Shown here: positions 1 to 64,000 of the stretch, piece after piece
Layout: the number at the start of each line of letters is the position of its first letter
Numbering within the stretch: the first letter of the stretch is position 1
Assembly: GCA_963698025.1 (NCBI GenBank)
Contig: OY969112.1
Span: 1,341,242-1,405,241 of the forward strand
Source of the DNA: an uncultured Acidobacteriota bacterium
GTDB taxonomy: Bacteria > Acidobacteriota > Thermoanaerobaculia > Multivoradales > UBA5704
Reading direction: 5' to 3'
Length of the DNA stretch: 64,000 nucleotides
Position numbers and translations under genes: made by a program
The notes under the pieces: generated by a model
What the model was told of the DNA's origin: nothing
Database searches by the model: none
What the model saw: the letters and a program-made list of their open reading frames with translations, nothing else

Positions 1-21
1 ACGTGCATGGAGAGGGGTAGC

Positions 22-1425
22 TTAAACCAGGACGGCGGAGTCGGCGGCGTATTCGGAGGGGATCACGCGGTCCGCGTCCTGCGGCCGGAAGGCGCCGACC
101 ACGTGCCCCACCAGGTCGTCGGCATAGGCCTCGGTGATCTCGACCAGGGCCAGGGTGCCGGCCGGGGCCGAGCCGTCGTTGATCAGCACGCGGCCGTCGA
201 TCTGCGGCGCCATGCCGTGATGCCGCCCCTGGAGGAGATGCTCGGACTCCTCGCAGACCCCCTCGACGAGCACCGGCATCCGCCGCCCCACCAGCCGCCG
301 CCGCTGCGCCAGCGCGATCGGCTTCTGGGCCTCCAGGAGCTGGCGCAGGCGGCGCCGCTGGACGTGCCGCGGCACCCGCCCCTTGAGCTCCGCCCCCGGC
401 GTTCCTGCCTCGGGGCTGTAGGCGAAAGCGCCGAGATGATCGAAGCGGGCCCGCTCGACGAACCCGAGGAGATCCTGGAAGTGCTCCTCGGTCTCGCCGG
501 GGAAGCCGACGATGAAGGTGGAGCGCAGGAAGACGTCCGGCGCCAGCTCGCGGGCGCGGTCGAGCAGCCGCAGGTAGCGCTTGGCGTCGCCGCCGCGCCG
601 CATCGCCGAGAGCATGTCGCCATGGCTGTGCTGGAGCGGCATGTCGAGGTAGGAGCAGAAGCGCTCCTCGGTGCCCATCAGGCGGAGCAGATCCTCGTCG
701 AGCGTGGTCGGATAGGCGTACAGGAAGCGGATCCAGGGGATCGACGTGTGCTGGAGGAGCGCCTCGACCAGCCGCGTCAGGCCGTGCCGGCGAACCCCGA
801 GGTCCTCGCCGTAGCGGGTGGTGTCCTGGGCGATCAGGTTGAGCTCGGTGATGCCGGCCGCCTCGAGCTGTCTGGCCTCCGCCACCAGGCTGTCGACCGT
901 GCGGCTGCGGAAGCGGCCGCGCCAGACCGGGATCGCGCAGAAGGTGCAGGGGTTGTTGCACCCCTCGGCGACCTTCAGATAGGCATGCCCCTGGGTGGTA
1001 AGCAGCCGGGGCGCGGTGTGGTCGAAGACCATGTGGGAGGGGGCCGGCAGCGGCGGGCCGCCGCCGAGCTGCACCACGTCCCCCACGTCGCGGAGCTGGT
1101 CGAGGCCGACGAAGCCGTCGATCTCGGGGATCTCGCGGGCGAGCTGGTCGCCGAAGCGGTTCACCATGCACCCCGCCACCAGCACCCGCTCGACCCCCTT
1201 ACCCTTGCGGGCGACGACCTCCAGAATGGCGTCGATCGACTCCTGCTGGGCCTCCTCGATGAAGGCGCAGGTGTTGATCACCACCGTCTCGGCGGTGTCG
1301 AGGTCGTTGACCACCTCGTAGCCGCGGTTCCCCAGCTCGCCCAGCATGATCTCGCTGTCGACGAGGTTCTTCGGGCAGCCGAGGCTGATCATGCCCACGC
1401 GGGGGCGGCGGACGGGGTCGGACAT
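22..1425 (-). CDS. rimO: Ribosomal protein S12 methylthiotransferase RimO (radical SAM)
   Basis: N-terminus MISLGCPKNLVDSE is typical of RimO. It has a radical-SAM CxxxCxxC motif (CNNPCTFC) and a C-terminal TRAM-like region. Confidence 0.9.
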   Translation of the reverse strand: MSDPVRRPRVGMISLGCPKNLVDSEIMLGELGNRGYEVVNDLDTAETVVINTCAFIEEAQQESIDAILEVVARKGKGVERVLVAGCMVNRFGDQLAREIPEIDGFVGLDQLRDVGDVVQLGGGPPLPAPSHMVFDHTAPRLLTTQGHAYLKVAEGCNNPCTFCAIPVWRGRFRSRTVDSLVAEARQLEAAGITELNLIAQDTTRYGEDLGVRRHGLTRLVEALLQHTSIPWIRFLYAYPTTLDEDLLRLMGTEERFCSYLDMPLQHSHGDMLSAMRRGGDAKRYLRLLDRARELAPDVFLRSTFIVGFPGETEEHFQDLLGFVERARFDHLGAFAYSPEAGTPGAELKGRVPRHVQRRRLRQLLEAQKPIALAQRRRLVGRRMPVLVEGVCEESEHLLQGRHHGMAPQIDGRVLINDGSAPAGTLALVEITEAYADDLVGHVVGAFRPQDADRVIPSEYAADSAVLV

Positions 1426-1503
1426 AGGCGCGAAGTCTAACAGATGGCGGGAGGGGATGATTCCGGAGAAGCTTGACCAGGTCGCTTTTTGTAGCTACAT
1501 TTC

Positions 1504-1560
1504 ATGGACGTGATCACCTGGGACGATGCGAAGCGCCAAATCCTTTCCCATCAGCCCTGA
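1504..1560 (+). pseudogene. Possible 18-aa remnant of a BrnT (DUF497) toxin gene
   Basis: The short ORF MDVITWDDAKRQILSHQP* resembles the BrnT N-terminal pattern M-x-x-x-x-WD-x-x-K. It sits immediately 5' of, and overlaps, the brnA-like gene, as brnT does in intact operons. Confidence 0.3.
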
Positions 1561-1837
1561 GGAAATAGCATCGGTGATCGCGAAGGCGCCCGAGCGGGTC
1601 CAGGATCCCGAATGTCCATACGATCCTAACGACGCTGGAGCCGTGGAGGCGTTCTGGAAAAACGCCTCGGTGCGTCTTCCCGGTCAGCGGGGACAGGGCA
1701 AGAAAGCCAAAAAGGTTCTGCTCTCCGTACGGTATAGCCCTGAGGTAGTGGCGTACTTCAAGTCCACTGGAGAAGGCTGGCAGAGTCGCATGGACGAAGC
1801 GCTCCAGGAATGGATGGCCTCTCACCGGTCCGAGTGA
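1526..1837 (+). CDS. BrnA-like antitoxin (CopG/RHH-type, type II TA)
   Basis: A 103-aa protein whose C-terminal part (LLSVRYSPEVVAYFKSTGEGWQSRMDEALQEWM) matches the characteristic BrnA C-terminus. The local G+C is lower. Confidence 0.6.
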   Translation: MRSAKSFPISPEEIASVIAKAPERVQDPECPYDPNDAGAVEAFWKNASVRLPGQRGQGKKAKKVLLSVRYSPEVVAYFKSTGEGWQSRMDEALQEWMASHRSE

Positions 1838-1850
1838 CCGACGGTAGCCG

Positions 1851-2483
1851 TCAACCGGACATCAACCAGTACCCCCCCACCACGATCGCCGCCGCCGAGA
1901 AGGAGGCGAGCAGCGCCTGGTAGGCGAACTGCCCCCGGCCGGTGATCCGGTGGGCGATCAGGCCGAAGGTGGAGGAGAAGATCGTCATTCCCGCCACGGC
2001 GCCGAGCCCGAAGCCGACCACGTAGGCGAACGAGGCCCAGCGGGAGGGGAGCGCCAGCGCCGGCAGGAGCCCCAGGATGTGCGAGCTGCCGGCGAGACCG
2101 TGCAGGCCGCCGATCATCACCGCCGCGCGGCCCGGACGCCCCTTGGGGTGATCCTCGTGGACGTGGGGCGCCGGCAGCCTGGCCAGGAAGGCCCGGCGCA
2201 GTCCCCAGAGCCCGACGCCGATTAGCACCACCCCGACCAGCCGCTCGCTCCAGGAGGAGAGGCGCTCGACCGGGAGGACCCCCCGTAGCGCCAGCGCGAT
2301 CAGCCCGATCATCCAGACGCCCAGGCTGTGGCCGATCCCCCAGAACAGGCCCATCCGCCAGCGGCGGCTCCGCTCGTTGATCACCAGCGGCGCCACGGCC
2401 GAGAGGTGGTCCGGCCCCGAGAGGGCGTGGATGATGCCGGCGGACAGGCCGGCGAGCCCGGCGACCAGGGTCGGAACGTTCAT
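1851..2483 (-). CDS. Polytopic membrane protein, HupE/UreJ- or NicO-like metal (Ni/Co) transporter family
   Basis: A 210-aa hydrophobic protein with HALSGPDHL and GLHGLAGSSH motifs reminiscent of Ni/Co transporter signatures. Confidence 0.5.
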   Translation of the reverse strand: MNVPTLVAGLAGLSAGIIHALSGPDHLSAVAPLVINERSRRWRMGLFWGIGHSLGVWMIGLIALALRGVLPVERLSSWSERLVGVVLIGVGLWGLRRAFLARLPAPHVHEDHPKGRPGRAAVMIGGLHGLAGSSHILGLLPALALPSRWASFAYVVGFGLGAVAGMTIFSSTFGLIAHRITGRGQFAYQALLASFSAAAIVVGGYWLMSG

Positions 2484-2545
2484 GCCCGAGAACTCTAGCA
2501 GGATCGCCCGCCCGCGGGAGCGGCCGGCTTGGAGGCCGGCCCGGA

Positions 2546-4036
2546 ATGTTATCCTCTGCCACCATGCAAGCCGAACGGCACCACGACCTCGTCGAGATCG
2601 CCCGCCGCGCCATGCGCGACCGCGGGCTCGAGCCCGAATTCCCGCCGGCGGCCCTGGCCGAGGCGGAACGCCTGTCCCCCGATCTCCACGAGGGGGACTC
2701 CTCCATCCGCGACCTGCGCGAGCTGCTCTGGTCGTCCATCGACAACGACGACACCCGCGACCTCGACCAGCTCGAGGTGGCGGAAAAGCTCCCCGGGGGC
2801 GCCATCAAGGTCCTGGTCGCCATCGCCGACGTCGAGGATCTGGTGCGCCCCGGCTCGGCCATAGACGACCACGCGCGGAAGAACACCACCTCGGTCTACA
2901 CCGGCGTCCGCACCTTCGCCATGCTCCCGGAGCGCCTGTCGACCGGCATCACCTCGCTCAACGACGGCGAGGACCGGCTGGCGGTGGTGATCGAGATGAC
3001 GGTCGCTCCCGACGGCTCGATCGCCGGCTCCGACGTCTACCCGGCGCGGGTGCGCAACCGCGCCCAGCTGGCCTATGACGCGGTGGCCGCCTGGCTGGAC
3101 GGCGAGGGGCCGATGCCGCCACGGATGGCCGCGGTGGCCGGGGTCGACGAGCAGGTGAAGCTCCAGGACGAGGCCGCCGGCCGCCTGCGCCGGCTGCGCC
3201 ACGAGCAGGGGGCCCTCGACCTCGAGACCCGGGAGGCGCGGCCGGTCGTCGTCGACGGCAAGGTGACCGACCTCAAGGAGGAGCGGGACAACCGCGCCAA
3301 GAACCTGATCGAGGATTTCATGATCGCCGCCAACGGCGTCACCGCGCGCTATCTCACCGCCCACGGCCTCCCCTCGATCCGCCGGGTGGTGCGCACCCCG
3401 GCGCGCTGGCCGCGTATCGTCGAGCTGGCGGCGCCCTTCCACGAGACGCTGCCCGCCGAGCCCGACGCCCGCGCCCTGAACGAGTTCCTGGAGCGGCGCC
3501 ACCAGGCGGACCCGCAGGGCTTCGCCGACCTGTCGCTCGCGGTGGTAAAGCTGCTGGGGCCGGGCGAGTACATGCTCGATCCGCCGGACGGCGACCCGCC
3601 GGGGCACTTCGGGCTGGCGGTCAAGGACTACACCCACGCCACGGCGCCGAACCGCCGCTACCCCGACCTGATCACGCACCGGCTGGTCAAGGCGGCCTTC
3701 GCCGGCAAGCCGGCGCCCTATTCCAATGCCGAGCTCGAAGGGCTCGCTCGCCACTGCACCGAGCAGGAGGACGCCGCCAACAAGGTGGAGCGGCAGGTGC
3801 ACAAGTCGGTGGCGGCGCTGCTGATCGAGAACCGGATCGGCCAGACCTTCGACGCCGTCGTCACCGGCGCTTCCGAGAAGGGGACCTGGGTGCGCACCAG
3901 CGGCCACCCGATCGTCGAGGGGCGCCTGAACCGGGGGTGGAAGGGGCTCGACGTCGGCGACCGGACGCGCGTGCGGCTGGTCTCCACCGACGTCGAGCGC
4001 GGCTTCATCGATTTCGAACGGGAAGGTCATGGCTAA
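2546..4036 (+). CDS. RNase II/R-family exoribonuclease (RNB domain plus C-terminal S1-like domain)
   Basis: RNB-domain-like core and a C-terminal S1-like fold (GTWVRTSGHPIVEGRL...). The true start may be the ATG at 2564 (MQAERHH). The stop overlaps the lanB start by 8 nt. Confidence 0.8.
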   Translation: MLSSATMQAERHHDLVEIARRAMRDRGLEPEFPPAALAEAERLSPDLHEGDSSIRDLRELLWSSIDNDDTRDLDQLEVAEKLPGGAIKVLVAIADVEDLVRPGSAIDDHARKNTTSVYTGVRTFAMLPERLSTGITSLNDGEDRLAVVIEMTVAPDGSIAGSDVYPARVRNRAQLAYDAVAAWLDGEGPMPPRMAAVAGVDEQVKLQDEAAGRLRRLRHEQGALDLETREARPVVVDGKVTDLKEERDNRAKNLIEDFMIAANGVTARYLTAHGLPSIRRVVRTPARWPRIVELAAPFHETLPAEPDARALNEFLERRHQADPQGFADLSLAVVKLLGPGEYMLDPPDGDPPGHFGLAVKDYTHATAPNRRYPDLITHRLVKAAFAGKPAPYSNAELEGLARHCTEQEDAANKVERQVHKSVAALLIENRIGQTFDAVVTGASEKGTWVRTSGHPIVEGRLNRGWKGLDVGDRTRVRLVSTDVERGFIDFEREGHG

Positions 4037-7000
4037 ACCAGCTCCGGAAAGCCCTTTCGTCCCCGCCGGCTTCTTCTCCTTTCGCACCCCCCTGCTCCCC
4101 TTCGAGGAGCTGGAGGCGTTCAGCGAGGGGCTCGAAGCCCCGGCCGCCGCCGGTGACCCCGAGCGGCTGGAAAACGCCCTCGCCGCCGACCGCGAGCGGC
4201 TGCGCGCCCGGCTGACCGCTCTGGCGGAGCGCCCCGAGATCCTGGAGTCGGTGTTCCTGGCCTCCCCTTCTCTCCACGAGAGCCTGAGCCTCTGGCGGGC
4301 GCAGCCCGACAGCAAGAAGGGGCAGCGCGCCGAGCGGGCGCTGGTGCGCTACGTCTACCGCATGGCGGCGCGCGCCACCCCGTTCGGCCTCTTCTCCGGC
4401 TGCTCGCTGGGGCCGGTCGAGGCGGCGCCGGGCTCTGTCACCCGCATCGCGGTCGGCCCTCGCGCGGCCTACGAGCGGCACACCCGGCTCGACATGGACT
4501 ACCTCTTCGCCCTCTGCGAGGACCTGGCCCGCGACCCCGAGGTGCGCGCGGCGCTCACCTTCCGCCCGAACACCAGCCTCTACCGCGCCGCCGGCCGGCT
4601 GCGCTACGCCGAGGCGCGGCTGGACAACAAGATCCGCTCCCATCATCTGGTGGCGGTGGACTCCAACGACTACCTCGACGAGGCGCTCCGCCGCGCCGAG
4701 GGGGGCGCCACCGCCCAGGAGATCGCCGAGGCGCTGGTCGCCTTCGACCCCGACGGCGAGGTCTCGATCGACGAGGCGCGGGAGTTCGTCACCGAGCTGA
4801 TCGACAGCCAGATCCTGGTCTCCGACCTCTCCACCCCGGTCACCGGGCCGGAGGCGATCCACGACCTGATCGAGCAGCTCGGCCACATCCCCGCCACCGC
4901 CATCGCCGCCGACACGAGGGAACGGCTGGTCCGCGTGCGCACGGCCCTGGAGGCGCTCGACGCCGGCGGCCCGGGGGCCGATCCCGCCCGCTACGAGGCG
5001 GTCGCCGAGACGCTGCGCGAGCTGCCCACCCCGGTCGAGATGTCGCGCCTGTTCCAGCTCGACATGGTCAAGCCCGGCGACCGCCCGGCGCTCGGCGGCG
5101 ACGTGCTGGCGGAGATCGAGCGCGGCCTGGAGATCCTGATCCGCCTCGCCGTCGAGCGGCCGGTCGAGGGGCTGGAGCGATTCCGCAAGGATTTCAACGA
5201 GCGGTACGAGGGGCGCGAGATGCCGCTCCTCCAGGCGCTCGACGAGGAGGTCGGCATCGGCTTCGAGCGCGCTTCCGACTTCGGGGCCGAGGCCTCGCCG
5301 CTGCTGCGGGGGATCGCGGTCGCCGGCGGCGCCGCCGAGCAGAACGTCGCCTGGGGGCGCACCCAGGCCCTGCTGCTCTCCAAGCTCAACCGCGCCCTGA
5401 CGCAGGGGGACCGGCAGATCGAGATCACCGCCGAGGATCTCGACCGCACGGCGCCGGCCGAGGATCAGGCGAAGAAGTCCCCCTTCCCGGACGCCTTCCA
5501 CGTCATGGTCACCCTCGCCGCCGCGTCCCAGGAGGCGCTCGACCGCGGCGAGTTCCAGATCCTGTTCGACAACGCCGGCGGCCCCTCGGGAGCGCGGCTG
5601 CTCGGACGGTTCTGCCACGCCGACGCCGAGCTCAACCGCAAGGTCGAGACGCACCTGCGGGCCGAGGAGGCGATCCGCCCCGACGCCGTCTTCGCCGAGA
5701 TCGTCCACCTGCCGCAGGGGCGGATCGGCAACATTCTGGCGCGGCCGGTGCTGCGCGAGTACGAGATCCCCTTCCTCGGCCGCTCGGGCGCGCCGCCGGA
5801 GAAGCAGATTCCGGTGGGCGACCTCCAGGTCTCGGTCGCCGGGTCGCGGGTCGTGCTGCGCTCGGCGCGGCTGGGCAAGGAGGTGATCCCGCGCATGACC
5901 TCCGCCCACAATTTTGTCCGCGGCAGCCTCGGCGTCTACCGCTTCCTCTGCACGCTGCAGTCGCAAGGCTCGCTCGGCGGGGTGACCTGGAACTGGGGGC
6001 CGCTCGACAGCGCCCCCTTCCTCCCCCGGGTCGTCGCCGGCCGGGTGGTGCTCGCCCGCGCCACCTGGTGGATGCTCCAGGACGAGATCAAGACGCTGAC
6101 CAAGGCCAAGGGGGCGGAGCGCTATCAGGCCGTCCAGGACTGGCGGCAGAGGCGCAACCTCCCCCGCCTGATCGCCCTGGTCGACGCCGACAACGAGCTG
6201 CTCGTCGACCTCGACAACGTCCTCTCGATCGAGACCTTCATCGACGTCGTCGAGGAGCGCGACCGGGCGCGGCTGGTCGAGTTCTTCCCCGGCCCGGACC
6301 TGCTGGCGGCGTCTGGCCCCGAGGGGCGCTTCCTCAACGAGATCCTGGTCCCCTTCGTGCGCAAGCCGCGCGAGGGGGAGGCCGGCGCCGCGGTCTCCCA
6401 GGCGCCCCGGACGACGGTGGCAGAGGTGGCGCCGGTGCGCCGCTCCTTCTCCCCCGGCTCGGAGTGGCTGTACGCCAAGCTCTACACCGGCACCGCCACC
6501 GCCGACGGCCTGCTGCGCGAGGTGGTGACGCCGGTGGTGCGCGACGCCATGGCCACGGGCGAGGCGGACGGCTGGTTCTTCATCCGCTATGGCGATCCGG
6601 AGTGGCACCTGCGGGTGCGCTTCCACGGCGACCCGTCGCGGCTCCACGCCGGGGTGCTGACGCGCCTCCACGCGGCGCTCGATCCCCTGCTCGCGGACGG
6701 CCGCATCTGGCGGGTGCAGCTCGACACCTACGAGCGCGAGGTCGAGCGCTATGGCGGCCCGGCGGGGATCGCGCTGGCCGAACGGCTCTTCCAAGTGGAC
6801 AGCGAGGCGGTGCTCGCCATCCTCGAGATGCTGGAGGGGGACGAGGGGGCGGATCTGCGCTGGCGCCTCGCCCTGCGGGGGATCGACATGCTGCTCGGCG
6901 ACCTCCGCTTCGACCCCGAGACGCGGCTGCGCGTGATGCGCGGCATGCGCGAGGGGTTCGCGCGCGAGTTCGGCAGCGGCAAGGGGCTGCGCGTGCAGCT

Positions 7001-7379
7001 CGACCAGAGGTTCCGGCAGGAGTGGCGGAGCCTGACGCCGCTGCTCGACCCGGCCGGCGACGCGGAGAGCGACCTGGCGCCGGCGCTGGAGATCCTGCGC
7101 CAGCGCTCGGAGCGCAACGCGCCGATCGTCGAGGAGCTGCGCGAGCTCGAGCGCGAGGGGCGCCTGAACCCGTCGCTGGCCGAGATCGCATCGAGCTACG
7201 TGCACATGCATGTCAACCGGTTCATCCGCTCGGCCCAGCGGGTGCACGAGCTGGTGCTCTACGACTTCCTCTACCTGCTCTACGAGTCCCGGGCCGCGCG
7301 CGAGCGCAAGGGGGACCGGCCGGCCAAGCCGAAGAAGGAGAAGAAGGAGCGGCAGCCGGAGGAAGCGGCGGCGGGCTAA
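4029..7379 (+). CDS. lanB: Class I lanthipeptide dehydratase LanB (full length: N-terminal glutamylation plus C-terminal elimination domain)
   Basis: A 1116-aa protein with the LanB-type N-terminus FFSFRTPLLPFEEL. The C-terminal SpaB_C/thiopeptide-type domain includes EWLYAKLYTG...GWFFIRYGDPEWHLRVRFHG. Confidence 0.85.
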   Translation: MAKPAPESPFVPAGFFSFRTPLLPFEELEAFSEGLEAPAAAGDPERLENALAADRERLRARLTALAERPEILESVFLASPSLHESLSLWRAQPDSKKGQRAERALVRYVYRMAARATPFGLFSGCSLGPVEAAPGSVTRIAVGPRAAYERHTRLDMDYLFALCEDLARDPEVRAALTFRPNTSLYRAAGRLRYAEARLDNKIRSHHLVAVDSNDYLDEALRRAEGGATAQEIAEALVAFDPDGEVSIDEAREFVTELIDSQILVSDLSTPVTGPEAIHDLIEQLGHIPATAIAADTRERLVRVRTALEALDAGGPGADPARYEAVAETLRELPTPVEMSRLFQLDMVKPGDRPALGGDVLAEIERGLEILIRLAVERPVEGLERFRKDFNERYEGREMPLLQALDEEVGIGFERASDFGAEASPLLRGIAVAGGAAEQNVAWGRTQALLLSKLNRALTQGDRQIEITAEDLDRTAPAEDQAKKSPFPDAFHVMVTLAAASQEALDRGEFQILFDNAGGPSGARLLGRFCHADAELNRKVETHLRAEEAIRPDAVFAEIVHLPQGRIGNILARPVLREYEIPFLGRSGAPPEKQIPVGDLQVSVAGSRVVLRSARLGKEVIPRMTSAHNFVRGSLGVYRFLCTLQSQGSLGGVTWNWGPLDSAPFLPRVVAGRVVLARATWWMLQDEIKTLTKAKGAERYQAVQDWRQRRNLPRLIALVDADNELLVDLDNVLSIETFIDVVEERDRARLVEFFPGPDLLAASGPEGRFLNEILVPFVRKPREGEAGAAVSQAPRTTVAEVAPVRRSFSPGSEWLYAKLYTGTATADGLLREVVTPVVRDAMATGEADGWFFIRYGDPEWHLRVRFHGDPSRLHAGVLTRLHAALDPLLADGRIWRVQLDTYEREVERYGGPAGIALAERLFQVDSEAVLAILEMLEGDEGADLRWRLALRGIDMLLGDLRFDPETRLRVMRGMREGFAREFGSGKGLRVQLDQRFRQEWRSLTPLLDPAGDAESDLAPALEILRQRSERNAPIVEELRELEREGRLNPSLAEIASSYVHMHVNRFIRSAQRVHELVLYDFLYLLYESRAARERKGDRPAKPKKEKKERQPEEAAAG

Positions 7380-8704
7380 GCCCGCCGTCCCGCCACGTCC
7401 GCGATCAGGATCCGGTCCCATTCCGGAACGACCGCCGTGGTGGCGGCGAGCAGGGCGAGGCCGACCCCCGAGGAGCCGGTGAGGAAGCCAGGATCGGAGC
7501 GCCAGGCGAGCTCCTCCCCCTCCCCCACCACCCACATCTCGAAGCCGCCCACTCCCACACCCGGCTTGCGGTAGGCCAGGGTCCGCTCGATCCAGGCGAG
7601 GGCGGCGTTCCGGAAAGTCGGCTCGCCGGTCGCCTGGTAGAACCGGTTGTAGAGATGGGCCGCGCCGGCCGCGCCATGGCAGATCCCGGCGTCGACGACC
7701 CCGGACTTCTCCGGCTCGCGCGAGACGGTGGCGCGGGCGACCTCGACGGCCTCGCGCTCCCACCCCGCCTCCCCCACCGCGCGCGCCGCCACCAGCAGGG
7801 AGGCGGCGATGCCAAGGTCGCCGTAGCACCAGGCGAGGCGGCTGGAGCGCGGCTCGACGCCGGATGCCACGTTGTAAGAGAAGGTCGATTCCGACCCCGC
7901 CGGCAGCTTCTGGGCGAGCAGCCAGGCGACGGCGCCGTCCAGGAGCTCGCGAGCGTCGACGCCGGCGGCGCAGCTTTCAGCCAGGATGCCGATCACTCCG
8001 GGCATGCCGTGGGCGACGCCGAGATTGAAGTTCCCCTCCGGAAAGGTCTCCAGCTCGCTCTCCATCATGAGGTCGGGCCCGGTGCGCCAGGTCACCCCCT
8101 CGGGCCGGCGCTCCGCGATCTCCGCGAGGCGGGCCACCACCTTCTCCAGGCACTCCCTGCCGCCGGGCCGGGGGAGACGCTCCAGGGCGTAGACCCCGAA
8201 GCCCACGAGCCCCGAGATGAGGTCGTAGTGCCCCCGCCAGGGGGAGAGGCCGAGGTGCTCGATGAGCGCCGCGGTGACCTCCTCGCCCGGGTCCTCCCCG
8301 TCGTCCTCGAACAGCCTCCCGCGCAGGTGCTCCAGCGTCCAGGCGACGCCCGAGAAGCCGCTGTAGAGGCCGGGCGGGGCCTGTACGACCCCGGTGGTGT
8401 CGATCGCCCGCTCGAGCAGCGCCATCGCGAGGTCGTCGTACCCCTCACCCGGCCGGACCGGGTCGAGATAGGTGAAGAAGGCGGCCACCCCCGCGTCCCC
8501 ACCGGCCAGCGAGGGCCCCCGGCGGTGCCAGCCCGGCGACTCCGGACGCGGCTCGTCGAGGGATTTGCGGAGATCGGCGGCGATGTCATCGACCACGCGC
8601 AGGGCTTCGTCCGCGGCTTCGGCGGTCAGGATCGGGGACCAGTTGGGGATCGTCTCGGCGCTCATCAGGCGCGAGAGTCTATCGCGCCCGGAGCCGCTGC
8701 CCAA
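7376..8704 (-). CDS. lanC: LanC-like lanthionine cyclase
   Basis: LanC zinc-ligand motifs WCYGDLG and CHGAAGAAH, plus GxxG repeats (SGFSGVAW, HGMPGV). Convergent with lanB, with stop codons overlapping. An alternative start is M14 at 8665. Confidence 0.85.
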   Translation of the reverse strand: MGSGSGRDRLSRLMSAETIPNWSPILTAEAADEALRVVDDIAADLRKSLDEPRPESPGWHRRGPSLAGGDAGVAAFFTYLDPVRPGEGYDDLAMALLERAIDTTGVVQAPPGLYSGFSGVAWTLEHLRGRLFEDDGEDPGEEVTAALIEHLGLSPWRGHYDLISGLVGFGVYALERLPRPGGRECLEKVVARLAEIAERRPEGVTWRTGPDLMMESELETFPEGNFNLGVAHGMPGVIGILAESCAAGVDARELLDGAVAWLLAQKLPAGSESTFSYNVASGVEPRSSRLAWCYGDLGIAASLLVAARAVGEAGWEREAVEVARATVSREPEKSGVVDAGICHGAAGAAHLYNRFYQATGEPTFRNAALAWIERTLAYRKPGVGVGGFEMWVVGEGEELAWRSDPGFLTGSSGVGLALLAATTAVVPEWDRILIADVAGRRA

Positions 8705-8757
8705 ACCGGCCCGCCGACAGCCGCCCAGGTGCCGGGCCAGCTGATATCCTTGCCACC

Positions 8758-9936
8758 ATGCGCCGGCTCCATCTGACGACCGGCGGTGAGAGCCACGGAC
8801 CCGGCCTCACCGCGATCCTTACCGGACTGCCCGCCGGACTGCGGGTGGACTTCGACCTCCTGGCCCGCGACCTCGCCCGCCGCCAGCACGGCTTCGGCCG
8901 CGGGCGCCGCATGCAGATCGAGAAGGACGCCGCCGAGGTGCGCGGCGGCGTGCGCGGGGGCGAGACCCTGGGCTCCCCCCTGGTGCTCTGGATCCAGAAC
9001 CGCGATTACGTGAGCTGGGAGCGGATCATGGGCCCCGAGACGGTCGATCCCCATCTGGTGGAGACGCGCCGCCTCAGGTCGCCGCGGCCGGGGCACACCG
9101 ACCTCGCGGGGGGGATCAAGTACCAGCGGCGGGACCTGCGCGACATCCTCGAGCGCGCCTCCGCCCGCGAGACCACCGCCCGCGTGGCGGCCGGTGCCTT
9201 CGCCCGCATGCTGCTGGCGGAATTCGGGATCGAGATCCGCAGCGGCGTCCGCTCCCTGGGGCCGATCGGCGCCGACGCGCCGGTCCCCGCCTGGGCGGAT
9301 CTCCTCAACGTGGACGAGACCTCGCCGTTGCGGGCGATCGACCGCGCGCTGGAGCCCGAGATGGTCCGCCTGGTCGAGCGGGCCAAGGAGGAGGGGGACA
9401 CGCTAGGGGGCGCGGTGACGGTGATCGCCCGCGGGGTCCCCCCGGGGCTCGGCTCGCACGTGCAGTGGGACGAGAAGCTCGACGGTCGCCTCGCCCAGGC
9501 GATCCTCTCGATCCACGCCGTCAAGGCGGTGGAGATCGGCGCCGGCGTCACCGCCTCCCAGGGGTTCGGCAGCGCCGCCCACGACGCCATCGAGAGGACG
9601 GAGGACGGCCGCTGGGTCCGCCCCACCAACCGTGCCGGCGGCCTCGAAGGGGGGGTCACCAACGGCGAGGACGTGGTGATCACCGCCTACAAGAAGCCGA
9701 TCGCCACCCTCCGCAAGGGGCTGCCGAGCGTCGACCTCGACACCCTGGAGGCGCGCACCTCGCAGTACGAGCGCAGCGACGTCACCGCGCTCCCCGCCGC
9801 CGGCGTCATCGCCGAGTCCATGGTTGCCCTGGTGCTGGCCGACGCCCTGCTGGAGAAGCTGGGGGGGGACTCGATGGTGGAGGTTCGTGCGCACTGGGAG
9901 GCCACGGCCGCGCAGCAGCGGGCGTGGCCGGGGTGA
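8758..9936 (+). CDS. aroC: Chorismate synthase
   Basis: N-terminus TTGGESHGPGL and overall AroC-like sequence; 392 aa. Confidence 0.95.
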   Translation: MRRLHLTTGGESHGPGLTAILTGLPAGLRVDFDLLARDLARRQHGFGRGRRMQIEKDAAEVRGGVRGGETLGSPLVLWIQNRDYVSWERIMGPETVDPHLVETRRLRSPRPGHTDLAGGIKYQRRDLRDILERASARETTARVAAGAFARMLLAEFGIEIRSGVRSLGPIGADAPVPAWADLLNVDETSPLRAIDRALEPEMVRLVERAKEEGDTLGGAVTVIARGVPPGLGSHVQWDEKLDGRLAQAILSIHAVKAVEIGAGVTASQGFGSAAHDAIERTEDGRWVRPTNRAGGLEGGVTNGEDVVITAYKKPIATLRKGLPSVDLDTLEARTSQYERSDVTALPAAGVIAESMVALVLADALLEKLGGDSMVEVRAHWEATAAQQRAWPG

Positions 9937-9943
9937 CGAGGCC

Positions 9944-11689
9944 CTATTTCCCCGCCCTCACCTTGGAGGCCAGAAACCGCCACCCCGGTTCCCGTCGCTC
10001 GCTCTCCAGCTGACTCTGGCGGGCGCGCAGGACGTCGGTGCGGGTGCAGATGCCGGCCAGCCTGCCGGCGGCGACCACCGGCAGGTGCTCCACCTCCTCC
10101 TCGAGCATCCGCTGGAGGGCGCGGAAGACGGTGTCCTCGGGGACGACGCAGACCACGTCCTGGCTGGCCACGTCGGTCACCGGCTCGGCATCGTCGGCGG
10201 CGCGGCGCAGCAGGTCGCCGCGGGCCACGATGCCCACGCACTTCCCTTCCGCGTCCACCAGCGGGTAGGCGCCGTGGCGGCCGGCCTCCAGCCGGCGGCG
10301 GGCCTCCCCCACCGTGGCGGTCACCGGCAGGGTCTCGACCTGGCGGGTCATCACGTCCGCCACCAGGGTCGTACGCAGCACGTCCACCTCGTACTCGGTG
10401 CTCACCCGCAGCCCCCGCCGGAAGAGCTTCTCGGTCATCAGCGTCTCGCGCATCAGGGCGGCGGCGATCAGGTCCGCCACCACCGCCGCCAACATCAGGG
10501 GGACGATGATCTGGTAGTCGCGGGTCAGCTCGAAGAGGAAGACGATGGCCGTGAAGGTGGCCCGCGTCGAGGCGCCGAAGGTGGCGGCCATCCCCACCAC
10601 GGCGAAGGCGCCGGGGGAGATGCCGAGGTCCGGGACCACCGCCAGGGCCAGCGCGCCGACCAGGCTGCCGAAGGAGCCGCCGATCAGCAGCAGCGGCGCC
10701 AGCGTCCCCCCCGAGGTGCCCGAGCCGAGGGCGATCCACCAGGCCACCAGCTTGGCGATCGCCAGCACGGCGATGGCCCCGATCGCCAGCCGGTCGTTGA
10801 GCACGTCGCCGATGGCATCGTAGCCCACCCCCAGGACGCGCGGCACCAGCAGGCCGACCAGCCCGAAGCCGAGGGCGCCGATCACCGGATGCCAGAACTC
10901 GGAGACCGGCAGGCGGCGGAAGCCGTCCTCGACCAGGAAGAGCCCCTTGCTCACCACCACCGCCAGCAGGCCGCAGGCGAGCCCCAGCACCACGAACCAG
11001 GGGAGGATCGCCAGGCCCGCGTAATCGTGGGCCGGCACCGAGAAGAGCGGCCCCGAGCCGAACAGAGCCGAATGGATGCCCGCCGCCACGCTCGACGCCA
11101 CCACCAGCGGCACGAACGCCCGGGTGGAGAACTCGAACAGCAGCAGCTCGATGGCCAGCACCACCGAGGCGAGCGGCGCGCCGAAGGTGGCCGACATGCC
11201 CGCCGCCGCGCCGCAGGCGAGCAGGATCTTGCGCTCGGCCGGCGAGACGTGCAGCACCTGCCCCACCAGCGACCCCAGCGCGCCGCCGGTGACGATGATC
11301 GGACCCTCGGCGCCGAACGGCCCGCCGGTGCCGATGGCGACCGCCGCCGACAGCGGCTTGGCGAGCGCCGCCCGTGGCGAGATCCGGCTCTGCCGCAGCA
11401 GCACCGCCTCCATGGTCTCCGGGATGCCGTGGCCGCGGATCACCGGCGACCACTTCGCCAGCAGCGACACCACGAAGGCGCCGGCCATCGCCGCCACCAC
11501 GATCCAGGGGCTGGCCGTCAGCGTCCGGAACGACGGCAGCTCCCAGCCGTAGCGGTGGAACAGGGCGAGGTTGGTCAGCAGGCCGATCAGGTGCAGGAGA
11601 ACCCAGGCCGCGCCGCCGCCGGCGGCTCCGAGCAGCGCGGCGAGGAGGGACAGGAAGAGCAGTCTGCGCGGGGAGGTCTGGGCGTGCAC
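9944..11689 (-). CDS. ClC-family voltage-gated chloride channel with C-terminal CBS pair
   Basis: ClC motifs GHGIPE and GAEGP, a polytopic membrane core, and C-terminal tandem CBS-like domains. Confidence 0.9.
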   Translation of the reverse strand: MHAQTSPRRLLFLSLLAALLGAAGGGAAWVLLHLIGLLTNLALFHRYGWELPSFRTLTASPWIVVAAMAGAFVVSLLAKWSPVIRGHGIPETMEAVLLRQSRISPRAALAKPLSAAVAIGTGGPFGAEGPIIVTGGALGSLVGQVLHVSPAERKILLACGAAAGMSATFGAPLASVVLAIELLLFEFSTRAFVPLVVASSVAAGIHSALFGSGPLFSVPAHDYAGLAILPWFVVLGLACGLLAVVVSKGLFLVEDGFRRLPVSEFWHPVIGALGFGLVGLLVPRVLGVGYDAIGDVLNDRLAIGAIAVLAIAKLVAWWIALGSGTSGGTLAPLLLIGGSFGSLVGALALAVVPDLGISPGAFAVVGMAATFGASTRATFTAIVFLFELTRDYQIIVPLMLAAVVADLIAAALMRETLMTEKLFRRGLRVSTEYEVDVLRTTLVADVMTRQVETLPVTATVGEARRRLEAGRHGAYPLVDAEGKCVGIVARGDLLRRAADDAEPVTDVASQDVVCVVPEDTVFRALQRMLEEEVEHLPVVAAGRLAGICTRTDVLRARQSQLESERREPGWRFLASKVRAGK

Positions 11690-11778
11690 GGGGAGGTCTC
11701 CTCTGGGGATCCAGGCTCGCGATTCATGTCGCGATGCGATCTATTATCACATGATGTTTCCTGCGCTACACTTCTTCC

Positions 11779-12189
11779 ATGGTTCGCGATTTGGACGATG
11801 CCGACTACCGGCGGTTGCTCCAGTTCCGGATCGGCCTGCGCCGCTTCCTGCACTGGAGCGAGGAGCAGGCCGAAAAGGCGGGTCTGCGGCCGGCGCAGCA
11901 CCAGCTCCTGCTCGCCGTCCGCGGGCACGAGGGGGAGCAGGGGCCCACCATCGGCGACGTCGCCGGCTACCTGCTGCTGCGTCACCACAGCGCCGTGGGA
12001 CTGGTCGACCGGGCGGTGAAGGCGGGGCTGGTGGAGCGGCACGAGGACGCCGGGGACCGCCGGGTGGTCCGCCTGCGGCTGACCCCGCTCGGCTCCGGGA
12101 CGCTCCAGCAGCTCTCGGCCGCGCACCTCGAGGAGATCCAGCGGCTCACCCCGCGCATCCAGGAGCTCTCCCAAGGCCTCGAGCCGTAG
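11779..12189 (+). CDS. MarR-family transcriptional regulator
   Basis: A 136-aa winged-HTH protein (PAQHQLLLAV...GPTIGDVAGYLLLRHHSAVGLVDRAVKAGLVER..DRRVVRLRLTPLG). Confidence 0.85.
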   Translation: MVRDLDDADYRRLLQFRIGLRRFLHWSEEQAEKAGLRPAQHQLLLAVRGHEGEQGPTIGDVAGYLLLRHHSAVGLVDRAVKAGLVERHEDAGDRRVVRLRLTPLGSGTLQQLSAAHLEEIQRLTPRIQELSQGLEP

Positions 12190-12294
12190 GTCTCCCGGGA
12201 GAGGAATCTCAGGAAACCTTCATCTTGGAGGCTCTAGAATGCCTGGATCGCGGGGGCGTGGCGCGCCCCTGCCGAGAGACAGGAGTCGTGTTTC

Positions 12295-13974
12295 ATGGGC
12301 TGTTTCATCCACCCCCGCCTGCCGCTGGTCGCGGCCCTCGTCGCCCTGGCAGCGCCCGGCTGGCCGGTGGCGGCCCAGCAGACCGTTCAGCCGGCCGCCG
12401 CCGGCTGTAACCGGCCGGGGGACGAGCCGTGCGCCCCGCCCGCGGGCACGCCGCCCAAGGTGCGGCAGCTCCACGTCTTCACCCAGAACATCTTCGACCC
12501 CGCGAAGCCGGGCGAGGACCGGTTCATCTTCCGGCTCGCCAACCGGCTGCACGTCGTCACCCGGCCGGAGGTCATCGAGCGCCAGGTGCTCCTCAAGCCG
12601 GGCGACGTCTATTCGCCGGAGACGGCGGCGGAGTCCGAGCGCATCCTGCGCAAGAACCGCTACCTCTACGACGCCCAGATCCGCCCCATCCCGGTGGGCG
12701 AGGGTCTGGTCGACCTCGACGTGGTCACCCGCGACGTCTGGACCCTCCAGGGGGGCGTCGGCTTCCGCCGCTCGGGAGGCGCCAACGACATCCACTTCCA
12801 GATCCAGGACGTGAACTTCCTGGGCGCCGGCAAGGGGATCTCGCTGGAGCACGAGAGCACGGTGGACCGCACCACCAACCTGGTCAGCTACGACGATCCG
12901 AACCTGTTCGGCAGCCACGGCCGGCTCGGCGTCGCCTACTCCGACAACAGCGACGGCTCCTTGAAGCAGCTCGCGCTGGAACGGCCGTTCTACTCGCTGG
13001 ACACGCGCTGGGCCGTGGGGGTGCAGGGCACCCTCGACGACCGCGTCGACCCGCTCTACGACCGCGGCCACGTCTTCGACCGCTTCCAGCACCGGCAGGA
13101 CGTCTTCGGGATCTACGCCGGCCTCTCGCCCGGGCTCCAGAACCGCAGCACCCACCGCTGGCTCACCGGCTTCACCGTGGAGCGCGACCGCTTCGCCCCC
13201 GCCGCGGGCTACGATCCGCCGGCGCTGCTGCCCGGGGACCGCACCCTGGCCTACCCCTGGATCAGCTACGAGTATCTGCAGGACGCCTACTTCACCGAGC
13301 GCGACCTCGACCGCATCCAGCGCACCGAGGACGTCAACGTCGGCCGCCAGCTCCACGTCCGGCTCGGCTACTCCTCGACCGCCTGGGGGGGGACCCTCAA
13401 CCGCTTCGTCACCGATGTCGGCGCCGGCCTCGGCTGGCGCCCCGGCCCGCGCCAGCTCCTCCTCACCTCGGTGCAGGGGGCCGGCCGCTTCGGCAACGGC
13501 GGCACGGAGAACCTGCTGGTCGGGGGGAGCGTCCGGTACTACCTGCGGGATTTCGGCGACAACCTCTTCTACGCCGCCCTCGGCGGCGACGTCGCCCACG
13601 AGCTCGATCCCGAGCGCCAGCTGCTGCTGGGCGGCGACACCGGGCTGCGCGGCTACCCCCTGCGCTACCTGCAGGGGGACCACCGCGTGCTGCTCACCCT
13701 CGAGCAGCGGTTCTTCAGCGGCCGCGAGCTCTTCCACCTCGTGCACTTCGGGGCCGCCGCCTTCTTCGACGCCGGCTCGGCCTGGTTCGAGGACGGCGAC
13801 GGCAAGGTGGCCGCCGACCGCAAGCTGCTCAAGGACGTCGGCTTCGGCCTGCGCGTCGGCTCCAGCCGCTCGTCGCGGGGGTCGATGGTCCACCTCGACC
13901 TCGCCTTCCCGCTCGACGGCGGCTCCTCGATCAAGCGCGTGCAGTGGCTGGTGTCGACCAGCGACACTTTCTGA
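12295..13974 (+). CDS. Omp85/BamA-TamA-family outer-membrane protein (one POTRA-like region plus beta-barrel)
   Basis: A signal peptide, a POTRA-like segment (VIERQVLLKPGDVYSPE...ERILRKNRYLYDA), then an alternating beta-strand pattern with a C-terminal aromatic residue (SDTF). Confidence 0.65.
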   Translation: MGCFIHPRLPLVAALVALAAPGWPVAAQQTVQPAAAGCNRPGDEPCAPPAGTPPKVRQLHVFTQNIFDPAKPGEDRFIFRLANRLHVVTRPEVIERQVLLKPGDVYSPETAAESERILRKNRYLYDAQIRPIPVGEGLVDLDVVTRDVWTLQGGVGFRRSGGANDIHFQIQDVNFLGAGKGISLEHESTVDRTTNLVSYDDPNLFGSHGRLGVAYSDNSDGSLKQLALERPFYSLDTRWAVGVQGTLDDRVDPLYDRGHVFDRFQHRQDVFGIYAGLSPGLQNRSTHRWLTGFTVERDRFAPAAGYDPPALLPGDRTLAYPWISYEYLQDAYFTERDLDRIQRTEDVNVGRQLHVRLGYSSTAWGGTLNRFVTDVGAGLGWRPGPRQLLLTSVQGAGRFGNGGTENLLVGGSVRYYLRDFGDNLFYAALGGDVAHELDPERQLLLGGDTGLRGYPLRYLQGDHRVLLTLEQRFFSGRELFHLVHFGAAAFFDAGSAWFEDGDGKVAADRKLLKDVGFGLRVGSSRSSRGSMVHLDLAFPLDGGSSIKRVQWLVSTSDTF

Positions 13975-13993
13975 AGCTCAGGACGGCTGAAGC

Positions 13994-15085
13994 TCAGGAG
14001 ACGGCGTTGGAGGTGAGATCGGCCATCATCGGATCGCGGGCTCCCACCCCGAACGCCCGCAGCACGAAGTCGCAGACGAAGATCTCCTGCACGGCGACCC
14101 CGGTCAGCTTGCAGACGATGCGCTCGCGGTCCGAGGTGCGCCCCGGCCGCCCCTGGTCCGCGGCGATCAGCACGTCGCCGATCTCGGCGTCGATCCGGCC
14201 GGCGTCGAACAGCCCGCTGCGGATGCCGTGGCCGATCTCGGCCAGGATCTCGTTCTGCGAGCGGCTGTCGACGTAAACCTTGTCGGCCTTGAGGACGGCT
14301 TCCGGATCGAGCTCGCGCTTGTGGATCGAGTCCGCCCCCATGCCGATGACCAGCACCCCCTCGGGCAGCCACTCGCCGCGCACGATGGGCTCGTTGGCAT
14401 AGGTGGCCGTGACCACCACGTCGGCGGGGCGCGCCACCTCCTCGGCGTTGGTCTTCGCCTCCACCGTGAGGTCGGGGCGGCTGGCCCGCAGCCCGTCGGC
14501 GAACCGGCGCACGTGATCGGGGGTACGCCCCCAGACGAGCACCTTGCGGATCCCCGGGCAGGCGTGGAGGACGGCGTCGGTCTGCAGCCGCGCCTGCGCT
14601 CCCGAGCCGTAGATCCCGAGGATCTCCGAGTCCCGCCGGGCGAGCGCCTCGGCGGCCACGGCGCCGGCGGCGGCGGTGCGCAGCTGGGTGATCCACGCCC
14701 GGTCCTCGATCACCGCCAGGGGCTCGCCGTCGAGAGCGCTGAAGATCACGATCACACCATTGATCGACGGGCTGGGCGGCGTGCGCCGGGTGTTCTCCGG
14801 AAAGGTGGAGGCGACCTTGACCAGGCAGAAGTCGAACGGCTCGACGTGACCCGTCTTGATGTGCAGGGCCCCCTTCTTGCGGCCCGGCATCTCCAGATGC
14901 TGGACGGGCGGGATGTTCGCCCGCCCCTGCGAGTAGCTCTTGAACGCCTGCCGGACCGGCTCGATGGCGTCTTCCAGCCGGACCAGGCTACGGATCTCGT
15001 CATATGTGATGGTCTTGATCGCCAAGACAGTACTCCCTTCTACACTGTGCCGGTTCCGGCGTTTGCCCGCTCTAGCTGCCCGCAT
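13994..15085 (-). CDS. Ornithine cyclodeaminase / mu-crystallin family protein
   Basis: Family-typical layout with a Rossmann motif (GIYGSGAQA). The true start may lie downstream of the first ATG. Confidence 0.8.
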   Translation of the reverse strand: MRAARAGKRRNRHSVEGSTVLAIKTITYDEIRSLVRLEDAIEPVRQAFKSYSQGRANIPPVQHLEMPGRKKGALHIKTGHVEPFDFCLVKVASTFPENTRRTPPSPSINGVIVIFSALDGEPLAVIEDRAWITQLRTAAAGAVAAEALARRDSEILGIYGSGAQARLQTDAVLHACPGIRKVLVWGRTPDHVRRFADGLRASRPDLTVEAKTNAEEVARPADVVVTATYANEPIVRGEWLPEGVLVIGMGADSIHKRELDPEAVLKADKVYVDSRSQNEILAEIGHGIRSGLFDAGRIDAEIGDVLIAADQGRPGRTSDRERIVCKLTGVAVQEIFVCDFVLRAFGVGARDPMMADLTSNAVS

Positions 15086-15160
15086 CTATAGGTGCCGCCG
15101 CGGGGAAAGATCGGGACCAGATTCGTCACCAACCCGGCGAACCTCTAGAATTCCCCAGGA

Positions 15161-16114
15161 ATGCCCGCGCCACCCCTCTCGATCGTCATTCCGACGCATG
15201 ACACGCGGGATCTGACCCTGCGCTGCCTGGATTCGCTCTTCGCCTCCCCCGTCCCTGGAATGGAGGTGATCCTGGTCGACGACGCGAGCCGGGACGGCAC
15301 GGCCGGGGCGGCGCGGCAGCGCCATCCGGGAGTGGCCGTGCTGCGCAACGAGGAGCCGGCCCGCTTCACCGGGGCGGCGAACCGCGGCCTCGCGCAGGCC
15401 GCGGGCGAGATCCTCCTGCTCCTCAACAGCGACACCGAGGTCGGGCCGGGCGGGCTCGGGCGGCTGGCGGAGATCTTCGCACGCGAGCCGGCCCTGGGCA
15501 TCGCGGGCGCCCGGCTCCACTACCCCGACGGCTCGCCACAGTGGAGCGGCGGCCGCGAGCCCACCCTCGCCTGGTTCTTCGTCCTGACCAGCGGCCTGCC
15601 CGCCCTGCTGGCGCGGCTGCCGCTCTACCGGCGGCGAGTCAGGCCGCTCGACCTCGCCGGCCCGGCGGCGGTCGACTGGGTGACCGGCGCCGCCATGGCG
15701 TTCCGGCGCGCGGTCTGGGAGGCGGCGGGTCCGCTCGACGAGGGTTTCCGCTTCTACGCCCAGGACCTCGACTTCTGCCTGCGCGCCCGGCGCTCCGGCT
15801 TCGCGGTCGAGGTGCGGCCGGAGCTGCGGGTGCTCCACCACCACGGTGCGACGATCGGCCGCGCCGCCGGCGCCCGCGGCCACCAGCACCCGGAGCTGCT
15901 CTGGAGCGACCTCCTGCGCTGGGCCCGCAAGCACCGCGGCGGACCCTGGGCGGCGCGCGCCGAGACCGCCCTGCGGGCCGGTGTCCGCCTGCGCCGCGCC
16001 GCCCACGCGGTTGCCGGACCGTTCGCGGGGAGCGCCGCGCGCGCGGCCTGGAAGGAAGACGACCGGGCGGCGCGCGGGGCGATGGAGGCACTGGAGAGCG
16101 ATGCGGCCCCATAG
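15161..16114 (+). CDS. Family 2 glycosyltransferase
   Basis: GT2 signature LSIVIPTHD...VILVDDASRDGT...LLLNSDTEV. Confidence 0.85.
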   Translation: MPAPPLSIVIPTHDTRDLTLRCLDSLFASPVPGMEVILVDDASRDGTAGAARQRHPGVAVLRNEEPARFTGAANRGLAQAAGEILLLLNSDTEVGPGGLGRLAEIFAREPALGIAGARLHYPDGSPQWSGGREPTLAWFFVLTSGLPALLARLPLYRRRVRPLDLAGPAAVDWVTGAAMAFRRAVWEAAGPLDEGFRFYAQDLDFCLRARRSGFAVEVRPELRVLHHHGATIGRAAGARGHQHPELLWSDLLRWARKHRGGPWAARAETALRAGVRLRRAAHAVAGPFAGSAARAAWKEDDRAARGAMEALESDAAP

Positions 16115-16405
16115 GGCGGCGAACTATTCCCCCAGCGTGTGCTCGACTTCCTCCGCCTCTCTCGAAAGTAGCTGTCGAACGCGGCGCGTTCGCCGCCATC
16201 ACCGCACCATCCTCTGGCCGACGCCCGCCAGAGGTTTCCATGCCCGAACAAACGCCTCGCCGGGCTCCCGAAGAGGTCGTTGCCGACCCAGCGGGACCAT
16301 TGACCTGGCTAACGCAAATCCTTATCCTCGAATTCTGTTGACCCGCATCATTAGATTTCCGGTTGCGGAAGCCTTGCTCCCAACAGGGGCCGGAGGACGT
16401 CGTAG

Positions 16406-17356
16406 ATGCCAAGTGAATTCCCCACGTCCTCAACGCTGCCGTTGAAGTCGCTTCGCCCAGGTGCGTGCGTTCTCGGCGCCTTGGCTCTCTTTGCCTGCCT
16501 TCAGGTTCGGGCCCAAGCTTCTTGTCTAACGCCCTCAGCGCTCGCGGGTGCCTGGACCGAACGGGGAACCGCAAATCAAGTCCGCTTCGAGGCCGCCCGG
16601 GTCATCCTTCGGGAGAAGGGCTTATTGAGGACGGCGACGATCTTGCGCAGTGAGCCGTGCGAGATCGTGGTGCGCGATCAAGGGGTGCTTGCTACCTGGA
16701 CGCTCAAAGCGAACGAGAGCAGCGCACCCGAGTTCGACCAAGGGAAGGGCGCCGTCCAGCTTGATCGCATGCCCGAGATCCCATCTTCACTTGATATCAA
16801 TCCTTTCCCGCTTCCTCCTCCGGGGCCGGTCCCCGCCGAAAAGATGAAGGAGATCGCGGCGGAGCTCGTGGCTCGAGAAGCAAGAGATCAGGCGGCCTTC
16901 AAGTCCGACAAGGATAAGCGGCCCGCGATCCTCGACGACAATATCCGCTATCTTAGGGAAGTAGTAGCGCGCTACGGCTGGATCGATATCCCGCGGTTCG
17001 GCAAAGCGGCGGCGGCGGCGGCGATTCTCATTGTCAAGCACTCGTCTGATCTGCCTCTTCTCCAGGATGCTCTTCCCGTGGCGGAAAGGGATGCCAAGGA
17101 AAACGGCGGCGGCAAGGAGTTGGTGTCCATCCTGGTTGATGAGGTGCTCATAAGCACGGGGCACAAACAGAAGTACGGCACTCAGATTGCCGACGACGAG
17201 CACGGCAAACCCTACGTCATTCCCGTAGAGGATCTTGGGAAGGTCGAAGAGTACCGCAAGGAGCTCGGTATTCTCACCTGGAAGGACTACCTCAAGAAAG
17301 CAAGCGATTTCCTCTACGACGGTCAGACCATACGGATTCCTGGGCCAGAAGAGTGA
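16406..17356 (+). CDS. Secreted or lipo-protein of unknown function (DUF6624-like C-terminal half)
   Basis: An N-terminal signal or lipobox-like segment (GALALFAC). The C-terminal region IVKHSSDLPLLQDALP...HKQKYGTQI resembles DUF6624-type proteins. It is the first gene of the lower-G+C island. Confidence 0.55.
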   Translation: MPSEFPTSSTLPLKSLRPGACVLGALALFACLQVRAQASCLTPSALAGAWTERGTANQVRFEAARVILREKGLLRTATILRSEPCEIVVRDQGVLATWTLKANESSAPEFDQGKGAVQLDRMPEIPSSLDINPFPLPPPGPVPAEKMKEIAAELVAREARDQAAFKSDKDKRPAILDDNIRYLREVVARYGWIDIPRFGKAAAAAAILIVKHSSDLPLLQDALPVAERDAKENGGGKELVSILVDEVLISTGHKQKYGTQIADDEHGKPYVIPVEDLGKVEEYRKELGILTWKDYLKKASDFLYDGQTIRIPGPEE

Positions 17357-17405
17357 ACGACGACTGGGCGCTGATGCCCAGCTTCGCGTTACAGAAAGGG
17401 AACCA

Positions 17406-17564
17406 ATGCACAAGACTAGTCAGAAGGAACGGGTGCTCGCGCGGGTTCTGGCGGCGGAGCTTGCGAAGGTTCATGGTGGCGGTGATCCGGTTTCAACCAC
17501 GGTCGGGCCTTCGGGAAGAAAAGACATCACGGATGCCAATAACGGTGATAGCCTGGAATACTGA
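17406..17564 (+). CDS. Graspetide (omega-ester/amide RiPP) precursor peptide, 52 aa
   Basis: MHKTSQKERVLARVLAAELAKVHGGGDPVSTTVGPSGRKDITDANNGDSLEY. An RBS-like AAAGGGAA lies upstream. It has a helical leader with an LARVL motif and a Thr/Ser/Lys plus Asp/Glu-rich C-terminal core. It lies directly upstream of the ATP-grasp maturase. Confidence 0.6.
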   Translation: MHKTSQKERVLARVLAAELAKVHGGGDPVSTTVGPSGRKDITDANNGDSLEY

Positions 17565-17578
17565 GACCTGAGAGCTTG

Positions 17579-17610
17579 GCGGGAGGTCGCGTGCCTAAAC
17601 GACCTCCCGC
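17579..17610 (+). promoter_or_regulatory. Intercistronic stem-loop between precursor and maturase (putative attenuator or processing site)
   Basis: Perfect 11-bp stem gcgggaggtcg / cgacctcccgc with a 10-nt loop and no U-tract. Confidence 0.5.
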
Positions 17611-17631
17611 TCCGATCCCAAGGGAGCCGGT

Positions 17632-18738
17632 GTGCCAAAAAGAATTCTTATTCTTACCGAGGCGGACGATATTCATGCGATGGCCGTCATGGAGGCGCTT
17701 CTCCGAAAGGGCGCGGAGGTGACCTCATGGGCCACCTCGGACTTTCCCTCCCGATCGGATGAAAGCGTCCTATATCGCGCCAATGGAACAAAGAACCTGC
17801 GTATTCGCAGCGCCGAGCTCGATCTCGAGAATCCCGTCTTTGATGTCGTTTGGCGTCGTCGGCCTGCCTTTGTCCTTGATCCAGACGCGCTCCATCCCGC
17901 CGACCTGAAGTTCGCCGAGAGTGAGTGCGGCATGTTCCGGCGGTCGCTTCTACGCCTTATTGCTCCACGTGCATTTTGGGTAAATCCTCCTGACGGTGCC
18001 GCCCTCGCGGGAAGCAAGCTCCTTCAGCATGAGACGGCGCGAACGATCGGCTTAACTATGCCCGAAACCCTCTTCACGAACAGCCCTACCGAGATCCGCA
18101 ATTTTCTTGGGCGCGGCAGACAGGTCATCTATAAGCCTCTCTCCGGCGGCGGCTGGATGAATAAGGACAGTCGATTTTTCTCGTATACCGCTCTCCTCTC
18201 GGAAGCTGACCTGGTTACCGATGATGTCTTGCGACAAACTCCAGGCATTTTCCAGGAGCTCGTGCCCAAGGCGTACGAGCTCCGGGTCACCGTAATGGGC
18301 AAACACGTTCTTGCCGCAAGAGTGCTCTCGCAAGAGACCGAGAGAGGAAGACTTGATTGGAGGCAGTCCTACGACGAGCTGCAATTTAGGCCAGACAGCC
18401 TACCGCCTTCCGTTGAAGACCAGTGCCGCGCGCTCCTCGATGCGTTGGGACTGGTCTTTGGCTGCTTCGATTTCATCGTCACGCCGGAGGGCGAGCATGT
18501 CTTTCTTGAAGTGAATGAGATGGGACAATTTCTTTTCATCGAGCGATATTGCGGCCTGCCGCTCCTCGATGCGTTTTCCGAATTTTTACTCCAGGGAAGG
18601 GTGGACTTCGACTGGAGCGCCGATAGTGTCCAGGTGCGCTACGGGGACCCGGAGTTTGAAAGGGCCGCCCTTGCGCGTTGGGCTGCGTTTCAATCCTCCC
18701 ACTGCTCGGTTCCCGAATCTCTTGCCGATGAGGCTTGA
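17632..18738 (+). CDS. ATP-grasp ribosomal peptide maturase (MdnB/MdnC, MvdC/D-like)
   Basis: GTG start preceded by AGGGAG. The N-terminus ILILTEADDIHAMAVMEAL and the VVWRRRP segment resemble microviridin-type ATP-grasp ligases. It has an ATP-grasp fold layout; 368 aa. Confidence 0.8.
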   Translation: MPKRILILTEADDIHAMAVMEALLRKGAEVTSWATSDFPSRSDESVLYRANGTKNLRIRSAELDLENPVFDVVWRRRPAFVLDPDALHPADLKFAESECGMFRRSLLRLIAPRAFWVNPPDGAALAGSKLLQHETARTIGLTMPETLFTNSPTEIRNFLGRGRQVIYKPLSGGGWMNKDSRFFSYTALLSEADLVTDDVLRQTPGIFQELVPKAYELRVTVMGKHVLAARVLSQETERGRLDWRQSYDELQFRPDSLPPSVEDQCRALLDALGLVFGCFDFIVTPEGEHVFLEVNEMGQFLFIERYCGLPLLDAFSEFLLQGRVDFDWSADSVQVRYGDPEFERAALARWAAFQSSHCSVPESLADEA

Positions 18739-18798
18739 ACGAAGACCGACCGGGTGTCCGTAGTCAATCCAGCAATCGTCGGATCGATCCTTCAGCCA

Positions 18799-20265
18799 TT
18801 AGGTTCCTTTGCCAGCGGGAGGGACCGAGCGCCTAACCTTCTCGATCTCGGCTACGACCTGCCGTGCCAGTCCAGCGGTTGCGTTCTCCTCGCGGGCGGC
18901 GTCAAAGAAGAGCCTCAGCGCGGCCAGGGCTTCGCGGTGAACCCCTTTAGCCTTGAAAATCCATCCCATGGCGACCGCCAGCTCCTTCACCTCCACCGTG
19001 CGTCCGGCCTCCAGCCAGAGCACGGCCAACTCGAGCGAGGAGAGCGCCGCGTCATAGGCAAGCTCGCGGGCCGTAAAGTCCCTCCGCACCTGCTCCAGGC
19101 CGGCGATCGCCACCTCGAATCGACCCTCTCCTGCTGCGATCCTGGATTCCAGCCAGATCACGCGCGTGAGGTCCAGCTCGTTGCCCTGCTGGACGGCCCA
19201 CTCACGCACCTTGGGCATCAGCTCCGCAGCCTCCGCGTGGCGCGAGAGGAGATAGAGGTTGTTCGCAGTATCGAAACGGAGGCAAAGGATGAGGCGCGGG
19301 TCGCCCGAATCTTCAACGAAAGGAGCTGCCTCCGTTAAGGCCGCTAGAGCGTTCTCGGAGTCGCCCATCTGTTCAAAGACATTGCCCATTTTCAGGAGGA
19401 TACGCGCCGACGCCTCCTGATGATCTCGACTGGCTGCGCGGGCTCGATCGAGCAGTTCAAGGGCCGCCAAAAACCGGAGTTGGGCGCGCCGCAGGGAAGC
19501 TTCGAGAGAGAACAGGTGCCACTCGGCGAGTAGCTCGGGGTGGGAGTCGGCTCCGGCCCGCCAGAGATCCCAAGCTTGGACGAACGCCTTTTCGGCGCCG
19601 CCAAGGTCGTTGGCGACCCGCCGGGCGTTAGCGAGGTATGCCCAGCAATATCCCTTCAAGCGCGAGCGCCAGCTCTCCTCCCCCTGAACCTGCTCTGCGA
19701 TGGAGAGAGCGAGCCCGGCAAGCTCCAAAGCCTCCGCGGCGTTGTGGGCTGCCCGCTTTACGCTCGCCAAACACACCTGGACGGCAAGGGCCCAATTCCC
19801 GGAGCGGGGAGAGAGCTGGATGAGCCGGCTACGAAACCGGACCGGGTGCCGTTCGAGGGCTTCCCAGACCTTTGCCGCTTCCCGGAGCTCTTGATCCGAA
19901 GAAGGCCGGGGCATCTCCGCGGTGTGGGTTTCATTCAAATAGGCTGTCACCGCCAGGAGAACCGGTTCCAGGATTGCGAGGTCGAGCGCGCTGCCGGCCG
20001 GGGCCGCATTAGGCCGAGCCGCCGAGGCGAGGACCGAAGTGTAGGACTGGCGGAGATGGACGACCAGGGGCCATGCGATCCGCGCGACCTTCGCCATGCG
20101 CCGCAGGGCTTCTTCGGAGGGTGCAAGGTGGCCCAACTCGTAGCGGGAGACTTCGGCCTGATTGACTCTCGACGCCTTCCCAAATTGCGCCTGGGTCATC
20201 TGGGCATGGGATCGCAAAAAGATCACCACCTGCCTCAGAACCGCCGGATCACCCCGCTTCGCCAT
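18799..20265 (-). CDS. XRE-family HTH plus TPR-repeat regulator (paralog 1)
   Basis: An N-terminal HTH (MTQAQFGKASRVNQAEVSRYELG) and a long TPR-like helical repeat C-terminal region. The C-terminal ~290 aa are near-identical to the 20678-22180 product. Confidence 0.8.
   Translation of the reverse strand: MAKRGDPAVLRQVVIFLRSHAQMTQAQFGKASRVNQAEVSRYELGHLAPSEEALRRMAKVARIAWPLVVHLRQSYTSVLASAARPNAAPAGSALDLAILEPVLLAVTAYLNETHTAEMPRPSSDQELREAAKVWEALERHPVRFRSRLIQLSPRSGNWALAVQVCLASVKRAAHNAAEALELAGLALSIAEQVQGEESWRSRLKGYCWAYLANARRVANDLGGAEKAFVQAWDLWRAGADSHPELLAEWHLFSLEASLRRAQLRFLAALELLDRARAASRDHQEASARILLKMGNVFEQMGDSENALAALTEAAPFVEDSGDPRLILCLRFDTANNLYLLSRHAEAAELMPKVREWAVQQGNELDLTRVIWLESRIAAGEGRFEVAIAGLEQVRRDFTARELAYDAALSSLELAVLWLEAGRTVEVKELAVAMGWIFKAKGVHREALAALRLFFDAAREENATAGLARQVVAEIEKVRRSVPPAGKGT
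18827..19680. repeat. Copy A of a ~0.85-kb direct repeat (3' halves of the two HTH-TPR genes)
   Basis: Collinear with 20715-21568 at a constant offset of 1888 bp at both checked ends. About nine in ten positions are identical by eye. Confidence 0.85.
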
Positions 20266-20375
20266 CCTTTACCCCCCGAGATGGACATAGGTCATGTGGA
20301 TTTGGTCCACTTTCCCTGGAGAGCCGCCCCCACGGCCAAGGAGGCCGCGGTGGAGCGCCCTCCAAGGGAGCCGCC

Positions 20376-20672
20376 ATGCTCACCGTCTCGCTGCGTCGCA
20401 AAACCCACTTCCTCCTTCTAGTCGCGGTCATGGTCGCCACTCCATGGGCCTCAGCTGCCAGCACAAATCCCAGCCCACGGTCAGTGCAAGCCGTGGAACC
20501 GGCCTCGCTGGAGCTCTTCAGTCGCATCTGGGATTTCTTCCGAAGCGCCGGCAGCAAGGCAGGCTGCCGCATCGACCCGAACGGCCTCTGCGCCGACCGA
20601 CCAGATCAGAACCCTCCCCCTCTGACGAAAGAAGGTTGCCGCCTCGACCCGGACGGCCGCTGCCTTTTCTAG
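20376..20672 (+). CDS. Small secreted peptide (98 aa) with two GCR[IL]DP[ND]G[LR]C repeats
   Basis: A good RBS (AAGGGAG, 5-nt spacer), a Sec signal peptide with ASA|AS, high-G+C third-position codon bias, and two 10-aa Cys-bounded repeats at 20562-20591 and 20634-20663. Confidence 0.6.
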   Translation: MLTVSLRRKTHFLLLVAVMVATPWASAASTNPSPRSVQAVEPASLELFSRIWDFFRSAGSKAGCRIDPNGLCADRPDQNPPPLTKEGCRLDPDGRCLF

Positions 20673-20677
20673 CCCCT

Positions 20678-22180
20678 TCACTCTCGGTCTCTCCCTTTGC
20701 TGGCAAGAGAGGCCGAGCGCCTCACCTTCTCGATCTCGGTTACGACCTGCCGTGCTAGCCCAGCGGTTGCGCTCTCCTGGCGGGCGGCGTGAGAGAAGAG
20801 CCTCAGCGCGGCCAGGGCTTCGCGGTGAATCCCCTCGGCCCTGAAGATCCAGCCCATGGCGACCGCCAGCTCCTTCACCTCCGCCGTCCGCCCGGCCTCC
20901 AACCAGAGCACGGCCAAGTCGAGGGAGGAGAGCGCCGCATCATAGGCAAGCTCGCGAGTCGTAAACTCCTTTCGCACCTGCTCCAGGCCGGCGATCGCTT
21001 CCTCGGTTCGACCCGCTCCCGCCGCGACCCTGGATTCCAACCAGACCACGCGGGTCAGGTCCAGCTCGTTGCCCTGCTGGACGGCCCACTCGCGCACCTT
21101 GGGCAGCAGCTCCGCAGCCTCCGCATAGCGCGAGAGAAGGTAGAGGTTGTTCGCGGTGTCAAAGCGGAGACAAAGGATGAGGCGCGGATTGCCCGAATCC
21201 TCGACGAAAGGAGCGGCCTGCCTCAAAGCTGCTAAAGCGTTCTCGGAGTCACCCATCTGTTCAAGAACATTGCCTTTTTTCAGTAGGATGCGCGCGGACG
21301 CCGCCTGATAATCTTGACTGGCTTCTCGGGCTCGATCGAGCAGCTTCAGAGCCGCTGAAAACCGATGTTGGGCTCGCCGAAGGGAAGCTTCGAGGGAGAG
21401 TAGGCGCCACTCGGCAAGCAGCCCGGGGTCCGAGCCGTTTCCTGCGCGCCAGAGGTCCCACGCTCGACCGAACGCCTCGTTGGCGCCGGCGAGGTCGTTG
21501 GCGACCCGGCGGGCGTTGGCCACGTGGGCCCAACAGTAGCCCTTGAGGCGCGAATGCCAGCTCTCCGCGTCCGGAATCCGCTCGGCGACCGACAGGGCGA
21601 GCTCCGCCAACTCCAGAGCCTCGTCGGGCCTGTTCACCGTTTGCTTCAGGCTCTCCTCGCAGAGTCGAGCGGCCAACGCCCAATTCCAGTAGTCGGGGAA
21701 CGCCTCGACCAGGGCGCTACGCTCCTTGCGGGTGCCAGCCATCAACCCGCGAAACAGCTCCTCGGCTTCCTGTCTGGCGGCTTCCGCCTTCTCCTGCTTC
21801 CCGCGGCGGATCAGCTCGCTCCGGACTTCCTCGGCAGCGACATGCCCTGCCGTCCAACCGGCGGCCATGGTGGCGCGGTCGATCGCCCGGTGCTCCTCCC
21901 GGGAGAGGGTGATCGGCGAGGAGGGCTCGTCAAGAGGCTCCTGGAAGATCAGACGGTGGGCGAAGAGGAGAACGTCCACGGCTTCCGAGGGATAGCCCAA
22001 AGGTTCGACGAGGGATTCCAGCTGCTCCCGGGTCAGCGGTTTGGCCCCCCGTTCATAATGCGAGATCAGGGATTCATCCGCGAGCCCCAGAGCGCGGGCC
22101 AGTCGACTCTTGGACCAAGCCGCCGCGGAGCGCAGGTAGGCCAGCGCGAGTCCGAAGGGCGAGAGGGGTCGTTCCAGCAA
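20678..22180 (-). CDS. XRE-family HTH plus TPR-repeat regulator (paralog 2)
   Basis: An N-terminal HTH (WSKSRLARALGLADESLISHYERG) and a TPR-like C-terminal region, paralogous to the 18799-20265 product. Confidence 0.8.
   Translation of the reverse strand: MLERPLSPFGLALAYLRSAAAWSKSRLARALGLADESLISHYERGAKPLTREQLESLVEPLGYPSEAVDVLLFAHRLIFQEPLDEPSSPITLSREEHRAIDRATMAAGWTAGHVAAEEVRSELIRRGKQEKAEAARQEAEELFRGLMAGTRKERSALVEAFPDYWNWALAARLCEESLKQTVNRPDEALELAELALSVAERIPDAESWHSRLKGYCWAHVANARRVANDLAGANEAFGRAWDLWRAGNGSDPGLLAEWRLLSLEASLRRAQHRFSAALKLLDRAREASQDYQAASARILLKKGNVLEQMGDSENALAALRQAAPFVEDSGNPRLILCLRFDTANNLYLLSRYAEAAELLPKVREWAVQQGNELDLTRVVWLESRVAAGAGRTEEAIAGLEQVRKEFTTRELAYDAALSSLDLAVLWLEAGRTAEVKELAVAMGWIFRAEGIHREALAALRLFSHAARQESATAGLARQVVTEIEKVRRSASLASKGRDRE
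20715..21568. repeat. Copy B of the ~0.85-kb direct repeat
   Basis: See 18827-19680. Confidence 0.85.
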
Positions 22181-22325
22181 TCCATGCCTCCTCGTGCAGA
22201 TGCCTACAAAGCTAGGTTGCCGCCAAGCCGCTTTCCGTGACAGGCGAACGCGACTTTTTTCTAGTTGACACGCGCTATGACCCTCTCACCATACCTCAAG
22301 AGATTCTAAGTTCCTTGGGCACGGG

Positions 22326-22583
22326 TTGGCGCAACTTCTCCTACCCTGCCTCTCCATGCAGATTCGATGTGAACGGGAAGCAGCTTTAGGCAGTCGATAC
22401 CATCCTCCTACAGACCAGTTGGAGCGCTTCCTGCGGGGTGAGCTTCCACGTCACGAAGTGCGCATCGTCGTTCGCCACCTTTTGACCCGCTGCGCGGAGT
22501 GCGTTTCGGTGACCCGCCGGGTCTTGGAGCTCGGGGACCGGGCACCCGTCGGCCTGGGAAGCCGGCAAAGGGGGGCACGGTGA
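22326..22583 (+). CDS. Small protein with zf-HC2-like (anti-sigma-type) motif
   Basis: LERFLRGELPRHEVRIVVRHLLTRCAECV fits the H-x3-C-x2-C putative zinc-finger of anti-sigma factors. No TM segment. The start is uncertain (TTG at 22326 or ATG at 22356). It is divergent from paralog 2. Confidence 0.4.
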   Translation: MAQLLLPCLSMQIRCEREAALGSRYHPPTDQLERFLRGELPRHEVRIVVRHLLTRCAECVSVTRRVLELGDRAPVGLGSRQRGAR

Positions 22584-22864
22584 CGGAGCCGCCGGAAATC
22601 CTTGTGGCCAAGGCGAGAGAGCAGGTTCGGAGGATCTTGGAGCACCTGGAGGAGATCCGTTGGCAGCTCCTCGGCATCACGCTCAGCCTCCCCGAGCCGG
22701 TGGCGGAGCAGGTCCGGCTTTTGGCCGTGGCCGATGAAATGGACGCGACGACCGAGTTGCGGACGGTCATCCATTGCGTCCTGGAGGACTGCATTCGTCC
22801 GGCGGTCGAGGATCTTCAGGGGGCCTTATCGAACAAGGTTTCGGAATCCGACCGTAGAGGGTGA
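22580..22864 (+). CDS. Hypothetical protein, translationally coupled to the preceding ORF
   Basis: The GTG start overlaps the upstream stop (GTGA). The 94-aa helical acidic protein has no recognisable family. Confidence 0.35.
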   Translation: MTEPPEILVAKAREQVRRILEHLEEIRWQLLGITLSLPEPVAEQVRLLAVADEMDATTELRTVIHCVLEDCIRPAVEDLQGALSNKVSESDRRG

Positions 22865-23092
22865 GCCCGCCGAGCATGAGACCGAAGTTTCCACCTGTGC
22901 TTGGGCCCGGGGTCTCAACAGAGAGGGCGCGCGGCGTCTACCCCACGCCTTGGGCGCTGACTCGGTTTGCGGTCCGCTCGCGAGGGAGGATGGGAGGGGC
23001 CGGGAGAAGAAGCCCGGGATGATGAGGGCCCCGCTTGCCATCCCGCCCCATAGAGTGTAGAAAGCCTCCGGCCCACCGCGGGCCGAACCCCT

Positions 23093-23869
23093 ATGCTCGA
23101 AATCTACCGCTATCGCGACCTCATCTTCGCCCTCGTGGCCCGGGAGCTGAAAGTGCGCTACCGGCGCTCGGCCATCGGCTTCACCTGGACCATGCTGCAG
23201 CCGCTGCTGATGATGCTGGTGCTCCAGGTGGTCTTCAACTCGCTGTTCAAGTTCAGGCTGCCCGAGGGGACCAACTATCCGGTCTACGCGCTCTCCGGCA
23301 TCCTGTTCTGGAACTTCTTCAGCCAGAGCATCCTCGCCTCGATGAACAGCCTGCGGGCGAACGCGGCCATCCTGCGCAAGCTGCCGGTGCCCAAGGAGGT
23401 CTTCCCGCTGGCGACCGTCATCTCCGGGGTCATCAACCTCCTCCTGGCGGTGGTGCCGCTGCTGCTCATCATGCTGATGACCGGCCAGCCGGTCGGGCCC
23501 TCGCTGCTGTTCCTGCCGGTCTCGATCCTGCTCGCCGCCCTGTTCACCCTCGGCGCCGGGCTGCTGCTCTCGCCGCTGTCGGTCTTCTTCACCGACGTCG
23601 TGGAGATGATCGGCGTGCTGCTCTCGATCCTCATGTACCTGACGCCGATCTTCTACCCGATGAAGATCCTGGAGAGCTCCCGCTACCTGCCGCTGGTGCG
23701 CTACAACCCGGTGCGGTCGATCCTCGAGGTCTTCCGCGATCCGATCTTCCTCGGCAAGGTCCCACCGCTGACCCATCTCGGCGTCTCCGCCGGCATCGCG
23801 CTGATGGCGCTCCTGATCGGCGGCTACGCCTTCCGGCGCAGCAGCGACCGCATCCCCTTCTACATCTGA
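23093..23869 (+). CDS. ABC-2 type exporter permease (Wzm/TagG/KpsM-like)
   Basis: A 258-aa protein with about 6 TM segments and the family-typical N-terminus YRDLIFALVARELKVRYRRSAIGFTWTMLQP. Confidence 0.85.
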   Translation: MLEIYRYRDLIFALVARELKVRYRRSAIGFTWTMLQPLLMMLVLQVVFNSLFKFRLPEGTNYPVYALSGILFWNFFSQSILASMNSLRANAAILRKLPVPKEVFPLATVISGVINLLLAVVPLLLIMLMTGQPVGPSLLFLPVSILLAALFTLGAGLLLSPLSVFFTDVVEMIGVLLSILMYLTPIFYPMKILESSRYLPLVRYNPVRSILEVFRDPIFLGKVPPLTHLGVSAGIALMALLIGGYAFRRSSDRIPFYI

Positions 23870-24651
23870 TGGAGGACCTCAGCATCCGCCTGGAGGCGGT
23901 CTCCCTCTGCTACCGGCTGGCCAAGCAGCGGGTCCCCTCCATCAAGGAATACGCCATCCACTTCCTGCGCGGGTCGCTCTCCTACGAGCAGCTGTGGGCG
24001 CTGCGCGACATCGACCTCACCGTGCGGCGCGGCGAGACGCTGGGGATCATCGGCCGCAACGGCGCCGGCAAGAGCACGATGCTCAAGGTGATCTCCAAGG
24101 TCCTCAAGCCCACGAAGGGGAACGCCCGGATCAGCGGCAGGGTGGCGCCCATCCTGGAGCTCGGCAGCGGCTTCGACTATGAGCTGACCGGCCTCGAGAA
24201 CGTCTACCTGAACGCCCTCCTGCTCGGCCACACCAAGCGGGATATCGCGGCGAAGGTCGACGAGATCGTCGACTTCAGCGGCCTCGGCGACTTCATCCGC
24301 TCGCCGCTGCGCAACTACTCCTCCGGCATGCAGGCCCGCCTCGGCTTCTCGATCGCCACCGCCTGGGTGCCGGACATCCTGATCCTCGACGAGGTGCTCT
24401 CGGTGGGGGACGCCACCTTCACCGGCCGCTGCGAGGAGCGCATCCAGAGCTTCCACGATTCCGGCGCGACCGTGCTCATCGTCTCCCACGCCGTCCAGGC
24501 CATCACCAAGAACTGCACGCGCTGCATCTGGCTCGACGACGGCCAGATGAAGGCGGACGGCAAGACCGAAGAGGTCGTCAATCTCTACCTGCGCGAGCAC
24601 GGCACCGAGCCCGGCCAGCACGCCGGCGGCCGGGCCCCCACCGCTCCCTGA
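23869..24651 (+). CDS. ABC exporter ATP-binding protein (Wzt/TagH/KpsT-like, no C-terminal glycan-binding domain)
   Basis: The ATG overlaps the permease stop by one base (TGATG; TGA at 23867-23869). It has Walker A GRNGAGKST, the signature YSSGMQARL, Walker B ILILDE and the TagH-like ILELGSGF motif. Confidence 0.9.
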   Translation: MEDLSIRLEAVSLCYRLAKQRVPSIKEYAIHFLRGSLSYEQLWALRDIDLTVRRGETLGIIGRNGAGKSTMLKVISKVLKPTKGNARISGRVAPILELGSGFDYELTGLENVYLNALLLGHTKRDIAAKVDEIVDFSGLGDFIRSPLRNYSSGMQARLGFSIATAWVPDILILDEVLSVGDATFTGRCEERIQSFHDSGATVLIVSHAVQAITKNCTRCIWLDDGQMKADGKTEEVVNLYLREHGTEPGQHAGGRAPTAP

Positions 24652-24715
24652 ATTTTTGCTGCGAGCTTTCCAGGGGCGCTCAGCGCCCTCGAATGGGCTG
24701 ATGCGTCCCCTTCAA

Positions 24716-24920
24716 GGGCTGATGCGTCCCCCATCAATTTTGCTGCGTCCCTCGGGATCGCCGTCTCCGCCCTCGAACGGGCGGGGCTGTCCCACGGAAT
24801 GGCTGCTGCGAAATCATGTTGACTCACAGCAAATCGCGAGAGGGCCGCTGCGTACCCTCCGAGGGCCGGGACGCCCCTCCTGGGGGACGCAGCAAAATTG
24901 ACGAGGGACGCATCAGCCCC
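24716..24920. repeat. ~205-bp element bounded by ~37-bp imperfect inverted repeats (MITE-like element or operator cluster)
   Basis: The left arm is gggctgatgcgtcccccatcaattttgctgcgtccc (24716-24751). The right arm is gggacgcagcaaaattgacgagggacgcatcagcccc (24884-24920). An extra direct copy of gggctgatgcgtcccc lies at 24695-24710. Confidence 0.7.
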
Positions 24921-25035
24921 AGAGGGGGCGGGCTCCGCCCGCAGAGATCCGGGCCCGCGCTCCGGCCTGTTCACATCGCCCCCTCCCTGTTATGATGCCA
25001 AAAACTTGTTACTCGCAGCATGCATGGAGGATCCC

Positions 25036-25524
25036 ATGGCCCCGGAGCTCTCCCTGGCGGAGATCGTGTCGAAGCTGGAGGCGCAGATCGTTTTTCATCG
25101 CGAGCGGGAGGCTCTCGCCGCCGGGCAGGAGGCGGTCTACCGCGAGCAGCGGAAGGTCCACGCGGCCGAGCTGGAGGCGCTGACGCGCAATCTCGAAGCC
25201 CTGAAGGGCGCCGCGGCCACCGCCGTCGAGCTCGCCAGCCGCCCCCTTCCCGATTTTCACCCGTTCGTGGGACCCGATCCGGATGCCGGCCGCCGGATGA
25301 CGCTCCCCCGCAGGGTGGCGCGGGTTCTCGAGAGCCTGCCCCCCGGTCCCTTCGGGACCGCCGCGGTCACGGCCGAGCTCAACCGGCGCTACCGGGAGGC
25401 GCTGAGGCGCCCGGTGCCGGCGCGGCTGGTCTCGATCGTCCTGCGCCGGCTGCTCGCCACCGGCCAGCTGCGCTCCGTCCGCGAGGGGCGGCCGCACCAC
25501 GAGGCGCTCTACGTGCTCCCTTGA
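25036..25524 (+). CDS. Hypothetical protein: N-terminal coiled coil plus C-terminal winged-helix-like segment
   Basis: GGAGGA lies 4 nt upstream of the ATG at 25036 (alternative ATG at 25024). The C-terminus LVSIVLRRLLATGQLRSVREG looks like a wHTH recognition region. The longer track ORF would run through the repeat element. Confidence 0.5.
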   Translation: MAPELSLAEIVSKLEAQIVFHREREALAAGQEAVYREQRKVHAAELEALTRNLEALKGAAATAVELASRPLPDFHPFVGPDPDAGRRMTLPRRVARVLESLPPGPFGTAAVTAELNRRYREALRRPVPARLVSIVLRRLLATGQLRSVREGRPHHEALYVLP

Positions 25525-25533
25525 CCGAGCTTG

Positions 25534-25567
25534 ATGCTTGCCAAGCATATTTGTTAATTGCTATATT
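25534..25567 (+). promoter_or_regulatory. Putative sigma70 promoter of lanA with overlapping palindromic operator
   Basis: TTGCCA (25538-25543), an 18-nt spacer, then TATATT (25562-25567), inside the only AT-rich patch upstream of lanA. The perfect palindrome ATGCTTG-c-CAAGCAT (25534-25548) covers the -35. Confidence 0.55.
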
Positions 25568-25647
25568 CAGCTCGCCGGGTGGAGAAGGGACCTGCCGCCC
25601 GGAGCCGTGTTCGCCGTGGTCCGCAACCGAATGCCAAGGAGAATGCA

Positions 25648-25869
25648 ATGAAGAAACTCGACGTGGCCCGTGCCTGGCGTGACGAGGAGTACCGCAACAG
25701 TCTCACCGACGAGGAGCGGGCCAGCCTGCCCGAGAACCCCGCCGGCATGGCAACGGTGGACGACTCCGCCCTGCGGAGCATCACCGGTGGCGCGCGGAGC
25801 TCGATCCCCTACCCCGATTGCACCACCTTCGTGGGCTCCTGCGTCAAGCCGGGCCAGCAGTGCCCGTAG
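25648..25869 (+). CDS. lanA: Class II lanthipeptide precursor LanA (mersacidin/lichenicidin-type leader, GG cleavage motif)
   Basis: AAGGAG RBS. The 48-aa leader is MKKLDVARAWRDEEYRNSLTDEERASLPENPAGMATVDDSALRSITGG. The 25-aa core is ARSSIPYPDCTTFVGSCVKPGQQCP (3 Cys, 5 Ser/Thr). It lies directly upstream of lanM. Confidence 0.8.
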   Translation: MKKLDVARAWRDEEYRNSLTDEERASLPENPAGMATVDDSALRSITGGARSSIPYPDCTTFVGSCVKPGQQCP

Positions 25870-25893
25870 GCTGAGCCTGACCTTCTGACTCCG

Positions 25894-25921
25894 GGCGGGC
25901 GGGCCTGGCGGTCCGCCCGCC
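25894..25921 (+). promoter_or_regulatory. Stem-loop between lanA and lanM (putative attenuator or mRNA-stabilising hairpin)
   Basis: A 12-bp GC-rich stem (one G-U pair) with tetraloop tggc, followed by a weak cgcttt. Confidence 0.5.
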
Positions 25922-25957
25922 GCTTTCGACATCCTTCGCGGAAGGGTCTGACGCCGA

Positions 25958-28900
25958 ATGACGGACGAGATCTTCGATGCCCCGGAGTGGTTCGAGGCCC
26001 TGACGCTCGCCGAGCGCGCCGCCCTCCTGGACGCCGGGAGCGGCGAGGCCCCGCCTGCCGAGCGGCGGGAGCGCTCGGCACGGAAGGCGACCCGCTGGAG
26101 AAACGAGTCGGACCTGCTCGACGACGAGGTCTTCGCCGAGCGTCTCGCTCTCGACGGCCTGACGCCGGACCGCTTCCTGCGCGTCCTGGCCGAGCCGGCC
26201 ACCGGCCTGCGCGAGCGGGCGAAGGGGCGCCCCGGCTGGTTGCAGACCCTGGCGCGGGCTTTCTCCCAGCCCCCTCCCCCCCTCCCCTCCGGCCTCGCCG
26301 GCGAGGGGAGCCTCGGCGTGCTCGAGCTGCTGCGCCCCCTCATCGCCGAGTCTCACGCCCGTCTCCTGGAAGGCTTGCGGCGGATCGCCTCCGGGGCGCC
26401 GGGGAGCCTCGAGCCCGAAGCGATCGCCACCGCCCTCCTCGAGACCCTGGTCCGGCGGCTCCGCTGGGCGAGCGAGAGGGCTCTCGCGCTGGAGCTTCAC
26501 GTCAGCCGTCTCCAGGGGGAGCTCCAGGGGGAGACCCCGGAGGAACGGTTCCGGAGCTTCGCCGGCATCCTGCGCCAGCCCGCCGCCGCCCTGGAGATCC
26601 TCCGGCGCTACCCGGTGCTGGCCCGCGACGCCTGCCGCCACGCGGAGCAGTGGGTCGAGACGAGCCTGGAGATGATGCAGCGCTTCGCCGAAGACCGCGG
26701 CGCAATCGTCCGCGAGCTCGCCGCCGGCGCGGAGCCGGGGCCGGTAGTGGCCGTCCAGAGCGGGCTCAGCGACCGTCACGGCGGCGGACGATCGGTGGCG
26801 ATCCTCTCCTTTGCCTCGGGGCTGCGGACCGTCTACAAGCCCAAGCCCCTGGCCGTCGACCGGCGGTTCCAGGCGCTCGTCGCCTGGCTCAACGAGCGGG
26901 GAGGCGCGCCGCCGCTGCGCCGTCTCGCGGTTCTCGACCGCGGCGGCTACGGCTGGGTGGAGCACGTCGCCGCCCGCCCCTGCGAGACGCCGGAGGAGGC
27001 GGAGCGCTTCCACGAGCGGCAGGGGGCCTGGGTGGCCCTGTTCTATGCCCTGGAGGCCACCGATTTCCACCACGAGAACCTGATCGCCGAGGGCGAGCAC
27101 CCGGTGCCGATCGACCTCGAAACCCTCTTTCAGCCGGCCCGCACCGCCCCGGCCGCCAGCGGCCCCGGATACCTGCCCACGGCCCAGACGGTGCTGAACA
27201 GCGGCCTTCTCCCCAGACGGTTCGGGGACACGGCTGCCGACGAAGGGCTCGATCTGAGCGGCATGGGAGCCGTGGGGGGACAGAGGCTCGCGGTGAGGCG
27301 CATGACCGGCGAGGGGACGGACCACATGCGCTGGGCCCTGCACGAGACGGAGCTGGCCGCCGGCCCCAACCTTCCGACCCTGCGGGGTGAGCCGCTGGTG
27401 CTGTGGGAGCACGGCGAGTCCGTCCGGCGCGGCTTCCGCTCGATGTACCGGCTGCTCTGCCGCCATCGCGAGGAGCTCCTCGCCGCCGGAGGGCCGCTGT
27501 CGCCGTTCGCCGGCCTGCCGATCCGCACCCTGCTGCGCGGCACCGGCATCTACGCCCACCTGCTCCACGTGGGCCACCACCCCGACTACCTGCAGAGCGC
27601 CCTCGACCGCGATCGCCTCTATGACCGGTTGTGGCTGGACGCGGTGGCCTACGCGCCGTTCCGGCGGGCCGTGCACGGCGAGCGGCAGGACCTGTCCGCC
27701 GGCGACATTCCCCTCTGGGGGAGCCTGACCACCTCGACCGACCTCCTCCACCCTGGAGGGTGCCGGGTCGCGGATTTCTTCGCGACCTCCGGGCTGGAGC
27801 TCGTCCGAGCGCGATTGCGGGCGATGAGCGAAGACGACCTGGAACGGCAGAGCTGGCTCGTCGAAGCCTCGATCGAGGCCACCCGCGCTCTCGACGAGCG
27901 CTGGACCTGGCCGTCCACGAGCCTGCCGGAGGCCGGCCCCGCCGAGCCCGGGCGCTTCCTGGCCGCGGCCCGGCGGATCGGCGACCGCGTGGCGCGGCTG
28001 GCCGTCGAACAGGGGGGGATCGTGACCTGGTTCCAGCTCGACCTGCGGCCCGGAGGGTGGTTCCTGGAGCCGATGGCGGTCGACCTTTACACCGGCCTCC
28101 CCGGTCTCGCCCTCTTCTTCGCCCACCTCGGACGCCTCTCGGGGGAGGAGCGCTACGAGCGTCTGGCCCGGCTCGCCCTGGATACGGCCCGGCGGCGGAT
28201 CGCGGCCGGGCCCGGAGCGCTGGCCCACCCCGGCGCCTTCAGCGGCTGGGGAGGGATCGTCTACACCCTCGCCCACCTCGGCTCCCTCTGGCAGGAGGCC
28301 GGGCTGCTCGATGAGGCGGAAGCGCTGGCGACCGGGATGCCCGGCGTCGAGGAGGACGAGGCGTTCGACCTCGTCGCCGGCTCCGCGGGGGCTCTGGCCG
28401 CGATCCTGGCGCTGCATCGCCGCCGCCCCTCCCGCGCCCTCCTGGACGCCGCGGTCCGGTGCGGCGAGCGCCTCCTCGCCGGCGCCGTCGTCGCCGAGCG
28501 CGGCCACGGCTGGCCCCCCTTCGGGGAGGTGAGCCGCGTGCCGCTCACCGGCTTCAGCCACGGTGTGGCCGGCGTCTCCTGGGCCCTGGCCTGGCTCGCC
28601 CACGCCTCGGGCCAGGAACGGTTCCGCGAGGCGGCGCGGGGCGCCCTCCGGTACGAGCGGAGCTGGTTCGACGCCGGGCGCGACAACTGGCCCGACCTGC
28701 GGGAGAGTCACAAGGCTCCTGAAGGACGGGACTTCCTTTACGCGTGGTGCCACGGCGCGCCGGGGATCGGGCTCGGGCGCGCCGGCACCCTGCCGTACCT
28801 GGAAGATCCGGAGATGCTCCCGGAGATCCGGGCCGCCGTGCGCTCCACCCGGGCCGAGGGGTTCGGCGGCAGCCAGTGCCTCTGCCACGGCGACCTGGGG

Positions 28901-29152
28901 AACCTGGAGCTCGTGCGCGAGGCCGGCCGGGCGCTGGGGGACCCGGAGCTGGCGGCCGAGGCCGACCGGCTGGCCGCCCGCATCCTGGTGCGGATCGAGA
29001 ACGGAGGCCTGCGCTGCGGCACCAGCGCCAAAACCGACAGCCTCGGCCTCATGGTCGGCCTCGCGGGGATCGGCTACGGCCTGCTCCGCGCCGCCTGGCC
29101 GGACCGCGTGCCTTCCGTTCTGCTGCTGGAGACGCCGGCTCCAGGGAGCTGA
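25958..29152 (+). CDS. lanM: Class II lanthipeptide synthetase LanM (DUF4135 dehydratase domain plus LanC-like cyclase domain)
   Basis: A 1064-aa protein with the kinase-like core YKPKPL...FHHENLIAEGEHPVPIDLE. The C-terminal LanC-like domain has WCHGAPGIG and CLCHGDLGNLE zinc-ligand motifs. Confidence 0.9.
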   Translation: MTDEIFDAPEWFEALTLAERAALLDAGSGEAPPAERRERSARKATRWRNESDLLDDEVFAERLALDGLTPDRFLRVLAEPATGLRERAKGRPGWLQTLARAFSQPPPPLPSGLAGEGSLGVLELLRPLIAESHARLLEGLRRIASGAPGSLEPEAIATALLETLVRRLRWASERALALELHVSRLQGELQGETPEERFRSFAGILRQPAAALEILRRYPVLARDACRHAEQWVETSLEMMQRFAEDRGAIVRELAAGAEPGPVVAVQSGLSDRHGGGRSVAILSFASGLRTVYKPKPLAVDRRFQALVAWLNERGGAPPLRRLAVLDRGGYGWVEHVAARPCETPEEAERFHERQGAWVALFYALEATDFHHENLIAEGEHPVPIDLETLFQPARTAPAASGPGYLPTAQTVLNSGLLPRRFGDTAADEGLDLSGMGAVGGQRLAVRRMTGEGTDHMRWALHETELAAGPNLPTLRGEPLVLWEHGESVRRGFRSMYRLLCRHREELLAAGGPLSPFAGLPIRTLLRGTGIYAHLLHVGHHPDYLQSALDRDRLYDRLWLDAVAYAPFRRAVHGERQDLSAGDIPLWGSLTTSTDLLHPGGCRVADFFATSGLELVRARLRAMSEDDLERQSWLVEASIEATRALDERWTWPSTSLPEAGPAEPGRFLAAARRIGDRVARLAVEQGGIVTWFQLDLRPGGWFLEPMAVDLYTGLPGLALFFAHLGRLSGEERYERLARLALDTARRRIAAGPGALAHPGAFSGWGGIVYTLAHLGSLWQEAGLLDEAEALATGMPGVEEDEAFDLVAGSAGALAAILALHRRRPSRALLDAAVRCGERLLAGAVVAERGHGWPPFGEVSRVPLTGFSHGVAGVSWALAWLAHASGQERFREAARGALRYERSWFDAGRDNWPDLRESHKAPEGRDFLYAWCHGAPGIGLGRAGTLPYLEDPEMLPEIRAAVRSTRAEGFGGSQCLCHGDLGNLELVREAGRALGDPELAAEADRLAARILVRIENGGLRCGTSAKTDSLGLMVGLAGIGYGLLRAAWPDRVPSVLLLETPAPGS

Positions 29153-29316
29153 AAGGCTCTTGTAATTCTTACCGGCTTTTTACGTGTTTTTGCCTTCCCA
29201 GAGCGCGGAATTCCTTTTCCCTGGAAAGGGTTGTACACTCTGACGCAGACGATACCTATCGGCCCCGGCGTCTTGCGCGGCAAGGCGTTCTACATCTTTG
29301 GAGGGTTACTCGCGAG

Positions 29317-30276
29317 ATGCTGAGAAAGCCAACTTCTGCCGATCGTTCGACCGCTCCCGGGAAGGCGCTCCGCCTCCCCTCCGCCCTGCTGGTCCTGACC
29401 CTCGCCGCTCTCTACTCCGCCAACGCTCCCCAGGCCTCCACCGCTCAGGACGCTCCGACGGTCGCCGCCGCTCCCGCGGTAACGACTGAAGCGACTGCAA
29501 GCGTGATGCCGGCGGTCTTTTCCCAGCGGGCCCAGGGGCTCTCCCCCAAGGTCCTCGCGATGGCGCTCGACGCGGTCTCCACCGCTCGCGCTCGCGGCAT
29601 CTCCGGCCGGAGCGACCGGCTGACGGTCATCGACTACTCCCTCCCCTCCACCCAGCCGCGGCTCTGGGTGCTCGATCTCGAGCGGGGGAAGGTGCTGTAC
29701 CACGAGCTGGTGGCGCACGGCGCCGGCAGCGGCGACAAGTACGCCACCCACTTCTCGAACGTCAACGACAGCCGGGCGACAAGCCTCGGCCTGTTCCTGA
29801 CCGGCGACACCTACGAGGGGGGCAACGGCTACTCGCTCGTGCTCAGGGGGCTGGATGCGGGCGTCAACGACTTGGCCGAGATGCGGCACATCGTGATGCA
29901 CGGCGCGTGGTACGTCAGCGACGACCACTCCCGGCAGTTCGGCATGATCGGACGCAGTTGGGGTTGCCCGGCGCTTCCGCTGCCGGACGCGCAGCCGGTG
30001 ATCGACGCCATCAAGGGGGGGAGCTTCGTCTTCTCCTACGCCGCCTCTTCCCCGAGGCCGAGCTCGACCGTGATGCGCGCCTCGTACTCCCCCGTTCCCC
30101 GCGTCAGCCCGCGCGCGCTCCGCCCGCTCCGGACCTCCACCCGCGCCTCCTCGGTCGCGCGCCACGCCTCCCGCCCCGCAGTGAGCCGGCGCGGCAAGGC
30201 GACGAGGACCGCGATGCGGATCGCCTCCAAGGCTCCGGCCCGGACCACCACCCGGACCGTCCGGTCGGCGCGCTGA
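29317..30276 (+). CDS. L,D-transpeptidase catalytic-domain family protein (YkuD_2-like) with basic Ser/Thr/Arg-rich tail
   Basis: A signal peptide, HG(A/S)G and GRSWGCPAL active-site-like motifs, and a ~80-aa low-complexity R/S/T/P tail. Confidence 0.7.
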   Translation: MLRKPTSADRSTAPGKALRLPSALLVLTLAALYSANAPQASTAQDAPTVAAAPAVTTEATASVMPAVFSQRAQGLSPKVLAMALDAVSTARARGISGRSDRLTVIDYSLPSTQPRLWVLDLERGKVLYHELVAHGAGSGDKYATHFSNVNDSRATSLGLFLTGDTYEGGNGYSLVLRGLDAGVNDLAEMRHIVMHGAWYVSDDHSRQFGMIGRSWGCPALPLPDAQPVIDAIKGGSFVFSYAASSPRPSSTVMRASYSPVPRVSPRALRPLRTSTRASSVARHASRPAVSRRGKATRTAMRIASKAPARTTTRTVRSAR

Positions 30277-30390
30277 TCCCGGTCCCCAGGGCGCCCCCGG
30301 CGGGCGCCCTCTCGCCTCCTCCCCTCCTGGCCCGCCGCTTGCTTCTACAATCCGACCGCAGTACGCAGGCAGCCGATCGGGATTTCCGCG

Positions 30391-30843
30391 ATGCGGAGCT
30401 TCATCTCTCAAGGAACACCCCTTCTGAGGGGAATCGCTCTGGCCCTGGCCGCCGGCCTCCTCCTCGCCTGCCCATCGCAATCCCCCAGTGAAAAGCTGCT
30501 CGACGCCGCCAAGCCCGCGGGCTCCTGGATCGCCACCCTGCGGATGACCGGCGAGCGTTGGATCGCCAACAGCGTTCCGGAATCCTTCGTAAAGGCGGTC
30601 GTCGACGAGGCCCGTGACGCCCTCGGCAAGGTGGTGGACGAGGCGGGGAAGTCCCCGGCCCCCGCCGCGGCGCGGCTCCCCCTCCAGCGCCTGCTGCATG
30701 AAGCCCGGGCCGCGGGGTTCGGTCTCGAGAAGGCCGTGAAGGCGGGGGACCGGCCGGGCGCGGCGCGGCAGGTCGGCCGGCTGGCAGCGCTCCAGGGGGA
30801 GCTCGCGGCGTGGCGGAAACAGCAGGGAGGGGGCCCCTCGTGA
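30391..30843 (+). CDS. Putative lipoprotein, unknown function
   Basis: Lipobox LLLAC after a basic/hydrophobic N-terminus. The rest of the protein is helical. Confidence 0.5.
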   Translation: MRSFISQGTPLLRGIALALAAGLLLACPSQSPSEKLLDAAKPAGSWIATLRMTGERWIANSVPESFVKAVVDEARDALGKVVDEAGKSPAPAAARLPLQRLLHEARAAGFGLEKAVKAGDRPGAARQVGRLAALQGELAAWRKQQGGGPS

Positions 30844-32063
30844 ACGGCAAGAAGGCGGCGACCCTCGCGCTCGGCATCCTCACCAGCGTCGGCGGCTTCT
30901 TCGACGTCGGCAACATCGCCACCAGCGCCCAGGCAGGGGCCGTCTTCCGCTACCAGCTCCTCTGGGCGCTCCTCCTAGGGACGCTGCTGGTGGTCTTCCT
31001 GGTCGAGATGTCGGGCCGCTTCGCCGCCGTCACCCGCCAGGCCATGCCGGACGCCATCCGCACGCACTTCGGCTTCACCTTCTGGCTCGGGCCCTTCATC
31101 GTCCTCACCCTCGTCCACTTCCTCGTGCTCGGCGCGGAGATCGGCGGCATCTGCTTCGCCCTCCACCTGGTCTCGGGGCTGCCGGTGCAGTTCTGGGCCT
31201 TACCCGTCGCGGTCCTGCTCTGGCTTTTCCTCTGGCGGTCGACCTTCGGCGCCATCGAGAACAGCACGTCGCTGCTCGGCCTCATCACCTTGGCGTTCGT
31301 CTGGGCCGCCTGGCGCCACCACGGGCCGGCCGCGGAGATCCTGGCCGGCACACTGCCCACCCTCCCCCACCACGAGCCGGCGCGCTACTGGTTCATGGCG
31401 GTCAGCATCCTGGGAGCGGTGATCTCCCCCTACCTTTTCTACTTCTACTCCTCCGGCGCGGTGGAGGACGAGTGGGACGAGTCCTACATCTGGGTTAACC
31501 GCGGGGTCTCCGTGATCGGCATGGGGTTCGGCAGCCTGATCTCCGTGGGCGCGATCATCGTCGCCGCGGTCGTGCTCGCGCCGCGCGGCATCCAGGTGGA
31601 CGACTATCACCAGGCGGCGCTGATGCTCACCCAAGCCTTCCCGTTCTGGGGGTTCGTGCTGTTCGCCGCCTCGATGGGGATCGCCTGCCTCGGCGCCGCG
31701 GTGGAGGTCTCGCTGTCGATGGCGTACACGACCGCCCAGACGTTCGGCTGGAACTGGGGGGAGAACCTCGATCCGCGCGAGGACGCCCGCTTCTCGCTGA
31801 CCTACACCGGCGCAATCCTGGCGGCGGCGCTGCTGATCCTGTTCGGCGTCGATCCGCTGAAGCTGACCCTGCTCTCGATGGCGATCAACGCGGCGGTGCT
31901 GCCGTTCGTCGCCATCCCCTTCCTGCTGCTGATGAACGACCGCAAGGCGCTGGGGAAGCACGCCAACGGCTGGATCTCGAACACCGTGACCGTGGTGACG
32001 CTGCTGCTGGCGATCGTCCTCGCGGTGGTCTCGATCCCGCTGATGATCGTGGGGGGAAGTTGA
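30840..32063 (+). CDS. NRAMP-family divalent metal transporter (MntH-like)
   Basis: The GTG at 30840 overlaps the upstream stop (GTGA); an alternative ATG is at 30810. It carries a DPGN-variant motif DVGNIATSAQAGAVFRYQLLW and about 11 TM segments. Confidence 0.85.
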   Translation: MNGKKAATLALGILTSVGGFFDVGNIATSAQAGAVFRYQLLWALLLGTLLVVFLVEMSGRFAAVTRQAMPDAIRTHFGFTFWLGPFIVLTLVHFLVLGAEIGGICFALHLVSGLPVQFWALPVAVLLWLFLWRSTFGAIENSTSLLGLITLAFVWAAWRHHGPAAEILAGTLPTLPHHEPARYWFMAVSILGAVISPYLFYFYSSGAVEDEWDESYIWVNRGVSVIGMGFGSLISVGAIIVAAVVLAPRGIQVDDYHQAALMLTQAFPFWGFVLFAASMGIACLGAAVEVSLSMAYTTAQTFGWNWGENLDPREDARFSLTYTGAILAAALLILFGVDPLKLTLLSMAINAAVLPFVAIPFLLLMNDRKALGKHANGWISNTVTVVTLLLAIVLAVVSIPLMIVGGS

Positions 32064-32473
32064 TGGAGATCTCCAAAGACCTGAAGGACGGCATCGAGCT
32101 GGCCCGGGACATCCTCGACAAGCAGGTGGTCGACTGCGACGAGACCAAGATGGGGCGGGTCGACGGCCTCGTCCTCGAGCTGCGCGAGGGGCGGCCGCCG
32201 CGCGTCGACTCGATCGAGATGGGGGGGGTGGTCCTGGCGCGGCGCATCCATCCGCGGCTGGCGCGCTTCGTCGACGGCTGGCGCCGCCGCTTCGGCATCC
32301 GCAAGACCGCGGTCTACCGGGTGCCCTGGTCGGCGGTCGAGGAGATCACCTCGTACCACATCACGCTCGACGTCGCGGCGCTCGACACCCCCGCCTTCGA
32401 CTGGGAGCACTGGCTGCAGGACCACGTCATCGCCCACATCCCGGCGGCGGCGAAGGGGGGCGCCGAGGAGTGA
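32063..32473 (+). CDS. PRC-barrel-like domain protein
   Basis: The ATG overlaps the NRAMP stop (TGATG); the track start is TTG at 32060. The KQVVDCDETKMGRVDGLVLEL pattern resembles PRC-barrel proteins. Confidence 0.45.
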   Translation: MEISKDLKDGIELARDILDKQVVDCDETKMGRVDGLVLELREGRPPRVDSIEMGGVVLARRIHPRLARFVDGWRRRFGIRKTAVYRVPWSAVEEITSYHITLDVAALDTPAFDWEHWLQDHVIAHIPAAAKGGAEE

Positions 32474-32769
32474 AGACGATCCACTTCGAGCATCTGCTCG
32501 GCTGCGAGGTGCGCGACCGCGAGGGGAAGCGGGTGGGCCGGATCCTCGCCGTGAGCACCGGGCGCGAGGGGGAGGACCTCGTGGTGAGCGAGTACATGCT
32601 CGGCACCGCCGCCCTCCTCACCCGCCTCGGCCTCTCCGCCGGCCGGCTCGTCGGCCTGCGCGTCCGCCGGGAGCCGCTCTGCATCCCCTGGGACCAGCTC
32701 GACCTCCGCGACCCGAAGAAATTGCGGCTGCTGTGCCCGGTGGAGGAGCTGAAGGAGCGGAAGCGCTGA
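32470..32769 (+). CDS. PRC-barrel-like domain protein
   Basis: The GTG overlaps the upstream stop (GTGA). It has a LLGCEVRDREGKRVGRILAV pattern. Confidence 0.45.
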   Translation: MKTIHFEHLLGCEVRDREGKRVGRILAVSTGREGEDLVVSEYMLGTAALLTRLGLSAGRLVGLRVRREPLCIPWDQLDLRDPKKLRLLCPVEELKERKR

Positions 32770-32830
32770 ATCAGCCCCCGATCAGCTCCAGGAAATACGC
32801 AGTGCCTTCTCCGGATTCCTCGCCCCGAAG

Positions 32831-32996
32831 GGGCGAAATTTGAATAGCCTGGGGTTTCAACCCCAGGTAGGCGGCCCAACAAAACCCAAACCCCGAAGGG
32901 GTGGCCTGACGGTTGGAATCGGCCACCCTTACAGGGTTTGAATTTGGGGGGACCCTCTACCTGGAGTTGAAACCCCAGGCTATTCAAATTTCGCCC
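32831..32996. repeat. Perfect 31-bp inverted repeat pair with a structured 104-bp spacer (MITE/REP-like element between convergent genes)
   Basis: gggcgaaatttgaatagcctggggtttcaac (32831-32861) is the exact reverse complement of 32966-32996. Mini-hairpins ccccgaagggg occur twice (32823, 32891) and cccttacaggg twice (32926, 32994). Confidence 0.8.
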
Positions 32997-33045
32997 TTAC
33001 AGGGCGAGGGCGGGGACCAACCCCGCTCCTACGAAAGCTGCGTCC

Positions 33046-33709
33046 CTACTCCCCCCGCCTCTCCTGCCGTTCGGGGGGCAGGCTGGAGGCGGGGGTGCTG
33101 TCCACGGCGGGGGAATCGACGAACGGCTCTTCCGCCATCACTTCCGGACGGCTGCCGGGCTTCTCCGCCGGTATGGCGCCGGAACGGCACGCCGGGCACT
33201 CGGTGGGCCCATGGGAGGGCAGGTCGAGCTGCAGGAGCGACCGGAAGGGGACGTCGAACGGATCGCGCCCCGCCGTGCGGTCGATGATCGCGCCGATCGC
33301 GACCACCCGGGCGCCGCGGGCGGTGGCGAGCGAGGCGGTCTCCAGGGTCGAGCGGCCGGTGGTGACGACGTCCTCGATGATCACCACCCGCTCCCCCTGG
33401 CGCAGGGAGAACCCCCGGCGCAGCCCCATCTCCTCCCCCTTGCGCTCGCTGAAGCGGAAGGGGACGCCCAGCTCGGCGGCCACCTCGTAGCCGATGATGA
33501 TGCCGCCCAGCGCGGGGGCGAGCACCGAGTCGGGGTGGAACGAGCGCAGGAGCTCGGCGAGGTCCCCCCCCACCTTGCGCGCCCGCAGGGGGTCTTCGAG
33601 CAGCAGGGCGCACTGCACGTATGCCTCTGAATGGAGCCCTGAGGAGAGCAGGAAATGGCCGCGCCGCAGGGCGCCGCTCTCCTCGAGCATCTGCGTCAGT
33701 ATCCGCTGG

Positions 33710-33720
<11 letters not shown>
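33046..33720 (-). CDS. pyrE: Orotate phosphoribosyltransferase
   Basis: The PRPP-binding motif VVIIEDVVTTGRS and a PyrE-like N-terminus (GALRRGHFLLSSGLHS). It has an unusual ~45-aa C-terminal extension. Confidence 0.85.
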
Positions 33721-35098
<1,378 letters not shown>

Positions 35099-35111
35099 GG
35101 TTCACCAGAGT

Positions 35112-35149
35112 GTAACAAGAAAAGAAGGCCGGCCCTCGTGGGCCGGCCT
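35112..35149 (-). terminator. Rho-independent terminator downstream of degP
   Basis: On the minus strand: aggccggccc-acga-gggccggcct followed by TTCTTTTCTTGTT. It ends about 15 nt upstream of the regulator start codon. Confidence 0.6.
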
Positions 35150-35162
35150 GCAACCACCAGAT

Positions 35163-35178
35163 TGTCTGTCTGTCTGTC
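35163..35178. repeat. (TGTC)4 tetranucleotide microsatellite
   Basis: tgtctgtctgtctgtc, with a further ctgtctgtctc at about 35211. Confidence 0.8.
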
Positions 35179-35226
35179 GGTCCGTGCTACGTCGATATCG
35201 GTCAACGGGACCTGTCTGTCTCCTGA

Positions 35227-36831
35227 CTATCTCGCGGCCGGCACCTGGACCACGGCGAAGAACGGAGTCCGTCCCCCGCGCGCGTCGAACTGCAAGGCGT
35301 AGAACCGCAAGTAGGCTCCCGGTTTGGCATTCTTGATCGCGTCCTCGAAGTCCCCGGCCCCCTTGACCGCGTGGCCGTTGACCTCGGTGATGATGCTGCC
35401 CGGCCGCACGAACTGGTCGTAGAGCGGGCTGGTCGGCGCGACGTTGGTCACGATGACGCCGGTCACGTCCTGCGGGATGCCGTGGCCGCTCCGCAGGCTG
35501 CTGTTGAGATCCTGGTACTGGATGCCCAGCCATTCGACGCCGCTGCTCCCCGGCGGCTTGGGCTCGGCGGTCTCCTCCTCGCCCTGCCCCTGCGGGCGCT
35601 CGCGGAGCTTGACCTGCTTCTGCATCGTCTTGCCGTCGCGCCAGACGTCGAGGGTGACGCTGCCGTTCGGCCCCTTGGCCGAGACGTAGTTGATCAGGTC
35701 GCGGGTCTGCTTGACCTTGTGGCCGTCGACCGAGAGGATGACGTCGCCGTGCTGGATGCCGGCGTCCTTGGCCGGGGCGTTGTTCTCGACCTGCTGGACG
35801 AGAGCGCCGTCGGTGCCGGGGAGGCCCCAGGCCTGGGCCTGCGTGTAGTCGAGGTTGCGGACGCCGAGGCCGAGGTAGCCGCGGCTGACCCGGCCCTTCT
35901 CCCGCAGCTGCGGCAGGATGTCGCGCAGCGTGTTGACCGGCACCGCGAAGCCGATGTTCTCGGCGCCCCAGTTGATGGCGGTGGCGATCGCCACCACCTG
36001 CCCCTGCATGTTGAGCAGCGGGCCGCCCGAGTTGCCGAAATTGATGGCCGCGTCGGTCTGGATGAAGTTCTCGAACGAGGCGTCGCCGCTGATGCCGATC
36101 GAGCGCCCCTTGGCGGAGACGACGCCGGTGGTCACCGTCTTGTCGAGGTTAAGCGGGTTGCCGATGACCATCACCCAGTCGCCGACCCGCAGGGCGTCGC
36201 TGTCGCCCAGGTCGAGGTAGCGCAGGGGGTGGCCGGCGTTGATCTTGAGCAGGGCGATGTCGGTCGCCTTGTCGAACCCCTTGACCTCGGCCGTATAGTC
36301 GCGGTCGCCGAGGTGGACCTTGACCGAGGTGGCGCCCTCGATCACGTGGTTGTTGGTGACCACCAGGCCGTCGGGGCTGATGACGAAGCCGCTGCCGCCC
36401 GCGTCGGAGCGCTGATCGCCGCCGCCCGGGCCGCCCGGACCCTGGAGGGCGCCCGGGTTGTCCTCGTCGTCCGGCTGCTGCTGCTGGGGCTGCTGCTGTT
36501 GCGGCTGCTGCCGACGGTTGCGGGGGCCGAAGAAGAACTCGAACGGATCGGTGCCGCCGCGGCCGCCGCGGCCGCCGGCGGGGGCCTTCTCGATGGTCGC
36601 CGCCTGAATGGAGACGACGGCCGGGTCGACGGCTTCCGCCAGGTCGGCGAAGCTCGGCAGCGTGGCCGTGGCATGCTGCGCCGCGAGCCGGGTCGCCGAG
36701 AGGTTCTGGTCCTGGCTCGCCGCCTGGCCGGGGACCGTCAACTGCAATCCTCCCGCGAGGACCATGCCGAAGACGACCGCTCCCAAGACCAGCAGGAACG
36801 TCGCCAGATTGCGCTTGCGATTCATACTCAT
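35227..36831 (-). CDS. degP: Periplasmic serine endoprotease DegP/HtrA (trypsin domain plus 2 PDZ)
   Basis: The start is chosen at MSMNRKRN with an AAGGAGAAGGGA RBS. It has a signal anchor, the catalytic GNSGGPL motif, two PDZ-like regions and a Gln/Pro-rich linker. Confidence 0.9.
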   Translation of the reverse strand: MSMNRKRNLATFLLVLGAVVFGMVLAGGLQLTVPGQAASQDQNLSATRLAAQHATATLPSFADLAEAVDPAVVSIQAATIEKAPAGGRGGRGGTDPFEFFFGPRNRRQQPQQQQPQQQQPDDEDNPGALQGPGGPGGGDQRSDAGGSGFVISPDGLVVTNNHVIEGATSVKVHLGDRDYTAEVKGFDKATDIALLKINAGHPLRYLDLGDSDALRVGDWVMVIGNPLNLDKTVTTGVVSAKGRSIGISGDASFENFIQTDAAINFGNSGGPLLNMQGQVVAIATAINWGAENIGFAVPVNTLRDILPQLREKGRVSRGYLGLGVRNLDYTQAQAWGLPGTDGALVQQVENNAPAKDAGIQHGDVILSVDGHKVKQTRDLINYVSAKGPNGSVTLDVWRDGKTMQKQVKLRERPQGQGEEETAEPKPPGSSGVEWLGIQYQDLNSSLRSGHGIPQDVTGVIVTNVAPTSPLYDQFVRPGSIITEVNGHAVKGAGDFEDAIKNAKPGAYLRFYALQFDARGGRTPFFAVVQVPAAR

Positions 36832-37116
36832 AAAAGTCCCTTCTCCTTTCGATATCCCTGTCGTAATCACTTCTCGCATTTCCCCATAAGCAAGGGTTCT
36901 GCCAACCAAATTCCCCAGGAAGAGCGCTCCGCCCCCGGGTCCGTTTGCGCCAATTTGGCATCAAAGGTCCAGGAAACCGGGCCGCTTCTTGTCACGTCCG
37001 GGGTGCAGCGCGCTGGCCTTTGCGCCGGAGGCGGAGGGAGGTCTCCGGACAGCGGTATCTCTCCTCGAACTCTGATATGATTTTCCCCGTATACGATACT
37101 CAAGGAGAACTTATCT

Positions 37117-37524
37117 GTGGCAGAGTTGGCAGAATTTCTGCTGGCCCATATTGGGATACCGCTGATCGCCGGGGTGGTTCTGCTGTTCATGGTTGCGGCT
37201 TCCGATCACAAGCCGTTGACTCTGGACAGCTCGAACGACATCGCCCTGGATTTCGTCATCCTGAGCGTGGGAGCAACGGGAGCGATTTTCCTGAACCCAC
37301 GGCTGACGGATCATTGGAAGAGCTTTACGCCGATCTTGGGCATCGTCGTCACCTTGGTAGATCTCTTGCTCGCGAGCATCTTGGTGTATCGTCGCCGCTG
37401 GCGGTCAGGGGCCCTGAGCAAGGGCGACGCCTACCTCGATCTATTTCTGGGTGTTTTGGGCTTGACCGTCACCGTCATGGTCTTCTACGTCGGATACCAG
37501 GGCAGGGCAACCACAGGGGGGTAG
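37117..37524 (+). CDS. Small integral membrane protein (4 predicted TM), unknown function
   Basis: A 135-aa hydrophobic protein in a lower-G+C patch, with AAGGAGAA upstream of a GTG start. Confidence 0.45.
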   Translation: MAELAEFLLAHIGIPLIAGVVLLFMVAASDHKPLTLDSSNDIALDFVILSVGATGAIFLNPRLTDHWKSFTPILGIVVTLVDLLLASILVYRRRWRSGALSKGDAYLDLFLGVLGLTVTVMVFYVGYQGRATTGG

Positions 37525-37528
37525 GGAT

Positions 37529-37669
37529 ATGGCCGAGTTTCTCAAGTTGGCGTTCGGAGCTCTGGCATCTGCCGCGGGCGTTGCCGGGATCCTCTATGGC
37601 CTGATCTCCCGGCTGAGCCGTTCTGGCAAGTGGGAAGAAATCCCTCCTCCCAGGCGTTCTCACGGGTGA
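37529..37669 (+). CDS. Possible 46-aa single-TM peptide with basic C-terminus
   Basis: MAEFLKLAFGALASAAGVAGILYGLISRLSRSGKWEEIPPPRRSHG. It starts 5 nt after the preceding stop, is not in the track (<60 aa), and GGGGGGTAGGGA lies upstream. Confidence 0.3.
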   Translation: MAEFLKLAFGALASAAGVAGILYGLISRLSRSGKWEEIPPPRRSHG

Positions 37670-37746
37670 CGCGGATCGCCCGCTCCCCCGTTCTTCCGAC
37701 CGCCCGGAGGCTCTCCGGAGCCGGCAAGGTGTTGCTCTGTCGCAAC

Positions 37747-37774
37747 TTGACGGACGTGCCCATTCCTCTATAAT
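37747..37774 (+). promoter_or_regulatory. Near-consensus sigma70 promoter upstream of the rimP-nusA-infB operon
   Basis: TTGACG (37747-37752), a 16-nt spacer, then TATAAT (37769-37774). Confidence 0.6.
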
Positions 37775-37814
37775 GGGACGAGCCAGCTTGCCCGGACCGG
37801 CGACGGTCGGTAAG

Positions 37815-37841
37815 AAGTGGGCGTCGAGCCCACTTTTTTTG
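37815..37841 (+). terminator. Intrinsic terminator/attenuator in the rimP-nusA leader
   Basis: agtgggc-gtcga-gcccact followed by T7. It lies ~40 nt downstream of the promoter -10 and ~60 nt upstream of the rimP ATG. Confidence 0.6.
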
Positions 37842-37898
37842 TTGGAGTCGGGCGGAGCAAAGAACTGGGAAAGACCCGAGGAGCCCTAGAACGAACAT

Positions 37899-38384
37899 AT
37901 GGCCGTCACCCCCAGCCGCATCGCGGAAATCACGCCCGAGCTCGAGCAGGTCGCTCAGGCGGCTGGCTGCGAGCTGGTGCACGCCGAGCTCAAGGGGGGT
38001 GTTGTGCGGCTGTTCGTCGACAAGCCCGAGGGGGTGACGCTGGCGGATTGTCAGCTCGTCTCGAAGCAGGTTTCGGCGCTGCTCGACGTGCTGGACTTCG
38101 GCACCGGCCGTTATGTCCTGGAGGTCTCCTCCCCTGGTCTCGACCGGCAGCTCTACCGGCCGCAGGACTACGACCGCTTCGCCGGCCGCCTCGCGCGGGT
38201 CACCTACGAAGACCCCGAGACCGGAAAGAAGAGGACGGACGTGGCGCGCCTCCAGGGGCTGCGCCGCGACGGCGAGGGCGCCGGGGAGGAGCCCCGGGTG
38301 CTGCTGGAGGACGGCAGGACCGGCGAGGTCCGGGAGCTGCCGCTGAAAAACGTGAAGCTGGCGCGGCTGGAAATCGAGCTGTAG
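37899..38384 (+). CDS. rimP: Ribosome maturation factor RimP
   Basis: Its position upstream of nusA and a RimP-like sequence (LEVSSPGLDRQL). Confidence 0.85.
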   Translation: MAVTPSRIAEITPELEQVAQAAGCELVHAELKGGVVRLFVDKPEGVTLADCQLVSKQVSALLDVLDFGTGRYVLEVSSPGLDRQLYRPQDYDRFAGRLARVTYEDPETGKKRTDVARLQGLRRDGEGAGEEPRVLLEDGRTGEVRELPLKNVKLARLEIEL

Positions 38385-38413
38385 CCGCAGAGCAGAGATA
38401 GGAAAAGAAACCA

Positions 38414-39934
38414 ATGCCCCAGGCACAGACTGCTGAGCTGAACTTGAACGAGATCCTGCGCCAGGTCGCGCGGGAGAAGGACATCGACCTGGAGCGGTGG
38501 ATCTCCGCCCTCGAGGACGCCATGGCCTCGGCGGCCAAGAAGCAGCACCGGATCAAGGAGCCGGTGCGCGCCCATCTCGACCGCGAGACCGGCAAGTTCG
38601 ACGCCTTCATCGTCAAGAAGGTGGTGGAGACGGTCGAGGATCCGCTCGCCGAGTGGACGGTCGAAGAGGCGCGCGACCACAAGCCGAACGCCGAGATCGA
38701 CGACGAGATCCACCTGCCGATCTCCACCGACGGGCTCGGCCGCATCGCCGCCCAGAACGCCAAGCAGGTGCTCTACCAGCGCGTCCGCGAGGCCGAGCGC
38801 GAGAACATCTACAACGAATATATCGACCGCGTGGGCGAGATCCTCAACGGCACGGTCAAGCGCTTCGAGCGCGGCGACGTCATCGTCGACCTCGGCCGCA
38901 CCGAGGCGGTCGTCCCCCGCTCCGAGCAGGCGCGCCACGAGCGCTACAGCCAGGGCGAGCGCATCCGCGCCGTGATCGTCGACGTCCACAAGCAGCCCAA
39001 GGGGCCGCAGATCGTCCTCTCGCGCACCGATCCCCGCCTGCTGGTCAAGCTCTTCGAGACCGAGGTGCCGGAGATCTACGACGGCACGGTGGTGATCAAG
39101 AACGCCGTGCGGGCGCCCGGCGAGCGGGCCAAGGTGGCGGTCTACAGCCGCGAGCGCGACGTCGATCCGGTCGGCGCCTGCGTCGGCATGAAGGGATCGC
39201 GCGTGCAGTCGATCATCCGCGAGCTGCGCGGCGAGAAGATCGACATCATCGAGTACAGCGACGACCTGGTGACCTTCGCCCAGAGCGCGCTGGCGCCGGC
39301 CAAGATCACCCGCGTGTCGGTGACCCACCAGGGGGAGGTGCCGCACCTCGACGTGATCGTCGAGGACGAGCAGCTCTCGCTGGCGATCGGCAAGCGCGGC
39401 CAGAACGTGCGCCTCGCCTCGGAGCTGATCGGCTCGCGCATCGACATCAAGAGCGAGAGCGACGTCAAGGACGAGGTGGCCGACGCGCTCGCCCGCATGC
39501 TGCAGACCGCGATGGCGCAGATGCCGGCGCCGCGGCCGGCGGAGCCGGACCTCGCCTCTGCTCCCGGCCTCAACGCCGTGGCGGCCGGGCAGCTCCAGGC
39601 GGCCGGCTTCGGCGATGTCGATTCGCTCGCCGACGCGGAGCCGGAGACCCTGCTGGCGCTGGAGGTCGAGGACTTCGACCGCGAGCGCGCCGAGGCGCTG
39701 ATCGCCTGGGCGAAGGAGCAGCGGGACCAGCAGATGGCGAACCTGGATATCGGTCCCTTCCGCTCTCAGGAGGCGGCCCCGGCGGGCGCCTCGATGGGCG
39801 ATGAGGACTTCATGGCGGCCCTCAGCCGCGCCTTTGCCGAGAGCGAGCAGCAGCGCGCCAGCGCGGCCCAGACTCTCGGCGACGGAGAGGAAGCGACCGA
39901 GGAGGCCGAGGTTCGCTCCGAGGAGAACGAGTAG
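38414..39934 (+). CDS. nusA: Transcription termination/antitermination factor NusA
   Basis: NusA N-terminal, S1 and KH1/KH2 domains (GACVGMKGSRVQSI) plus a C-terminal acidic repeat region. Confidence 0.95.
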   Translation: MPQAQTAELNLNEILRQVAREKDIDLERWISALEDAMASAAKKQHRIKEPVRAHLDRETGKFDAFIVKKVVETVEDPLAEWTVEEARDHKPNAEIDDEIHLPISTDGLGRIAAQNAKQVLYQRVREAERENIYNEYIDRVGEILNGTVKRFERGDVIVDLGRTEAVVPRSEQARHERYSQGERIRAVIVDVHKQPKGPQIVLSRTDPRLLVKLFETEVPEIYDGTVVIKNAVRAPGERAKVAVYSRERDVDPVGACVGMKGSRVQSIIRELRGEKIDIIEYSDDLVTFAQSALAPAKITRVSVTHQGEVPHLDVIVEDEQLSLAIGKRGQNVRLASELIGSRIDIKSESDVKDEVADALARMLQTAMAQMPAPRPAEPDLASAPGLNAVAAGQLQAAGFGDVDSLADAEPETLLALEVEDFDRERAEALIAWAKEQRDQQMANLDIGPFRSQEAAPAGASMGDEDFMAALSRAFAESEQQRASAAQTLGDGEEATEEAEVRSEENE

Positions 39935-39991
39935 CAACAGCCCTCGGGGAAGACGAGCGGGCCCCGGCATTTAGAGGAGTCACGGAAAAAT

Positions 39992-42928
39992 ATGGGAAAG
40001 ATTCGAGTCCAGGACCTGGCGAAGATGATGGGGATCTCCAATCAGGATCTCGTCTTCAAGCTGAAGTCCCTCGGCGTGCGCGTTGAAGGGGATGACGCGC
40101 ACATCGACACTGAAAACCTCCAGGCGTTCCTCCAGGGCAAGAAGCTTCCCCACCCGCGAGAGGTGATCCTGCGCGACGAGCAGGCGCCGACGGCGGCCGA
40201 GGCCGCGCGCCGCCGCATGCCGGCGGCGCCGGCGCCTGCAGCGCCGACCCGCCGTCCGCCCACCAACCCGCTGCGCCCGCAACGGCCGCGCACGCTGATC
40301 CAGAAGGTGGAGCCGCGCATCCAGACGCTGCCGATGTCGGAGCGCCCCGCGCCGGTGGCGGTGCAGGAGCCGTCGCCGGTCCTGGCCGGAGCCGAGGCCG
40401 ACTCGCTCCAGCCCGAGATGATGGCGGCGAACGCCGGCGCTGCCGGCAGCACCGCCGCCGCGGTCGAGGCGCCCCCGGCCCACACCACCGAGGTTCAGGC
40501 GCCCGCGCCGGCCCCGGCGCCCCAGCTCCGCGAGACGCCGGCCCGGCCCAGCAGCCCGCCGCCGGCCTCCGCGCCACGGCCCGGAGCCCCCGGCAGCTAT
40601 CGCCCCGGCGTTCCCAGCGGCTCCGGCGGCGCCCGCCCCGGCTCCCCCGGCTATCGTCCGGGCAGCTCTCCTGGCGGCCCCGGCGCGCGTCCGGGAGGTC
40701 CCGGCGGCCCCGGCGGCCCCGGCGGTTATCGTCCCAGCGGTCCTGGCGGCCCCGGCGCGCGTCCCGGCGGTCCCGGTCCCAACATGCGCCCGAGCAGCCC
40801 CAGTGGCCCCGGCATGCGCTCCGGCCCGGCGCCGACGCGGCCCGGAGGCCCGGCGCCCACCCGCCCCGGCCAGCCCTCCCAGGGGCAGTCGCTGCTCTCG
40901 ACCGAGGAGCAGAAGCGGCGCGCCGCCGAGCGGATGCAGGAGCAGATCGAGCGCGACAAGAGGAAGAAGGGGACCAAGAAGCCCGGCCCGCGCCCCGGGG
41001 GCGAGGAGAACCTGAACAGCTTCAAGGGCACCCTCGAGGATCTCGAGGAGGGGGAGGACGCCGCTTCGATGAGCGGCCGGCGCCGGCGCCGCACCGAGCT
41101 GAGGAAGGACGAGGCGGACGGCGGCAAGGTGCTCACCTTCAAGAAGGACAAGCCGGCGGGCGCGGTGATGATCGGCGAGGGGATGACCCTGCGCGAGTTC
41201 GCCGAGAAGCTCGGCGTGCGCGTGCGGGACCTGATGAACTCGCTGTTCAAGCGCGGCATCATGGCCAACATCAACCAGGTGCTGGACCCCGAGCTGGCGC
41301 AGGCGCTGGCCCGCGAGCTCGGCGTCGAAACCATGATCGTCTCCTTCGAGGAGGAGGTGCAGCTCAAGCAGGAGCTCGCCGGCGGCGCCGAGCAGCAGGA
41401 GGCAACCGGCAAGCGGGTCTCCCGGGGACCGGTGGTCACCATCATGGGCCACGTCGACCACGGCAAGACCTCGCTGCTCGACGCCATCCGGCAGTCGAAG
41501 CTGACCGAGGCCGAGTCGGGCGGCATCACCCAGCACATCGGCGCCTATCACGTCGAGGTCAACGGGCGGCAGATCGTCTTCATCGATACGCCCGGCCACG
41601 AGGCGTTCACCATGATGCGCGCCCGCGGCGCCCGGATCACCGACATCGTGGTCCTGGTGGTTGCGGCCGACGACGGCGTGATGCCGCAGACGATCGAGGC
41701 GATCGACCATGCCCGCGCGGCCAAGGTGCCGATCGTGGTGGCGATCAACAAGGTCGACAAGGCGAACGCCAACCTCGACCGGGTCAAGAAGGAGCTCTCC
41801 GACCGCGGCCTGATGGCCGAGGACTGGGGCGGCGACACGGTGATGGTGCCGATCTCGGCGCTCAAGCGGGAGGGGATTCCCGAGCTGCTCGAGATGATCC
41901 TGCTGACCGCCGACATCCTCGACCTCAAGGCCAACCCGGAGATGCCCGCCCAGGGCGCCGTGATCGAGGCCCGCAAGGAGGTCGGCCGCGGCACCGTGGC
42001 GACCGTGCTGGTGCAGAACGGCACCCTCAAGGTGGGGGACGTCTTCGTCACCGGCTCCGCCTGGGGCAAGGTGCGCTCGATGAGCGACGACCTCGGGCAG
42101 CGGGCGCAGAAGGCCGGCCCCTCGACACCCGTGGAGGTCACCGGCTTCAACGACCTGCCGGACGCCGGCGACATGCTCCAGGTGGTGGAAGACGAGTCGA
42201 AGGCGCGCGGCATCGCCGAGTTCCGGGCCCAGGAGCAGCGCCGCCGGGGGCTCGCCCCCAGCCAGGCTCGGATGTCGCTCGACCAGCTCTTCACCCACAT
42301 TCAGGAGGGGGAGGTCAAGGAGCTTCCCGTCGTCCTCAAGGCGGACGTGCAGGGCTCGGTCGAGGTGCTGCGCGAGGCGCTCTCCAAGGCGAGCACGGAG
42401 AAGGTCAAGGTGCTGGTGCTCCACTCGGGGATCGGCGCGATCTCGACCAACGACGTGCTCCTGGCCTCGGCCTCGAAGGCGATCATCATCGGCTTCAGCG
42501 TCCGGCCCGAGCGCGCCGCCGTCGAGCTCGCCGAGAAGGAGGAGGTGGAGATCCGTCTCCACACCGTGATCTACGAGCTGATCGACGAGCTGCGCAAGGC
42601 GATGACCGGGCTGCTCGACCCCACCTTCCGCGAGGTCTCCTCCGGGCGCGCCGAGGTTCGCGACACCTTCAAGGTGCCGAAGATCGGCACGATCGCCGGC
42701 TGCCACGTGATCGAGGGGGTGATCCCGCGGACCGCCGCGGTGCGCCTGCTGCGCGACAACCGGGTCGTCTACGAAGGGAAGATCGCTTCCCTGCGGCGCT
42801 TCAAGGACGACGCCTCCGAGGTGCGCACCGGCTTCGACTGCGGCATCGGGCTCGAGCGGTTCCAGGACTTCAAGCCGGGCGACGTCATCGAGGCCTACAC
42901 CAGCAAAGAGGTGGCGCCGGTCCTGTAA
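39992..42928 (+). CDS. infB: Translation initiation factor IF-2
   Basis: IF2-N motif IRVQDLAKMMG, a Pro/Gly-rich linker, and the GTPase motifs GHVDHGKTS / DTPGH / NKVD. Confidence 0.95.
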   Translation: MGKIRVQDLAKMMGISNQDLVFKLKSLGVRVEGDDAHIDTENLQAFLQGKKLPHPREVILRDEQAPTAAEAARRRMPAAPAPAAPTRRPPTNPLRPQRPRTLIQKVEPRIQTLPMSERPAPVAVQEPSPVLAGAEADSLQPEMMAANAGAAGSTAAAVEAPPAHTTEVQAPAPAPAPQLRETPARPSSPPPASAPRPGAPGSYRPGVPSGSGGARPGSPGYRPGSSPGGPGARPGGPGGPGGPGGYRPSGPGGPGARPGGPGPNMRPSSPSGPGMRSGPAPTRPGGPAPTRPGQPSQGQSLLSTEEQKRRAAERMQEQIERDKRKKGTKKPGPRPGGEENLNSFKGTLEDLEEGEDAASMSGRRRRRTELRKDEADGGKVLTFKKDKPAGAVMIGEGMTLREFAEKLGVRVRDLMNSLFKRGIMANINQVLDPELAQALARELGVETMIVSFEEEVQLKQELAGGAEQQEATGKRVSRGPVVTIMGHVDHGKTSLLDAIRQSKLTEAESGGITQHIGAYHVEVNGRQIVFIDTPGHEAFTMMRARGARITDIVVLVVAADDGVMPQTIEAIDHARAAKVPIVVAINKVDKANANLDRVKKELSDRGLMAEDWGGDTVMVPISALKREGIPELLEMILLTADILDLKANPEMPAQGAVIEARKEVGRGTVATVLVQNGTLKVGDVFVTGSAWGKVRSMSDDLGQRAQKAGPSTPVEVTGFNDLPDAGDMLQVVEDESKARGIAEFRAQEQRRRGLAPSQARMSLDQLFTHIQEGEVKELPVVLKADVQGSVEVLREALSKASTEKVKVLVLHSGIGAISTNDVLLASASKAIIIGFSVRPERAAVELAEKEEVEIRLHTVIYELIDELRKAMTGLLDPTFREVSSGRAEVRDTFKVPKIGTIAGCHVIEGVIPRTAAVRLLRDNRVVYEGKIASLRRFKDDASEVRTGFDCGIGLERFQDFKPGDVIEAYTSKEVAPVL

Positions 42929-42942
42929 ACAGCGTGGGGAAC

Positions 42943-43002
42943 GCGTAGGGTGCGCGCTGTGCGCACCTTGCCGTCCCCCGGTGCGCACAGCGCACCCTAC
43001 GC
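42943..43002 (+). other. Long GC-rich hairpin between infB and the DUF503 gene
   Basis: gcgtagggtgcgcgctgtgcgcacc ... ggtgcgcacagcgcaccctacgc gives a ~23-bp stem with one 2-nt bulge and a 12-nt loop. There is no U-tract. Confidence 0.6.
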
Positions 43003-43038
43003 GCCTGTCAATAGGAAGACTCCGGAGCGCCTGAGCCG

Positions 43039-43335
43039 ATGATCGTCGGGATTTCCGTTTTCGAGCTGCACCTCCACTCGAGCCGCAGCCTCAAGGACAA
43101 GCGGCGCGTCGTCAAATCGCTGATCGACCGGGTGCATCACCGCTACCGGGTCTCCATCGCCGAAACCGACTTCCACGACCTCCACCAACGGGCGGAGATC
43201 GCGATGGCGGTGGTGACGGCCGGCGGCGAGAGCGAGATGGAGAAGATGATGGAAGAGGTGCGCGACATCGTGGAGAGCGACCCGGAGGTCTATCTGACCC
43301 GCTGGGACCCGCAGATCCTGGAGGGGGAGTCTTGA
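43039..43335 (+). CDS. DUF503 (YlxP-like) protein
   Basis: It has the conserved position between infB and rbfA. The motif SLKDKRRVVKSL is typical of DUF503. Confidence 0.8.
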   Translation: MIVGISVFELHLHSSRSLKDKRRVVKSLIDRVHHRYRVSIAETDFHDLHQRAEIAMAVVTAGGESEMEKMMEEVRDIVESDPEVYLTRWDPQILEGES

Positions 43336-43685
43336 GCCGCCGCACCGATCGCGTCAGCGACCTGCTGCGGGCCGAGCTGTCGGACCTCCTCCTGCGGGAG
43401 GTTCACGATCCGCGGGTGAAACTGGCCTCGGTGACGGCGGTCGACGTGACCTCCGACCTTCACCGGGCCATCGTGAAGATCTCGGTCCTCGGCAACGACG
43501 AGCAGCGGCAGGAGACCATCGAGGGTCTGCGCCATGCCCGGGGGTTCCTGCGCACGGAGCTGGCACGCCGGCTGCGGCTGCGGGTGACCCCGGAGCTGGT
43601 CTTCGAGCTCGACCGTGGAGCCGAGCACAGTCAACGAATCTCGGAACTTCTGGAGGGCCTCCATGGGCGGGATGAAAGCTCCTGA
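43332..43685 (+). CDS. rbfA: Ribosome-binding factor A
   Basis: RbfA-like sequence (RVSDLLRAELSDLL...DPRV...VTAVDVTSDL). Confidence 0.9.
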   Translation: MSRRTDRVSDLLRAELSDLLLREVHDPRVKLASVTAVDVTSDLHRAIVKISVLGNDEQRQETIEGLRHARGFLRTELARRLRLRVTPELVFELDRGAEHSQRISELLEGLHGRDESS

Positions 43686-44655
43686 GGACCTGATGCGGCG
43701 CATCCGGCAGGGCAACCGGTTCCTGCTGACGAGTCATATCAACCCCGACGGCGACGCGATCGGCTCCGAGCTCGGGCTCGCGCGCCTGCTGCGCGGCCTC
43801 GGCAAGGGGGCCGTGGTCTGGAACCGCGACCCGACGCCGACGATCTACCGGCCGCTGCCCGGCAGCGACCGGATTCACGTCGGCGAGGAGCCGCCGGCCG
43901 GCTTCCCCGACGTCTTCGACGCCATTATCGTCCTCGAGTGCCCCAGCCCCGACCGCACCGGGCTCGAGGCTCACCTGGGCGCCAAGCCGATCATCAACAT
44001 CGACCACCACCTGGGCAACCAGTGCTACGGCGTGGTCAACTGGGTGGACTCCGCGGCGCCGGCGGTGGGCGAGATGGTCTTCCGGCTGGCCCAGGGGCTC
44101 AAGCTGGCGCTGGAGCCCGAGGTCGCGAGCTGCCTCTACCTCACCCTGGTGACCGACACCGGCGGCTTCCGCTTCTCGAACGCCACCGCCGCCGCCTTCG
44201 AGGCCGCGGCAGCCCTGGTGCGCGAGGGGGCCCACCCCGAGCAGGTCGCCCAGTGGCTCTATGAGAGCCAGCCGCTCTCGGTGGTGAAGCTGACCGCCGA
44301 GATGCTGCAGACGCTGCAGATCCACGAGGGGGGGCGGGTCGCCACCGGCCTCCTCACCCGCGAGATGTTCGAGCGCGCCGGCGCCGCCCCCGGCGACTCG
44401 GAGGGGCTGATCGACTCCCTGCGCTCGATCGCCGGGGTGGACGCGGTGGCGCTGATCCGCGAGCTCCCCGACGGCGGCCAGGACCATCTGCACAAAATTT
44501 CCCTGCGCAGCCGCGGCGAGGTGGACGTCGAGAAGATCGCCCGCCGCCACGGCGGCGGCGGGCACCGCAACGCGGCCGGCCTGACGATGACGGGCGCGGG
44601 CGAGGAGATCCGCCGCGAGGTGGCGTCGGAATTGGGGGCGGCGCTCGGCTCATGA
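43663..44655 (+). CDS. nrnA: DHH/DHHA1 phosphoesterase (NrnA-like oligoribonuclease/pAp phosphatase)
   Basis: Motifs HINPDGDAIGS, DHH (IDHHLGN) and GGGH. The start is chosen at an internal Met; the track ORF begins at 43615. Confidence 0.8.
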   Translation: MGGMKAPEDLMRRIRQGNRFLLTSHINPDGDAIGSELGLARLLRGLGKGAVVWNRDPTPTIYRPLPGSDRIHVGEEPPAGFPDVFDAIIVLECPSPDRTGLEAHLGAKPIINIDHHLGNQCYGVVNWVDSAAPAVGEMVFRLAQGLKLALEPEVASCLYLTLVTDTGGFRFSNATAAAFEAAAALVREGAHPEQVAQWLYESQPLSVVKLTAEMLQTLQIHEGGRVATGLLTREMFERAGAAPGDSEGLIDSLRSIAGVDAVALIRELPDGGQDHLHKISLRSRGEVDVEKIARRHGGGGHRNAAGLTMTGAGEEIRREVASELGAALGS

Positions 44656-45590
44656 CGGAGATGAAGGACGGCCTGCTGTTGCTCGACAAGGATCCGGGGT
44701 TCACCTCGCACGACGCCGTGCAGCGGACGCGGCGGGTCCTGAAGCAGAAGAAGATCGGCCATTGCGGCACGCTGGATCCGGACGCCACCGGGCTGCTCCT
44801 GCTGACGCTGGGGACGGCGACCCGGCTGACCCGGTTCCTGATCCGGGCGCCCAAGGTCTACGAGGGGGTCATCCGCTTCGGGACGGCCACCGACACTTAC
44901 GACGCCGCGGGGCGGGTGACCGCCGAGGCGCCCCCCGAAGCGGTCGCGGCGCTGGCGCCGGCGGCGGTGGCCGCGGCCATGCGCGGCTTCGAGGGGGAGA
45001 TCCAGCAGCAGCCGCCCCCCTACTCCGCCAAGAAGATCCAGGGGGTCAAGTACTACGAGCTGGCCCGCCGGGGGGAAGAGGTGCCGTCCGAGACCAAGGA
45101 CGTCACGGTCTACGAGTTCGCCCCCGCCGGCGATATTGGCGACATGGATGAGGAGGGGCGCCTGCGCTTCCGGCTCTCCTGCTCCTCGGGAACCTACGCC
45201 CGCGGCCTCGCCCACGACCTGGGCGCGGCGCTGGGGGTGGGAGCGCATCTCGCCGAGCTGCGCCGCACCCGGATCGGCGGCTTCCGGACCGAGGACGCCC
45301 TGCGGCTCCCCCGGCTCGAGGAGCTGGTCCAGGCGGGCGAGCCGCTGGGATCGGCGTGGGTGCCGTTCGACCAGATCCCGCTCCCCTTCGGCGAGGTCAC
45401 CGCCGACCCGCAGCAGGAGCACCGGATCGCCCACGGGCAGACGGTGCTGGTGCGCGAGCTCGCGGGGGAGGAGGGGGACTGGGTCAAGTTGATCAATCGC
45501 CGGCGGGAGTTCATCGCCGTCGGCACCGTCACGGAGAGGATCGGCACTGCCGGGGTCGGCATCGTCCAGCCCCGGGTCGTGTTCCGCTGA
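44652..45590 (+). CDS. truB: tRNA pseudouridine(55) synthase TruB
   Basis: GLLLLDKDPGFTSHD and GHCGTLDPDATGLL catalytic-Asp motifs. ATGA overlap with the upstream gene. Confidence 0.9.
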   Translation: MTEMKDGLLLLDKDPGFTSHDAVQRTRRVLKQKKIGHCGTLDPDATGLLLLTLGTATRLTRFLIRAPKVYEGVIRFGTATDTYDAAGRVTAEAPPEAVAALAPAAVAAAMRGFEGEIQQQPPPYSAKKIQGVKYYELARRGEEVPSETKDVTVYEFAPAGDIGDMDEEGRLRFRLSCSSGTYARGLAHDLGAALGVGAHLAELRRTRIGGFRTEDALRLPRLEELVQAGEPLGSAWVPFDQIPLPFGEVTADPQQEHRIAHGQTVLVRELAGEEGDWVKLINRRREFIAVGTVTERIGTAGVGIVQPRVVFR

Positions 45591-45606
45591 GCGGAGCGGG
45601 ACCGTG

Positions 45607-45615
45607 TGCTAGAAT
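45607..45615 (+). promoter_or_regulatory. Possible extended -10 promoter element for rpsO
   Basis: TGc-TAGAAT lies ~35 nt upstream of the rpsO start. There is no clear -35. Confidence 0.35.
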
Positions 45616-45649
45616 GTAGTCTTGAGAGAAATGTAAGGAGGAGTTTGCT

Positions 45650-45919
45650 TTGGCGCAAACCAGTGAAATCAAAGGAAAGATTATCAGCGACTACCGGGTT
45701 CACGACACGGACACCGGCTCGCCCGAGGTGCAGGTCGCCCTTCTGACCAGCCGGATCAACGAGCTGACCGAGCACTTCAAGACGCACGGCAAGGACCATC
45801 ACAGCCGTCGCGGCCTGCTCAAGCTGGTAGGTCAGCGCCGTCGCCTGCTCGATTATCTGAAGGGGAAGGATGTCGAGAAGTACCGTTCGACCATCGAGCG
45901 TCTCGGGATCCGCAAGTAA
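45650..45919 (+). CDS. rpsO: 30S ribosomal protein S15
   Basis: TTG start with an AAGGAGG RBS and an S15-like sequence ([35 protein letters not shown]). Confidence 0.95.
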
Positions 45920-45950
45920 CCCCCCCACCGACCGACTCGGCAGGAAAGAG

Positions 45951-45982
45951 CTCCGGGATCCCCTGAACGACGGGTCCCGGAG
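45951..45982 (+). promoter_or_regulatory. Stem-loop in the 200-nt rpsO-pnp intergenic leader
   Basis: ctccgggatccc ... gggtcccggag forms a stem with one bulge, followed by further small hairpins and a purine-rich tract before the pnp ATG. Confidence 0.45.
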
Positions 45983-46119
45983 CCCTGCGATCCTCCGGAC
46001 CCTTCGGCTCCTCGGCCCCTTCGAGGACGCGACGCCCAGACGTTCAGCCGGTCCGGAACTGTAGGTAGACGAACAAAGCGGAATAAAGCGAAACAAGAGA
46101 GAGAGAAAAGACAAATCCT

Positions 46120-48420
<2,301 letters not shown>

Positions 48421-48449
48421 ACCCCTTTCCCTCCTCGCGAGCACAGTAC

Positions 48450-48480
48450 GGGCGGCCTTCGGGCCGCCCTTTCCTTTTCC
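48450..48480 (+). terminator. Rho-independent terminator after pnp
   Basis: gggcggcc-ttcg-ggccgccc followed by tttccttttcc. Confidence 0.65.
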
Positions 48481-48500
48481 GCGAGATATACACTCTCTCC

Positions 48501-49265
48501 ATGCCGAGCTCCGTGAACCGCGACGCCCTCGTCTCCCACCTCGACCAGTACCTCGACTCGCGCGGGCGGGACTACGGGCCGAACGGCCTGCAGGTGGAGG
48601 GGCGGGAGGAGATCCGCAAAGTCGTCACCGGCGTCTCGGCCTGCCAGGAGCTGTTCGTCCGCGCCCGCGAGGCCGGAGCGGACGCCGTGCTGGTCCATCA
48701 CGGCCTGTTCTGGGAGGGGATGCCGCGCACCCTGACCGGTTTCCAGTACAAGCGGGTGGCGGAGCTGATCCGGGGGGAGATGAGCCTGCTCGCCTATCAC
48801 CTGCCGCTCGACCGCCATCTCGAGGTGGGCAACAACGCGGTGGCCGGCCGCGAGCTCGGGCTGCGGCGGATCGAGCCTTTCGGCCTTCACGAGGGGCTGC
48901 CGCTCGGCGTCAAGGGGCTCTACCCCGAGCCGATCCCGGCGGCCGAGCTGGTCGAGCGCTGCCGCCGGGTCTACGGCCAGGAGCCGCTCGCCTACCTGTC
49001 CGGCCCGGGATCGATCTCGACGCTCGGGATCATCAGCGGCGGCGGCCAGCGGGAGTTCTACACGGCGATCGAGGAGGGGCTCGACGCCTACGTCACCGGC
49101 GAGGTCACGGAGTGGGTGATGAACGTGGCGAAGGAGACCGGGACCCACTACCTCGCCGCCGGCCACTACGCGACTGAGCGGCTGGGCGTCCGCGCCCTCG
49201 GCGAGCACCTCGTGGAGCGGTTCGGGATCGAGGTCGAGTTCATCGACGTGCCGAACCCCGCCTGA
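48501..49265 (+). CDS. Nif3-family dinuclear metal-centre protein (YbgI-like)
   Basis: GPNGLQVEG...VLVHHGLFW and a C-terminal AGHYATE motif. Confidence 0.85.
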   Translation: MPSSVNRDALVSHLDQYLDSRGRDYGPNGLQVEGREEIRKVVTGVSACQELFVRAREAGADAVLVHHGLFWEGMPRTLTGFQYKRVAELIRGEMSLLAYHLPLDRHLEVGNNAVAGRELGLRRIEPFGLHEGLPLGVKGLYPEPIPAAELVERCRRVYGQEPLAYLSGPGSISTLGIISGGGQREFYTAIEEGLDAYVTGEVTEWVMNVAKETGTHYLAAGHYATERLGVRALGEHLVERFGIEVEFIDVPNPA

Positions 49266-50054
49266 TCAGCCAGCCTTCGGAAAGAGCCGGAAGAAATTCT
49301 CCCCCGTCCGCCGGCAGACCTGCTCGAAGGTCTCTCCCGTCTCCTGGGCGAGGCGGGCGGCGATCTCCACCACGTAGGCGGGACGGTTGGGCTTGCCGCG
49401 ATGGGGGACGGGAGCCAGGTAGGGGGTGTCCGTCTCGACGAGACAGCGGTCCGGCGGCAGGATCGGCAGGACCTCGCGGACGTTGCCGGCCTTGGGGAAG
49501 GTGATCATCCCCGTGAAGCCCAGATAGAAGCCGCGGCCGATCAGCTCGCGGGCCATATCCAGTCCACCCGCGAAGGAGTGGAAGTCCGCCTGGAGATCCC
49601 GGAAGGGCTCCTCGCCGACCACCGCCAGCATCTCCTCGTTGCTATCCCGGTTGTGGACCACGACCGGCAGGCCGAGCTCGACCGCCAGGATCCACTGCTC
49701 GCGCAGGGCTCGAAACTGCGCCTCGCGCGGCGAGTGGTCGTAGTAGAAGTCGAGCCCGCACTCCCCCACCGCCACCGCCTTGGGATCGGCCAGCAGGGAG
49801 CGCAGCCGATTGACGTCCCCCTCCCGCCAGGACACGGCGTCGTGGGGGTGGGTCCCCAGGGCGCACCAGACGTCCGGATGGCGATGGCAGAGGGCGAGGA
49901 CTTCCTCGGCCTCCTCCAGCTTGATGGCGGGAACGAGGAACCCCCGTACCCCCCGCTCCCGGGCCGCGTCGAGGGCGCGCTCGCGCTCCTCTGGCGGCAG
50001 GCTCTGGAGGTGGCAGTGGGAGTCGATCGGACCCGAGAGGTCGTGGGGACTCAC
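49266..50054 (-). CDS. tatD: TatD-family metal-dependent hydrolase
   Basis: IDSHCHL N-terminal motif, with HNRD and ETDTPYL motifs. Confidence 0.85.
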   Translation of the reverse strand: MSPHDLSGPIDSHCHLQSLPPEERERALDAARERGVRGFLVPAIKLEEAEEVLALCHRHPDVWCALGTHPHDAVSWREGDVNRLRSLLADPKAVAVGECGLDFYYDHSPREAQFRALREQWILAVELGLPVVVHNRDSNEEMLAVVGEEPFRDLQADFHSFAGGLDMARELIGRGFYLGFTGMITFPKAGNVREVLPILPPDRCLVETDTPYLAPVPHRGKPNRPAYVVEIAARLAQETGETFEQVCRRTGENFFRLFPKAG

Positions 50055-52021
50055 TTGACGCGGGTGCCGTTCGGGACCTGGGCTCCCGGATGGAGCAGGA
50101 CCGGCTTGCCGTCGAGCGAGGCGGCAAGGACCATCCCCTGCGACTCGACGCCCATCAGCTTGGCGGGCTGCAGGTTCGCCGCCACCACCACCTGCTTGCC
50201 CACCAGATCCTCCGGCTTGTAGGCGAGCGCGATGCCGGCGACGATCGTGCGCGGCGCGCCCTCGCCGAGATCGGCCGAAAGCTTCAGCAGCTTGTTCGAC
50301 TTCGGCACCGGCTCGGCGGCGAGGATCGTCGCCACCTTGAGCTCGGCCTGGAAGAACTGGTCGATCGAGATCAGGCCGGTCTTTTCGCCGCCGGCATCGG
50401 GAGCGGCGGCAGTGGCGGCAGTCGTGGCAGGGGGGGGCGTCTCCATGGTCTTCTGTCTCTCCTGGCCCTGAGCCCGGGCTTCGCCGAGGTAGGCCTCCTT
50501 GTCGATCCGGGGGAAGAGGGGTGCCAGCTCGGGGATCTCGGCCTCGGTGGGGGTGCCCCCCCAGCGCAGCGCGTCGAGGCTGTCCGGCGGTGTCGCGATG
50601 CCGATCGCGGCGAGCACCCGCGGCGCCATCCGCGGCATGAACGGCAGGAGCCCGGTGGCGACGATCCGCACCGCCTCCAGCCCGATCCAGAGGATGCGGG
50701 CGAGCTTCGGGGTGGGCCCCTCGGTCTTGATCAGCTTCCAGGGCTCGTGGCTGACGATATACTGGTTGGTCTCCGCGAGCAGCCGCCAGAGGCTCTCGAG
50801 CGCCCGGCTGAAGGCGAGGTCGTCCATCGCCGCCTGGTAGTCCGCCACCGCTTTCTTGGCGGCCACGGCAAGGACGTTGTCGCTGCAGGAATTGGGGGGC
50901 GTCTGGCCGCCGAAGGCGCTGCGGGAAAGGGTCACCAGGCGGCTCACGGTGTTGCCGAGATCGTTCGCCAGGTCGCTGTTGTAGCGGTCGACGAACGCCT
51001 CGTCCGAGAAGCTGGCATCCTGGCCGAAGACCATCTCGCGCAGCAGGAAGTAGCGGACGCTATCGCTGCCGAAGCGCTCGATCAGCTCGTCGGGGCTCAC
51101 GATGTTGCCGGCGGACTTCGAGATCTTCCGGCCGTCGCGCTGCCACCAGCCGTGAGCCCAGACCACGCTCGGCAGCGGCAGGCCGGCCGACATCAGGACT
51201 GCCGGCCAGTAGACGGCGTGGAAACGCAGGATGTCCTTGCCCACGAGTTGGAGTCGGACGTCGCCGTGCTCCCAGAACTTCTGGTAGAGCCGGTCGTCCT
51301 GGCCGCCGAAGCCCAGGGCGCTGATGTAGTTGGTAAGGGCCTCGAGCCAGACGTAGACGGTCTGGCCCGGATAGCCGGGGAACGGGATCCCCCATTCCAG
51401 GTTGGAGCGCGAGACGGAGAGGTCGCGCAGGCCCCCCTCGACGAAGGAGCGGACCTCGTTCAGGCGGCTCTCCGGCCGCACGAACTCGGGGTGAGCAGCA
51501 TAGAGGTCGAGAAGCGGCTGCTGGTACTTCGAGAGCCGGAAGAAGATGTTCTCCTCCGACTTCCATTCGACCGGCGTGCCGTGGACCGGGCAGGTCTTCT
51601 CCGGCGCCAGCTCCTTCTCGGTGTAGAAGGTCTCGCAGGGGGGGCAGTACCACCCCTCGTGGCGCGCCGTGTAGAGGTCCCCCGCCGCCTCGATGCGGCG
51701 GATGATCTCGACCACCCCCCGCTTGTGCCGCTCCTCGGTGGTGCGGATGAAGTCGTCGTAGGAGAACCCCAGCCGGTCGCGCAGCTCGTGATACTTGGCC
51801 ACCACCCGGTCGGCCAAGACGATCGGCTCGATCCCCTCGGCGCGGGCCGCCCGCTCGATGTTCTGGCCGTGCTCGTCGGTCCCGGTGAGGAAGTAGACGT
51901 CCTGCCCCGCCATCCGCAGATAGCGCGCCAGGGTATCGCCGACGGTGGTCGTGAAGATGTGCCCGATGTGGGGCAGCGCGTTCACGTAGTAGATCGGGGT
52001 GGTGAGATAGAAGGTGCTCAT
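50051..52021 (-). CDS. metG: Methionine--tRNA ligase with C-terminal tRNA-binding (EMAP/Trbp111-like) domain
   Basis: A HIGH-type motif (PHIGH), KISKS, and a zinc-knuckle CPPCETF..CPVHG. Confidence 0.95.
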   Translation of the reverse strand: MSTFYLTTPIYYVNALPHIGHIFTTTVGDTLARYLRMAGQDVYFLTGTDEHGQNIERAARAEGIEPIVLADRVVAKYHELRDRLGFSYDDFIRTTEERHKRGVVEIIRRIEAAGDLYTARHEGWYCPPCETFYTEKELAPEKTCPVHGTPVEWKSEENIFFRLSKYQQPLLDLYAAHPEFVRPESRLNEVRSFVEGGLRDLSVSRSNLEWGIPFPGYPGQTVYVWLEALTNYISALGFGGQDDRLYQKFWEHGDVRLQLVGKDILRFHAVYWPAVLMSAGLPLPSVVWAHGWWQRDGRKISKSAGNIVSPDELIERFGSDSVRYFLLREMVFGQDASFSDEAFVDRYNSDLANDLGNTVSRLVTLSRSAFGGQTPPNSCSDNVLAVAAKKAVADYQAAMDDLAFSRALESLWRLLAETNQYIVSHEPWKLIKTEGPTPKLARILWIGLEAVRIVATGLLPFMPRMAPRVLAAIGIATPPDSLDALRWGGTPTEAEIPELAPLFPRIDKEAYLGEARAQGQERQKTMETPPPATTAATAAAPDAGGEKTGLISIDQFFQAELKVATILAAEPVPKSNKLLKLSADLGEGAPRTIVAGIALAYKPEDLVGKQVVVAANLQPAKLMGVESQGMVLAASLDGKPVLLHPGAQVPNGTRVK

Positions 52022-52057
52022 GGGGAGGGGGATTATTACATCATTGAGATCGGCCGT

Positions 52058-52954
52058 TCAGGCCAGATCTTCCAGGGTGAACCGGTGGCGCGCGCCACAG
52101 AAGGCGCAGTCGGCCTCGATGGTGCCGTCGTCCGCGCGCAGGTAGTCCCGGTCGTCCGCCGGCAGGCCGGCGAGGTGGTCGAGCAGGCGCTCGCGGCTGC
52201 AGCGGCAGCGATAGCGCAGCGGCCGGACCTCCTTGACCTCGCGGTCGAGCCCGGCGAGAACCTTTTCGACGACGTGCTCGGCGCCTCCTTCTTCGATGAG
52301 ATGGCTGACGCCGCGGATGCCGGCGATGTTGCTCTCGAGACGGGCGACGGTCTCCTCGGGCGCGCCGGGCAGCACCTCGACCACCATGCCGCCGGCGGCG
52401 ACGACGCCGCTCGGCTTGCCGAGCACGCCCAGCAGCACGGCGGACTGCCTCTGCTCGCTCTGCGAGAGGTAATAGGCGACGTCCTCGCCGATCTCGCCGC
52501 TCACCAGCTCGACCTGGCTCTGGTAGCTGTTCCCCTGCTCGTACTCACGGAGCACGCGGAGGTACCCCTTCCCCACCGCCCGCCCCACCCCCAGCTTGCC
52601 GCCCGGCCAGTCCGGGACCTGCACCCTGGGGTCCCCCACCAGGCCGCGGAGATTGCCTTCGTCGTCGGCCTCCGCGAGGACCCGCAGGATCGGTCCGTCG
52701 CCGCGCACCTCCAGCATCAGGCGGCCCGGTCTCTTGGTGGACAGGCGCTGCAGCAGGGCCGCGCCGGCCAGGCAGCGGCCGAGCGCCGCGGCCGGCACCG
52801 GCCAGAGGTCGAACCGGTCGCGCACCTCTTCCATGACGTCGGTGATGTCGGCGACCGCCCAGCGGAAAGCGCCGTTGCCGGCGAGCCCCAGCTCGAGCGT
52901 CCCCTGCGCGGTGATCGGTGTCTCGTTCACTGCCATCTCTCCATCCGGGTGCAA
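52058..52954 (-). CDS. hslO: Redox-regulated chaperone Hsp33
   Basis: The C-terminal zinc centre CRCS...CAFCG and an Hsp33-like core. Confidence 0.9.
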   Translation of the reverse strand: MHPDGEMAVNETPITAQGTLELGLAGNGAFRWAVADITDVMEEVRDRFDLWPVPAAALGRCLAGAALLQRLSTKRPGRLMLEVRGDGPILRVLAEADDEGNLRGLVGDPRVQVPDWPGGKLGVGRAVGKGYLRVLREYEQGNSYQSQVELVSGEIGEDVAYYLSQSEQRQSAVLLGVLGKPSGVVAAGGMVVEVLPGAPEETVARLESNIAGIRGVSHLIEEGGAEHVVEKVLAGLDREVKEVRPLRYRCRCSRERLLDHLAGLPADDRDYLRADDGTIEADCAFCGARHRFTLEDLA

Positions 52955-53043
52955 AAAGACAATGCGAAGACTGACAGGGACGTCAGGGACCGCAGGGACA
53001 ACAGGAAAAACCGTCCTTCGTGTCCTTGAAGTCCCTGCCGTTC

Positions 53044-54321
53044 TTAGGATTTGAGAGCGCCCGTGGCCGCCAGGGCGGCACGGTAGACGTCGCGCCAGGG
53101 AGCTCCACTGGCGAGCGCCAGCCGGCGGCAGTCTTCGAATTCGGGCGCCACCGCGAGCGGGCGGCCGTCGAGGCGGGCGCGCTTGATCCTCACGGTTCCA
53201 AACGCGGTGGCGACCTCCAGAATTTCTCGTTCCGCCTCGAGGCGCGAGGCCGCGTGGTAGCGGCAGCCGAGGGAGCCGGACTCGGTGAGCAGGAGCCCCG
53301 CCAGCTCCTCCAGCTGCGGGCGGCGGCAGAGCAGGGTGACCAGGGTGCCGGGCCGGCTCTTCTTCATCTGGACGGGGGTGAAGTAGACGTCGAGGGCACC
53401 GGCGGCGAGCAGGCGTTCCATCAGGAACCCGAACCCCTCGCCCGGCAGGTCGTCGACCTCGGTCTCGACGACCATGACTTCGGCGCGCGCCGCGGCGGAC
53501 CGCCCGCGCAGCAGGCGCAGGGCGTTGGGGTGGGTCGGAAGGTCTTTCTTCCCCAGGCCGTAGCCGGCGCCGTCGAGCACCATGGCGGGGAGGTCGAGGA
53601 ACTCGTCGACCAGCTCGGCCAGGATCACCGCGCCGGTCGGCGTCGTCAGCTCGCCGCCCGGCCCGCCGAAGACGGGGACGCCGCGCAGCAGCTCGGCCGT
53701 GGCGGGCGCCGGAATCGACACCTCGCCGTGCGCCATCCTCACCCGGCCGCTCCCCAGGTTCACCGGGCCGCAGGTGAGCCGCTCCGGCGCCAGATGCTCG
53801 ATGGCGGCGGCGGCCCCCACCAGGTCGACGATCGAGTCGATCGCCCCCACCTCGTGGAAGTGGACCCGCTCGATCGGCATGCCGTGCGCCTTCGCCTCCG
53901 CCTCGCCCAGGCGCTGGAAGAGCCGAACCGCCCGCTCCTTCACCGCCGCGGAGAGGGCGCTCCCCTGGATCATCCCCCGGATCTCGGCCAGCCCGCGCGT
54001 GTGTCCGTGATGATGTCCATGTTCATGTCCGTGGTGATGTCCGTGTTCATGTCCATGGTCATGTCCGTGGTCGTGATGATGCTCGTGGGCGGCCTCTTCC
54101 GGATCCGGCCCCTCGAGCGGCCTGCCGTGCTCGAGGACGCGGAAGCGGGTCCCCTCGAAGCCGCCGCGCGAGGCTTTGCGGGCCTCGACCGACACCCCGG
54201 AGAGGCCGAGCCGGACCACGACGTCAGAGAGGATCTCGACCGGCATGCCGAGGTCCAGGCAGGCGCCGAGGAACATGTCACCGGCGATGCCGCTGCTGCA
54301 ATCCAGATGGTAGGTCGCCAT
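53044..54321 (-). CDS. larC: Nickel-pincer cofactor biosynthesis protein LarC (DUF111)
   Basis: N-terminus YHLDCSSGIAGDMFLGA and an internal His-rich tract HEHHHDHGHDHGHEHGHHHGHEHGHHHGH. Confidence 0.85.
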   Translation of the reverse strand: MATYHLDCSSGIAGDMFLGACLDLGMPVEILSDVVVRLGLSGVSVEARKASRGGFEGTRFRVLEHGRPLEGPDPEEAAHEHHHDHGHDHGHEHGHHHGHEHGHHHGHTRGLAEIRGMIQGSALSAAVKERAVRLFQRLGEAEAKAHGMPIERVHFHEVGAIDSIVDLVGAAAAIEHLAPERLTCGPVNLGSGRVRMAHGEVSIPAPATAELLRGVPVFGGPGGELTTPTGAVILAELVDEFLDLPAMVLDGAGYGLGKKDLPTHPNALRLLRGRSAAARAEVMVVETEVDDLPGEGFGFLMERLLAAGALDVYFTPVQMKKSRPGTLVTLLCRRPQLEELAGLLLTESGSLGCRYHAASRLEAEREILEVATAFGTVRIKRARLDGRPLAVAPEFEDCRRLALASGAPWRDVYRAALAATGALKS

Positions 54322-54332
54322 GGCGGGTTAGG

Positions 54333-55019
54333 CTACCACGCGCACTTTTCCTTCAGCGACACCCAGCGCCCCCGGTGGCCGAGGATGACGTGGTCGGCCA
54401 GGCGCAGACCCACGATCTCCGCCGCCTCCGCCATGCGCCGGGTGAACAGGAGGTCCTCGGCGCTCGGCGAGGGGTCGCCGCTGGGGTGGGTATGGAAGAG
54501 ATAGATGGCCGCCGCTCCACGCTGCAGGCACTCGCGGAGGATCTCCCGCGGCTCGACCGAGATGCGGGAGATGGTGCCGCGGAACATCTCCCGCTCGCCG
54601 AGCAGGAGGTTGCGGGCGTCGAGGAACAGCGCTCCCATCACCTCCTGGTCGCAGGTCTGGTAGCGGAGCGCCAGGTAGCGGGCCACGTCCACCGGGCGGG
54701 AGAGCGGCTCGGCGTCGAGGAGCTGCTCGCGGGCGAGGCGCCGGCCGATCTCGACCGCGGCGAGGAGGGCCGCGGCCTTGGCGGCGCCGAGGCCGGACCG
54801 CCGGAGCGAATGGGGGGTGGCGGTGAGCAGCCCGGCGAGCCCGCCGTTCTCGCGCAGGACGTCCATCGCCATCTGGAGGGCGGAGACTCCCACCCGGCCC
54901 GTGCGCAGCAGCACGGCGAGCAGCTCCGAGTCGGAGAGCGAGCTGCCGCCGCTCTGGAGCAGGCGCTCCCGCGGGCGCTCCCCCTTGGGCAGCTCGCGGA
55001 TCATGATGGGCTTTGCCAT
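54333..55019 (-). CDS. radC: RadC-family JAMM-motif protein (UPF0758)
   Basis: PRERLL..G...LSDSELLAVLLRTG and the HTHPSG motif. Confidence 0.85.
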   Translation of the reverse strand: MAKPIMIRELPKGERPRERLLQSGGSSLSDSELLAVLLRTGRVGVSALQMAMDVLRENGGLAGLLTATPHSLRRSGLGAAKAAALLAAVEIGRRLAREQLLDAEPLSRPVDVARYLALRYQTCDQEVMGALFLDARNLLLGEREMFRGTISRISVEPREILRECLQRGAAAIYLFHTHPSGDPSPSAEDLLFTRRMAEAAEIVGLRLADHVILGHRGRWVSLKEKCAW

Positions 55020-55777
55020 CGGCTCCTTTCGATCGTCTCGATCGCCTGGACCAGGGCCGGCAGGGCCTCCCCGGCGGGGGCGGCGAGGCGCAGGTCCATG
55101 AGGCGCGAGAAGGGCGTGGGCTCCGGGTTGACCTCGATCAGGCAGGCGCCGGCCTGGTGCGCGAGCTCGATCAGCCCGGCGGCGGGGTAGACCGTGCCGG
55201 AGGTGCCTACGGAGACGAAGAGGTCGCAGAACGTCGCCTCCTCATAGGCGAGGACGAGCACGTCCTCGGGGAGCGCCTCGCCGAACCAGACCACGGCGGG
55301 GCGGAACCTGCCGCCGCAGGAGCAGACCGGCGGCCGCCCGGAGGACTCGGCGACCGCCTCGCCCATCTCCCGGCTCCGGCCGCAGCGCTCGCAAACAGCG
55401 CGGGTGATCGTGCCGTGCAGCTCCAGGAGATTCCGGCTCCCCGCCCGCTGGTGGAGGCCGTCGACGTTCTGTGTCACCACCGTGACCGCCGGGAAGAGGG
55501 TCTCGAGCCGCGCGATCGCGTCGTGGGCGGGGTTGGGAGTGGCCGCCGCGGCCTGACCGTACCGCCAGGCGTACCAGCGCCAGACCTTCTCCGGGTCGGC
55601 CCGAAACGCCTCGGGTGTCGCCAGCTCCTCGGGGCGCATCCTCTCCCAGAGGCCGCCGGCGCCCCGGAAGGTATCGAGGCCGCTCTCGCGCGAGACGCCG
55701 GCGCCGGAGAACACCACGACGCGCTCCGCCCTCCGCACCCGCTCGCGGACCGGCGGGGAAAGCTCCAACGGCTCCAT
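55001..55777 (-). CDS. cobB: NAD-dependent protein deacylase (Sir2/CobB family)
   Basis: GAGVSRESGLDTFRG, QNVDGLH and a Zn ribbon C-x2-C ... C-x-C. Confidence 0.85.
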   Translation of the reverse strand: MEPLELSPPVRERVRRAERVVVFSGAGVSRESGLDTFRGAGGLWERMRPEELATPEAFRADPEKVWRWYAWRYGQAAAATPNPAHDAIARLETLFPAVTVVTQNVDGLHQRAGSRNLLELHGTITRAVCERCGRSREMGEAVAESSGRPPVCSCGGRFRPAVVWFGEALPEDVLVLAYEEATFCDLFVSVGTSGTVYPAAGLIELAHQAGACLIEVNPEPTPFSRLMDLRLAAPAGEALPALVQAIETIERSRWQSPS

Positions 55778-55835
55778 CCTCCTCCTTCCCTCGCGTTGAC
55801 ACTGCGCGACGGATCCTGCTACAAACGCGGCCGTT

Positions 55836-56726
55836 ATGCCCTACCTGCCCAACAACTTCGGCCTCCTCGAACCGGCGGCGAGCGACTATGAGACCAGCCG
55901 CGTCGCCGTCCTCCCCGTCCCCTTCGAGCGCACGACCTCATATGGCAAGGGGACCACGTCCGGCCCGGCGGCCATCCTCCGCGCCTCCCAGGCTATGGAG
56001 CTCTACGACGAGGAGCTGGCGGCCGAGCCCTACGTGCAGGGCATCGCGACCCTGCCCCCCTTCCTCCCCGAGGCGTTCGACATGGGCGAGGGTCTGGCGG
56101 AGCTCCAGGAGGCCTGCAAGGCCCACATGGAACACGGCAAATTCCTGGTGACCCTCGGGGGCGAGCACAGCTTAACGCAAGCGCCGGTCAAGGCGGCCCG
56201 CGAAGTCTTCGGCGAGATCGGAGTCGTGCAGTTCGACGCCCACACCGACCTCCGGGAGGAGTTCGAGGGGACCCCCTACAGCCACGCCAGTGTCATGAAG
56301 CGAGTGGTGGATTCAGGGGTCCCGACGCTGGCGGTCGGCATCCGCTCCCTCTCGGCGCCGGAGGCGGGGTTCGTCCGCGAGAGGAACCTGCCGGTGATCT
56401 GGGGGCACCAGCTCGATCGCGCGGAGGAGCTCTTCCCGGCGATGCTGGCGGCCCTGCCGGAGAAGATCTATCTCACCTTCGACATCGACTACTTCGACCC
56501 CTCGCTGGTCCCCGCCACCGGTACGCCCGAACCGGGCGGCGGCCACTGGTACCCCACGCTCCGCCTCCTCCGCCATCTGTTCCAGACCAGGACGGTGGTA
56601 GCGATGGATCTGATCGAGCTGGCGCCCATCGGCGGCCACCCTGCGAGCGACTTCCTGGCGGCGAAGCTGATCTACAAGTGTCTGGGGTATCTCTGGGAGA
56701 AGGAAGGTCGGCCTGCTGGATCGTGA
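55836..56726 (+). CDS. speB: Agmatinase (arginase/ureohydrolase family)
   Basis: Ureohydrolase Mn-binding motifs GGEHS, DAHTD and DIDYFDP. Confidence 0.8.
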   Translation: MPYLPNNFGLLEPAASDYETSRVAVLPVPFERTTSYGKGTTSGPAAILRASQAMELYDEELAAEPYVQGIATLPPFLPEAFDMGEGLAELQEACKAHMEHGKFLVTLGGEHSLTQAPVKAAREVFGEIGVVQFDAHTDLREEFEGTPYSHASVMKRVVDSGVPTLAVGIRSLSAPEAGFVRERNLPVIWGHQLDRAEELFPAMLAALPEKIYLTFDIDYFDPSLVPATGTPEPGGGHWYPTLRLLRHLFQTRTVVAMDLIELAPIGGHPASDFLAAKLIYKCLGYLWEKEGRPAGS

Positions 56727-56775
56727 CTCCGCTTTCCATGGTAGAATTACCGAAACTGGGAACGGGAGCTCGCTC

Positions 56776-57156
56776 ATGGATCAAGATCTCATCGACTATC
56801 TCGATCGGCAATTCTCCTCGATCGACCAGCGGTTTAACCAGATCGACCAGCGTCTTGATCAGGTCGACCAGCGTCTTGATCAGGTCGACCAGCGTTTCGA
56901 TCAGGTCGACCAGCGGTTCGATCAGGTCGACCAGCGGTTCGAGAAACTGGAGACCGAGGTGCGGAGAGCCTATGTGGCGATCGAGGATCTACGGGGCCAG
57001 GTCCGCCTGGTCGCCGATGGGGTCACGAACGTCAACGAGCAGCTGAGCCAGCATCGGCAGGAAGTATCCCAGAGGTTCCGTGACATGGAATCCTTCAACC
57101 GGCGCTCCTACGAAGACCTCGATGTACGCGTGCGCAGGCTGGAAGCGACCGGCTAG
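56776..57156 (+). CDS. Coiled-coil protein with [IV]DQR[FL][ND]Q heptad tandem repeats
   Basis: A 126-aa protein whose N-terminal half consists of six 7-aa repeats. The C-terminal half is predicted helical. No recognisable family. Confidence 0.6.
   Translation: MDQDLIDYLDRQFSSIDQRFNQIDQRLDQVDQRLDQVDQRFDQVDQRFDQVDQRFEKLETEVRRAYVAIEDLRGQVRLVADGVTNVNEQLSQHRQEVSQRFRDMESFNRRSYEDLDVRVRRLEATG
56821..56946 (+). repeat. Six tandem copies of a 21-bp in-frame repeat
   Basis: The unit (a/g)tcgaccagcg(g/t)(c/t)t(t/c)gatcag is repeated head-to-tail from 56821 to 56946. Confidence 0.9.
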
Positions 57157-58331
57157 CCAGGTTGGACCGCCGGGAACAGGCTCCTGGTCCCCTCCCCCGT
57201 CAACCTCTCCGCCAGCCACTTCCCCGTCGCGAAGCCGAGCGACATGCCGTGGCCGTTGAAGCCGGCGGCGTAGGTCGCTCCGGGGATGCCGGGCACCTCG
57301 CCGGTCCGCGGCAGGCCGTCCGGGGTGAAGGCCATGATGCCCGCCCAGCGATGGCGGATGGGGCGGTCCGCGAAGCGCGGGAAGGCTTCGCGGAGGAACC
57401 CCTCCAGGGCACCCTGGACCGTCGCGGTGGGCGTCTCCTCGTACCCCACCTCGGTCTCCCTCGCCACCCGGCGGCAGCCGCCCAGGATCAGGGTGCCGTC
57501 GGGAAGCTGGCGCAGATACTCGTAGCCGTCGTTCACGTACCAGACCCCCGGCAGATCGCGAACCCCCGGCGCGGTGGCGAAGATCTGGCCACGAACGGGA
57601 CGGACCTCGCCGAGCAGATGCGGCAGCAGCGCCGGCGCGTAGGCGTTGAGCGCCAGCACGACCCGCCCTGCCAGCAGATGCCCGGCGTCGGTGACGATGC
57701 GGACGCGCCCGGCCTCGGGCTCCAGCCGGCGCACCCGCACGCCGGTCCTCACCTGCCCGCCGGCCGCGGCCACGAGCCGGGCGATCCCCCGGCAGAGGCG
57801 GGCGGGGTCGAGGCCGCCGTCCCGTGGCAGGAACAGGGCCCCGCCCAGACGGTCGCTGCCGCTCGCCCGGCGCACCTCGGAGGCCTCGCGCCATTCGAGC
57901 CGCAGCCCGCGCGCCGCGAGGAGCTCGCCGCTCTGCCGGAGCGCGCTCTCCTGCGCCGGGTCGTCCGCCATGGCGGCGATCCACCCCCCCTCGGGCGTGA
58001 ACTCACAATCGATCTTCCCCGCGTCGAGCAGCTCCCCCCGCAGCAGCTCCCGGTTCTCGCTCGACAGCTCCCAGAGCCGGAAGGCCGCGGCGTCGCCGAT
58101 CGCGCGGACGAGGTCGGTGAACGGCTCGGCCGTGCCGGTCATCAGGTAGCCGGCGTTGCGGCCGGAGGCGTGGGAGGCGACGCCGTCGGCGTCGAGCACC
58201 AGCGGCCGCCGGCCGGCGCGGGTCAGCCAGTAGGCGGTCGAGAGGCCGACGATGCCGGCGCCGACGACGACGGTCTCGACCTCCTCCGGGCGGCCGCCCC
58301 GGGAGAGCCAGAAGGAGGGGGCGCTAGCCAA
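57153..58331 (-). CDS. FAD-dependent oxidoreductase (DAO / glycine-D-amino-acid oxidase family)
   Basis: N-terminal dinucleotide-binding motif VVVGAGIVGLSTAYWL; 392 aa. Confidence 0.8.
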   Translation of the reverse strand: MASAPSFWLSRGGRPEEVETVVVGAGIVGLSTAYWLTRAGRRPLVLDADGVASHASGRNAGYLMTGTAEPFTDLVRAIGDAAAFRLWELSSENRELLRGELLDAGKIDCEFTPEGGWIAAMADDPAQESALRQSGELLAARGLRLEWREASEVRRASGSDRLGGALFLPRDGGLDPARLCRGIARLVAAAGGQVRTGVRVRRLEPEAGRVRIVTDAGHLLAGRVVLALNAYAPALLPHLLGEVRPVRGQIFATAPGVRDLPGVWYVNDGYEYLRQLPDGTLILGGCRRVARETEVGYEETPTATVQGALEGFLREAFPRFADRPIRHRWAGIMAFTPDGLPRTGEVPGIPGATYAAGFNGHGMSLGFATGKWLAERLTGEGTRSLFPAVQPG

Positions 58332-59079
58332 CGAGGACGCTTCCGCCGTTCACGTTGAGGATCTCGCCCGTGATGTGCCGGGCGAGGGGGGAGGCCAGGA
58401 AGAGGACGGAGGCGGCGATGTCCTCGGGCATCGCGATGCGCTGGAGCGGGATCGAGGCGAGCACCGCCGCGCGCCGCTCCCCCGAGAGGGCGTCGGAGGT
58501 CATGTCCGTATCCACCCAGCCGGGCGCCACCGCGTTGACGCGGATCCCGGGGGCGAGCTCGGACGACCAGGACTTGGTGGCCGAGATCAGCGCCCCCTTG
58601 CTCGCCGCGTAAGCGCTGTAGAACGCCTCGCCGCGCTGGCCGGCGGTGGAGCTGATGTTGATGATCGAGGCGTCCTCCGCGCCCACCATCAGGGGGAGCG
58701 CGCAGCGGGCGCAGAGGAAGGGGCCGATGATGTTGACGGCGAGCGTCGCCTGCAGCCGCTCCGGCTGGAGCTGCGGCAGCGGATCGTGGACCCAGACCCC
58801 GGCGTTGTTGATCAGGCAGTCGAGCCCCCCCCAGCGGGCCGCGACGGCGTCGAACAGCTTGCAGACCTCGTCGGGGTCGGTGACGTCGCAACGGACCGCC
58901 GAGTGCGGGGCCTCCGAGATTCCGCGCAGCTCCCGCAGCACCGCGGCCGCCTTCTCGCCGCTCGCCAGATACTGGAGGAACACCGAGGCGCCGGCCCGCG
59001 CGAACAGGCGGCAGCACGCGGCGCCGATGCCGCGGCTCCCACCCGTCACCACGACCCGGCGCCCAGAGAGATCGATCAA
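58324..59079 (-). CDS. SDR-family oxidoreductase (FabG-like)
   Basis: The TTG start overlaps the thiolase stop (TTGA). It has TGGSRGIG, NNAG and YSAYAASK motifs. The track ORF extends upstream artefactually. Confidence 0.85.
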   Translation of the reverse strand: MIDLSGRRVVVTGGSRGIGAACCRLFARAGASVFLQYLASGEKAAAVLRELRGISEAPHSAVRCDVTDPDEVCKLFDAVAARWGGLDCLINNAGVWVHDPLPQLQPERLQATLAVNIIGPFLCARCALPLMVGAEDASIINISSTAGQRGEAFYSAYAASKGALISATKSWSSELAPGIRVNAVAPGWVDTDMTSDALSGERRAAVLASIPLQRIAMPEDIAASVLFLASPLARHITGEILNVNGGSVLVG

Positions 59080-60263
59080 GCGGCGGCCTCGACCACCATC
59101 GCGATCCCCTGCCCGCCGCCGATGCACGCCGAGGCGACGCCGCGGCCGCCACCGCGCCGGTTGAGCTCCTTGAGCAGGGTGATGAGCAGGCGCGTGCCGC
59201 TGGCGCCCAGCGGATGGCCGAGGGCGATGGCGCCGCCGTTGACGTTGAGCTTGTCGACGTCGAGGTCGAGCTCCTTGACCACGGCCAGGATCTGCCCGGC
59301 GAACGCCTCGTTGATCTCGAAGAGGTCGACGTCGCCGAGCTGCATCCCCGCCTTGCCGAGGGCCGCCCGGATCGCCGGCGCCGGGCCGATGCCCATGCGC
59401 GAGGGGTCGACGCCCACCACCGACCACGAGACGATGCGGCCGAGCGGCTTCCACCCCTTCTCCTCCGCTTTCCGGGCCGTGCTGAGGATCATCATCGCCG
59501 CGCCGTCCACGATGCCGGAGGCGTTGCCGGCGGTTACGAAGCCGTCCTTGTCGAAGGCCGGGGGGAGCCCCGCGAGGTCCTCCATGGTGGTCTCCGGACG
59601 CATGTGGTCGTCCCGGTCGATCACCTTCGCCCGCTTCCCCTTCCCCACCTCGACCGGCACGACCTCCTCGCTCATCCGGCACGCCGCCCACGCCTCGCCC
59701 GCCAGCCGCTGCGAGCGGATGGCGAACTGGTCCTGCTCCTCGCGGCTGATGCCGTAGTCGCGGGCCAGGTTGTTGCTCGTCTGCGCCATGTAGCAGCCGC
59801 AGTAGCTGTCCATCAGCGAGACCATCAGGAGATCCTGGAGCTGCCCCTGCCCCAGCTTGAAGCCGCGCCGGGCGCCCCAGATGACGTGCGGCGCCTGCGA
59901 CATGTTCTCCATGCCGCCGACCAGGCAGGTGGTGGCGTCGCCGGTGAGGATCGTCTGCGCCCCCGAGATCACCGACTGGACCCCGGAGCCGCAGAGGCGG
60001 TTGACGGTGAGCGCCGGCACCTCCTGCGGCACGCCGGCCTTGAGCGCCACGTGGCGGGCGCCGTAGATGGCGTCCGGCGAGGTCTGCAGCGCGTTGCCGA
60101 CGAAGGTCTGGTCGATCTCCTTGGGATCGATGCCCGTCTTCTCGAACAGGGCGCGCGCGGCGTGCGCCGCGAGATCGATCGCGGAGACCTCGGCGAAGGA
60201 GCCGTTGTACTCGGCCATCGGGGTGCGCACCCCGTCGACCAGGACCAGATCACGAAGTTCCAT
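59076..60263 (-). CDS. Acetyl-CoA C-acetyltransferase (thiolase II)
   Basis: The start is chosen at MELRDLVLVDGVRTPM. It has the active-site NRLCGSG, NEAFA, and GGAIALGHPLGASG...ACIGGGQG. Confidence 0.9.
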   Translation of the reverse strand: MELRDLVLVDGVRTPMAEYNGSFAEVSAIDLAAHAARALFEKTGIDPKEIDQTFVGNALQTSPDAIYGARHVALKAGVPQEVPALTVNRLCGSGVQSVISGAQTILTGDATTCLVGGMENMSQAPHVIWGARRGFKLGQGQLQDLLMVSLMDSYCGCYMAQTSNNLARDYGISREEQDQFAIRSQRLAGEAWAACRMSEEVVPVEVGKGKRAKVIDRDDHMRPETTMEDLAGLPPAFDKDGFVTAGNASGIVDGAAMMILSTARKAEEKGWKPLGRIVSWSVVGVDPSRMGIGPAPAIRAALGKAGMQLGDVDLFEINEAFAGQILAVVKELDLDVDKLNVNGGAIALGHPLGASGTRLLITLLKELNRRGGGRGVASACIGGGQGIAMVVEAAA

Positions 60264-61339
60264 CAGATGCCTCCCAAAGTTCTTTCGCTGGAGGCGGTCG
60301 CGACCCTGTGGAAGCGCCGGCGCCAGCGGTGAATGTCCATCGAGGGATCGATCCGGGAGCCGAGCAGGACGAAGATCCTGCCCCGTTCCGGGTCGATCCA
60401 GAAGCTGTTGCCTGCGAAACCGGTGTAACCGAGGGCGGTGGGCGAGAGCGCCCGGCCTCCGCTGCCGTGGAGCCTTCTCCGCCACCAGCCGAGGGCGAAC
60501 GGGCTACCGCCGGCCAGGGCCGCGGCCACGCCCTCCGGGTTCAACAAACGTCCGGGCGCCAGCCATTCCGCGCCCAGCCGCCAGAGGTCGCGCGCGCCGC
60601 CGAACAGGCCGACGTGCCCGCAGACTTCCCCGATTCCCGCCAGGAAGCGGCCGTTGCCGTCCTGGGTACGCCCCAGCGGCGGCGGATCCAGATCCGGCAC
60701 AACGAAACCCTGCTTCGCCGCCAGCTTCACCTCCTGGCCGGTGCCCATGCGGGACTCGGCGAGATCCGGCCGCTCCCCAGGCACGGCTTCCACTCCGGTC
60801 AGCCCGAGCGGCGCGAGGACGCGCGAGCGGAGCAGGTCCATCAGCGGCGCCCTCGTGCAAATCTCCACGGTCCGTCCGAAGAGGATAAACCCGAGATCGC
60901 TGTAGGTGCCCGCCCGGGCACCCACGAGATCGCCGTCGACTCCTCCGCGTACGATCAGCTCGACGGCCTCGTCCAGGGACCGGCAACGGTGGTAGAGCGG
61001 CGTCCACGCCGCCAGCCCCGAGCGGTGCCGGAGCAGGTCGGAGAGCGTTCGCCGGGCCAGCCGCGCGTGCGCCTGGGGCCAGAGGTCGCCGATCCGGGTC
61101 TCCAGCGGCAGAACGCCCTCGGCGTCGAGGACCAGGGCGAGCGTCGCCACGAAGGGCTTGGTGATCGAGGCGTAGTCGAAGCGGGTGGCGATCTCCGCCG
61201 GTATTTTCGTCAGTATGCCCTCGCGGGCCTGACCGGCGGCCTCCTCGATCTCGATCCCTTCGCGCGTGCCCACCAGGGCGACGGCGGCGGATACTACGCC
61301 ACGGCGCACCAGGCCGTCCAGGAAGACCCGGACCCTCAC
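60263..61339 (-). CDS. Serine hydrolase, beta-lactamase/PBP4*-like family
   Basis: SxxK motif SITK near the N-terminus. GTG start. The stop overlaps the thiolase ATG by 1 nt. Confidence 0.8.
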   Translation of the reverse strand: MRVRVFLDGLVRRGVVSAAVALVGTREGIEIEEAAGQAREGILTKIPAEIATRFDYASITKPFVATLALVLDAEGVLPLETRIGDLWPQAHARLARRTLSDLLRHRSGLAAWTPLYHRCRSLDEAVELIVRGGVDGDLVGARAGTYSDLGFILFGRTVEICTRAPLMDLLRSRVLAPLGLTGVEAVPGERPDLAESRMGTGQEVKLAAKQGFVVPDLDPPPLGRTQDGNGRFLAGIGEVCGHVGLFGGARDLWRLGAEWLAPGRLLNPEGVAAALAGGSPFALGWWRRRLHGSGGRALSPTALGYTGFAGNSFWIDPERGRIFVLLGSRIDPSMDIHRWRRRFHRVATASSERTLGGI

Positions 61340-61346
61340 CCCCCGG

Positions 61347-61391
61347 CCCCCTCTCCCGTCCCCTCACCCCCTCCCTCACCGGGAGAGGGGG
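61347..61391 (-). promoter_or_regulatory. Perfect 12-bp stem hairpin including the SD-like purine tract of the hydrolase gene
   Basis: ccccctctcccg (61347-61358) and cgggagaggggg (61380-61391) flank a 21-nt loop. On the minus strand the 3' arm CGGGAGAGGGGG ends 7 nt before the GTG start at 61339. Confidence 0.5.
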
Positions 61392-61415
61392 AGAAAAAGG
61401 CCTCGATTCTTCGCA

Positions 61416-62576
61416 TCAGACGTAGTTGGCGGGATCGCCGGTCTGGAACACCACCACCCGCTCGCCCGGCGAGAACGCTCCGGCGGCCTCCAGGTCCTCG
61501 ACCGCGGCCAGCGCGGCGGCCCCCTCGGGCCCGATCCGCAACCCCTCGTGGGCGGCGACCCAGGCGGTGATGCCGTCGAGCCGGGCCTCGTCCACGGCGA
61601 TGGCGCTGCCGCCGGTCTCGTACAGCGCCCGGAGCACGAGAAAGTCGCCGAGCGCCCGCGGCACGCGCAGCCCCCAGACCCGGGTGTCCGGATGCTCCCA
61701 CGGCGCCGCCGCGTCCTCGCCCGCCTCCCAGGCCCGCACGATCGGCGCGCAGCCGGCGGCCTGGACGGCGACGAAGCGCGGGCGCTTCGGGCCGATCAGC
61801 CCCAGCCGGGAGAGCTCGGCGAACGCCTTGTGCATGCCGACGATCCCGGTGCCGCCGCCGAGAGGGTAGACGATCCAGTCGGGCAGCTCCCAGCCGAGCT
61901 GCTCGGCGAGCTCCAGGCCCATGGTCTTCTTCCCCTCCGCCCGGTAGGGCTCGCGCAGCGTCGAGAGGGTCCAGTAGCGCTCCTTCCCCTCCTCCAGCAG
62001 CTTCGCGGCCTCCACCAGCGTCCCGGGGCCGGAGAGCACTTCGGCTCCGTAGTCCCGGCAGCGCTCGAAGACGGTGCGCGGGGTGTCGGCCGGGAGCGCC
62101 ACCCGCGCCGGCAGACCCGCCGCCGCGGCGTAGGCGGTGAGCGCCAGAGCGGCGTTGCCGGCGCTGGCGAGCTGCACGCCGGGCGCGCCCAGCTCGCGGG
62201 CGCGGTTGACGGCGAGTGAGAGCCCCCGCGCCTTGAACGAGCCCGTGGGGTTGCCCGACTCGTCTTTGAGCCAGAGCTCGACGCCGTCCGGAGCGAAGCG
62301 GCGCAGGCGCACCAGCGGCGTCCCCCCCTCGCCGAGGTCCACCCGGCCGGCGAAGTCGGCGACCGGCAGCAGCTCGCGGTAGCGCCAGAGGGTCCATGGG
62401 CGCCCGGGCAGGGCCCGCCGCAGCGCCTCCCCCTTTTCGGGATCGAGGTCGTACTCCACCAGCCACGGGGCGCCGGCCGGCGAGAGGAAGGCCGGCTCGT
62501 CGAGCGGCGCGGTGACGCCGGTCCGCGAGCAGACCAGCCGCCGTGCCCAGCGGTCTTCAGCGTTCGTCGTCATCAT
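61416..62576 (-). CDS. Threonine synthase-like PLP-dependent enzyme
   Basis: The start at MMTTN overlaps the der stop (ATGA). It has the PLP lysine motif NPTGSFKARG and a GGGTG loop. Confidence 0.8.
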   Translation of the reverse strand: MMTTNAEDRWARRLVCSRTGVTAPLDEPAFLSPAGAPWLVEYDLDPEKGEALRRALPGRPWTLWRYRELLPVADFAGRVDLGEGGTPLVRLRRFAPDGVELWLKDESGNPTGSFKARGLSLAVNRARELGAPGVQLASAGNAALALTAYAAAAGLPARVALPADTPRTVFERCRDYGAEVLSGPGTLVEAAKLLEEGKERYWTLSTLREPYRAEGKKTMGLELAEQLGWELPDWIVYPLGGGTGIVGMHKAFAELSRLGLIGPKRPRFVAVQAAGCAPIVRAWEAGEDAAAPWEHPDTRVWGLRVPRALGDFLVLRALYETGGSAIAVDEARLDGITAWVAAHEGLRIGPEGAAALAAVEDLEAAGAFSPGERVVVFQTGDPANYV

Positions 62577-63919
62577 TTTAGAATTCTGGTCTGTTTGGCT
62601 CTCACCAGCGGCTCGTCGGTCCGCCGGCGCACCACCAGCCGCACCGGCACGCCGGGCAGGTCGAGAGACTCGCGCAGGCGGTTCTCCAGGTAGCGCCGGT
62701 AGTGATGGTTCCGGGGCAGCGAGCGGTTGGCGAAGAGCATGAAGGTGGGCGGCGCCGTGGAGACCTGGGTGGCATAGTAGAGCCGCCAGGCAGTGCCGCC
62801 GAGCGAGGGGGGGGCCACCTTGCGGGTGAACTCCTCGAACAATCGGTTGAGCTGGCCGGTGCCGAGCTTGAGCTTGTAGGCGGCGAGGGCGATGTCGATC
62901 GGCCCCCAGAGCTTGTCGATGCCGCGGCCGCTGAGGGCCGAGACGTTCACCCGCCCCGGCGTCGCCAGCAGCTCGTCGAGCCGCTCGAAGGAGAGCTCCA
63001 GCTTCTCCCGCCGATCCTCGTCCAGCAGGTCCCACTTGTTGATCGCCACCACCGCCGCCCGCCCGAGCTCCCAGATGCTGCCGGCGATCGCGAGGTCGCT
63101 GCTGGTCACCCCCGCCGCGGCGTCGATCACCAGCACGGCGACCTGGGCGCGCTCGATCTGGCGCCGCGCCATCATCACCGCCAGCTCCTCGGGCGCTCCC
63201 GAGACCTGGCTGCGGCGGCGCATGCCGGCGGTGTCGATCAGCAGGTAGGACTTGTCGCCACGGGTGATCAGGGTGTCGACCGGATCGCGGGTGGTGCCGG
63301 CCACCGGCGAGACGAGCGCCCGGTTCTGCCCGGAGATCTTGTTGAGCAGCGAGGACTTGCCGACGTTCGGCCGCCCCACGATGGCGACCAGCGACGCGTC
63401 GGGGGGGGTCGGGATCTCGGGGATCTCGGGGAGCGCCAGCGCCAGCGCCTCGCGCAGGTCGCCGATGCCGCCGCCGTGCTCGGCCGAGATCAGGAGCTGG
63501 CGGTCGATACCCAGCTTGTAGAACTCGGAGAAACGCCCCTGCGCCTCCTTGGTATCCCCCTTGTTGACCACCAGCACGGCGGGCTTGCCGAAGCGCCGGA
63601 AGTGCGACCAGACCTCCTCGTCGGCGGAGACCAGCCCCTGCTTGCCGTCGACCACGAAGAGCAGGAGATCGCTCTCCTCGACGGCCAGGAAGACCTGCTG
63701 ATTGAGGCCGAGCGGATCGTCCCCCGGCACCAGGCCGCCGGTGTCGACGACCTGGATCGGACGGTCCTCGGCCAGCTCGACCGTCCCGGTGATGCGGTCG
63801 CGGGTGATGCCGGGCAGATCGTGGACGATCGCCTGCCGCCGCCCCACGAGACGGTTGAACAGGGTCGACTTGCCGACGTTGGGGCGGCCGATGATGGCGA
63901 CGGTAGGAGTCAGCTGCAT
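62573..63919 (-). CDS. der: Ribosome-associated GTPase Der/EngA (tandem G domains plus KH-like domain)
   Basis: Two P-loops GRPNVGKS and two DTAG/DTGG motifs. Confidence 0.95.
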   Translation of the reverse strand: MQLTPTVAIIGRPNVGKSTLFNRLVGRRQAIVHDLPGITRDRITGTVELAEDRPIQVVDTGGLVPGDDPLGLNQQVFLAVEESDLLLFVVDGKQGLVSADEEVWSHFRRFGKPAVLVVNKGDTKEAQGRFSEFYKLGIDRQLLISAEHGGGIGDLREALALALPEIPEIPTPPDASLVAIVGRPNVGKSSLLNKISGQNRALVSPVAGTTRDPVDTLITRGDKSYLLIDTAGMRRRSQVSGAPEELAVMMARRQIERAQVAVLVIDAAAGVTSSDLAIAGSIWELGRAAVVAINKWDLLDEDRREKLELSFERLDELLATPGRVNVSALSGRGIDKLWGPIDIALAAYKLKLGTGQLNRLFEEFTRKVAPPSLGGTAWRLYYATQVSTAPPTFMLFANRSLPRNHHYRRYLENRLRESLDLPGVPVRLVVRRRTDEPLVRAKQTRILK

Positions 63920-64000
63920 GGGTTACGACCTTCTCTTCCTCTCCCGGCTCTCCCGGGAAGCGCCACGGCCCGGCTTCCGCCGATCGTCCTCTTTTCCCTG

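What the first reader, a model, noticed from the sequence alone, without database searches (positions are those of the whole stretch)
17406..18738. Minimal graspetide (ATP-grasp RiPP) locus with an unannotated 52-aa precursor
The 52-aa ORF is hidden inside a longer track ORF (17235-17564), starts at 17406, and has an RBS. It encodes MHKTSQKERVLARVLAAELAKVHGGG-DPVSTTVGPSGRKDITDANNGDSLEY. The next gene is a microviridin-type ATP-grasp ligase. Established knowledge: MdnB/MdnC-type ligases bind a helical leader motif (PFFARFL in microviridins; here ERVLARVLAAEL). They cross-link Thr/Ser/Lys side chains to Asp/Glu carboxylates in the core. The putative core has T,T,S,K,T donors and D,D,D,E acceptors but does not match the microviridin KYPSD core. 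It is therefore likely a different or novel graspetide topology. No GNAT, protease or exporter gene is adjacent.
Basis: partly seen in the sequence, partly recalled or inferred. Interest (0 to 1): 0.75.

Follow-up and report, generated by a model that had tools for sequence, protein, structure and literature searches.

The report
Acidobacterial graspetide gene cluster with DUF6624 partner
This is a real but uncharacterised ribosomal-peptide (graspetide) gene cluster: a conserved 52-residue precursor next to the ATP-grasp enzyme that should cross-link it, and it is not "minimal", because a secreted protein of unknown function (DUF6624) and two regulators travel with it.

Summary
The 52-aa ORF (17406-17564) is a real gene. 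It has 52-53-aa homologues directly upstream of orthologous ligases, and it is under purifying selection (pN 0.19-0.26, pS 0.66-1.0). The downstream ATP-grasp (17632-18738) matches only RiPP maturases (TIGR04187 1.3e-69; PDB MdnB, MdnC, CdnC, PsnB) and keeps the DxR motif. RimK and GshB hits are negligible.

The precursor belongs to a family of at least 90 distinct peptides. All share the leader RVLARVLAE[ED]L, which ends in a canonical double-glycine motif (ELxxVxGG). The core motif is T…D-Φ-T-x(4-6)-D, so it is not microviridin.

"Minimal" is wrong. A secreted DUF6624 protein (16406-17356) lies next to the ligase in 26 of 43 related loci, in all four orientations. HTH-TPR regulators lie nearby in 19 of 43.

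DUF6624 association with graspetide groups 18, 20, 23 and 42 has been published (Carter 2026; compare Makarova 2022 "cluster 23"), but the protein is uncharacterised. Its AlphaFold model is confident (pLDDT 88): a β-barrel plus a helical domain with no PDB relative. No C39 exporter lies in the window.

Ring topology, product function and the DUF6624 role remain inferred. Verdict: new member of a known kind, moderate interest.

The parts
16406..17356 (+). DUF6624 protein (316 aa). Sec-type signal peptide (about residues 1-38, ...VRAQA|SC). N-terminal 8-stranded beta-barrel (about residues 40-121, with conserved Cys40 and Cys85). C-terminal all-helical DUF6624 domain (144-303).
   Evidence: Pfam PF20329, E 5.5e-11. 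There are 72 homologues, nearly all PF20329. Conserved motifs are GWIDIPRFG, KH, E227, D229, E238, D245 and YGTQ. The AF2 model has pLDDT 87.9 and pTM 0.80. No significant PDB fold or sequence match was found. The gene lies next to the ligase in 26 of 43 related loci, in four different arrangements.
17406..17564 (+). Graspetide precursor gene (52 aa plus stop). The leader is residues 1-25 (17406-17480) and contains RVLARVLAAEL followed by E(-8)L(-7)xxV(-4)xG(-2)G(-1). The predicted core is residues 26-52 (17481-17561): GDPVSTTVGPSGRKDITDANNGDSLEY.
   Evidence: sequence; homologues, invariant columns; family of at least 90 distinct peptides; purifying selection; motif statistics.
17578..17611 (+). 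Stem-loop with a 12-bp stem and 10-nt loop, starting 14 nt after the precursor stop codon and before the ligase RBS. It has no T-tract.
   Evidence: The fold of 17555-17640 is -37.2 kcal/mol, z -3.3. A hairpin with an uninterrupted stem of at least 8 bp follows the precursor stop in 33 of 50 family precursor genes although the sequences differ. Median z is -2.2. The function is inferred: an attenuator or mRNA-stabilising hairpin that sets the precursor:enzyme ratio.
17632..18738 (+). ATP-grasp graspetide synthetase (368 aa, GTG start preceded by AAGGGAG).
   Evidence: NCBIfam: TIGR04187 1.3e-69, MvdD 1.6e-50, MvdC 8.5e-49; RimK only 1.2e-5. PDB: MdnB 5ig8 6e-37, MdnC 5ig9, AMdnB 7m4s, CdnC 7mgv, 9bou, PsnB 7drm. 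D242-W243-R244 is invariant, as are D280, E293 and N295. The public call P0001 (352 aa) starts 16 codons too late.
18799..20265 (-). HTH(XRE)-TPR regulator 1 (488 aa), convergent with the ligase gene; 60-bp gap.
   Evidence: Pfam HTH_31, HTH_3 and TPR_12. The same family occurs in 19 of 43 related loci, often as tandem pairs.
20678..22180 (-). HTH(XRE)-TPR regulator 2 (500 aa), a tandem paralogue. Its C-terminal ~340 aa are 85-90% identical to regulator 1. Its N-terminal ~150 aa (DNA-binding part) are only ~25% identical.
   Evidence: (repeat D1).

Best explanation
The region 16406-22180 is a graspetide (ATP-grasp RiPP) gene cluster of an uncharacterised, mainly acidobacterial family.

**Proposed pathway**
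1. DUF6624, the precursor and the ligase are probably co-transcribed. The gaps are 49 and 67 bp. A stem-loop after the precursor gene probably raises the precursor:enzyme ratio.
2. The amphipathic leader helix RVLARVLAAEL docks on the ligase, as PFFARFL does on MdnB/MdnC. The ligase uses ATP to activate Asp side chains in the core and closes omega-ester rings with Thr hydroxyls.
3. The family-wide conserved residues are T32, D40, T42 and D48. At least two lactones are therefore expected. Candidates are T42-D48 (i to i+6, the same spacing as the microviridin T-D ring) plus a ring from T32. K39, S36, D27 and D43 are possible subtype-specific extras.
4. The leader ends in a textbook double-glycine signal (E18 L19 x x V22 x G24 G25). 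The modified peptide is therefore most likely cleaved and exported by a C39-peptidase ABC exporter, or an equivalent, encoded outside this window.
5. The DUF6624 protein has a signal peptide and a conserved Cys pair, so it is extracytoplasmic. It must act after export, as a tailoring or processing enzyme, a binding/carrier protein or an immunity protein.
6. The two HTH-TPR proteins are the pathway regulators.

**Shown:** gene reality, family memberships, conservation and co-occurrence.
**Inferred:** linkage pattern, export route, DUF6624 role, hairpin role, regulator role and product bioactivity.
For: **Ligase identity.**

**Precursor reality and linkage to the ligase.**

**Leader and core conservation.** Invariant columns include R9-A16 (RVLARVLA), E18, L19, V22, G24, D27-V29, T32, S36, G37, K39, D40, T42-N45, G47 and D48 within the subtype. 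D-Φ-T/S occurs in 74 of 90 distinct family peptides, with acidic residues 5-7 positions downstream.

**Export.** A C39 PCAT lies beside 17 of the more distant ligase relatives, which shows that the superfamily uses double-glycine export.

**DUF6624 linkage.**
- It is adjacent in 26 of 43 close loci: upstream same strand 9, upstream opposite 9, downstream opposite 6, downstream same 5.
- Starting from the DUF6624 side, 2 of 3 long contigs checked carry the cassette.
- About 20 DUF6624 homologues share a contig length with a listed ligase homologue.

**DUF6624 architecture.** Signal peptide, conserved Cys40 and Cys85, and a confident two-domain model.

[quoted passage not shown] Makarova 2022 describes an ATP-grasp-associated 'cluster 23' family with a signal peptide or lipoprotein site and conserved His and Arg, which it calls 'predicted auxiliary extracellular enzymes', and it notes TPR proteins in the same loci (PMC8939145).

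**Regulators.** Present in 19 of 43 loci.
Against: - No chemistry is available. The ring number and connectivity are guesses from conservation.
- The ligase scores below the curated cut-off of every NCBIfam RiPP-maturase model (234.8 against 350 for TIGR04187). Pfam MvdD pre-ATP-grasp also scores below its cut-off (21.1 against 27).
- No exporter or leader peptidase lies in the 64-kb window.
- DUF6624 is absent from 17 of 43 close loci, 13 of which have more than 4 kb of flank on both sides. An orphan DUF6624 also exists (L083). It is therefore not obligatory.
- The DUF6624 fold has no PDB relative, so no function can be read from it.
- The equivalence of Makarova's cluster 23 with DUF6624 is my inference, not a test.
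- The window hairpin lacks a T-tract. With mononucleotide shuffles of the 70 nt after the stop codon, its z is only -1.5.
Confidence: 0.75

Rival explanations
1. Truly minimal two-gene graspetide locus. Only the precursor and the ligase matter. DUF6624 and the HTH-TPR genes are neighbours that are inherited together but play no part in making or using the peptide.
For: - 17 of 43 close loci lack DUF6624 within the fetched flanks, and 24 of 43 lack the regulator.
- An orphan DUF6624 exists without a ligase (L083).
- Several published graspetide groups consist of ligase plus precursor only (groups 27, 28 and 35; PMC13097080).
- Many characterised graspetides need only the ligase.
Against: - DUF6624 stays next to the ligase through all four possible rearrangements of position and strand. 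It is also found beside ligases in distant lineages: Coxiellaceae L069, Oxalobacteraceae L073 and Berkiella L077.
- An all-against-all comparison of neighbouring ORFs found no other recurrent families.
- Two independent published surveys report the same association.
Confidence: 0.12
2. The peptide is a signal rather than a weapon or inhibitor. The exported cyclic peptide is sensed by the HTH-TPR proteins, directly or after re-import, to give an autoinducing circuit. This is analogous to RRNPP (HTH plus TPR) peptide receptors of Firmicutes. DUF6624 would be the periplasmic processing or binding component.
For: - HTH(XRE) plus TPR is the RRNPP domain architecture (established knowledge).
- These regulators recur with the cassette in 19 of 43 loci, often as tandem pairs.
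- In the window pair, the putative ligand-binding C-terminal 340 aa are kept 85-90% identical while the DNA-binding ends have diverged.
Against: - There is no sequence similarity to any solved RRNPP protein.
- The proteins are much larger (488-500 aa) than RRNPP receptors.
- The AF2 model was too poor to compare (pLDDT 56).
- No importer is present in the locus.
- Ordinary pathway-specific regulation explains the linkage equally well.
Confidence: 0.12
3. The ATP-grasp is a non-RiPP ligase (RimK, glutathione-synthetase or D-Ala-D-Ala-ligase type) and the small ORF is a chance reading frame.
For: JGI auto-annotation names homologues 'glutathione synthase/RimK-type ligase-like ATP-grasp enzyme'. 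There are weak Pfam GSH-S_ATP (0.0044) and NCBIfam RimK (1.2e-5) hits.
Against: - RiPP-maturase models score 45-65 orders of magnitude better than RimK or GshB.
- All six PDB matches are graspetide synthetases.
- The small ORF is conserved, under purifying selection, and syntenic.
Confidence: 0.02

Closest known systems
Microviridin system (MdnA precursor with MdnB/MdnC ATP-grasp ligases; graspetide group 1)
   Same: - Same enzyme superfamily. The best solved-structure matches are MdnB at 6e-37 and MdnC at 3e-36, aligned end to end, with the DxR motif, the Mg/ATP residues and the pre-ATP-grasp domain.
- The leader helix has the same ΦΦARΦL pattern: VLARVL against FFARFL.
- The T-x5-D spacing of T42-D48 equals that of the microviridin T-D lactone.
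   Different: - One ligase, not two.
- No KYPSD core, and no conserved Lys for a lactam across the family.
- No GNAT.
- The ligase scores far below the MvdC and MvdD equivalog cut-offs (166-172 against 425-475 bits).
- It has a double-glycine leader end and a DUF6624 partner.
DUF6624-associated graspetide groups 18, 20, 23 and 42 of the 2026 RODEO survey (Carter et al., PMC13097080). Group 42 (CPR bacteria) is ligase plus precursor plus DUF6624.
   Same: The cassette composition is the same as group 42: ligase, short precursor and DUF6624, with nothing else conserved. None of these groups has been characterised experimentally.
   Different: - The group 42 representative precursor (Ca. Komeilibacteria) does not match this family's HMM.
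- The hosts here are Acidobacteriota, not CPR.
- Groups 20 and 23 carry NHLM/PCAT exporters, which this window lacks.
- SSN membership could not be tested because the sequences and the full table are not held.
Graspetide group 27 (Ca. Angelobacter, Acidobacteriota; PMC13097080 Fig. S4)
   Same: Acidobacterial hosts. The leaders contain RVLAR...AR.L...GG and the cores end in DGD.
   Different: - Only a weak, leader-only match to this family's HMM (13.7 bits at most).
- The cores are Cys-containing.
- The group is described as ligase plus precursors only, without DUF6624.
Makarova et al. 2022 ATP-grasp branches 1, 2 and 5 with 'cluster 23' secreted proteins and TPR proteins (PMC8939145)
   Same: - A secreted uncharacterised partner with conserved His and Arg, together with TPR-containing neighbours.
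- The core signature TxxxTx(6-10)Dx(1-4)D resembles T32xxxS36x6D43x4D48 here.
   Different: - Those loci are from CPR bacteria and Bacteroidetes.
- Their leaders use Phhx(1,2)h with a Pro, which is absent here.
- The identity of cluster 23 with DUF6624 is inferred, not tested.
Rosaritide (MirA/MirB/MirC), the first partner-protein-dependent graspetide (PMC13097080)
   Same: It sets the precedent that a conserved non-ligase neighbour can be essential for graspetide formation.
   Different: MirC is a cytoplasmic PpiC-type chaperone that complexes with the ligase. DUF6624 has a signal peptide and cannot meet the ATP-dependent ligase in the cytoplasm once it has been exported.

Membership tests
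Graspetide (ATP-grasp RiPP) biosynthetic locus | ATP-grasp ligase of the MdnB/MdnC/PsnB 'ribosomal peptide maturase' clade, with a pre-ATP-grasp domain and catalytic motifs | tested here: met
   - TIGR04187 1.3e-69, TIGR04184 1.6e-50, TIGR04185 8.5e-49 and TIGR04192 5e-27. All are below the subfamily cut-offs, and all are far better than RimK at 1e-5.
- All six PDB hits are graspetide synthetases.
- DWR, D280, E293 and N295 are invariant.
- PF21068 is weak (21.1 against 27 bits) in the window protein but is precomputed in many homologues.
Graspetide (ATP-grasp RiPP) biosynthetic locus | Adjacent short precursor with a conserved leader recognition motif and a core rich in Thr/Ser/Lys donors and Asp/Glu acceptors, conserved beside orthologous ligases | tested here: met
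   Purifying selection is shown.
Graspetide (ATP-grasp RiPP) biosynthetic locus | Side-chain omega-ester or omega-amide macrocycles actually installed (-18 Da per link) | not testable with these tools
   Needs co-expression and MS/MS or NMR.
Microviridin (group 1) | TxKYPSDx(E/D)(E/D) core, PFFARFL leader, two ligases (MdnB and MdnC), GNAT acetyltransferase | tested here: not met
   - The core is GDPVSTTVGPSGRKDITDANNGDSLEY.
- There is a single ligase, with no second copy in the window.
- No GNAT is among the neighbours.
- The ligase is below the MvdC and MvdD cut-offs.
SAV_5884-type graspetides (NCBIfam TIGR04187 ligase with TIGR04186 precursor) | Ligase above the 350-bit cut-off, and precursor matching the family's target model | tested here: not met
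   The ligase scores 234.8 bits, below 350. The precursor has no NCBIfam hit at E<=0.1.
DUF6624-associated graspetide groups (Carter 2026: 18, 20, 23, 42) | PF20329 protein encoded in or next to the BGC | tested here: met
   PF20329 at 5.5e-11, 49 bp upstream of the precursor. It recurs in 26 of 43 related loci.
DUF6624-associated graspetide groups (Carter 2026: 18, 20, 23, 42) | Ligase falls in one of those SSN clusters at alignment score 70 | not testable with these tools
The stored supplement is cut within group 1. The group 42 and group 27 representative precursors do not match the family HMM.
Double-glycine (C39/PCAT-processed) leader peptides | Leader consensus with hydrophobic residues at -4, -7, -12 and -15, Glu at -8, and GG at -2/-1 | tested here: met
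   The sequence shows L11(-15), V14(-12), E18(-8), L19(-7), V22(-4), G24 and G25. These positions are conserved in the subtype alignment. 52 of 90 family peptides pass a strict regular expression.
Double-glycine (C39/PCAT-processed) leader peptides | Cognate C39-peptidase ABC exporter encoded with the precursor | tested here: not met
   tblastn with a family-associated PCAT (L036) finds nothing in the 64-kb window. A PCAT lies beside 17 distant-relative loci and only one close locus. The rest of the genome could not be searched.
RimK / glutathione-synthetase type non-RiPP ATP-grasp ligases | Best match to the RimK or GshB family models | tested here: not met
   RimK family 24.8 bits against a 143 cut-off. 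GshB 17-19 bits against about 270-300.

The most novel reading that the evidence does not exclude
DUF6624 (the helical domain, here fused to a lipocalin-like barrel) is a new class of extracytoplasmic RiPP-maturation protein. It would process, further tailor or capture the exported cyclic peptide in the periplasm. In the acidobacterial clade it may take over leader removal, since no C39 exporter is linked there. The paired HTH-TPR proteins may sense the product. This would make the cassette a horizontally mobile, low-GC, self-regulating peptide module in Acidobacteriota.
Probability: 0.2. Interest if true: 0.7.

Novelty: new member of a known kind. Interest (0 to 1): 0.45.

Why it matters
Graspetides are a fast-growing RiPP class that includes protease-inhibiting members. 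Most predicted groups have no characterised member.

This locus gives a compact, well-delimited test case from Acidobacteriota, a phylum with few studied natural products. It offers:
- a clear precursor family with its leader and core boundary;
- a short list of four conserved cross-linking residues to test;
- the DUF6624 partner, which two surveys have flagged as possibly a new biosynthetic enzyme but which nobody has characterised.

DUF6624 is secreted while the ligase is cytoplasmic. This narrows the possible roles of DUF6624 and makes them directly testable.

The work also corrects two annotation errors: the missing precursor gene and a truncated ligase start.

Tried and rejected
- **DUF6624 function from structure.** The AF2 model is good. 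Foldseek against the PDB gave no hit at E<=0.001. It gave only weak barrel matches (YxeF 2joz, lipocalin-like 4qrl, and the protease inhibitors Omp19 and LupI at probability 0.2-0.97) and nothing for the helical domain. A profile search against PDB sequences gave zero hits. Pfam at E<=10 found nothing beyond PF20329.
- **Regulator fold.** The AF2 run with a two-sequence alignment gave pLDDT 56. That is too poor for a fold search, so none was run. The PDB sequence search was empty.
- **Assignment to a published graspetide group.** Ramesh 2021 (PMC8688276) is not held. The Carter 2026 data table is cut within group 1. Only representative peptides of groups 27 and 42 could be compared, and neither matched.
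- **Second locus in the same genome.** P0133, a 66%-identical DUF6624 on a contig of the same length, could not be retrieved. There is no second copy in the window.
- **Pfam census of all neighbours through one alignment.** This exceeded the residue limit. It was replaced by all-against-all clustering plus annotation of the recurrent clusters.
- **Mobile-element boundaries of the low-GC region.** No nearby tRNA and no flanking direct repeats were found.
- **Promoter and terminator scan.** Counts were at chance level.
- **Matches of the core to giant repeat proteins.** The motif ...SGKLDITDADNGE... recurs about every 103 aa in P0199. I judged these to be motif-level resemblance, not homology.
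Full report
**1. Observation**

- ATG 17406 opens a 52-codon frame that ends at TGA 17562-17564. It lies inside the mechanical 109-aa TTG ORF 17235-17564.
- The upstream half of that long ORF overlaps the end of the preceding gene (stop 17354-17356) in another frame. It is not conserved in related loci.
- The next gene (GTG 17632 to 18738, preceded by AAGGGAG) encodes a 368-aa ATP-grasp protein.

The peptide is a real gene.
- Six 52-53-aa homologues exist in the large protein collection, at E 5e-19 to 2e-9.
- Their alignment has invariant RVLARVLA.EL and D27-P-V, T32, S36-G, K39-D, T42-D-A-N and G47-D48.
- Codon comparison with three related loci gives non-synonymous differences of 0.19-0.26 per site, against synonymous differences of 0.66-1.0.
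- The exact peptide is absent from the 15-billion-protein collection, although the ligase and regulator of the same 7.05-Mb contig are present. It is therefore uncalled in the public record.
- The public ligase call (352 aa) starts 16 codons late. The GTG start restores the conserved N-terminus, which aligns with MdnB and MdnC.

**2. The enzyme**

NCBIfam places the protein with RiPP ATP-grasp maturases. The scores are TIGR04187 SAV_5884-type 1.3e-69, MvdD 1.6e-50, MvdC 8.5e-49 and grasp-with-spasm 5e-27. RimK scores only 1.2e-5 and glutathione synthase 6e-4.

All RiPP hits are below the curated subfamily cut-offs. The protein is therefore a maturase outside the curated subfamilies.

All six matches among solved structures are graspetide synthetases: MdnB 6e-37, MdnC, AMdnB, CdnC, 9bou and PsnB. 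They align over the full length and include the DxR motif, here D242-W243-R244. That motif is invariant among 16 family members, as are D280, E293 and N295.

**3. The precursor family**

A scan of one genome per species returned 80 loci. Most are from Thermoanaerobaculia, Holophagales and other Acidobacteriota. The rest are from Myxococcota, Legionella, Lysobacter and others.

An iterated HMM finds the peptide in 38 of the 43 loci whose ligase is roughly 42-76% identical. In 30 of these it lies within 350 nt upstream on the same strand. Only 6 of the 39 more distant loci have it. Together with the representative-library search (48 hits, about 40 of them small proteins), this gives 90 distinct peptides.

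- **Leader.** All share M(R/K)K…(G/R)RVLAR(V/A)LAE(E/D)L(K/R)xVxGG. Read from the glycines, the window leader has L-15, V-12, E-8, L-7, V-4, G-2 and G-1. This is the textbook double-glycine export and cleavage consensus (established knowledge; the sequence is). The predicted core is G26-Y52.
- **Core.** The cores are variable, but 74 of 90 contain D-Φ-T/S. All 74 also have an upstream Thr or Ser, and acidic residues follow the Thr at +5/+7, +1/+6 (the window type), +6 or +5.
- **Conserved residues.** The family-wide conserved candidates are therefore T32, D40, T42 and D48. S36, K39 and D43 are subtype-specific.
- **Known precursor models.** The peptide does not match NCBIfam precursor models. 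It does not match the published representatives of groups 27 or 42 beyond a weak leader similarity.

**4. The locus is not minimal**

The gene 49 bp upstream (16406-17356) is a DUF6624 protein (PF20329, 5.5e-11).
- In L001 and L002 the order DUF6624, precursor, ligase is identical.
- Across the 43 close loci DUF6624 is adjacent in 26, in all four combinations of side and strand: 9, 9, 6 and 5. It is also adjacent in a few distant proteobacterial loci.
- Starting from DUF6624 homologues, two of the three long contigs examined carry the cassette and one is an orphan.
- About twenty more DUF6624 homologues share a contig length with a listed ligase homologue.

An all-against-all comparison of neighbouring ORFs found only one other recurrent family. 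This is the HTH(XRE)-TPR regulator, present in 19 of 43 loci and often as a tandem pair, as in the window (18799-20265 and 20678-22180, minus strand). Minor recurrent neighbours are MacB-type permeases, a TIR-STAND/WD40 pair and an unknown 450-aa protein.

**5. What DUF6624 looks like**

The protein has a Sec-type signal peptide (…ALALFACLQVRAQA|SC). It has a conserved Cys pair (C40, C85) and many invariant polar residues in the C-terminal half: W192, D194, R197, K211-H212, E227, D229, E238, D245, Q255, T259-Q260, D264, E275 and R284.

The AlphaFold model is confident (pLDDT 87.9, pTM 0.80). It shows an eight-stranded barrel (residues 40-121) followed by an all-helical domain (144-303).

Foldseek finds only weak lipocalin-like or inhibitor-like barrel matches and nothing for the helical domain. 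Profile searches of PDB sequences find nothing.

The protein is therefore extracytoplasmic, looks like an enzyme, and has an unknown fold class. It cannot assist the ATP-dependent ligation in the cytoplasm, so it must act on, bind or protect against the exported peptide.

**6. Export**

A C39-peptidase ABC exporter sits beside 17 of the distant-relative loci and only one of the 43 close loci (L036). None is in the 64-kb window. The ABC-2 pair at 23093-24651 is of the Wzm/Wzt kind. The canonical GG leader therefore implies a peptidase/exporter encoded elsewhere, or a different route. This step is inferred.

**7. Other anatomy**

A 12-bp stem-loop (17578-17611) begins 14 nt after the precursor stop codon (z -3.3). 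A hairpin with a stem of at least 8 bp occupies the same place in 33 of 50 family precursor genes although the sequences differ. Some of these hairpins have T-tracts. This fits the attenuator or stabiliser hairpins common between RiPP precursor and enzyme genes (established knowledge). Its function here is inferred.

The cassette has 58% GC against about 70% for the rest of the window. The ligase is about 10 points below its flanks in most related acidobacterial loci too. This suggests horizontal exchange. No tRNA, integrase or flanking repeats mark the borders.

**8. Comparison with what is known**

- Carter et al. 2026 (PMC13097080) surveyed more than 20,000 predicted graspetides. They report DUF6624 at high frequency in groups 18 (23.5%), 20 (63.6%), 23 and 42 (81.8%; mostly candidate-phyla bacteria). 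[quoted passage not shown]
- Makarova et al. 2022 (PMC8939145) describe an ATP-grasp-associated 'cluster 23' family. It has a signal peptide or lipoprotein site and conserved His and Arg, and they call it 'predicted auxiliary extracellular enzymes'. TPR proteins occur in the same loci, and the core signature is TxxxTx(6-10)Dx(1-4)D. I infer, but did not test, that this is the same family as DUF6624.

The kind of system is therefore known bioinformatically. This precursor family, its acidobacterial clade, the barrel-plus-DUF6624 architecture and the product itself are uncharacterised. I could not place the ligase in a numbered group.

**9. Verdict**

This is a genuine graspetide cluster and a new member of a known kind. 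It is not a microviridin and it is not minimal.

The most likely mechanism is:
1. leader-guided, ATP-dependent Thr-to-Asp lactone formation by the single ligase (at least two rings, involving T32, T42, D40 and D48);
2. double-glycine cleavage and export by machinery outside the window;
3. a post-export role for DUF6624;
4. control by the paired HTH-TPR regulators.

Confidence is high for the identity of the parts. It is moderate for DUF6624 involvement. It is low for any specific ring map or bioactivity.

Noticed in passing
window 18799-22180 (minus strand): The two tandem HTH-TPR regulator genes are mosaic paralogues. Their C-terminal ~340 aa are 85-90% identical (DNA 89% over 300 nt). Their N-terminal ~150 aa, which include the HTH, are only ~25% identical. 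This suggests gene conversion or domain-specific divergence.
   Followed up: partly
window 17632-17679: The public gene call for the ligase in this genome (P0001, 352 aa) starts at an internal ATG. The conserved N-terminus (RILILTEADD, aligned to MdnB/MdnC) needs the GTG at 17632.
   Followed up: yes
window 16000-25000: This is a low-GC block (57-66%, with the cassette at 58%) in a ~70-76% GC background. The ligase gene is also ~10 GC points below its flanks in most related acidobacterial loci. No tRNA, integrase or flanking repeats were found.
   Followed up: partly
The genome probably holds a second DUF6624 gene, and perhaps a second graspetide locus. It could not be retrieved.
   Followed up: partly
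L012, L013, L019, L035, L036 (e.g. L035:1575-4016, L012:4220-5521): A TIR-nSTAND1 NTPase gene and a WD40 gene lie next to the graspetide cassette in five related loci. This association is unexplained.
   Followed up: no
L009, L022, L028 (e.g. L009:6001-7119 and 8502-9602): Some related loci carry two divergent ligase genes that flank an unknown 450-aa protein with no Pfam hit. They also carry a different precursor subtype (RVLARVHADDL…TDPTWALxDH).
   Followed up: no
window 17493-17552 (core residues 30-49); proteins P0199, P0200, P0202: The core motif SGRKDITDANNGD resembles a motif (…SGKLDITDADNGE…) that recurs about every 103 aa in giant repeat proteins of 3,000-4,900 aa. It is probably a Ca-binding-loop-like motif and not homology.
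   Followed up: partly
L084:5001-6774: This locus has DUF6624 and the precursor, followed by only a ~196-aa ligase fragment, on a nanopore-derived contig. It is either a decayed cassette or a frameshift error.
   Followed up: partly
window 22326-22583 and 23093-24651: Downstream of the regulators lie a small ORF with an HxxxCxxC-like motif (no Pfam hit) and a Wzm/Wzt-type ABC-2 exporter pair. They are not conserved with the cassette, apart from generic ABC ATPase similarity.
   Followed up: partly

Follow-up and report, generated by a model that had tools for sequence, protein, structure and literature searches.

Peptide quorum sensing of the RRNPP(A) type is found in Firmicutes and in their phages and plasmids, with Rap-Phr, NprR-NprX, PlcR-PapR, PrgX, Rgg-SHP and AimR-AimP as its members. 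In these systems a small Sec-exported pro-peptide adjoins a cytoplasmic TPR receptor of 250-500 aa, in most cases with an N-terminal XRE-type HTH, and the signature has five computable criteria (PMC10075063). The locus described here, in a 64,000 nt stretch of DNA from an acidobacterium (the window), shows all five, with a peptide of 98 aa, a Sec signal, receptors of 488 and 500 aa, TPRs, and gaps between peptide and regulator of 5 nt (reg2, from stop codon to stop codon) and 110 nt (reg1). Judged by its sequence, it carries every computable hallmark of a form of peptide quorum sensing so far known only from Gram-positive bacteria. It is one copy of a large, undescribed and tightly conserved gene cassette of soil Acidobacteria, self-contained and multi-copy in the Thermoanaerobaculia/Holophagales (Acidobacteriota), which may, with a probability of roughly 0.45, be an RRNPP-like peptide signalling (quorum-sensing) system.

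The likeness to RRNPP(A) is one of sequence and structural model, in which peptide binding and import are putative, and it extends to the many paralogous cassettes in a genome, intragenic duplications in the pro-peptides, a candidate mature part at the C-terminus, a small adjoining target operon, and the peptide-bound state of Rap as the closest bacterial structural match of the receptor model. The cassette differs in its diderm host and in its repeat, which is a conserved I-D-P-x-G turn, usually disulfide-closed, rather than a short variable linear peptide. Furthermore, two receptors with distinct HTH domains and a homogenised sensor flank one peptide gene, this gene is convergent to its best-conserved receptor, and an anti-sigma-like/B operon and a structured leader RNA are added. 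The WhiJ/BldB(DUF397)/AbaA-like cassettes of Streptomyces also occur as many paralogs per genome and combine an HTH_31-type XRE regulator with a small protein and an anti-sigma-like protein. Unlike here, their small protein is cytoplasmic and not secreted, their anti-sigma-like protein is of the HATPase kinase type and not ZAS-like, and they are not known to involve a TPR sensor or a leader RNA.

The regulator-peptide-regulator arrangement claimed in the initial annotation was found in the sequence with all of its features, the peptide ORF and a palindrome included (Table 1).

Table 1. Features of the cassette and their positions in the window.
Feature	Position	Strand	Remarks
reg1	18799-20265	-	ORF, 488 aa; divergent from peptide gene
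Candidate divergent promoter/operator region	20266-20303	.	Between reg1 and peptide gene; nucleotide conservation
Structured 5' leader RNA of peptide mRNA	20304-20382	+	Covariation, MFE
Peptide ORF	20376-20672	+	98 aa
reg2	20678-22180	-	500 aa; convergent with peptide gene
Conserved box TGTCACGGAAAGCGGCTTGGCGGCAACCT	22215-22243	-	reg2/ZAS intergenic region
ZAS-like small protein	22326-22583	+	85 aa as listed, start uncertain; divergent from reg2
'B' protein	22580-22864	+	94 aa; exactly this protein called in source genome (P0306)

The conserved order is a ZAS-like and a B gene (coupled, and divergent from reg2), a reg2-type HTH-TPR gene, the convergent gene of a secreted IDPxG-repeat peptide, and a divergent gene of a reg1-type HTH protein, which has a TPR domain in some loci only. 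The initial annotation had made its proposal depend on regulator-peptide synteny in relatives, and this was decisively borne out: a peptide gene lies convergent at the 3' end of 70 of 72 regulators in related Thermoanaerobaculia/Holophagales loci, and in peptide-centred loci a regulator is present beside 29 of 30 peptide genes. The pairing is far beyond chance. In 55/59 loci the peptide gene is flanked on its other side by a second HTH gene. Several cassettes are carried per genome, some of them in tandem and each with its own peptide and regulator, and there are up to six or more in one genome, in varied contexts; this copy-number pattern is that of receptor-signal pairs rather than of effectors. 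The suggested link to a graspetide operon was not upheld, as only the window and L099, among the loci examined, show an ATP-grasp neighbour.

Both regulators match HTH_31/HTH_3 and TPR_12 in Pfam. For reg1, HTH_31 (29.6 bits), HTH_3 (26.9 bits) and TPR_12 (32.4 bits) all exceed the cut-off; for reg2, HTH_31 (aa 9-68) scores 34.6 bits, and TPR_12, at 23.2 bits, is under the Pfam cut-off. The N-terminal XRE HTH of reg1 (aa 1-144) belongs to a 'MAKRGD..VLRxVVIFLRS..MTQAQFGK' class and is followed by a TPR domain, the putative sensor (aa 145-487). This HTH class is present at the same position in 35 TPR-bearing homologues, and in other loci it forms an HTH-only protein of 123-129 aa. In reg2, HTH_31 leads into a long helix (aa 94-147), after which a TPR-like superhelix of approximately 16 helices spans aa 151-488; reg2 homologues number more than 1100, every named one from Thermoanaerobaculia/Acidobacteriota. 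The regulators are without membrane segments, and no hydrophobic segment of transmembrane strength was found in reg2. Their paralogy is confined to the C-terminal 343 aa (77% identity), and the N-terminal ~150 aa belong to different HTH families. In two-regulator loci the paired TPR domains are mutually nearest relatives in 19/31 and up to 99% identical. The sensor domains of the two regulators evidently evolve in concert within a locus while the HTH domains stay distinct, for which neutral gene conversion between direct repeats 2 kb apart could be an alternative cause. The same TPR domain is common to the two HTH classes, and in L115 it stands on a ZAS-like N-terminus.

The AF2 model of reg2 (pLDDT 87.5, pTM 0.72) has a TPR superhelix that, as modelled, is of the peptide-binding type. 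Its best structural matches in Foldseek are peptide-binding TPRs, including peptide-bound RapJ and RapF as well as the TPR of LGN (E 6e-7), and the best TM-scores are to peptide-bound Rap (RapJ 4gyo, TM 0.65, rmsd 4.7-5.1), although the scores are modest (0.5-0.65) and LGN and generic designed TPRs score equally. The RRNPP-like switch of the initial annotation agrees with the five signature criteria and with a superhelix close to peptide-bound Rap, but sequence comparison with the known RRNPP receptor families found no homology.

The peptide gene has AAGGGAG 5 nt upstream of its ATG. The encoded N-terminus, MLTVSLRRKTHFLLLVAVMVATPWASA with AS following the cleavage site, has a charged n-region, a hydrophobic core and a predicted A-S-A site, and the Sec signal covers aa 1-27 (nt 20376-20456). 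A variable pro-region follows, ending in the conserved amphipathic LELFSRIWDFFRS. Loop 1, GCRIDPNGLC (aa 63-72, nt 20562-20591), is separated by a Pro-rich spacer from loop 2, GCRLDPDGRC (aa 87-96, nt 20634-20663), and a 2-aa tail closes the protein. Both GCRxDPxGxC loops noted earlier are thus present, but the family can dispense with their Cys pair: in Cys-less variants, where both cysteines are gone, the invariant core IDPxG persists as a short linear motif. The G/C/D/P/G columns are invariant in the 42 close homologues. A profile search with the peptide gave 2137 cluster representatives (E<=1e-3), and no matching family was found in Pfam, NCBIfam or PADLOC. Members of the family are built from a Sec signal, then a pro-region, then x-I-D-P-x-G units, 1-4 in number, which are predicted to be usually disulfide-closed. 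Each of 123 unique syntenic peptide ORFs has one to four loops, and in 98 of these ORFs the final loop stops 2 aa short of the C-terminus. Multi-copy pheromone precursors (yeast alpha-factor; duplicated Phr pro-peptides, PMC10075063) have the same succession of signal peptide, pro-region and tandem short units, each unit following a conserved short site ((K/D/E)-x-G in the cassette peptide), with a copy number that varies among homologues; the units within one cassette precursor are not identical, and their processing is putative. The loops have three variable positions only, and some loops are identical between cassettes of a single genome (L053 and L056), a combination that is poor for orthogonal signalling.

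If the cassette is a signalling system, the pro-peptide would leave through Sec and become oxidised, and cleavage at the (K/D/E)-x-G sites ahead of each loop would release one or several IDPxG loops of ~10-12 residues. These would build up outside the cell, be re-imported and bind the concave face of both TPR domains, where conserved N/R/W/Y residues of the receptor may read the invariant I-D-P-x-G core and the three variable positions may give specificity. The liganded reg1-type protein would act on the peptide/reg1 promoter, as feedback on the signal, and the liganded reg2-type protein on the reg2/ZAS promoter, setting the level of ZAS-like/B, a pair which could relay the signal by sequestering a partner, for instance a sigma factor whose gene lies elsewhere. 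The leader hairpin may block pro-peptide translation until some factor opens it. In a diderm host the signal would have to pass the outer membrane on its way out and again on its way back, and be imported, and a transporter or importer is not part of the module.

The leader is a long imperfect hairpin (MFE -40 kcal/mol) with the apical loop AAGGA, and at its base a pyrimidine tract, UUUCCCU, is paired with the Shine-Dalgarno AGGGAG. When 101 leaders are aligned with plain MAFFT, 83% pairing is seen in the 17-bp main helix, with compensatory changes in 14 pairs and frequent U-G wobbles. The covariation score is 0.199, compared with at most 0.108 for slid helices, and none of 500 shuffles reached it. 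A covariance model gives 89.9 bits at the window leader and elsewhere one match per peptide gene, always on the peptide strand and also in loci outside the seed, so that across the 610 kb scanned the leader lies upstream of every peptide gene and nowhere else. No Rfam family matches it. By these alignments the hairpin is conserved and covarying, and it is predicted to pair with the peptide Shine-Dalgarno.

Two boxes in the reg1/peptide region, GGACATAGGTyATG (20282-20295) and TTTGGTCCAC (20301-20310), are conserved at nucleotide level in ~100 non-identical loci. The second is the right half of the palindrome GTGGATTTGGTCCAC (GTGGA-N5-TCCAC, 20296-20310) reported in the initial annotation; the palindrome is there, but in most loci only this half is conserved and the left is not, and divergent loci have clean palindromes, for example GTGGATTAATCCAC, at the equivalent place. 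A sigma-70 consensus scan found no promoter in this region. On the other side of the cassette, TGTCACGGAAAGCGGCTTGGCGGCAACCT lies ~35 nt upstream of the reg2 start, and of 82 non-redundant reg2 upstream regions inspected most have TGTCACGAAA-N9-11-CGGCAAC(C/T)T at the matching position. This box is a candidate promoter or operator, and its TGTCAC...CGGCAAC pattern may resemble that of ECF-type promoters.

Synteny alone cannot separate a ligand from a regulated product, and the peptide is a putative ligand of the TPR domains. The main alternative, somewhat less probable than signalling, is that the peptide is a secreted or periplasmic effector and that the two HTH-TPR proteins and the leader merely control its production on another TPR-sensed cue. 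It could be an antimicrobial, a metal or calcium binder, or a multi-headed protease inhibitor, as the 9-residue Cys-closed loops recall those of Bowman-Birk/SFTI and tandem repeats are typical of multi-headed binders. Elaborate control by a divergent HTH gene, conserved candidate operator boxes and an RBS-sequestering leader would suit such a product, but it is unusual for effectors that each paralogous peptide keeps a dedicated regulator pair, with up to six or more such cassettes in a genome, and related loci show no immunity, export or modification gene conserved alongside the peptide. The highly conserved loops, with their rigid turn motif and disulfide, also speak for an effector; IDPxG is nevertheless kept in the Cys-less variants, and therefore the loop scaffold is not essential. 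Finally, the absence of an encoded importer and a TPR fold that is not specific to pheromone receptors favour an effector, whereas a last repeat at the C-terminus and a varying number of copies are reminiscent of pheromone precursors.

That the divergent pair beyond reg2, which had been suggested as a target, belongs to the system is supported, as each of the two genes has homologues there in many loci. The 85-aa protein is anti-sigma-like (ZAS-like) by its sequence, with the core HP-x3-L-x-RFLRGEL-x9-VRHLLTRCAEC and invariant H26, H51, C56 and C59. It has in common with ZAS/zf-HC2 domains (RsrA, ChrR, the N-terminus of Myxococcus DdvA) an N-terminal HP, a helix, RHLLxGCxxC and the His/His/Cys/Cys set, and it matches their profiles weakly: Pfam zf-HC2 matches 7/18 homologues (best E 1.6e-4), the window protein not among them, and the best PDB match is the N-terminus of the anti-sigma factor DdvA (8rlz, E 0.028). 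It differs in that it is not extended by a transmembrane or sensor part, no gene for a cognate ECF sigma adjoins it, and its partner is a 94-aa protein, B. The latter is a two-helix hairpin (AF2 helices 5-36 and 47-92, pTM 0.33) with the conserved C-terminal motif TELRTVIxCVLEDxIRPAxEDL. The two genes appear to be translationally coupled because the GTG start of B overlaps the ZAS stop (GTGA), and they are fused in one ORF in L007, L034, L058, L074, L075, L083 and L101. Homologues of the ZAS-like protein were found in 49 loci by tblastn.

An improbable reading makes this pair the core of a partner-switching circuit whose target is a sigma factor or the regulators themselves, with the TPR domains as protein-protein scaffolds for the ZAS-like or B protein and the peptide as a downstream output or envelope cue. 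The invariant H/H/C/C and the weak zf-HC2/DdvA similarity are consistent with it, but the spacing is H-x4-C-x2-C and not the canonical H-x3-C-x2-C. Coupling, the seven fusions, the ZAS-TPR fusion in L115 and the TGTCAC...CGGCAAC box also fit, but a sigma factor gene is not part of the conserved module in related loci, and tblastn, of low sensitivity for proteins this short, places the ZAS-like gene at this position in at least 37 and B in 48 of 72 evaluable loci, compared with 70/72 for the peptide.

Between 16 and 25 kb of the window G+C is 0.58-0.67, against 0.70-0.73 in the flanks, and the module genes have a GC3 of 0.65-0.80, whereas that of core genes is 0.92. Horizontal acquisition, proposed earlier from this lower-G+C island, is plausible for the source genome by its GC3 (0.73-0.80 vs 0.92), but in relatives the module shows only a slight deficit (0.657 vs 0.672 in the flanks). 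A selfish, mobile or defence-related element spreading within genomes, such as an addiction or phage-defence switch, would explain the lower G+C with its atypical GC3 and the many copies in varied contexts, and the regulator HTH domains do resemble HipB/RstR/MqsA-type antitoxin or phage repressors at domain level, but it is very improbable given the small G+C difference in relatives, no conserved integrase, transposase, toxin or nuclease in the neighbourhoods of related loci, and nothing beyond generic HTH in PADLOC.

With the ZAS-like and B genes included, the cassette is larger than the initial annotation saw, and the leader RNA, the two HTH classes, the concerted TPR evolution and the anti-sigma-like nature of the 85-aa ORF are additions to it.

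The two HTH-TPR regulators of the initial annotation (reg1 and reg2), and between them the gene for a secreted pro-peptide with IDPxG loops, were all located in the window sequence, and the region has a lower G+C than the sequence around it, as had been claimed, with a GC3 of 0.65-0.80 in the module genes against 0.92 in neighbouring core genes. The comparison drew on metagenomes for 47 peptide-centred loci and on genomes of Thermoanaerobaculia/Holophagales for 77 regulator-centred ones, the peptide-locus search being seeded with a 10-sequence subset of the peptide alignment. A convergent, motif-bearing peptide gene was found within about 10-150 nt downstream of 69 of the 72 regulators with enough 3' sequence, and one further pair was recovered by BLAST and the leader RNA (70/72). 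Of the peptide genes, 30 had sufficient 3' sequence, and a regulator lies downstream of 29. The regulator-peptide synteny proposed as a check on the initial annotation is kept in these relatives, and the arrangement is not due to chance.

Coordinates of the cassette and its neighbours; positions refer to the window unless a related locus (L number) is named
Feature	Position	Strand	Remarks
Secreted DUF6624 protein	16406-17356	+	
Possible precursor	17406-17564	+	52 aa, Thr/Ser/Asp-rich, MHKTSQ...DANNGDSLEY
MvdD-like ATP-grasp gene	17632-18738	+	Pfam matches weak, below cut-off
reg1	18799-20265	-	488 aa
Leader RNA	20304-20382	+	covariance model 89.9 bits, single copy in window
Peptide ORF	20376-20672	+	98 aa
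reg2	20678-22180	-	500 aa; stop 5 nt past peptide stop
Cys-less peptide variants	L101 2759-3121; L116 about 3264-3881; L128 7560-7874	all -	GLGIDPHG, GLGIDPSG, GANIDPNGLA, GAKIDPTGHA

Relative to the reg2-type regulator, genes for an 85-aa anti-sigma-like protein (ZAS-like) and a 94-aa helical-hairpin protein (B) run divergently upstream in the order B, ZAS-like, the peptide gene converges from downstream, and beyond it a second HTH protein is encoded in the same direction as the regulator. This second protein has the HTH class of reg1, distinct from that of reg2, and of 59 evaluable loci, 24 encode it as a complete HTH-TPR protein and 31 as a short or different HTH protein, so that the window represents the full two-receptor form. 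The genes flanking the cassette vary from one locus to another, which indicates that it is self-contained. Single genomes carry several unlinked cassettes (four in CAWHUF01, six in DATHUD01), and tandem cassettes are present in L003, L006, L064, L067, L075, L077, L081 and L122. At L075 (5576-12809) the unit of ZAS-like, reg2-type and peptide genes stands in three tandem copies with nearly identical peptides and leaders, indicating recent local amplification. Clusters of the family number about 2100 for the peptide and more than 1100 for the receptor, and as far as sampled the family is confined to Thermoanaerobaculia/Holophagales. Literature searches found neither a description of the cassette family nor a report of cytoplasmic-TPR peptide quorum sensing in Acidobacteriota; the protein and RNA families of the module are themselves undescribed.

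Homologues of the peptide number 42 at close range and 2137 cluster representatives at the level of profile search. The ORF is preceded by the Shine-Dalgarno sequence AAGGGAG and begins with a Sec-type signal, MLTVSLRRKTHFLLLVAVMVATPWASA/AS, predicted by inspection, with an RRK n-region, a 13-residue hydrophobic core (maximum hydropathy 1.69) and cleavage at A-S-A/A. Members of the family range from 74 to about 170 aa, and all 123 unique syntenic peptides have the same layout of Sec signal, variable region and loop repeats. The variable region of 25-35 residues ends in a conserved amphipathic L(D/E)LLxRxWSFLxxxW, and is followed by one to four copies of the loop C-x-(I/L/V)-D-P-x-G-x-C; a (K/D/E)-x-G stands before every copy, and Pro-rich spacers lie between copies. 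The window peptide has two, GCRIDPNGLC and GCRLDPDGRC. The final loop stops two residues short of the C-terminus in 98 of the 123. Variation within the loop is limited to three positions, and the 284 loops comprise 146 distinct ones. In three loci the peptides are Cys-less and retain the signal peptide, pro-region, IDPxG repeats and leader RNA, so that the invariant element is the linear I-D-P-x-G turn and not the disulfide, and the Cys loop was ruled out as essential. Across related loci the peptide has no conserved companion gene for modification, export or immunity, and conserved co-occurrence with a modifying enzyme, as for a RiPP precursor, was not found; RiPP precursors such as those of graspetides and lanthipeptides have a leader, in place of which the peptide has its predicted Sec signal. 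Searches of Pfam, NCBIfam and PADLOC assigned none of the three small proteins (peptide, ZAS-like, B) to a family.

Both regulators are XRE-family proteins with an N-terminal lambda-repressor-like HTH. Pfam gave an XRE-type HTH (HTH_31, HTH_3) above cut-off and TPR_12 in both, the latter at 32.4 bits in reg1 (above the cut-off of 30.1) and 23.2 bits in reg2 (below it), and neither has a membrane segment. Profile searches of the PDB matched only their HTH domains (HipB, C.BclI and P22 C2; 5w4m/5w4n at residues 10-69, E 0.7). More than 1100 reg2 homologues of 485-526 aa were found, and those with a name all belong to Thermoanaerobaculia or to other Acidobacteriota. In its AF2 model (pLDDT 87.5, pTM 0.72) reg2 has the HTH joined by a long helix to a TPR superhelix of about 16 helices in about 8 pairs. 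Among the best Foldseek matches of this model are LGN/Pins (E about 6e-7); the bacterial matches are Rap receptors, with the best superpositions on peptide-bound RapJ (4gyo, TM 0.65, rmsd 4.7-5.1) and RapF (4i9c), and designed consensus TPRs likewise score. LGN and the Rap receptors hold extended peptides in the groove of their TPRs, and the modelled groove of reg2 is a candidate peptide site, for which GCRLDPDGRCLF and GCRIDPNGLC are the candidate ligand segments. The likeness to these proteins is one of fold, which does not itself establish a shared origin.

Only over their last 343 residues are reg1 and reg2 paralogous (77% identity); the first ~150 residues of the two do not align. Comparison of TPR domains in 31 two-regulator loci showed the reg1-type and reg2-type copies of one locus to be mutual nearest relatives in 19, with identities of 98-99% in L055, L061, L066 and L111, and the HTH domains of the same loci remain two classes; in the remaining loci the TPR domains group by regulator type. 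The sensor domain has thus been repeatedly homogenised within the cassette, and TPR domains 95-99% identical beside unrelated HTH parts in many related loci indicate recurrent gene conversion or concerted evolution. At the DNA level the TPR-coding parts of the window form direct repeats (18805-19833 and 20681-21721, both on the minus strand) ~1.9 kb apart and 82% identical, the identity climbing from 0.59 to 0.92 toward the 3' end. Two variant forms were also observed, a 468-aa ORF in L115 (ending near 2330, reversed strand) that joins a ZAS-like N-terminus to a TPR domain of regulator type, and a 400-aa TPR-only protein after the B gene in L001 (8356-9558, plus strand). The sensor is thus found alone as well as behind at least three types of N-terminus, two of them HTH classes and the third ZAS-like.

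Cytoplasmic-TPR-receptor peptide quorum sensing is regarded as a Gram-positive speciality. The initial annotation drew an analogy to RRNPP systems, the signature of which comprises a pro-peptide of 10-100 aa, Sec export, a receptor of 250-500 aa, peptide-binding TPRs, and receptor and pro-peptide genes that are direct neighbours at -50 to 191 bp (Bernard et al. 2023, PMC10075063). All five traits are present in the window: the pro-peptide has 98 aa (some homologues exceed 100 aa), Sec export is predicted from a layout conserved in the 123 unique homologues, the receptors have 488 and 500 aa, TPRs are indicated by TPR_12, the AF2 superhelix and the Foldseek matches to LGN and peptide-bound RapJ/RapF (peptide binding being predicted), and the gaps are 5 nt to reg2 and 110 nt to reg1. 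Homology of the receptors to the known subfamilies Rap, Rgg (TIGR01716), NprR, PlcR, PrgX and AimR was not found, NCBIfam giving HTH-level matches only. Since this homology fails and the host lies outside Firmicutes, the module is described as working like RRNPP and not as a family member. It differs from RRNPP systems in its conserved turn motif with a disulfide, in having two receptors with one sensor, in the convergence of peptide and receptor genes across a 5-nt gap with no terminator, and in its ZAS-like/B operon and leader RNA. The observation behind the initial annotation is thus confirmed and extended, and its interpretation is partly supported.

We place the probability that the cassette works like an RRNPP-type peptide signalling system, by analogy, at roughly 45%. 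In such a system the pro-peptide would be exported, oxidised and cleaved before each loop, and the IDPxG loops, or the C-terminal loop alone, would accumulate and be re-imported to bind both TPR domains. The reg1-type protein might then act at the peptide/reg1 promoter and the reg2-type protein at the reg2/ZAS-like promoter, with the ZAS-like/B pair relaying the signal through sequestering of a partner, and the leader RNA would hold translation of the pro-peptide off until opened. One receptor pair per peptide across many paralogous cassettes, a sensor common to three kinds of output domain and homogenised within cassettes, and the pheromone-like layout of the precursor argue for this. Against it, the structural scores are modest, the module encodes no importer, the outer membrane is a barrier that the signal must pass, the loops show limited diversity, with some identical ones in different cassettes of one genome, and the gene conversion in the TPR region could be neutral. 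The main rival, which we regard as less likely though a serious competitor, is a secreted effector, such as a multi-headed binder or inhibitor whose production is elaborately controlled at the locus.

Should signalling be correct, the system may be the first of RRNPP type outside Firmicutes, in diderm soil Acidobacteriota and either independent or beyond sequence recognition, with I-D-P-x-G loops as multi-copy, disulfide-stapled pheromones, one concertedly evolving sensor in two transcription factors that have different operators, an anti-sigma-like/B output, and a pro-peptide mRNA gated by a new cis-regulatory RNA; we offer this fuller picture tentatively and with some doubt. Thermoanaerobaculia/Holophagales are abundant soil bacteria and mostly uncultured. 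If the fuller picture is true, dozens of orthogonal cassettes per community would amount to a major peptide language that has gone unrecognised in soil bacteria. Cell-cell communication in a major soil phylum would be open to direct tests if the peptides are signals, and would reveal how a diderm handles a peptide signal. Even if they are effectors, a secreted repeat-peptide family, two classes of HTH-TPR regulator with a common sensor, the ZAS-like/B pair and a structured leader RNA absent from Rfam are newly defined.

The leader spans about 75 nt from the promoter boxes to the start codon and is conserved at the nucleotide level in about 100 non-identical loci. In the window it folds into a long imperfect hairpin (-40 kcal/mol). 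Covariation was judged on a MAFFT alignment built without structural information; RNAalifold recovered just 4 apical pairs on it because of indels, and the window MFE structure was therefore mapped onto the columns and pairs were counted with controls. The 17-bp main helix is 83% paired, with compensatory changes in 14 pairs, and has a covariation score of 0.199, compared with at most 0.108 for slid controls and reached by 0/500 shuffles. U-G wobbles are common in it, pointing to an RNA on the peptide strand. In a second helix the pyrimidine tract UUUCCC pairs with the Shine-Dalgarno AGGGAG of the peptide gene. Over 610 kb of related loci the matches of the covariance model are confined to the sequence ahead of the peptide genes, one for every gene and without exception on the peptide strand; loci outside the seed are among them. 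A DNA palindrome as the source of the hairpin was ruled out by the abundant U-G pairs and the strand-specific matches. Rfam had no relevant match in 18000-23500 at E<=10. One might speculate that the apical loop (AAGGA in the window, mostly AUGGnGG) and the AGGGAG loosely resemble CsrA-type ANGGA sites.

Upstream of the leader, GGACATAGGTyATG and TTTGGTCCAC are conserved. The palindrome GTGGATTTGGTCCAC (GTGGA-N5-TCCAC) noted initially is present at 20296-20310; its right half alone is conserved in most loci, and with the left half unconserved it was ruled out as a conserved operator. The reg2/ZAS-like intergenic region has a conserved box TGTCACGAAA-N9-11-CGGCAAC. The box TGTCACGGAAAGCGGCTTGGCGGCAACCT upstream of reg2 (22215-22243, minus strand) recurs in most related loci, and its layout may recall that of ECF-type promoters, as would suit the neighbouring anti-sigma-like gene; a second conserved box, AAGTTAGAATCTCTT..GGTATGG, lies farther upstream at about 22285-22315. 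Scanning 18600-23000 gave no sigma-70 promoter, and terminators no more than in shuffles. Between the convergent stops (20673-20677; also 20638-20657) no convincing terminator was seen, the spacing in relatives being 10-150 nt, and with a gap of 5 nt antisense overlap between the transcripts of the peptide gene and reg2 is probable.

The divergent gene pair at 22326-22864, proposed as a possible target of the regulators, is conserved with the module, tblastn giving lower bounds of 37/72 loci for ZAS-like and 48/72 for B, and the two are fused as a single ORF in seven related loci. The ZAS-like protein has invariant H26, H51, C56 and C59 in HP...RHLLxGCxxC, a spacing of H-x4-C-x2-C compared with the canonical H-x3-C-x2-C of ZAS domains; zf-HC2 of Pfam weakly matches 7 of 18 homologues (E>=1.6e-4) and not the window protein, and the match to the anti-sigma DdvA (8rlz) is weak (E 0.028). 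B starts with GTG at 22580 in a GTGA overlap with the ZAS-like stop (22580-22583), so that the 121-aa ORF 22499-22864 is really a 94-aa protein (22580-22864), in agreement with the gene call of the source genome. AF2 models B as a two-helix hairpin with low pTM, and its profile matched only designed coiled coils in the PDB. A partner-switching circuit centred on ZAS-like/B, in which the TPR domains would be protein scaffolds, is a further rival that we consider improbable; no cognate sigma gene was found among the called genes of L001-L005, in the window at 16-25 kb or at conserved module positions. An ABC-2 permease (23093-23869, plus strand) and an ABC ATPase (about 23860-24651, plus strand) directly beyond B are unconserved with the cassette elsewhere. 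Streptomyces WhiJ/BldB/AbaA cassettes are a loose analogue of the module. A selfish or defence element is very improbable; PADLOC gave the module proteins only generic HTH_VI/RmrA matches in the HTH region (E>=1.5e-4).

Control of the adjacent graspetide operon, also suggested initially, was dropped, as an ATP-grasp homologue stands beside the module only in the window and L099 and is for this reason placed outside it; the pairing of DUF6624 and ATP-grasp genes likewise recurs only in L099. The stretch 16406-18738 (plus strand) has the lowest G+C in the window (0.58). A class II lanthipeptide cluster (25645-29152, plus strand) has its own 74-aa candidate precursor, MKKLDVARAWRDEEYRNSLTDEERASLPENPAGMATVDDSALRSITGG..CTTFVGSCVKPGQQCP, followed by a 1064-aa LanM, 5 kb away from the module, with DUF4135 (E 1e-115) and LANC_like (E 1e-71) domains.
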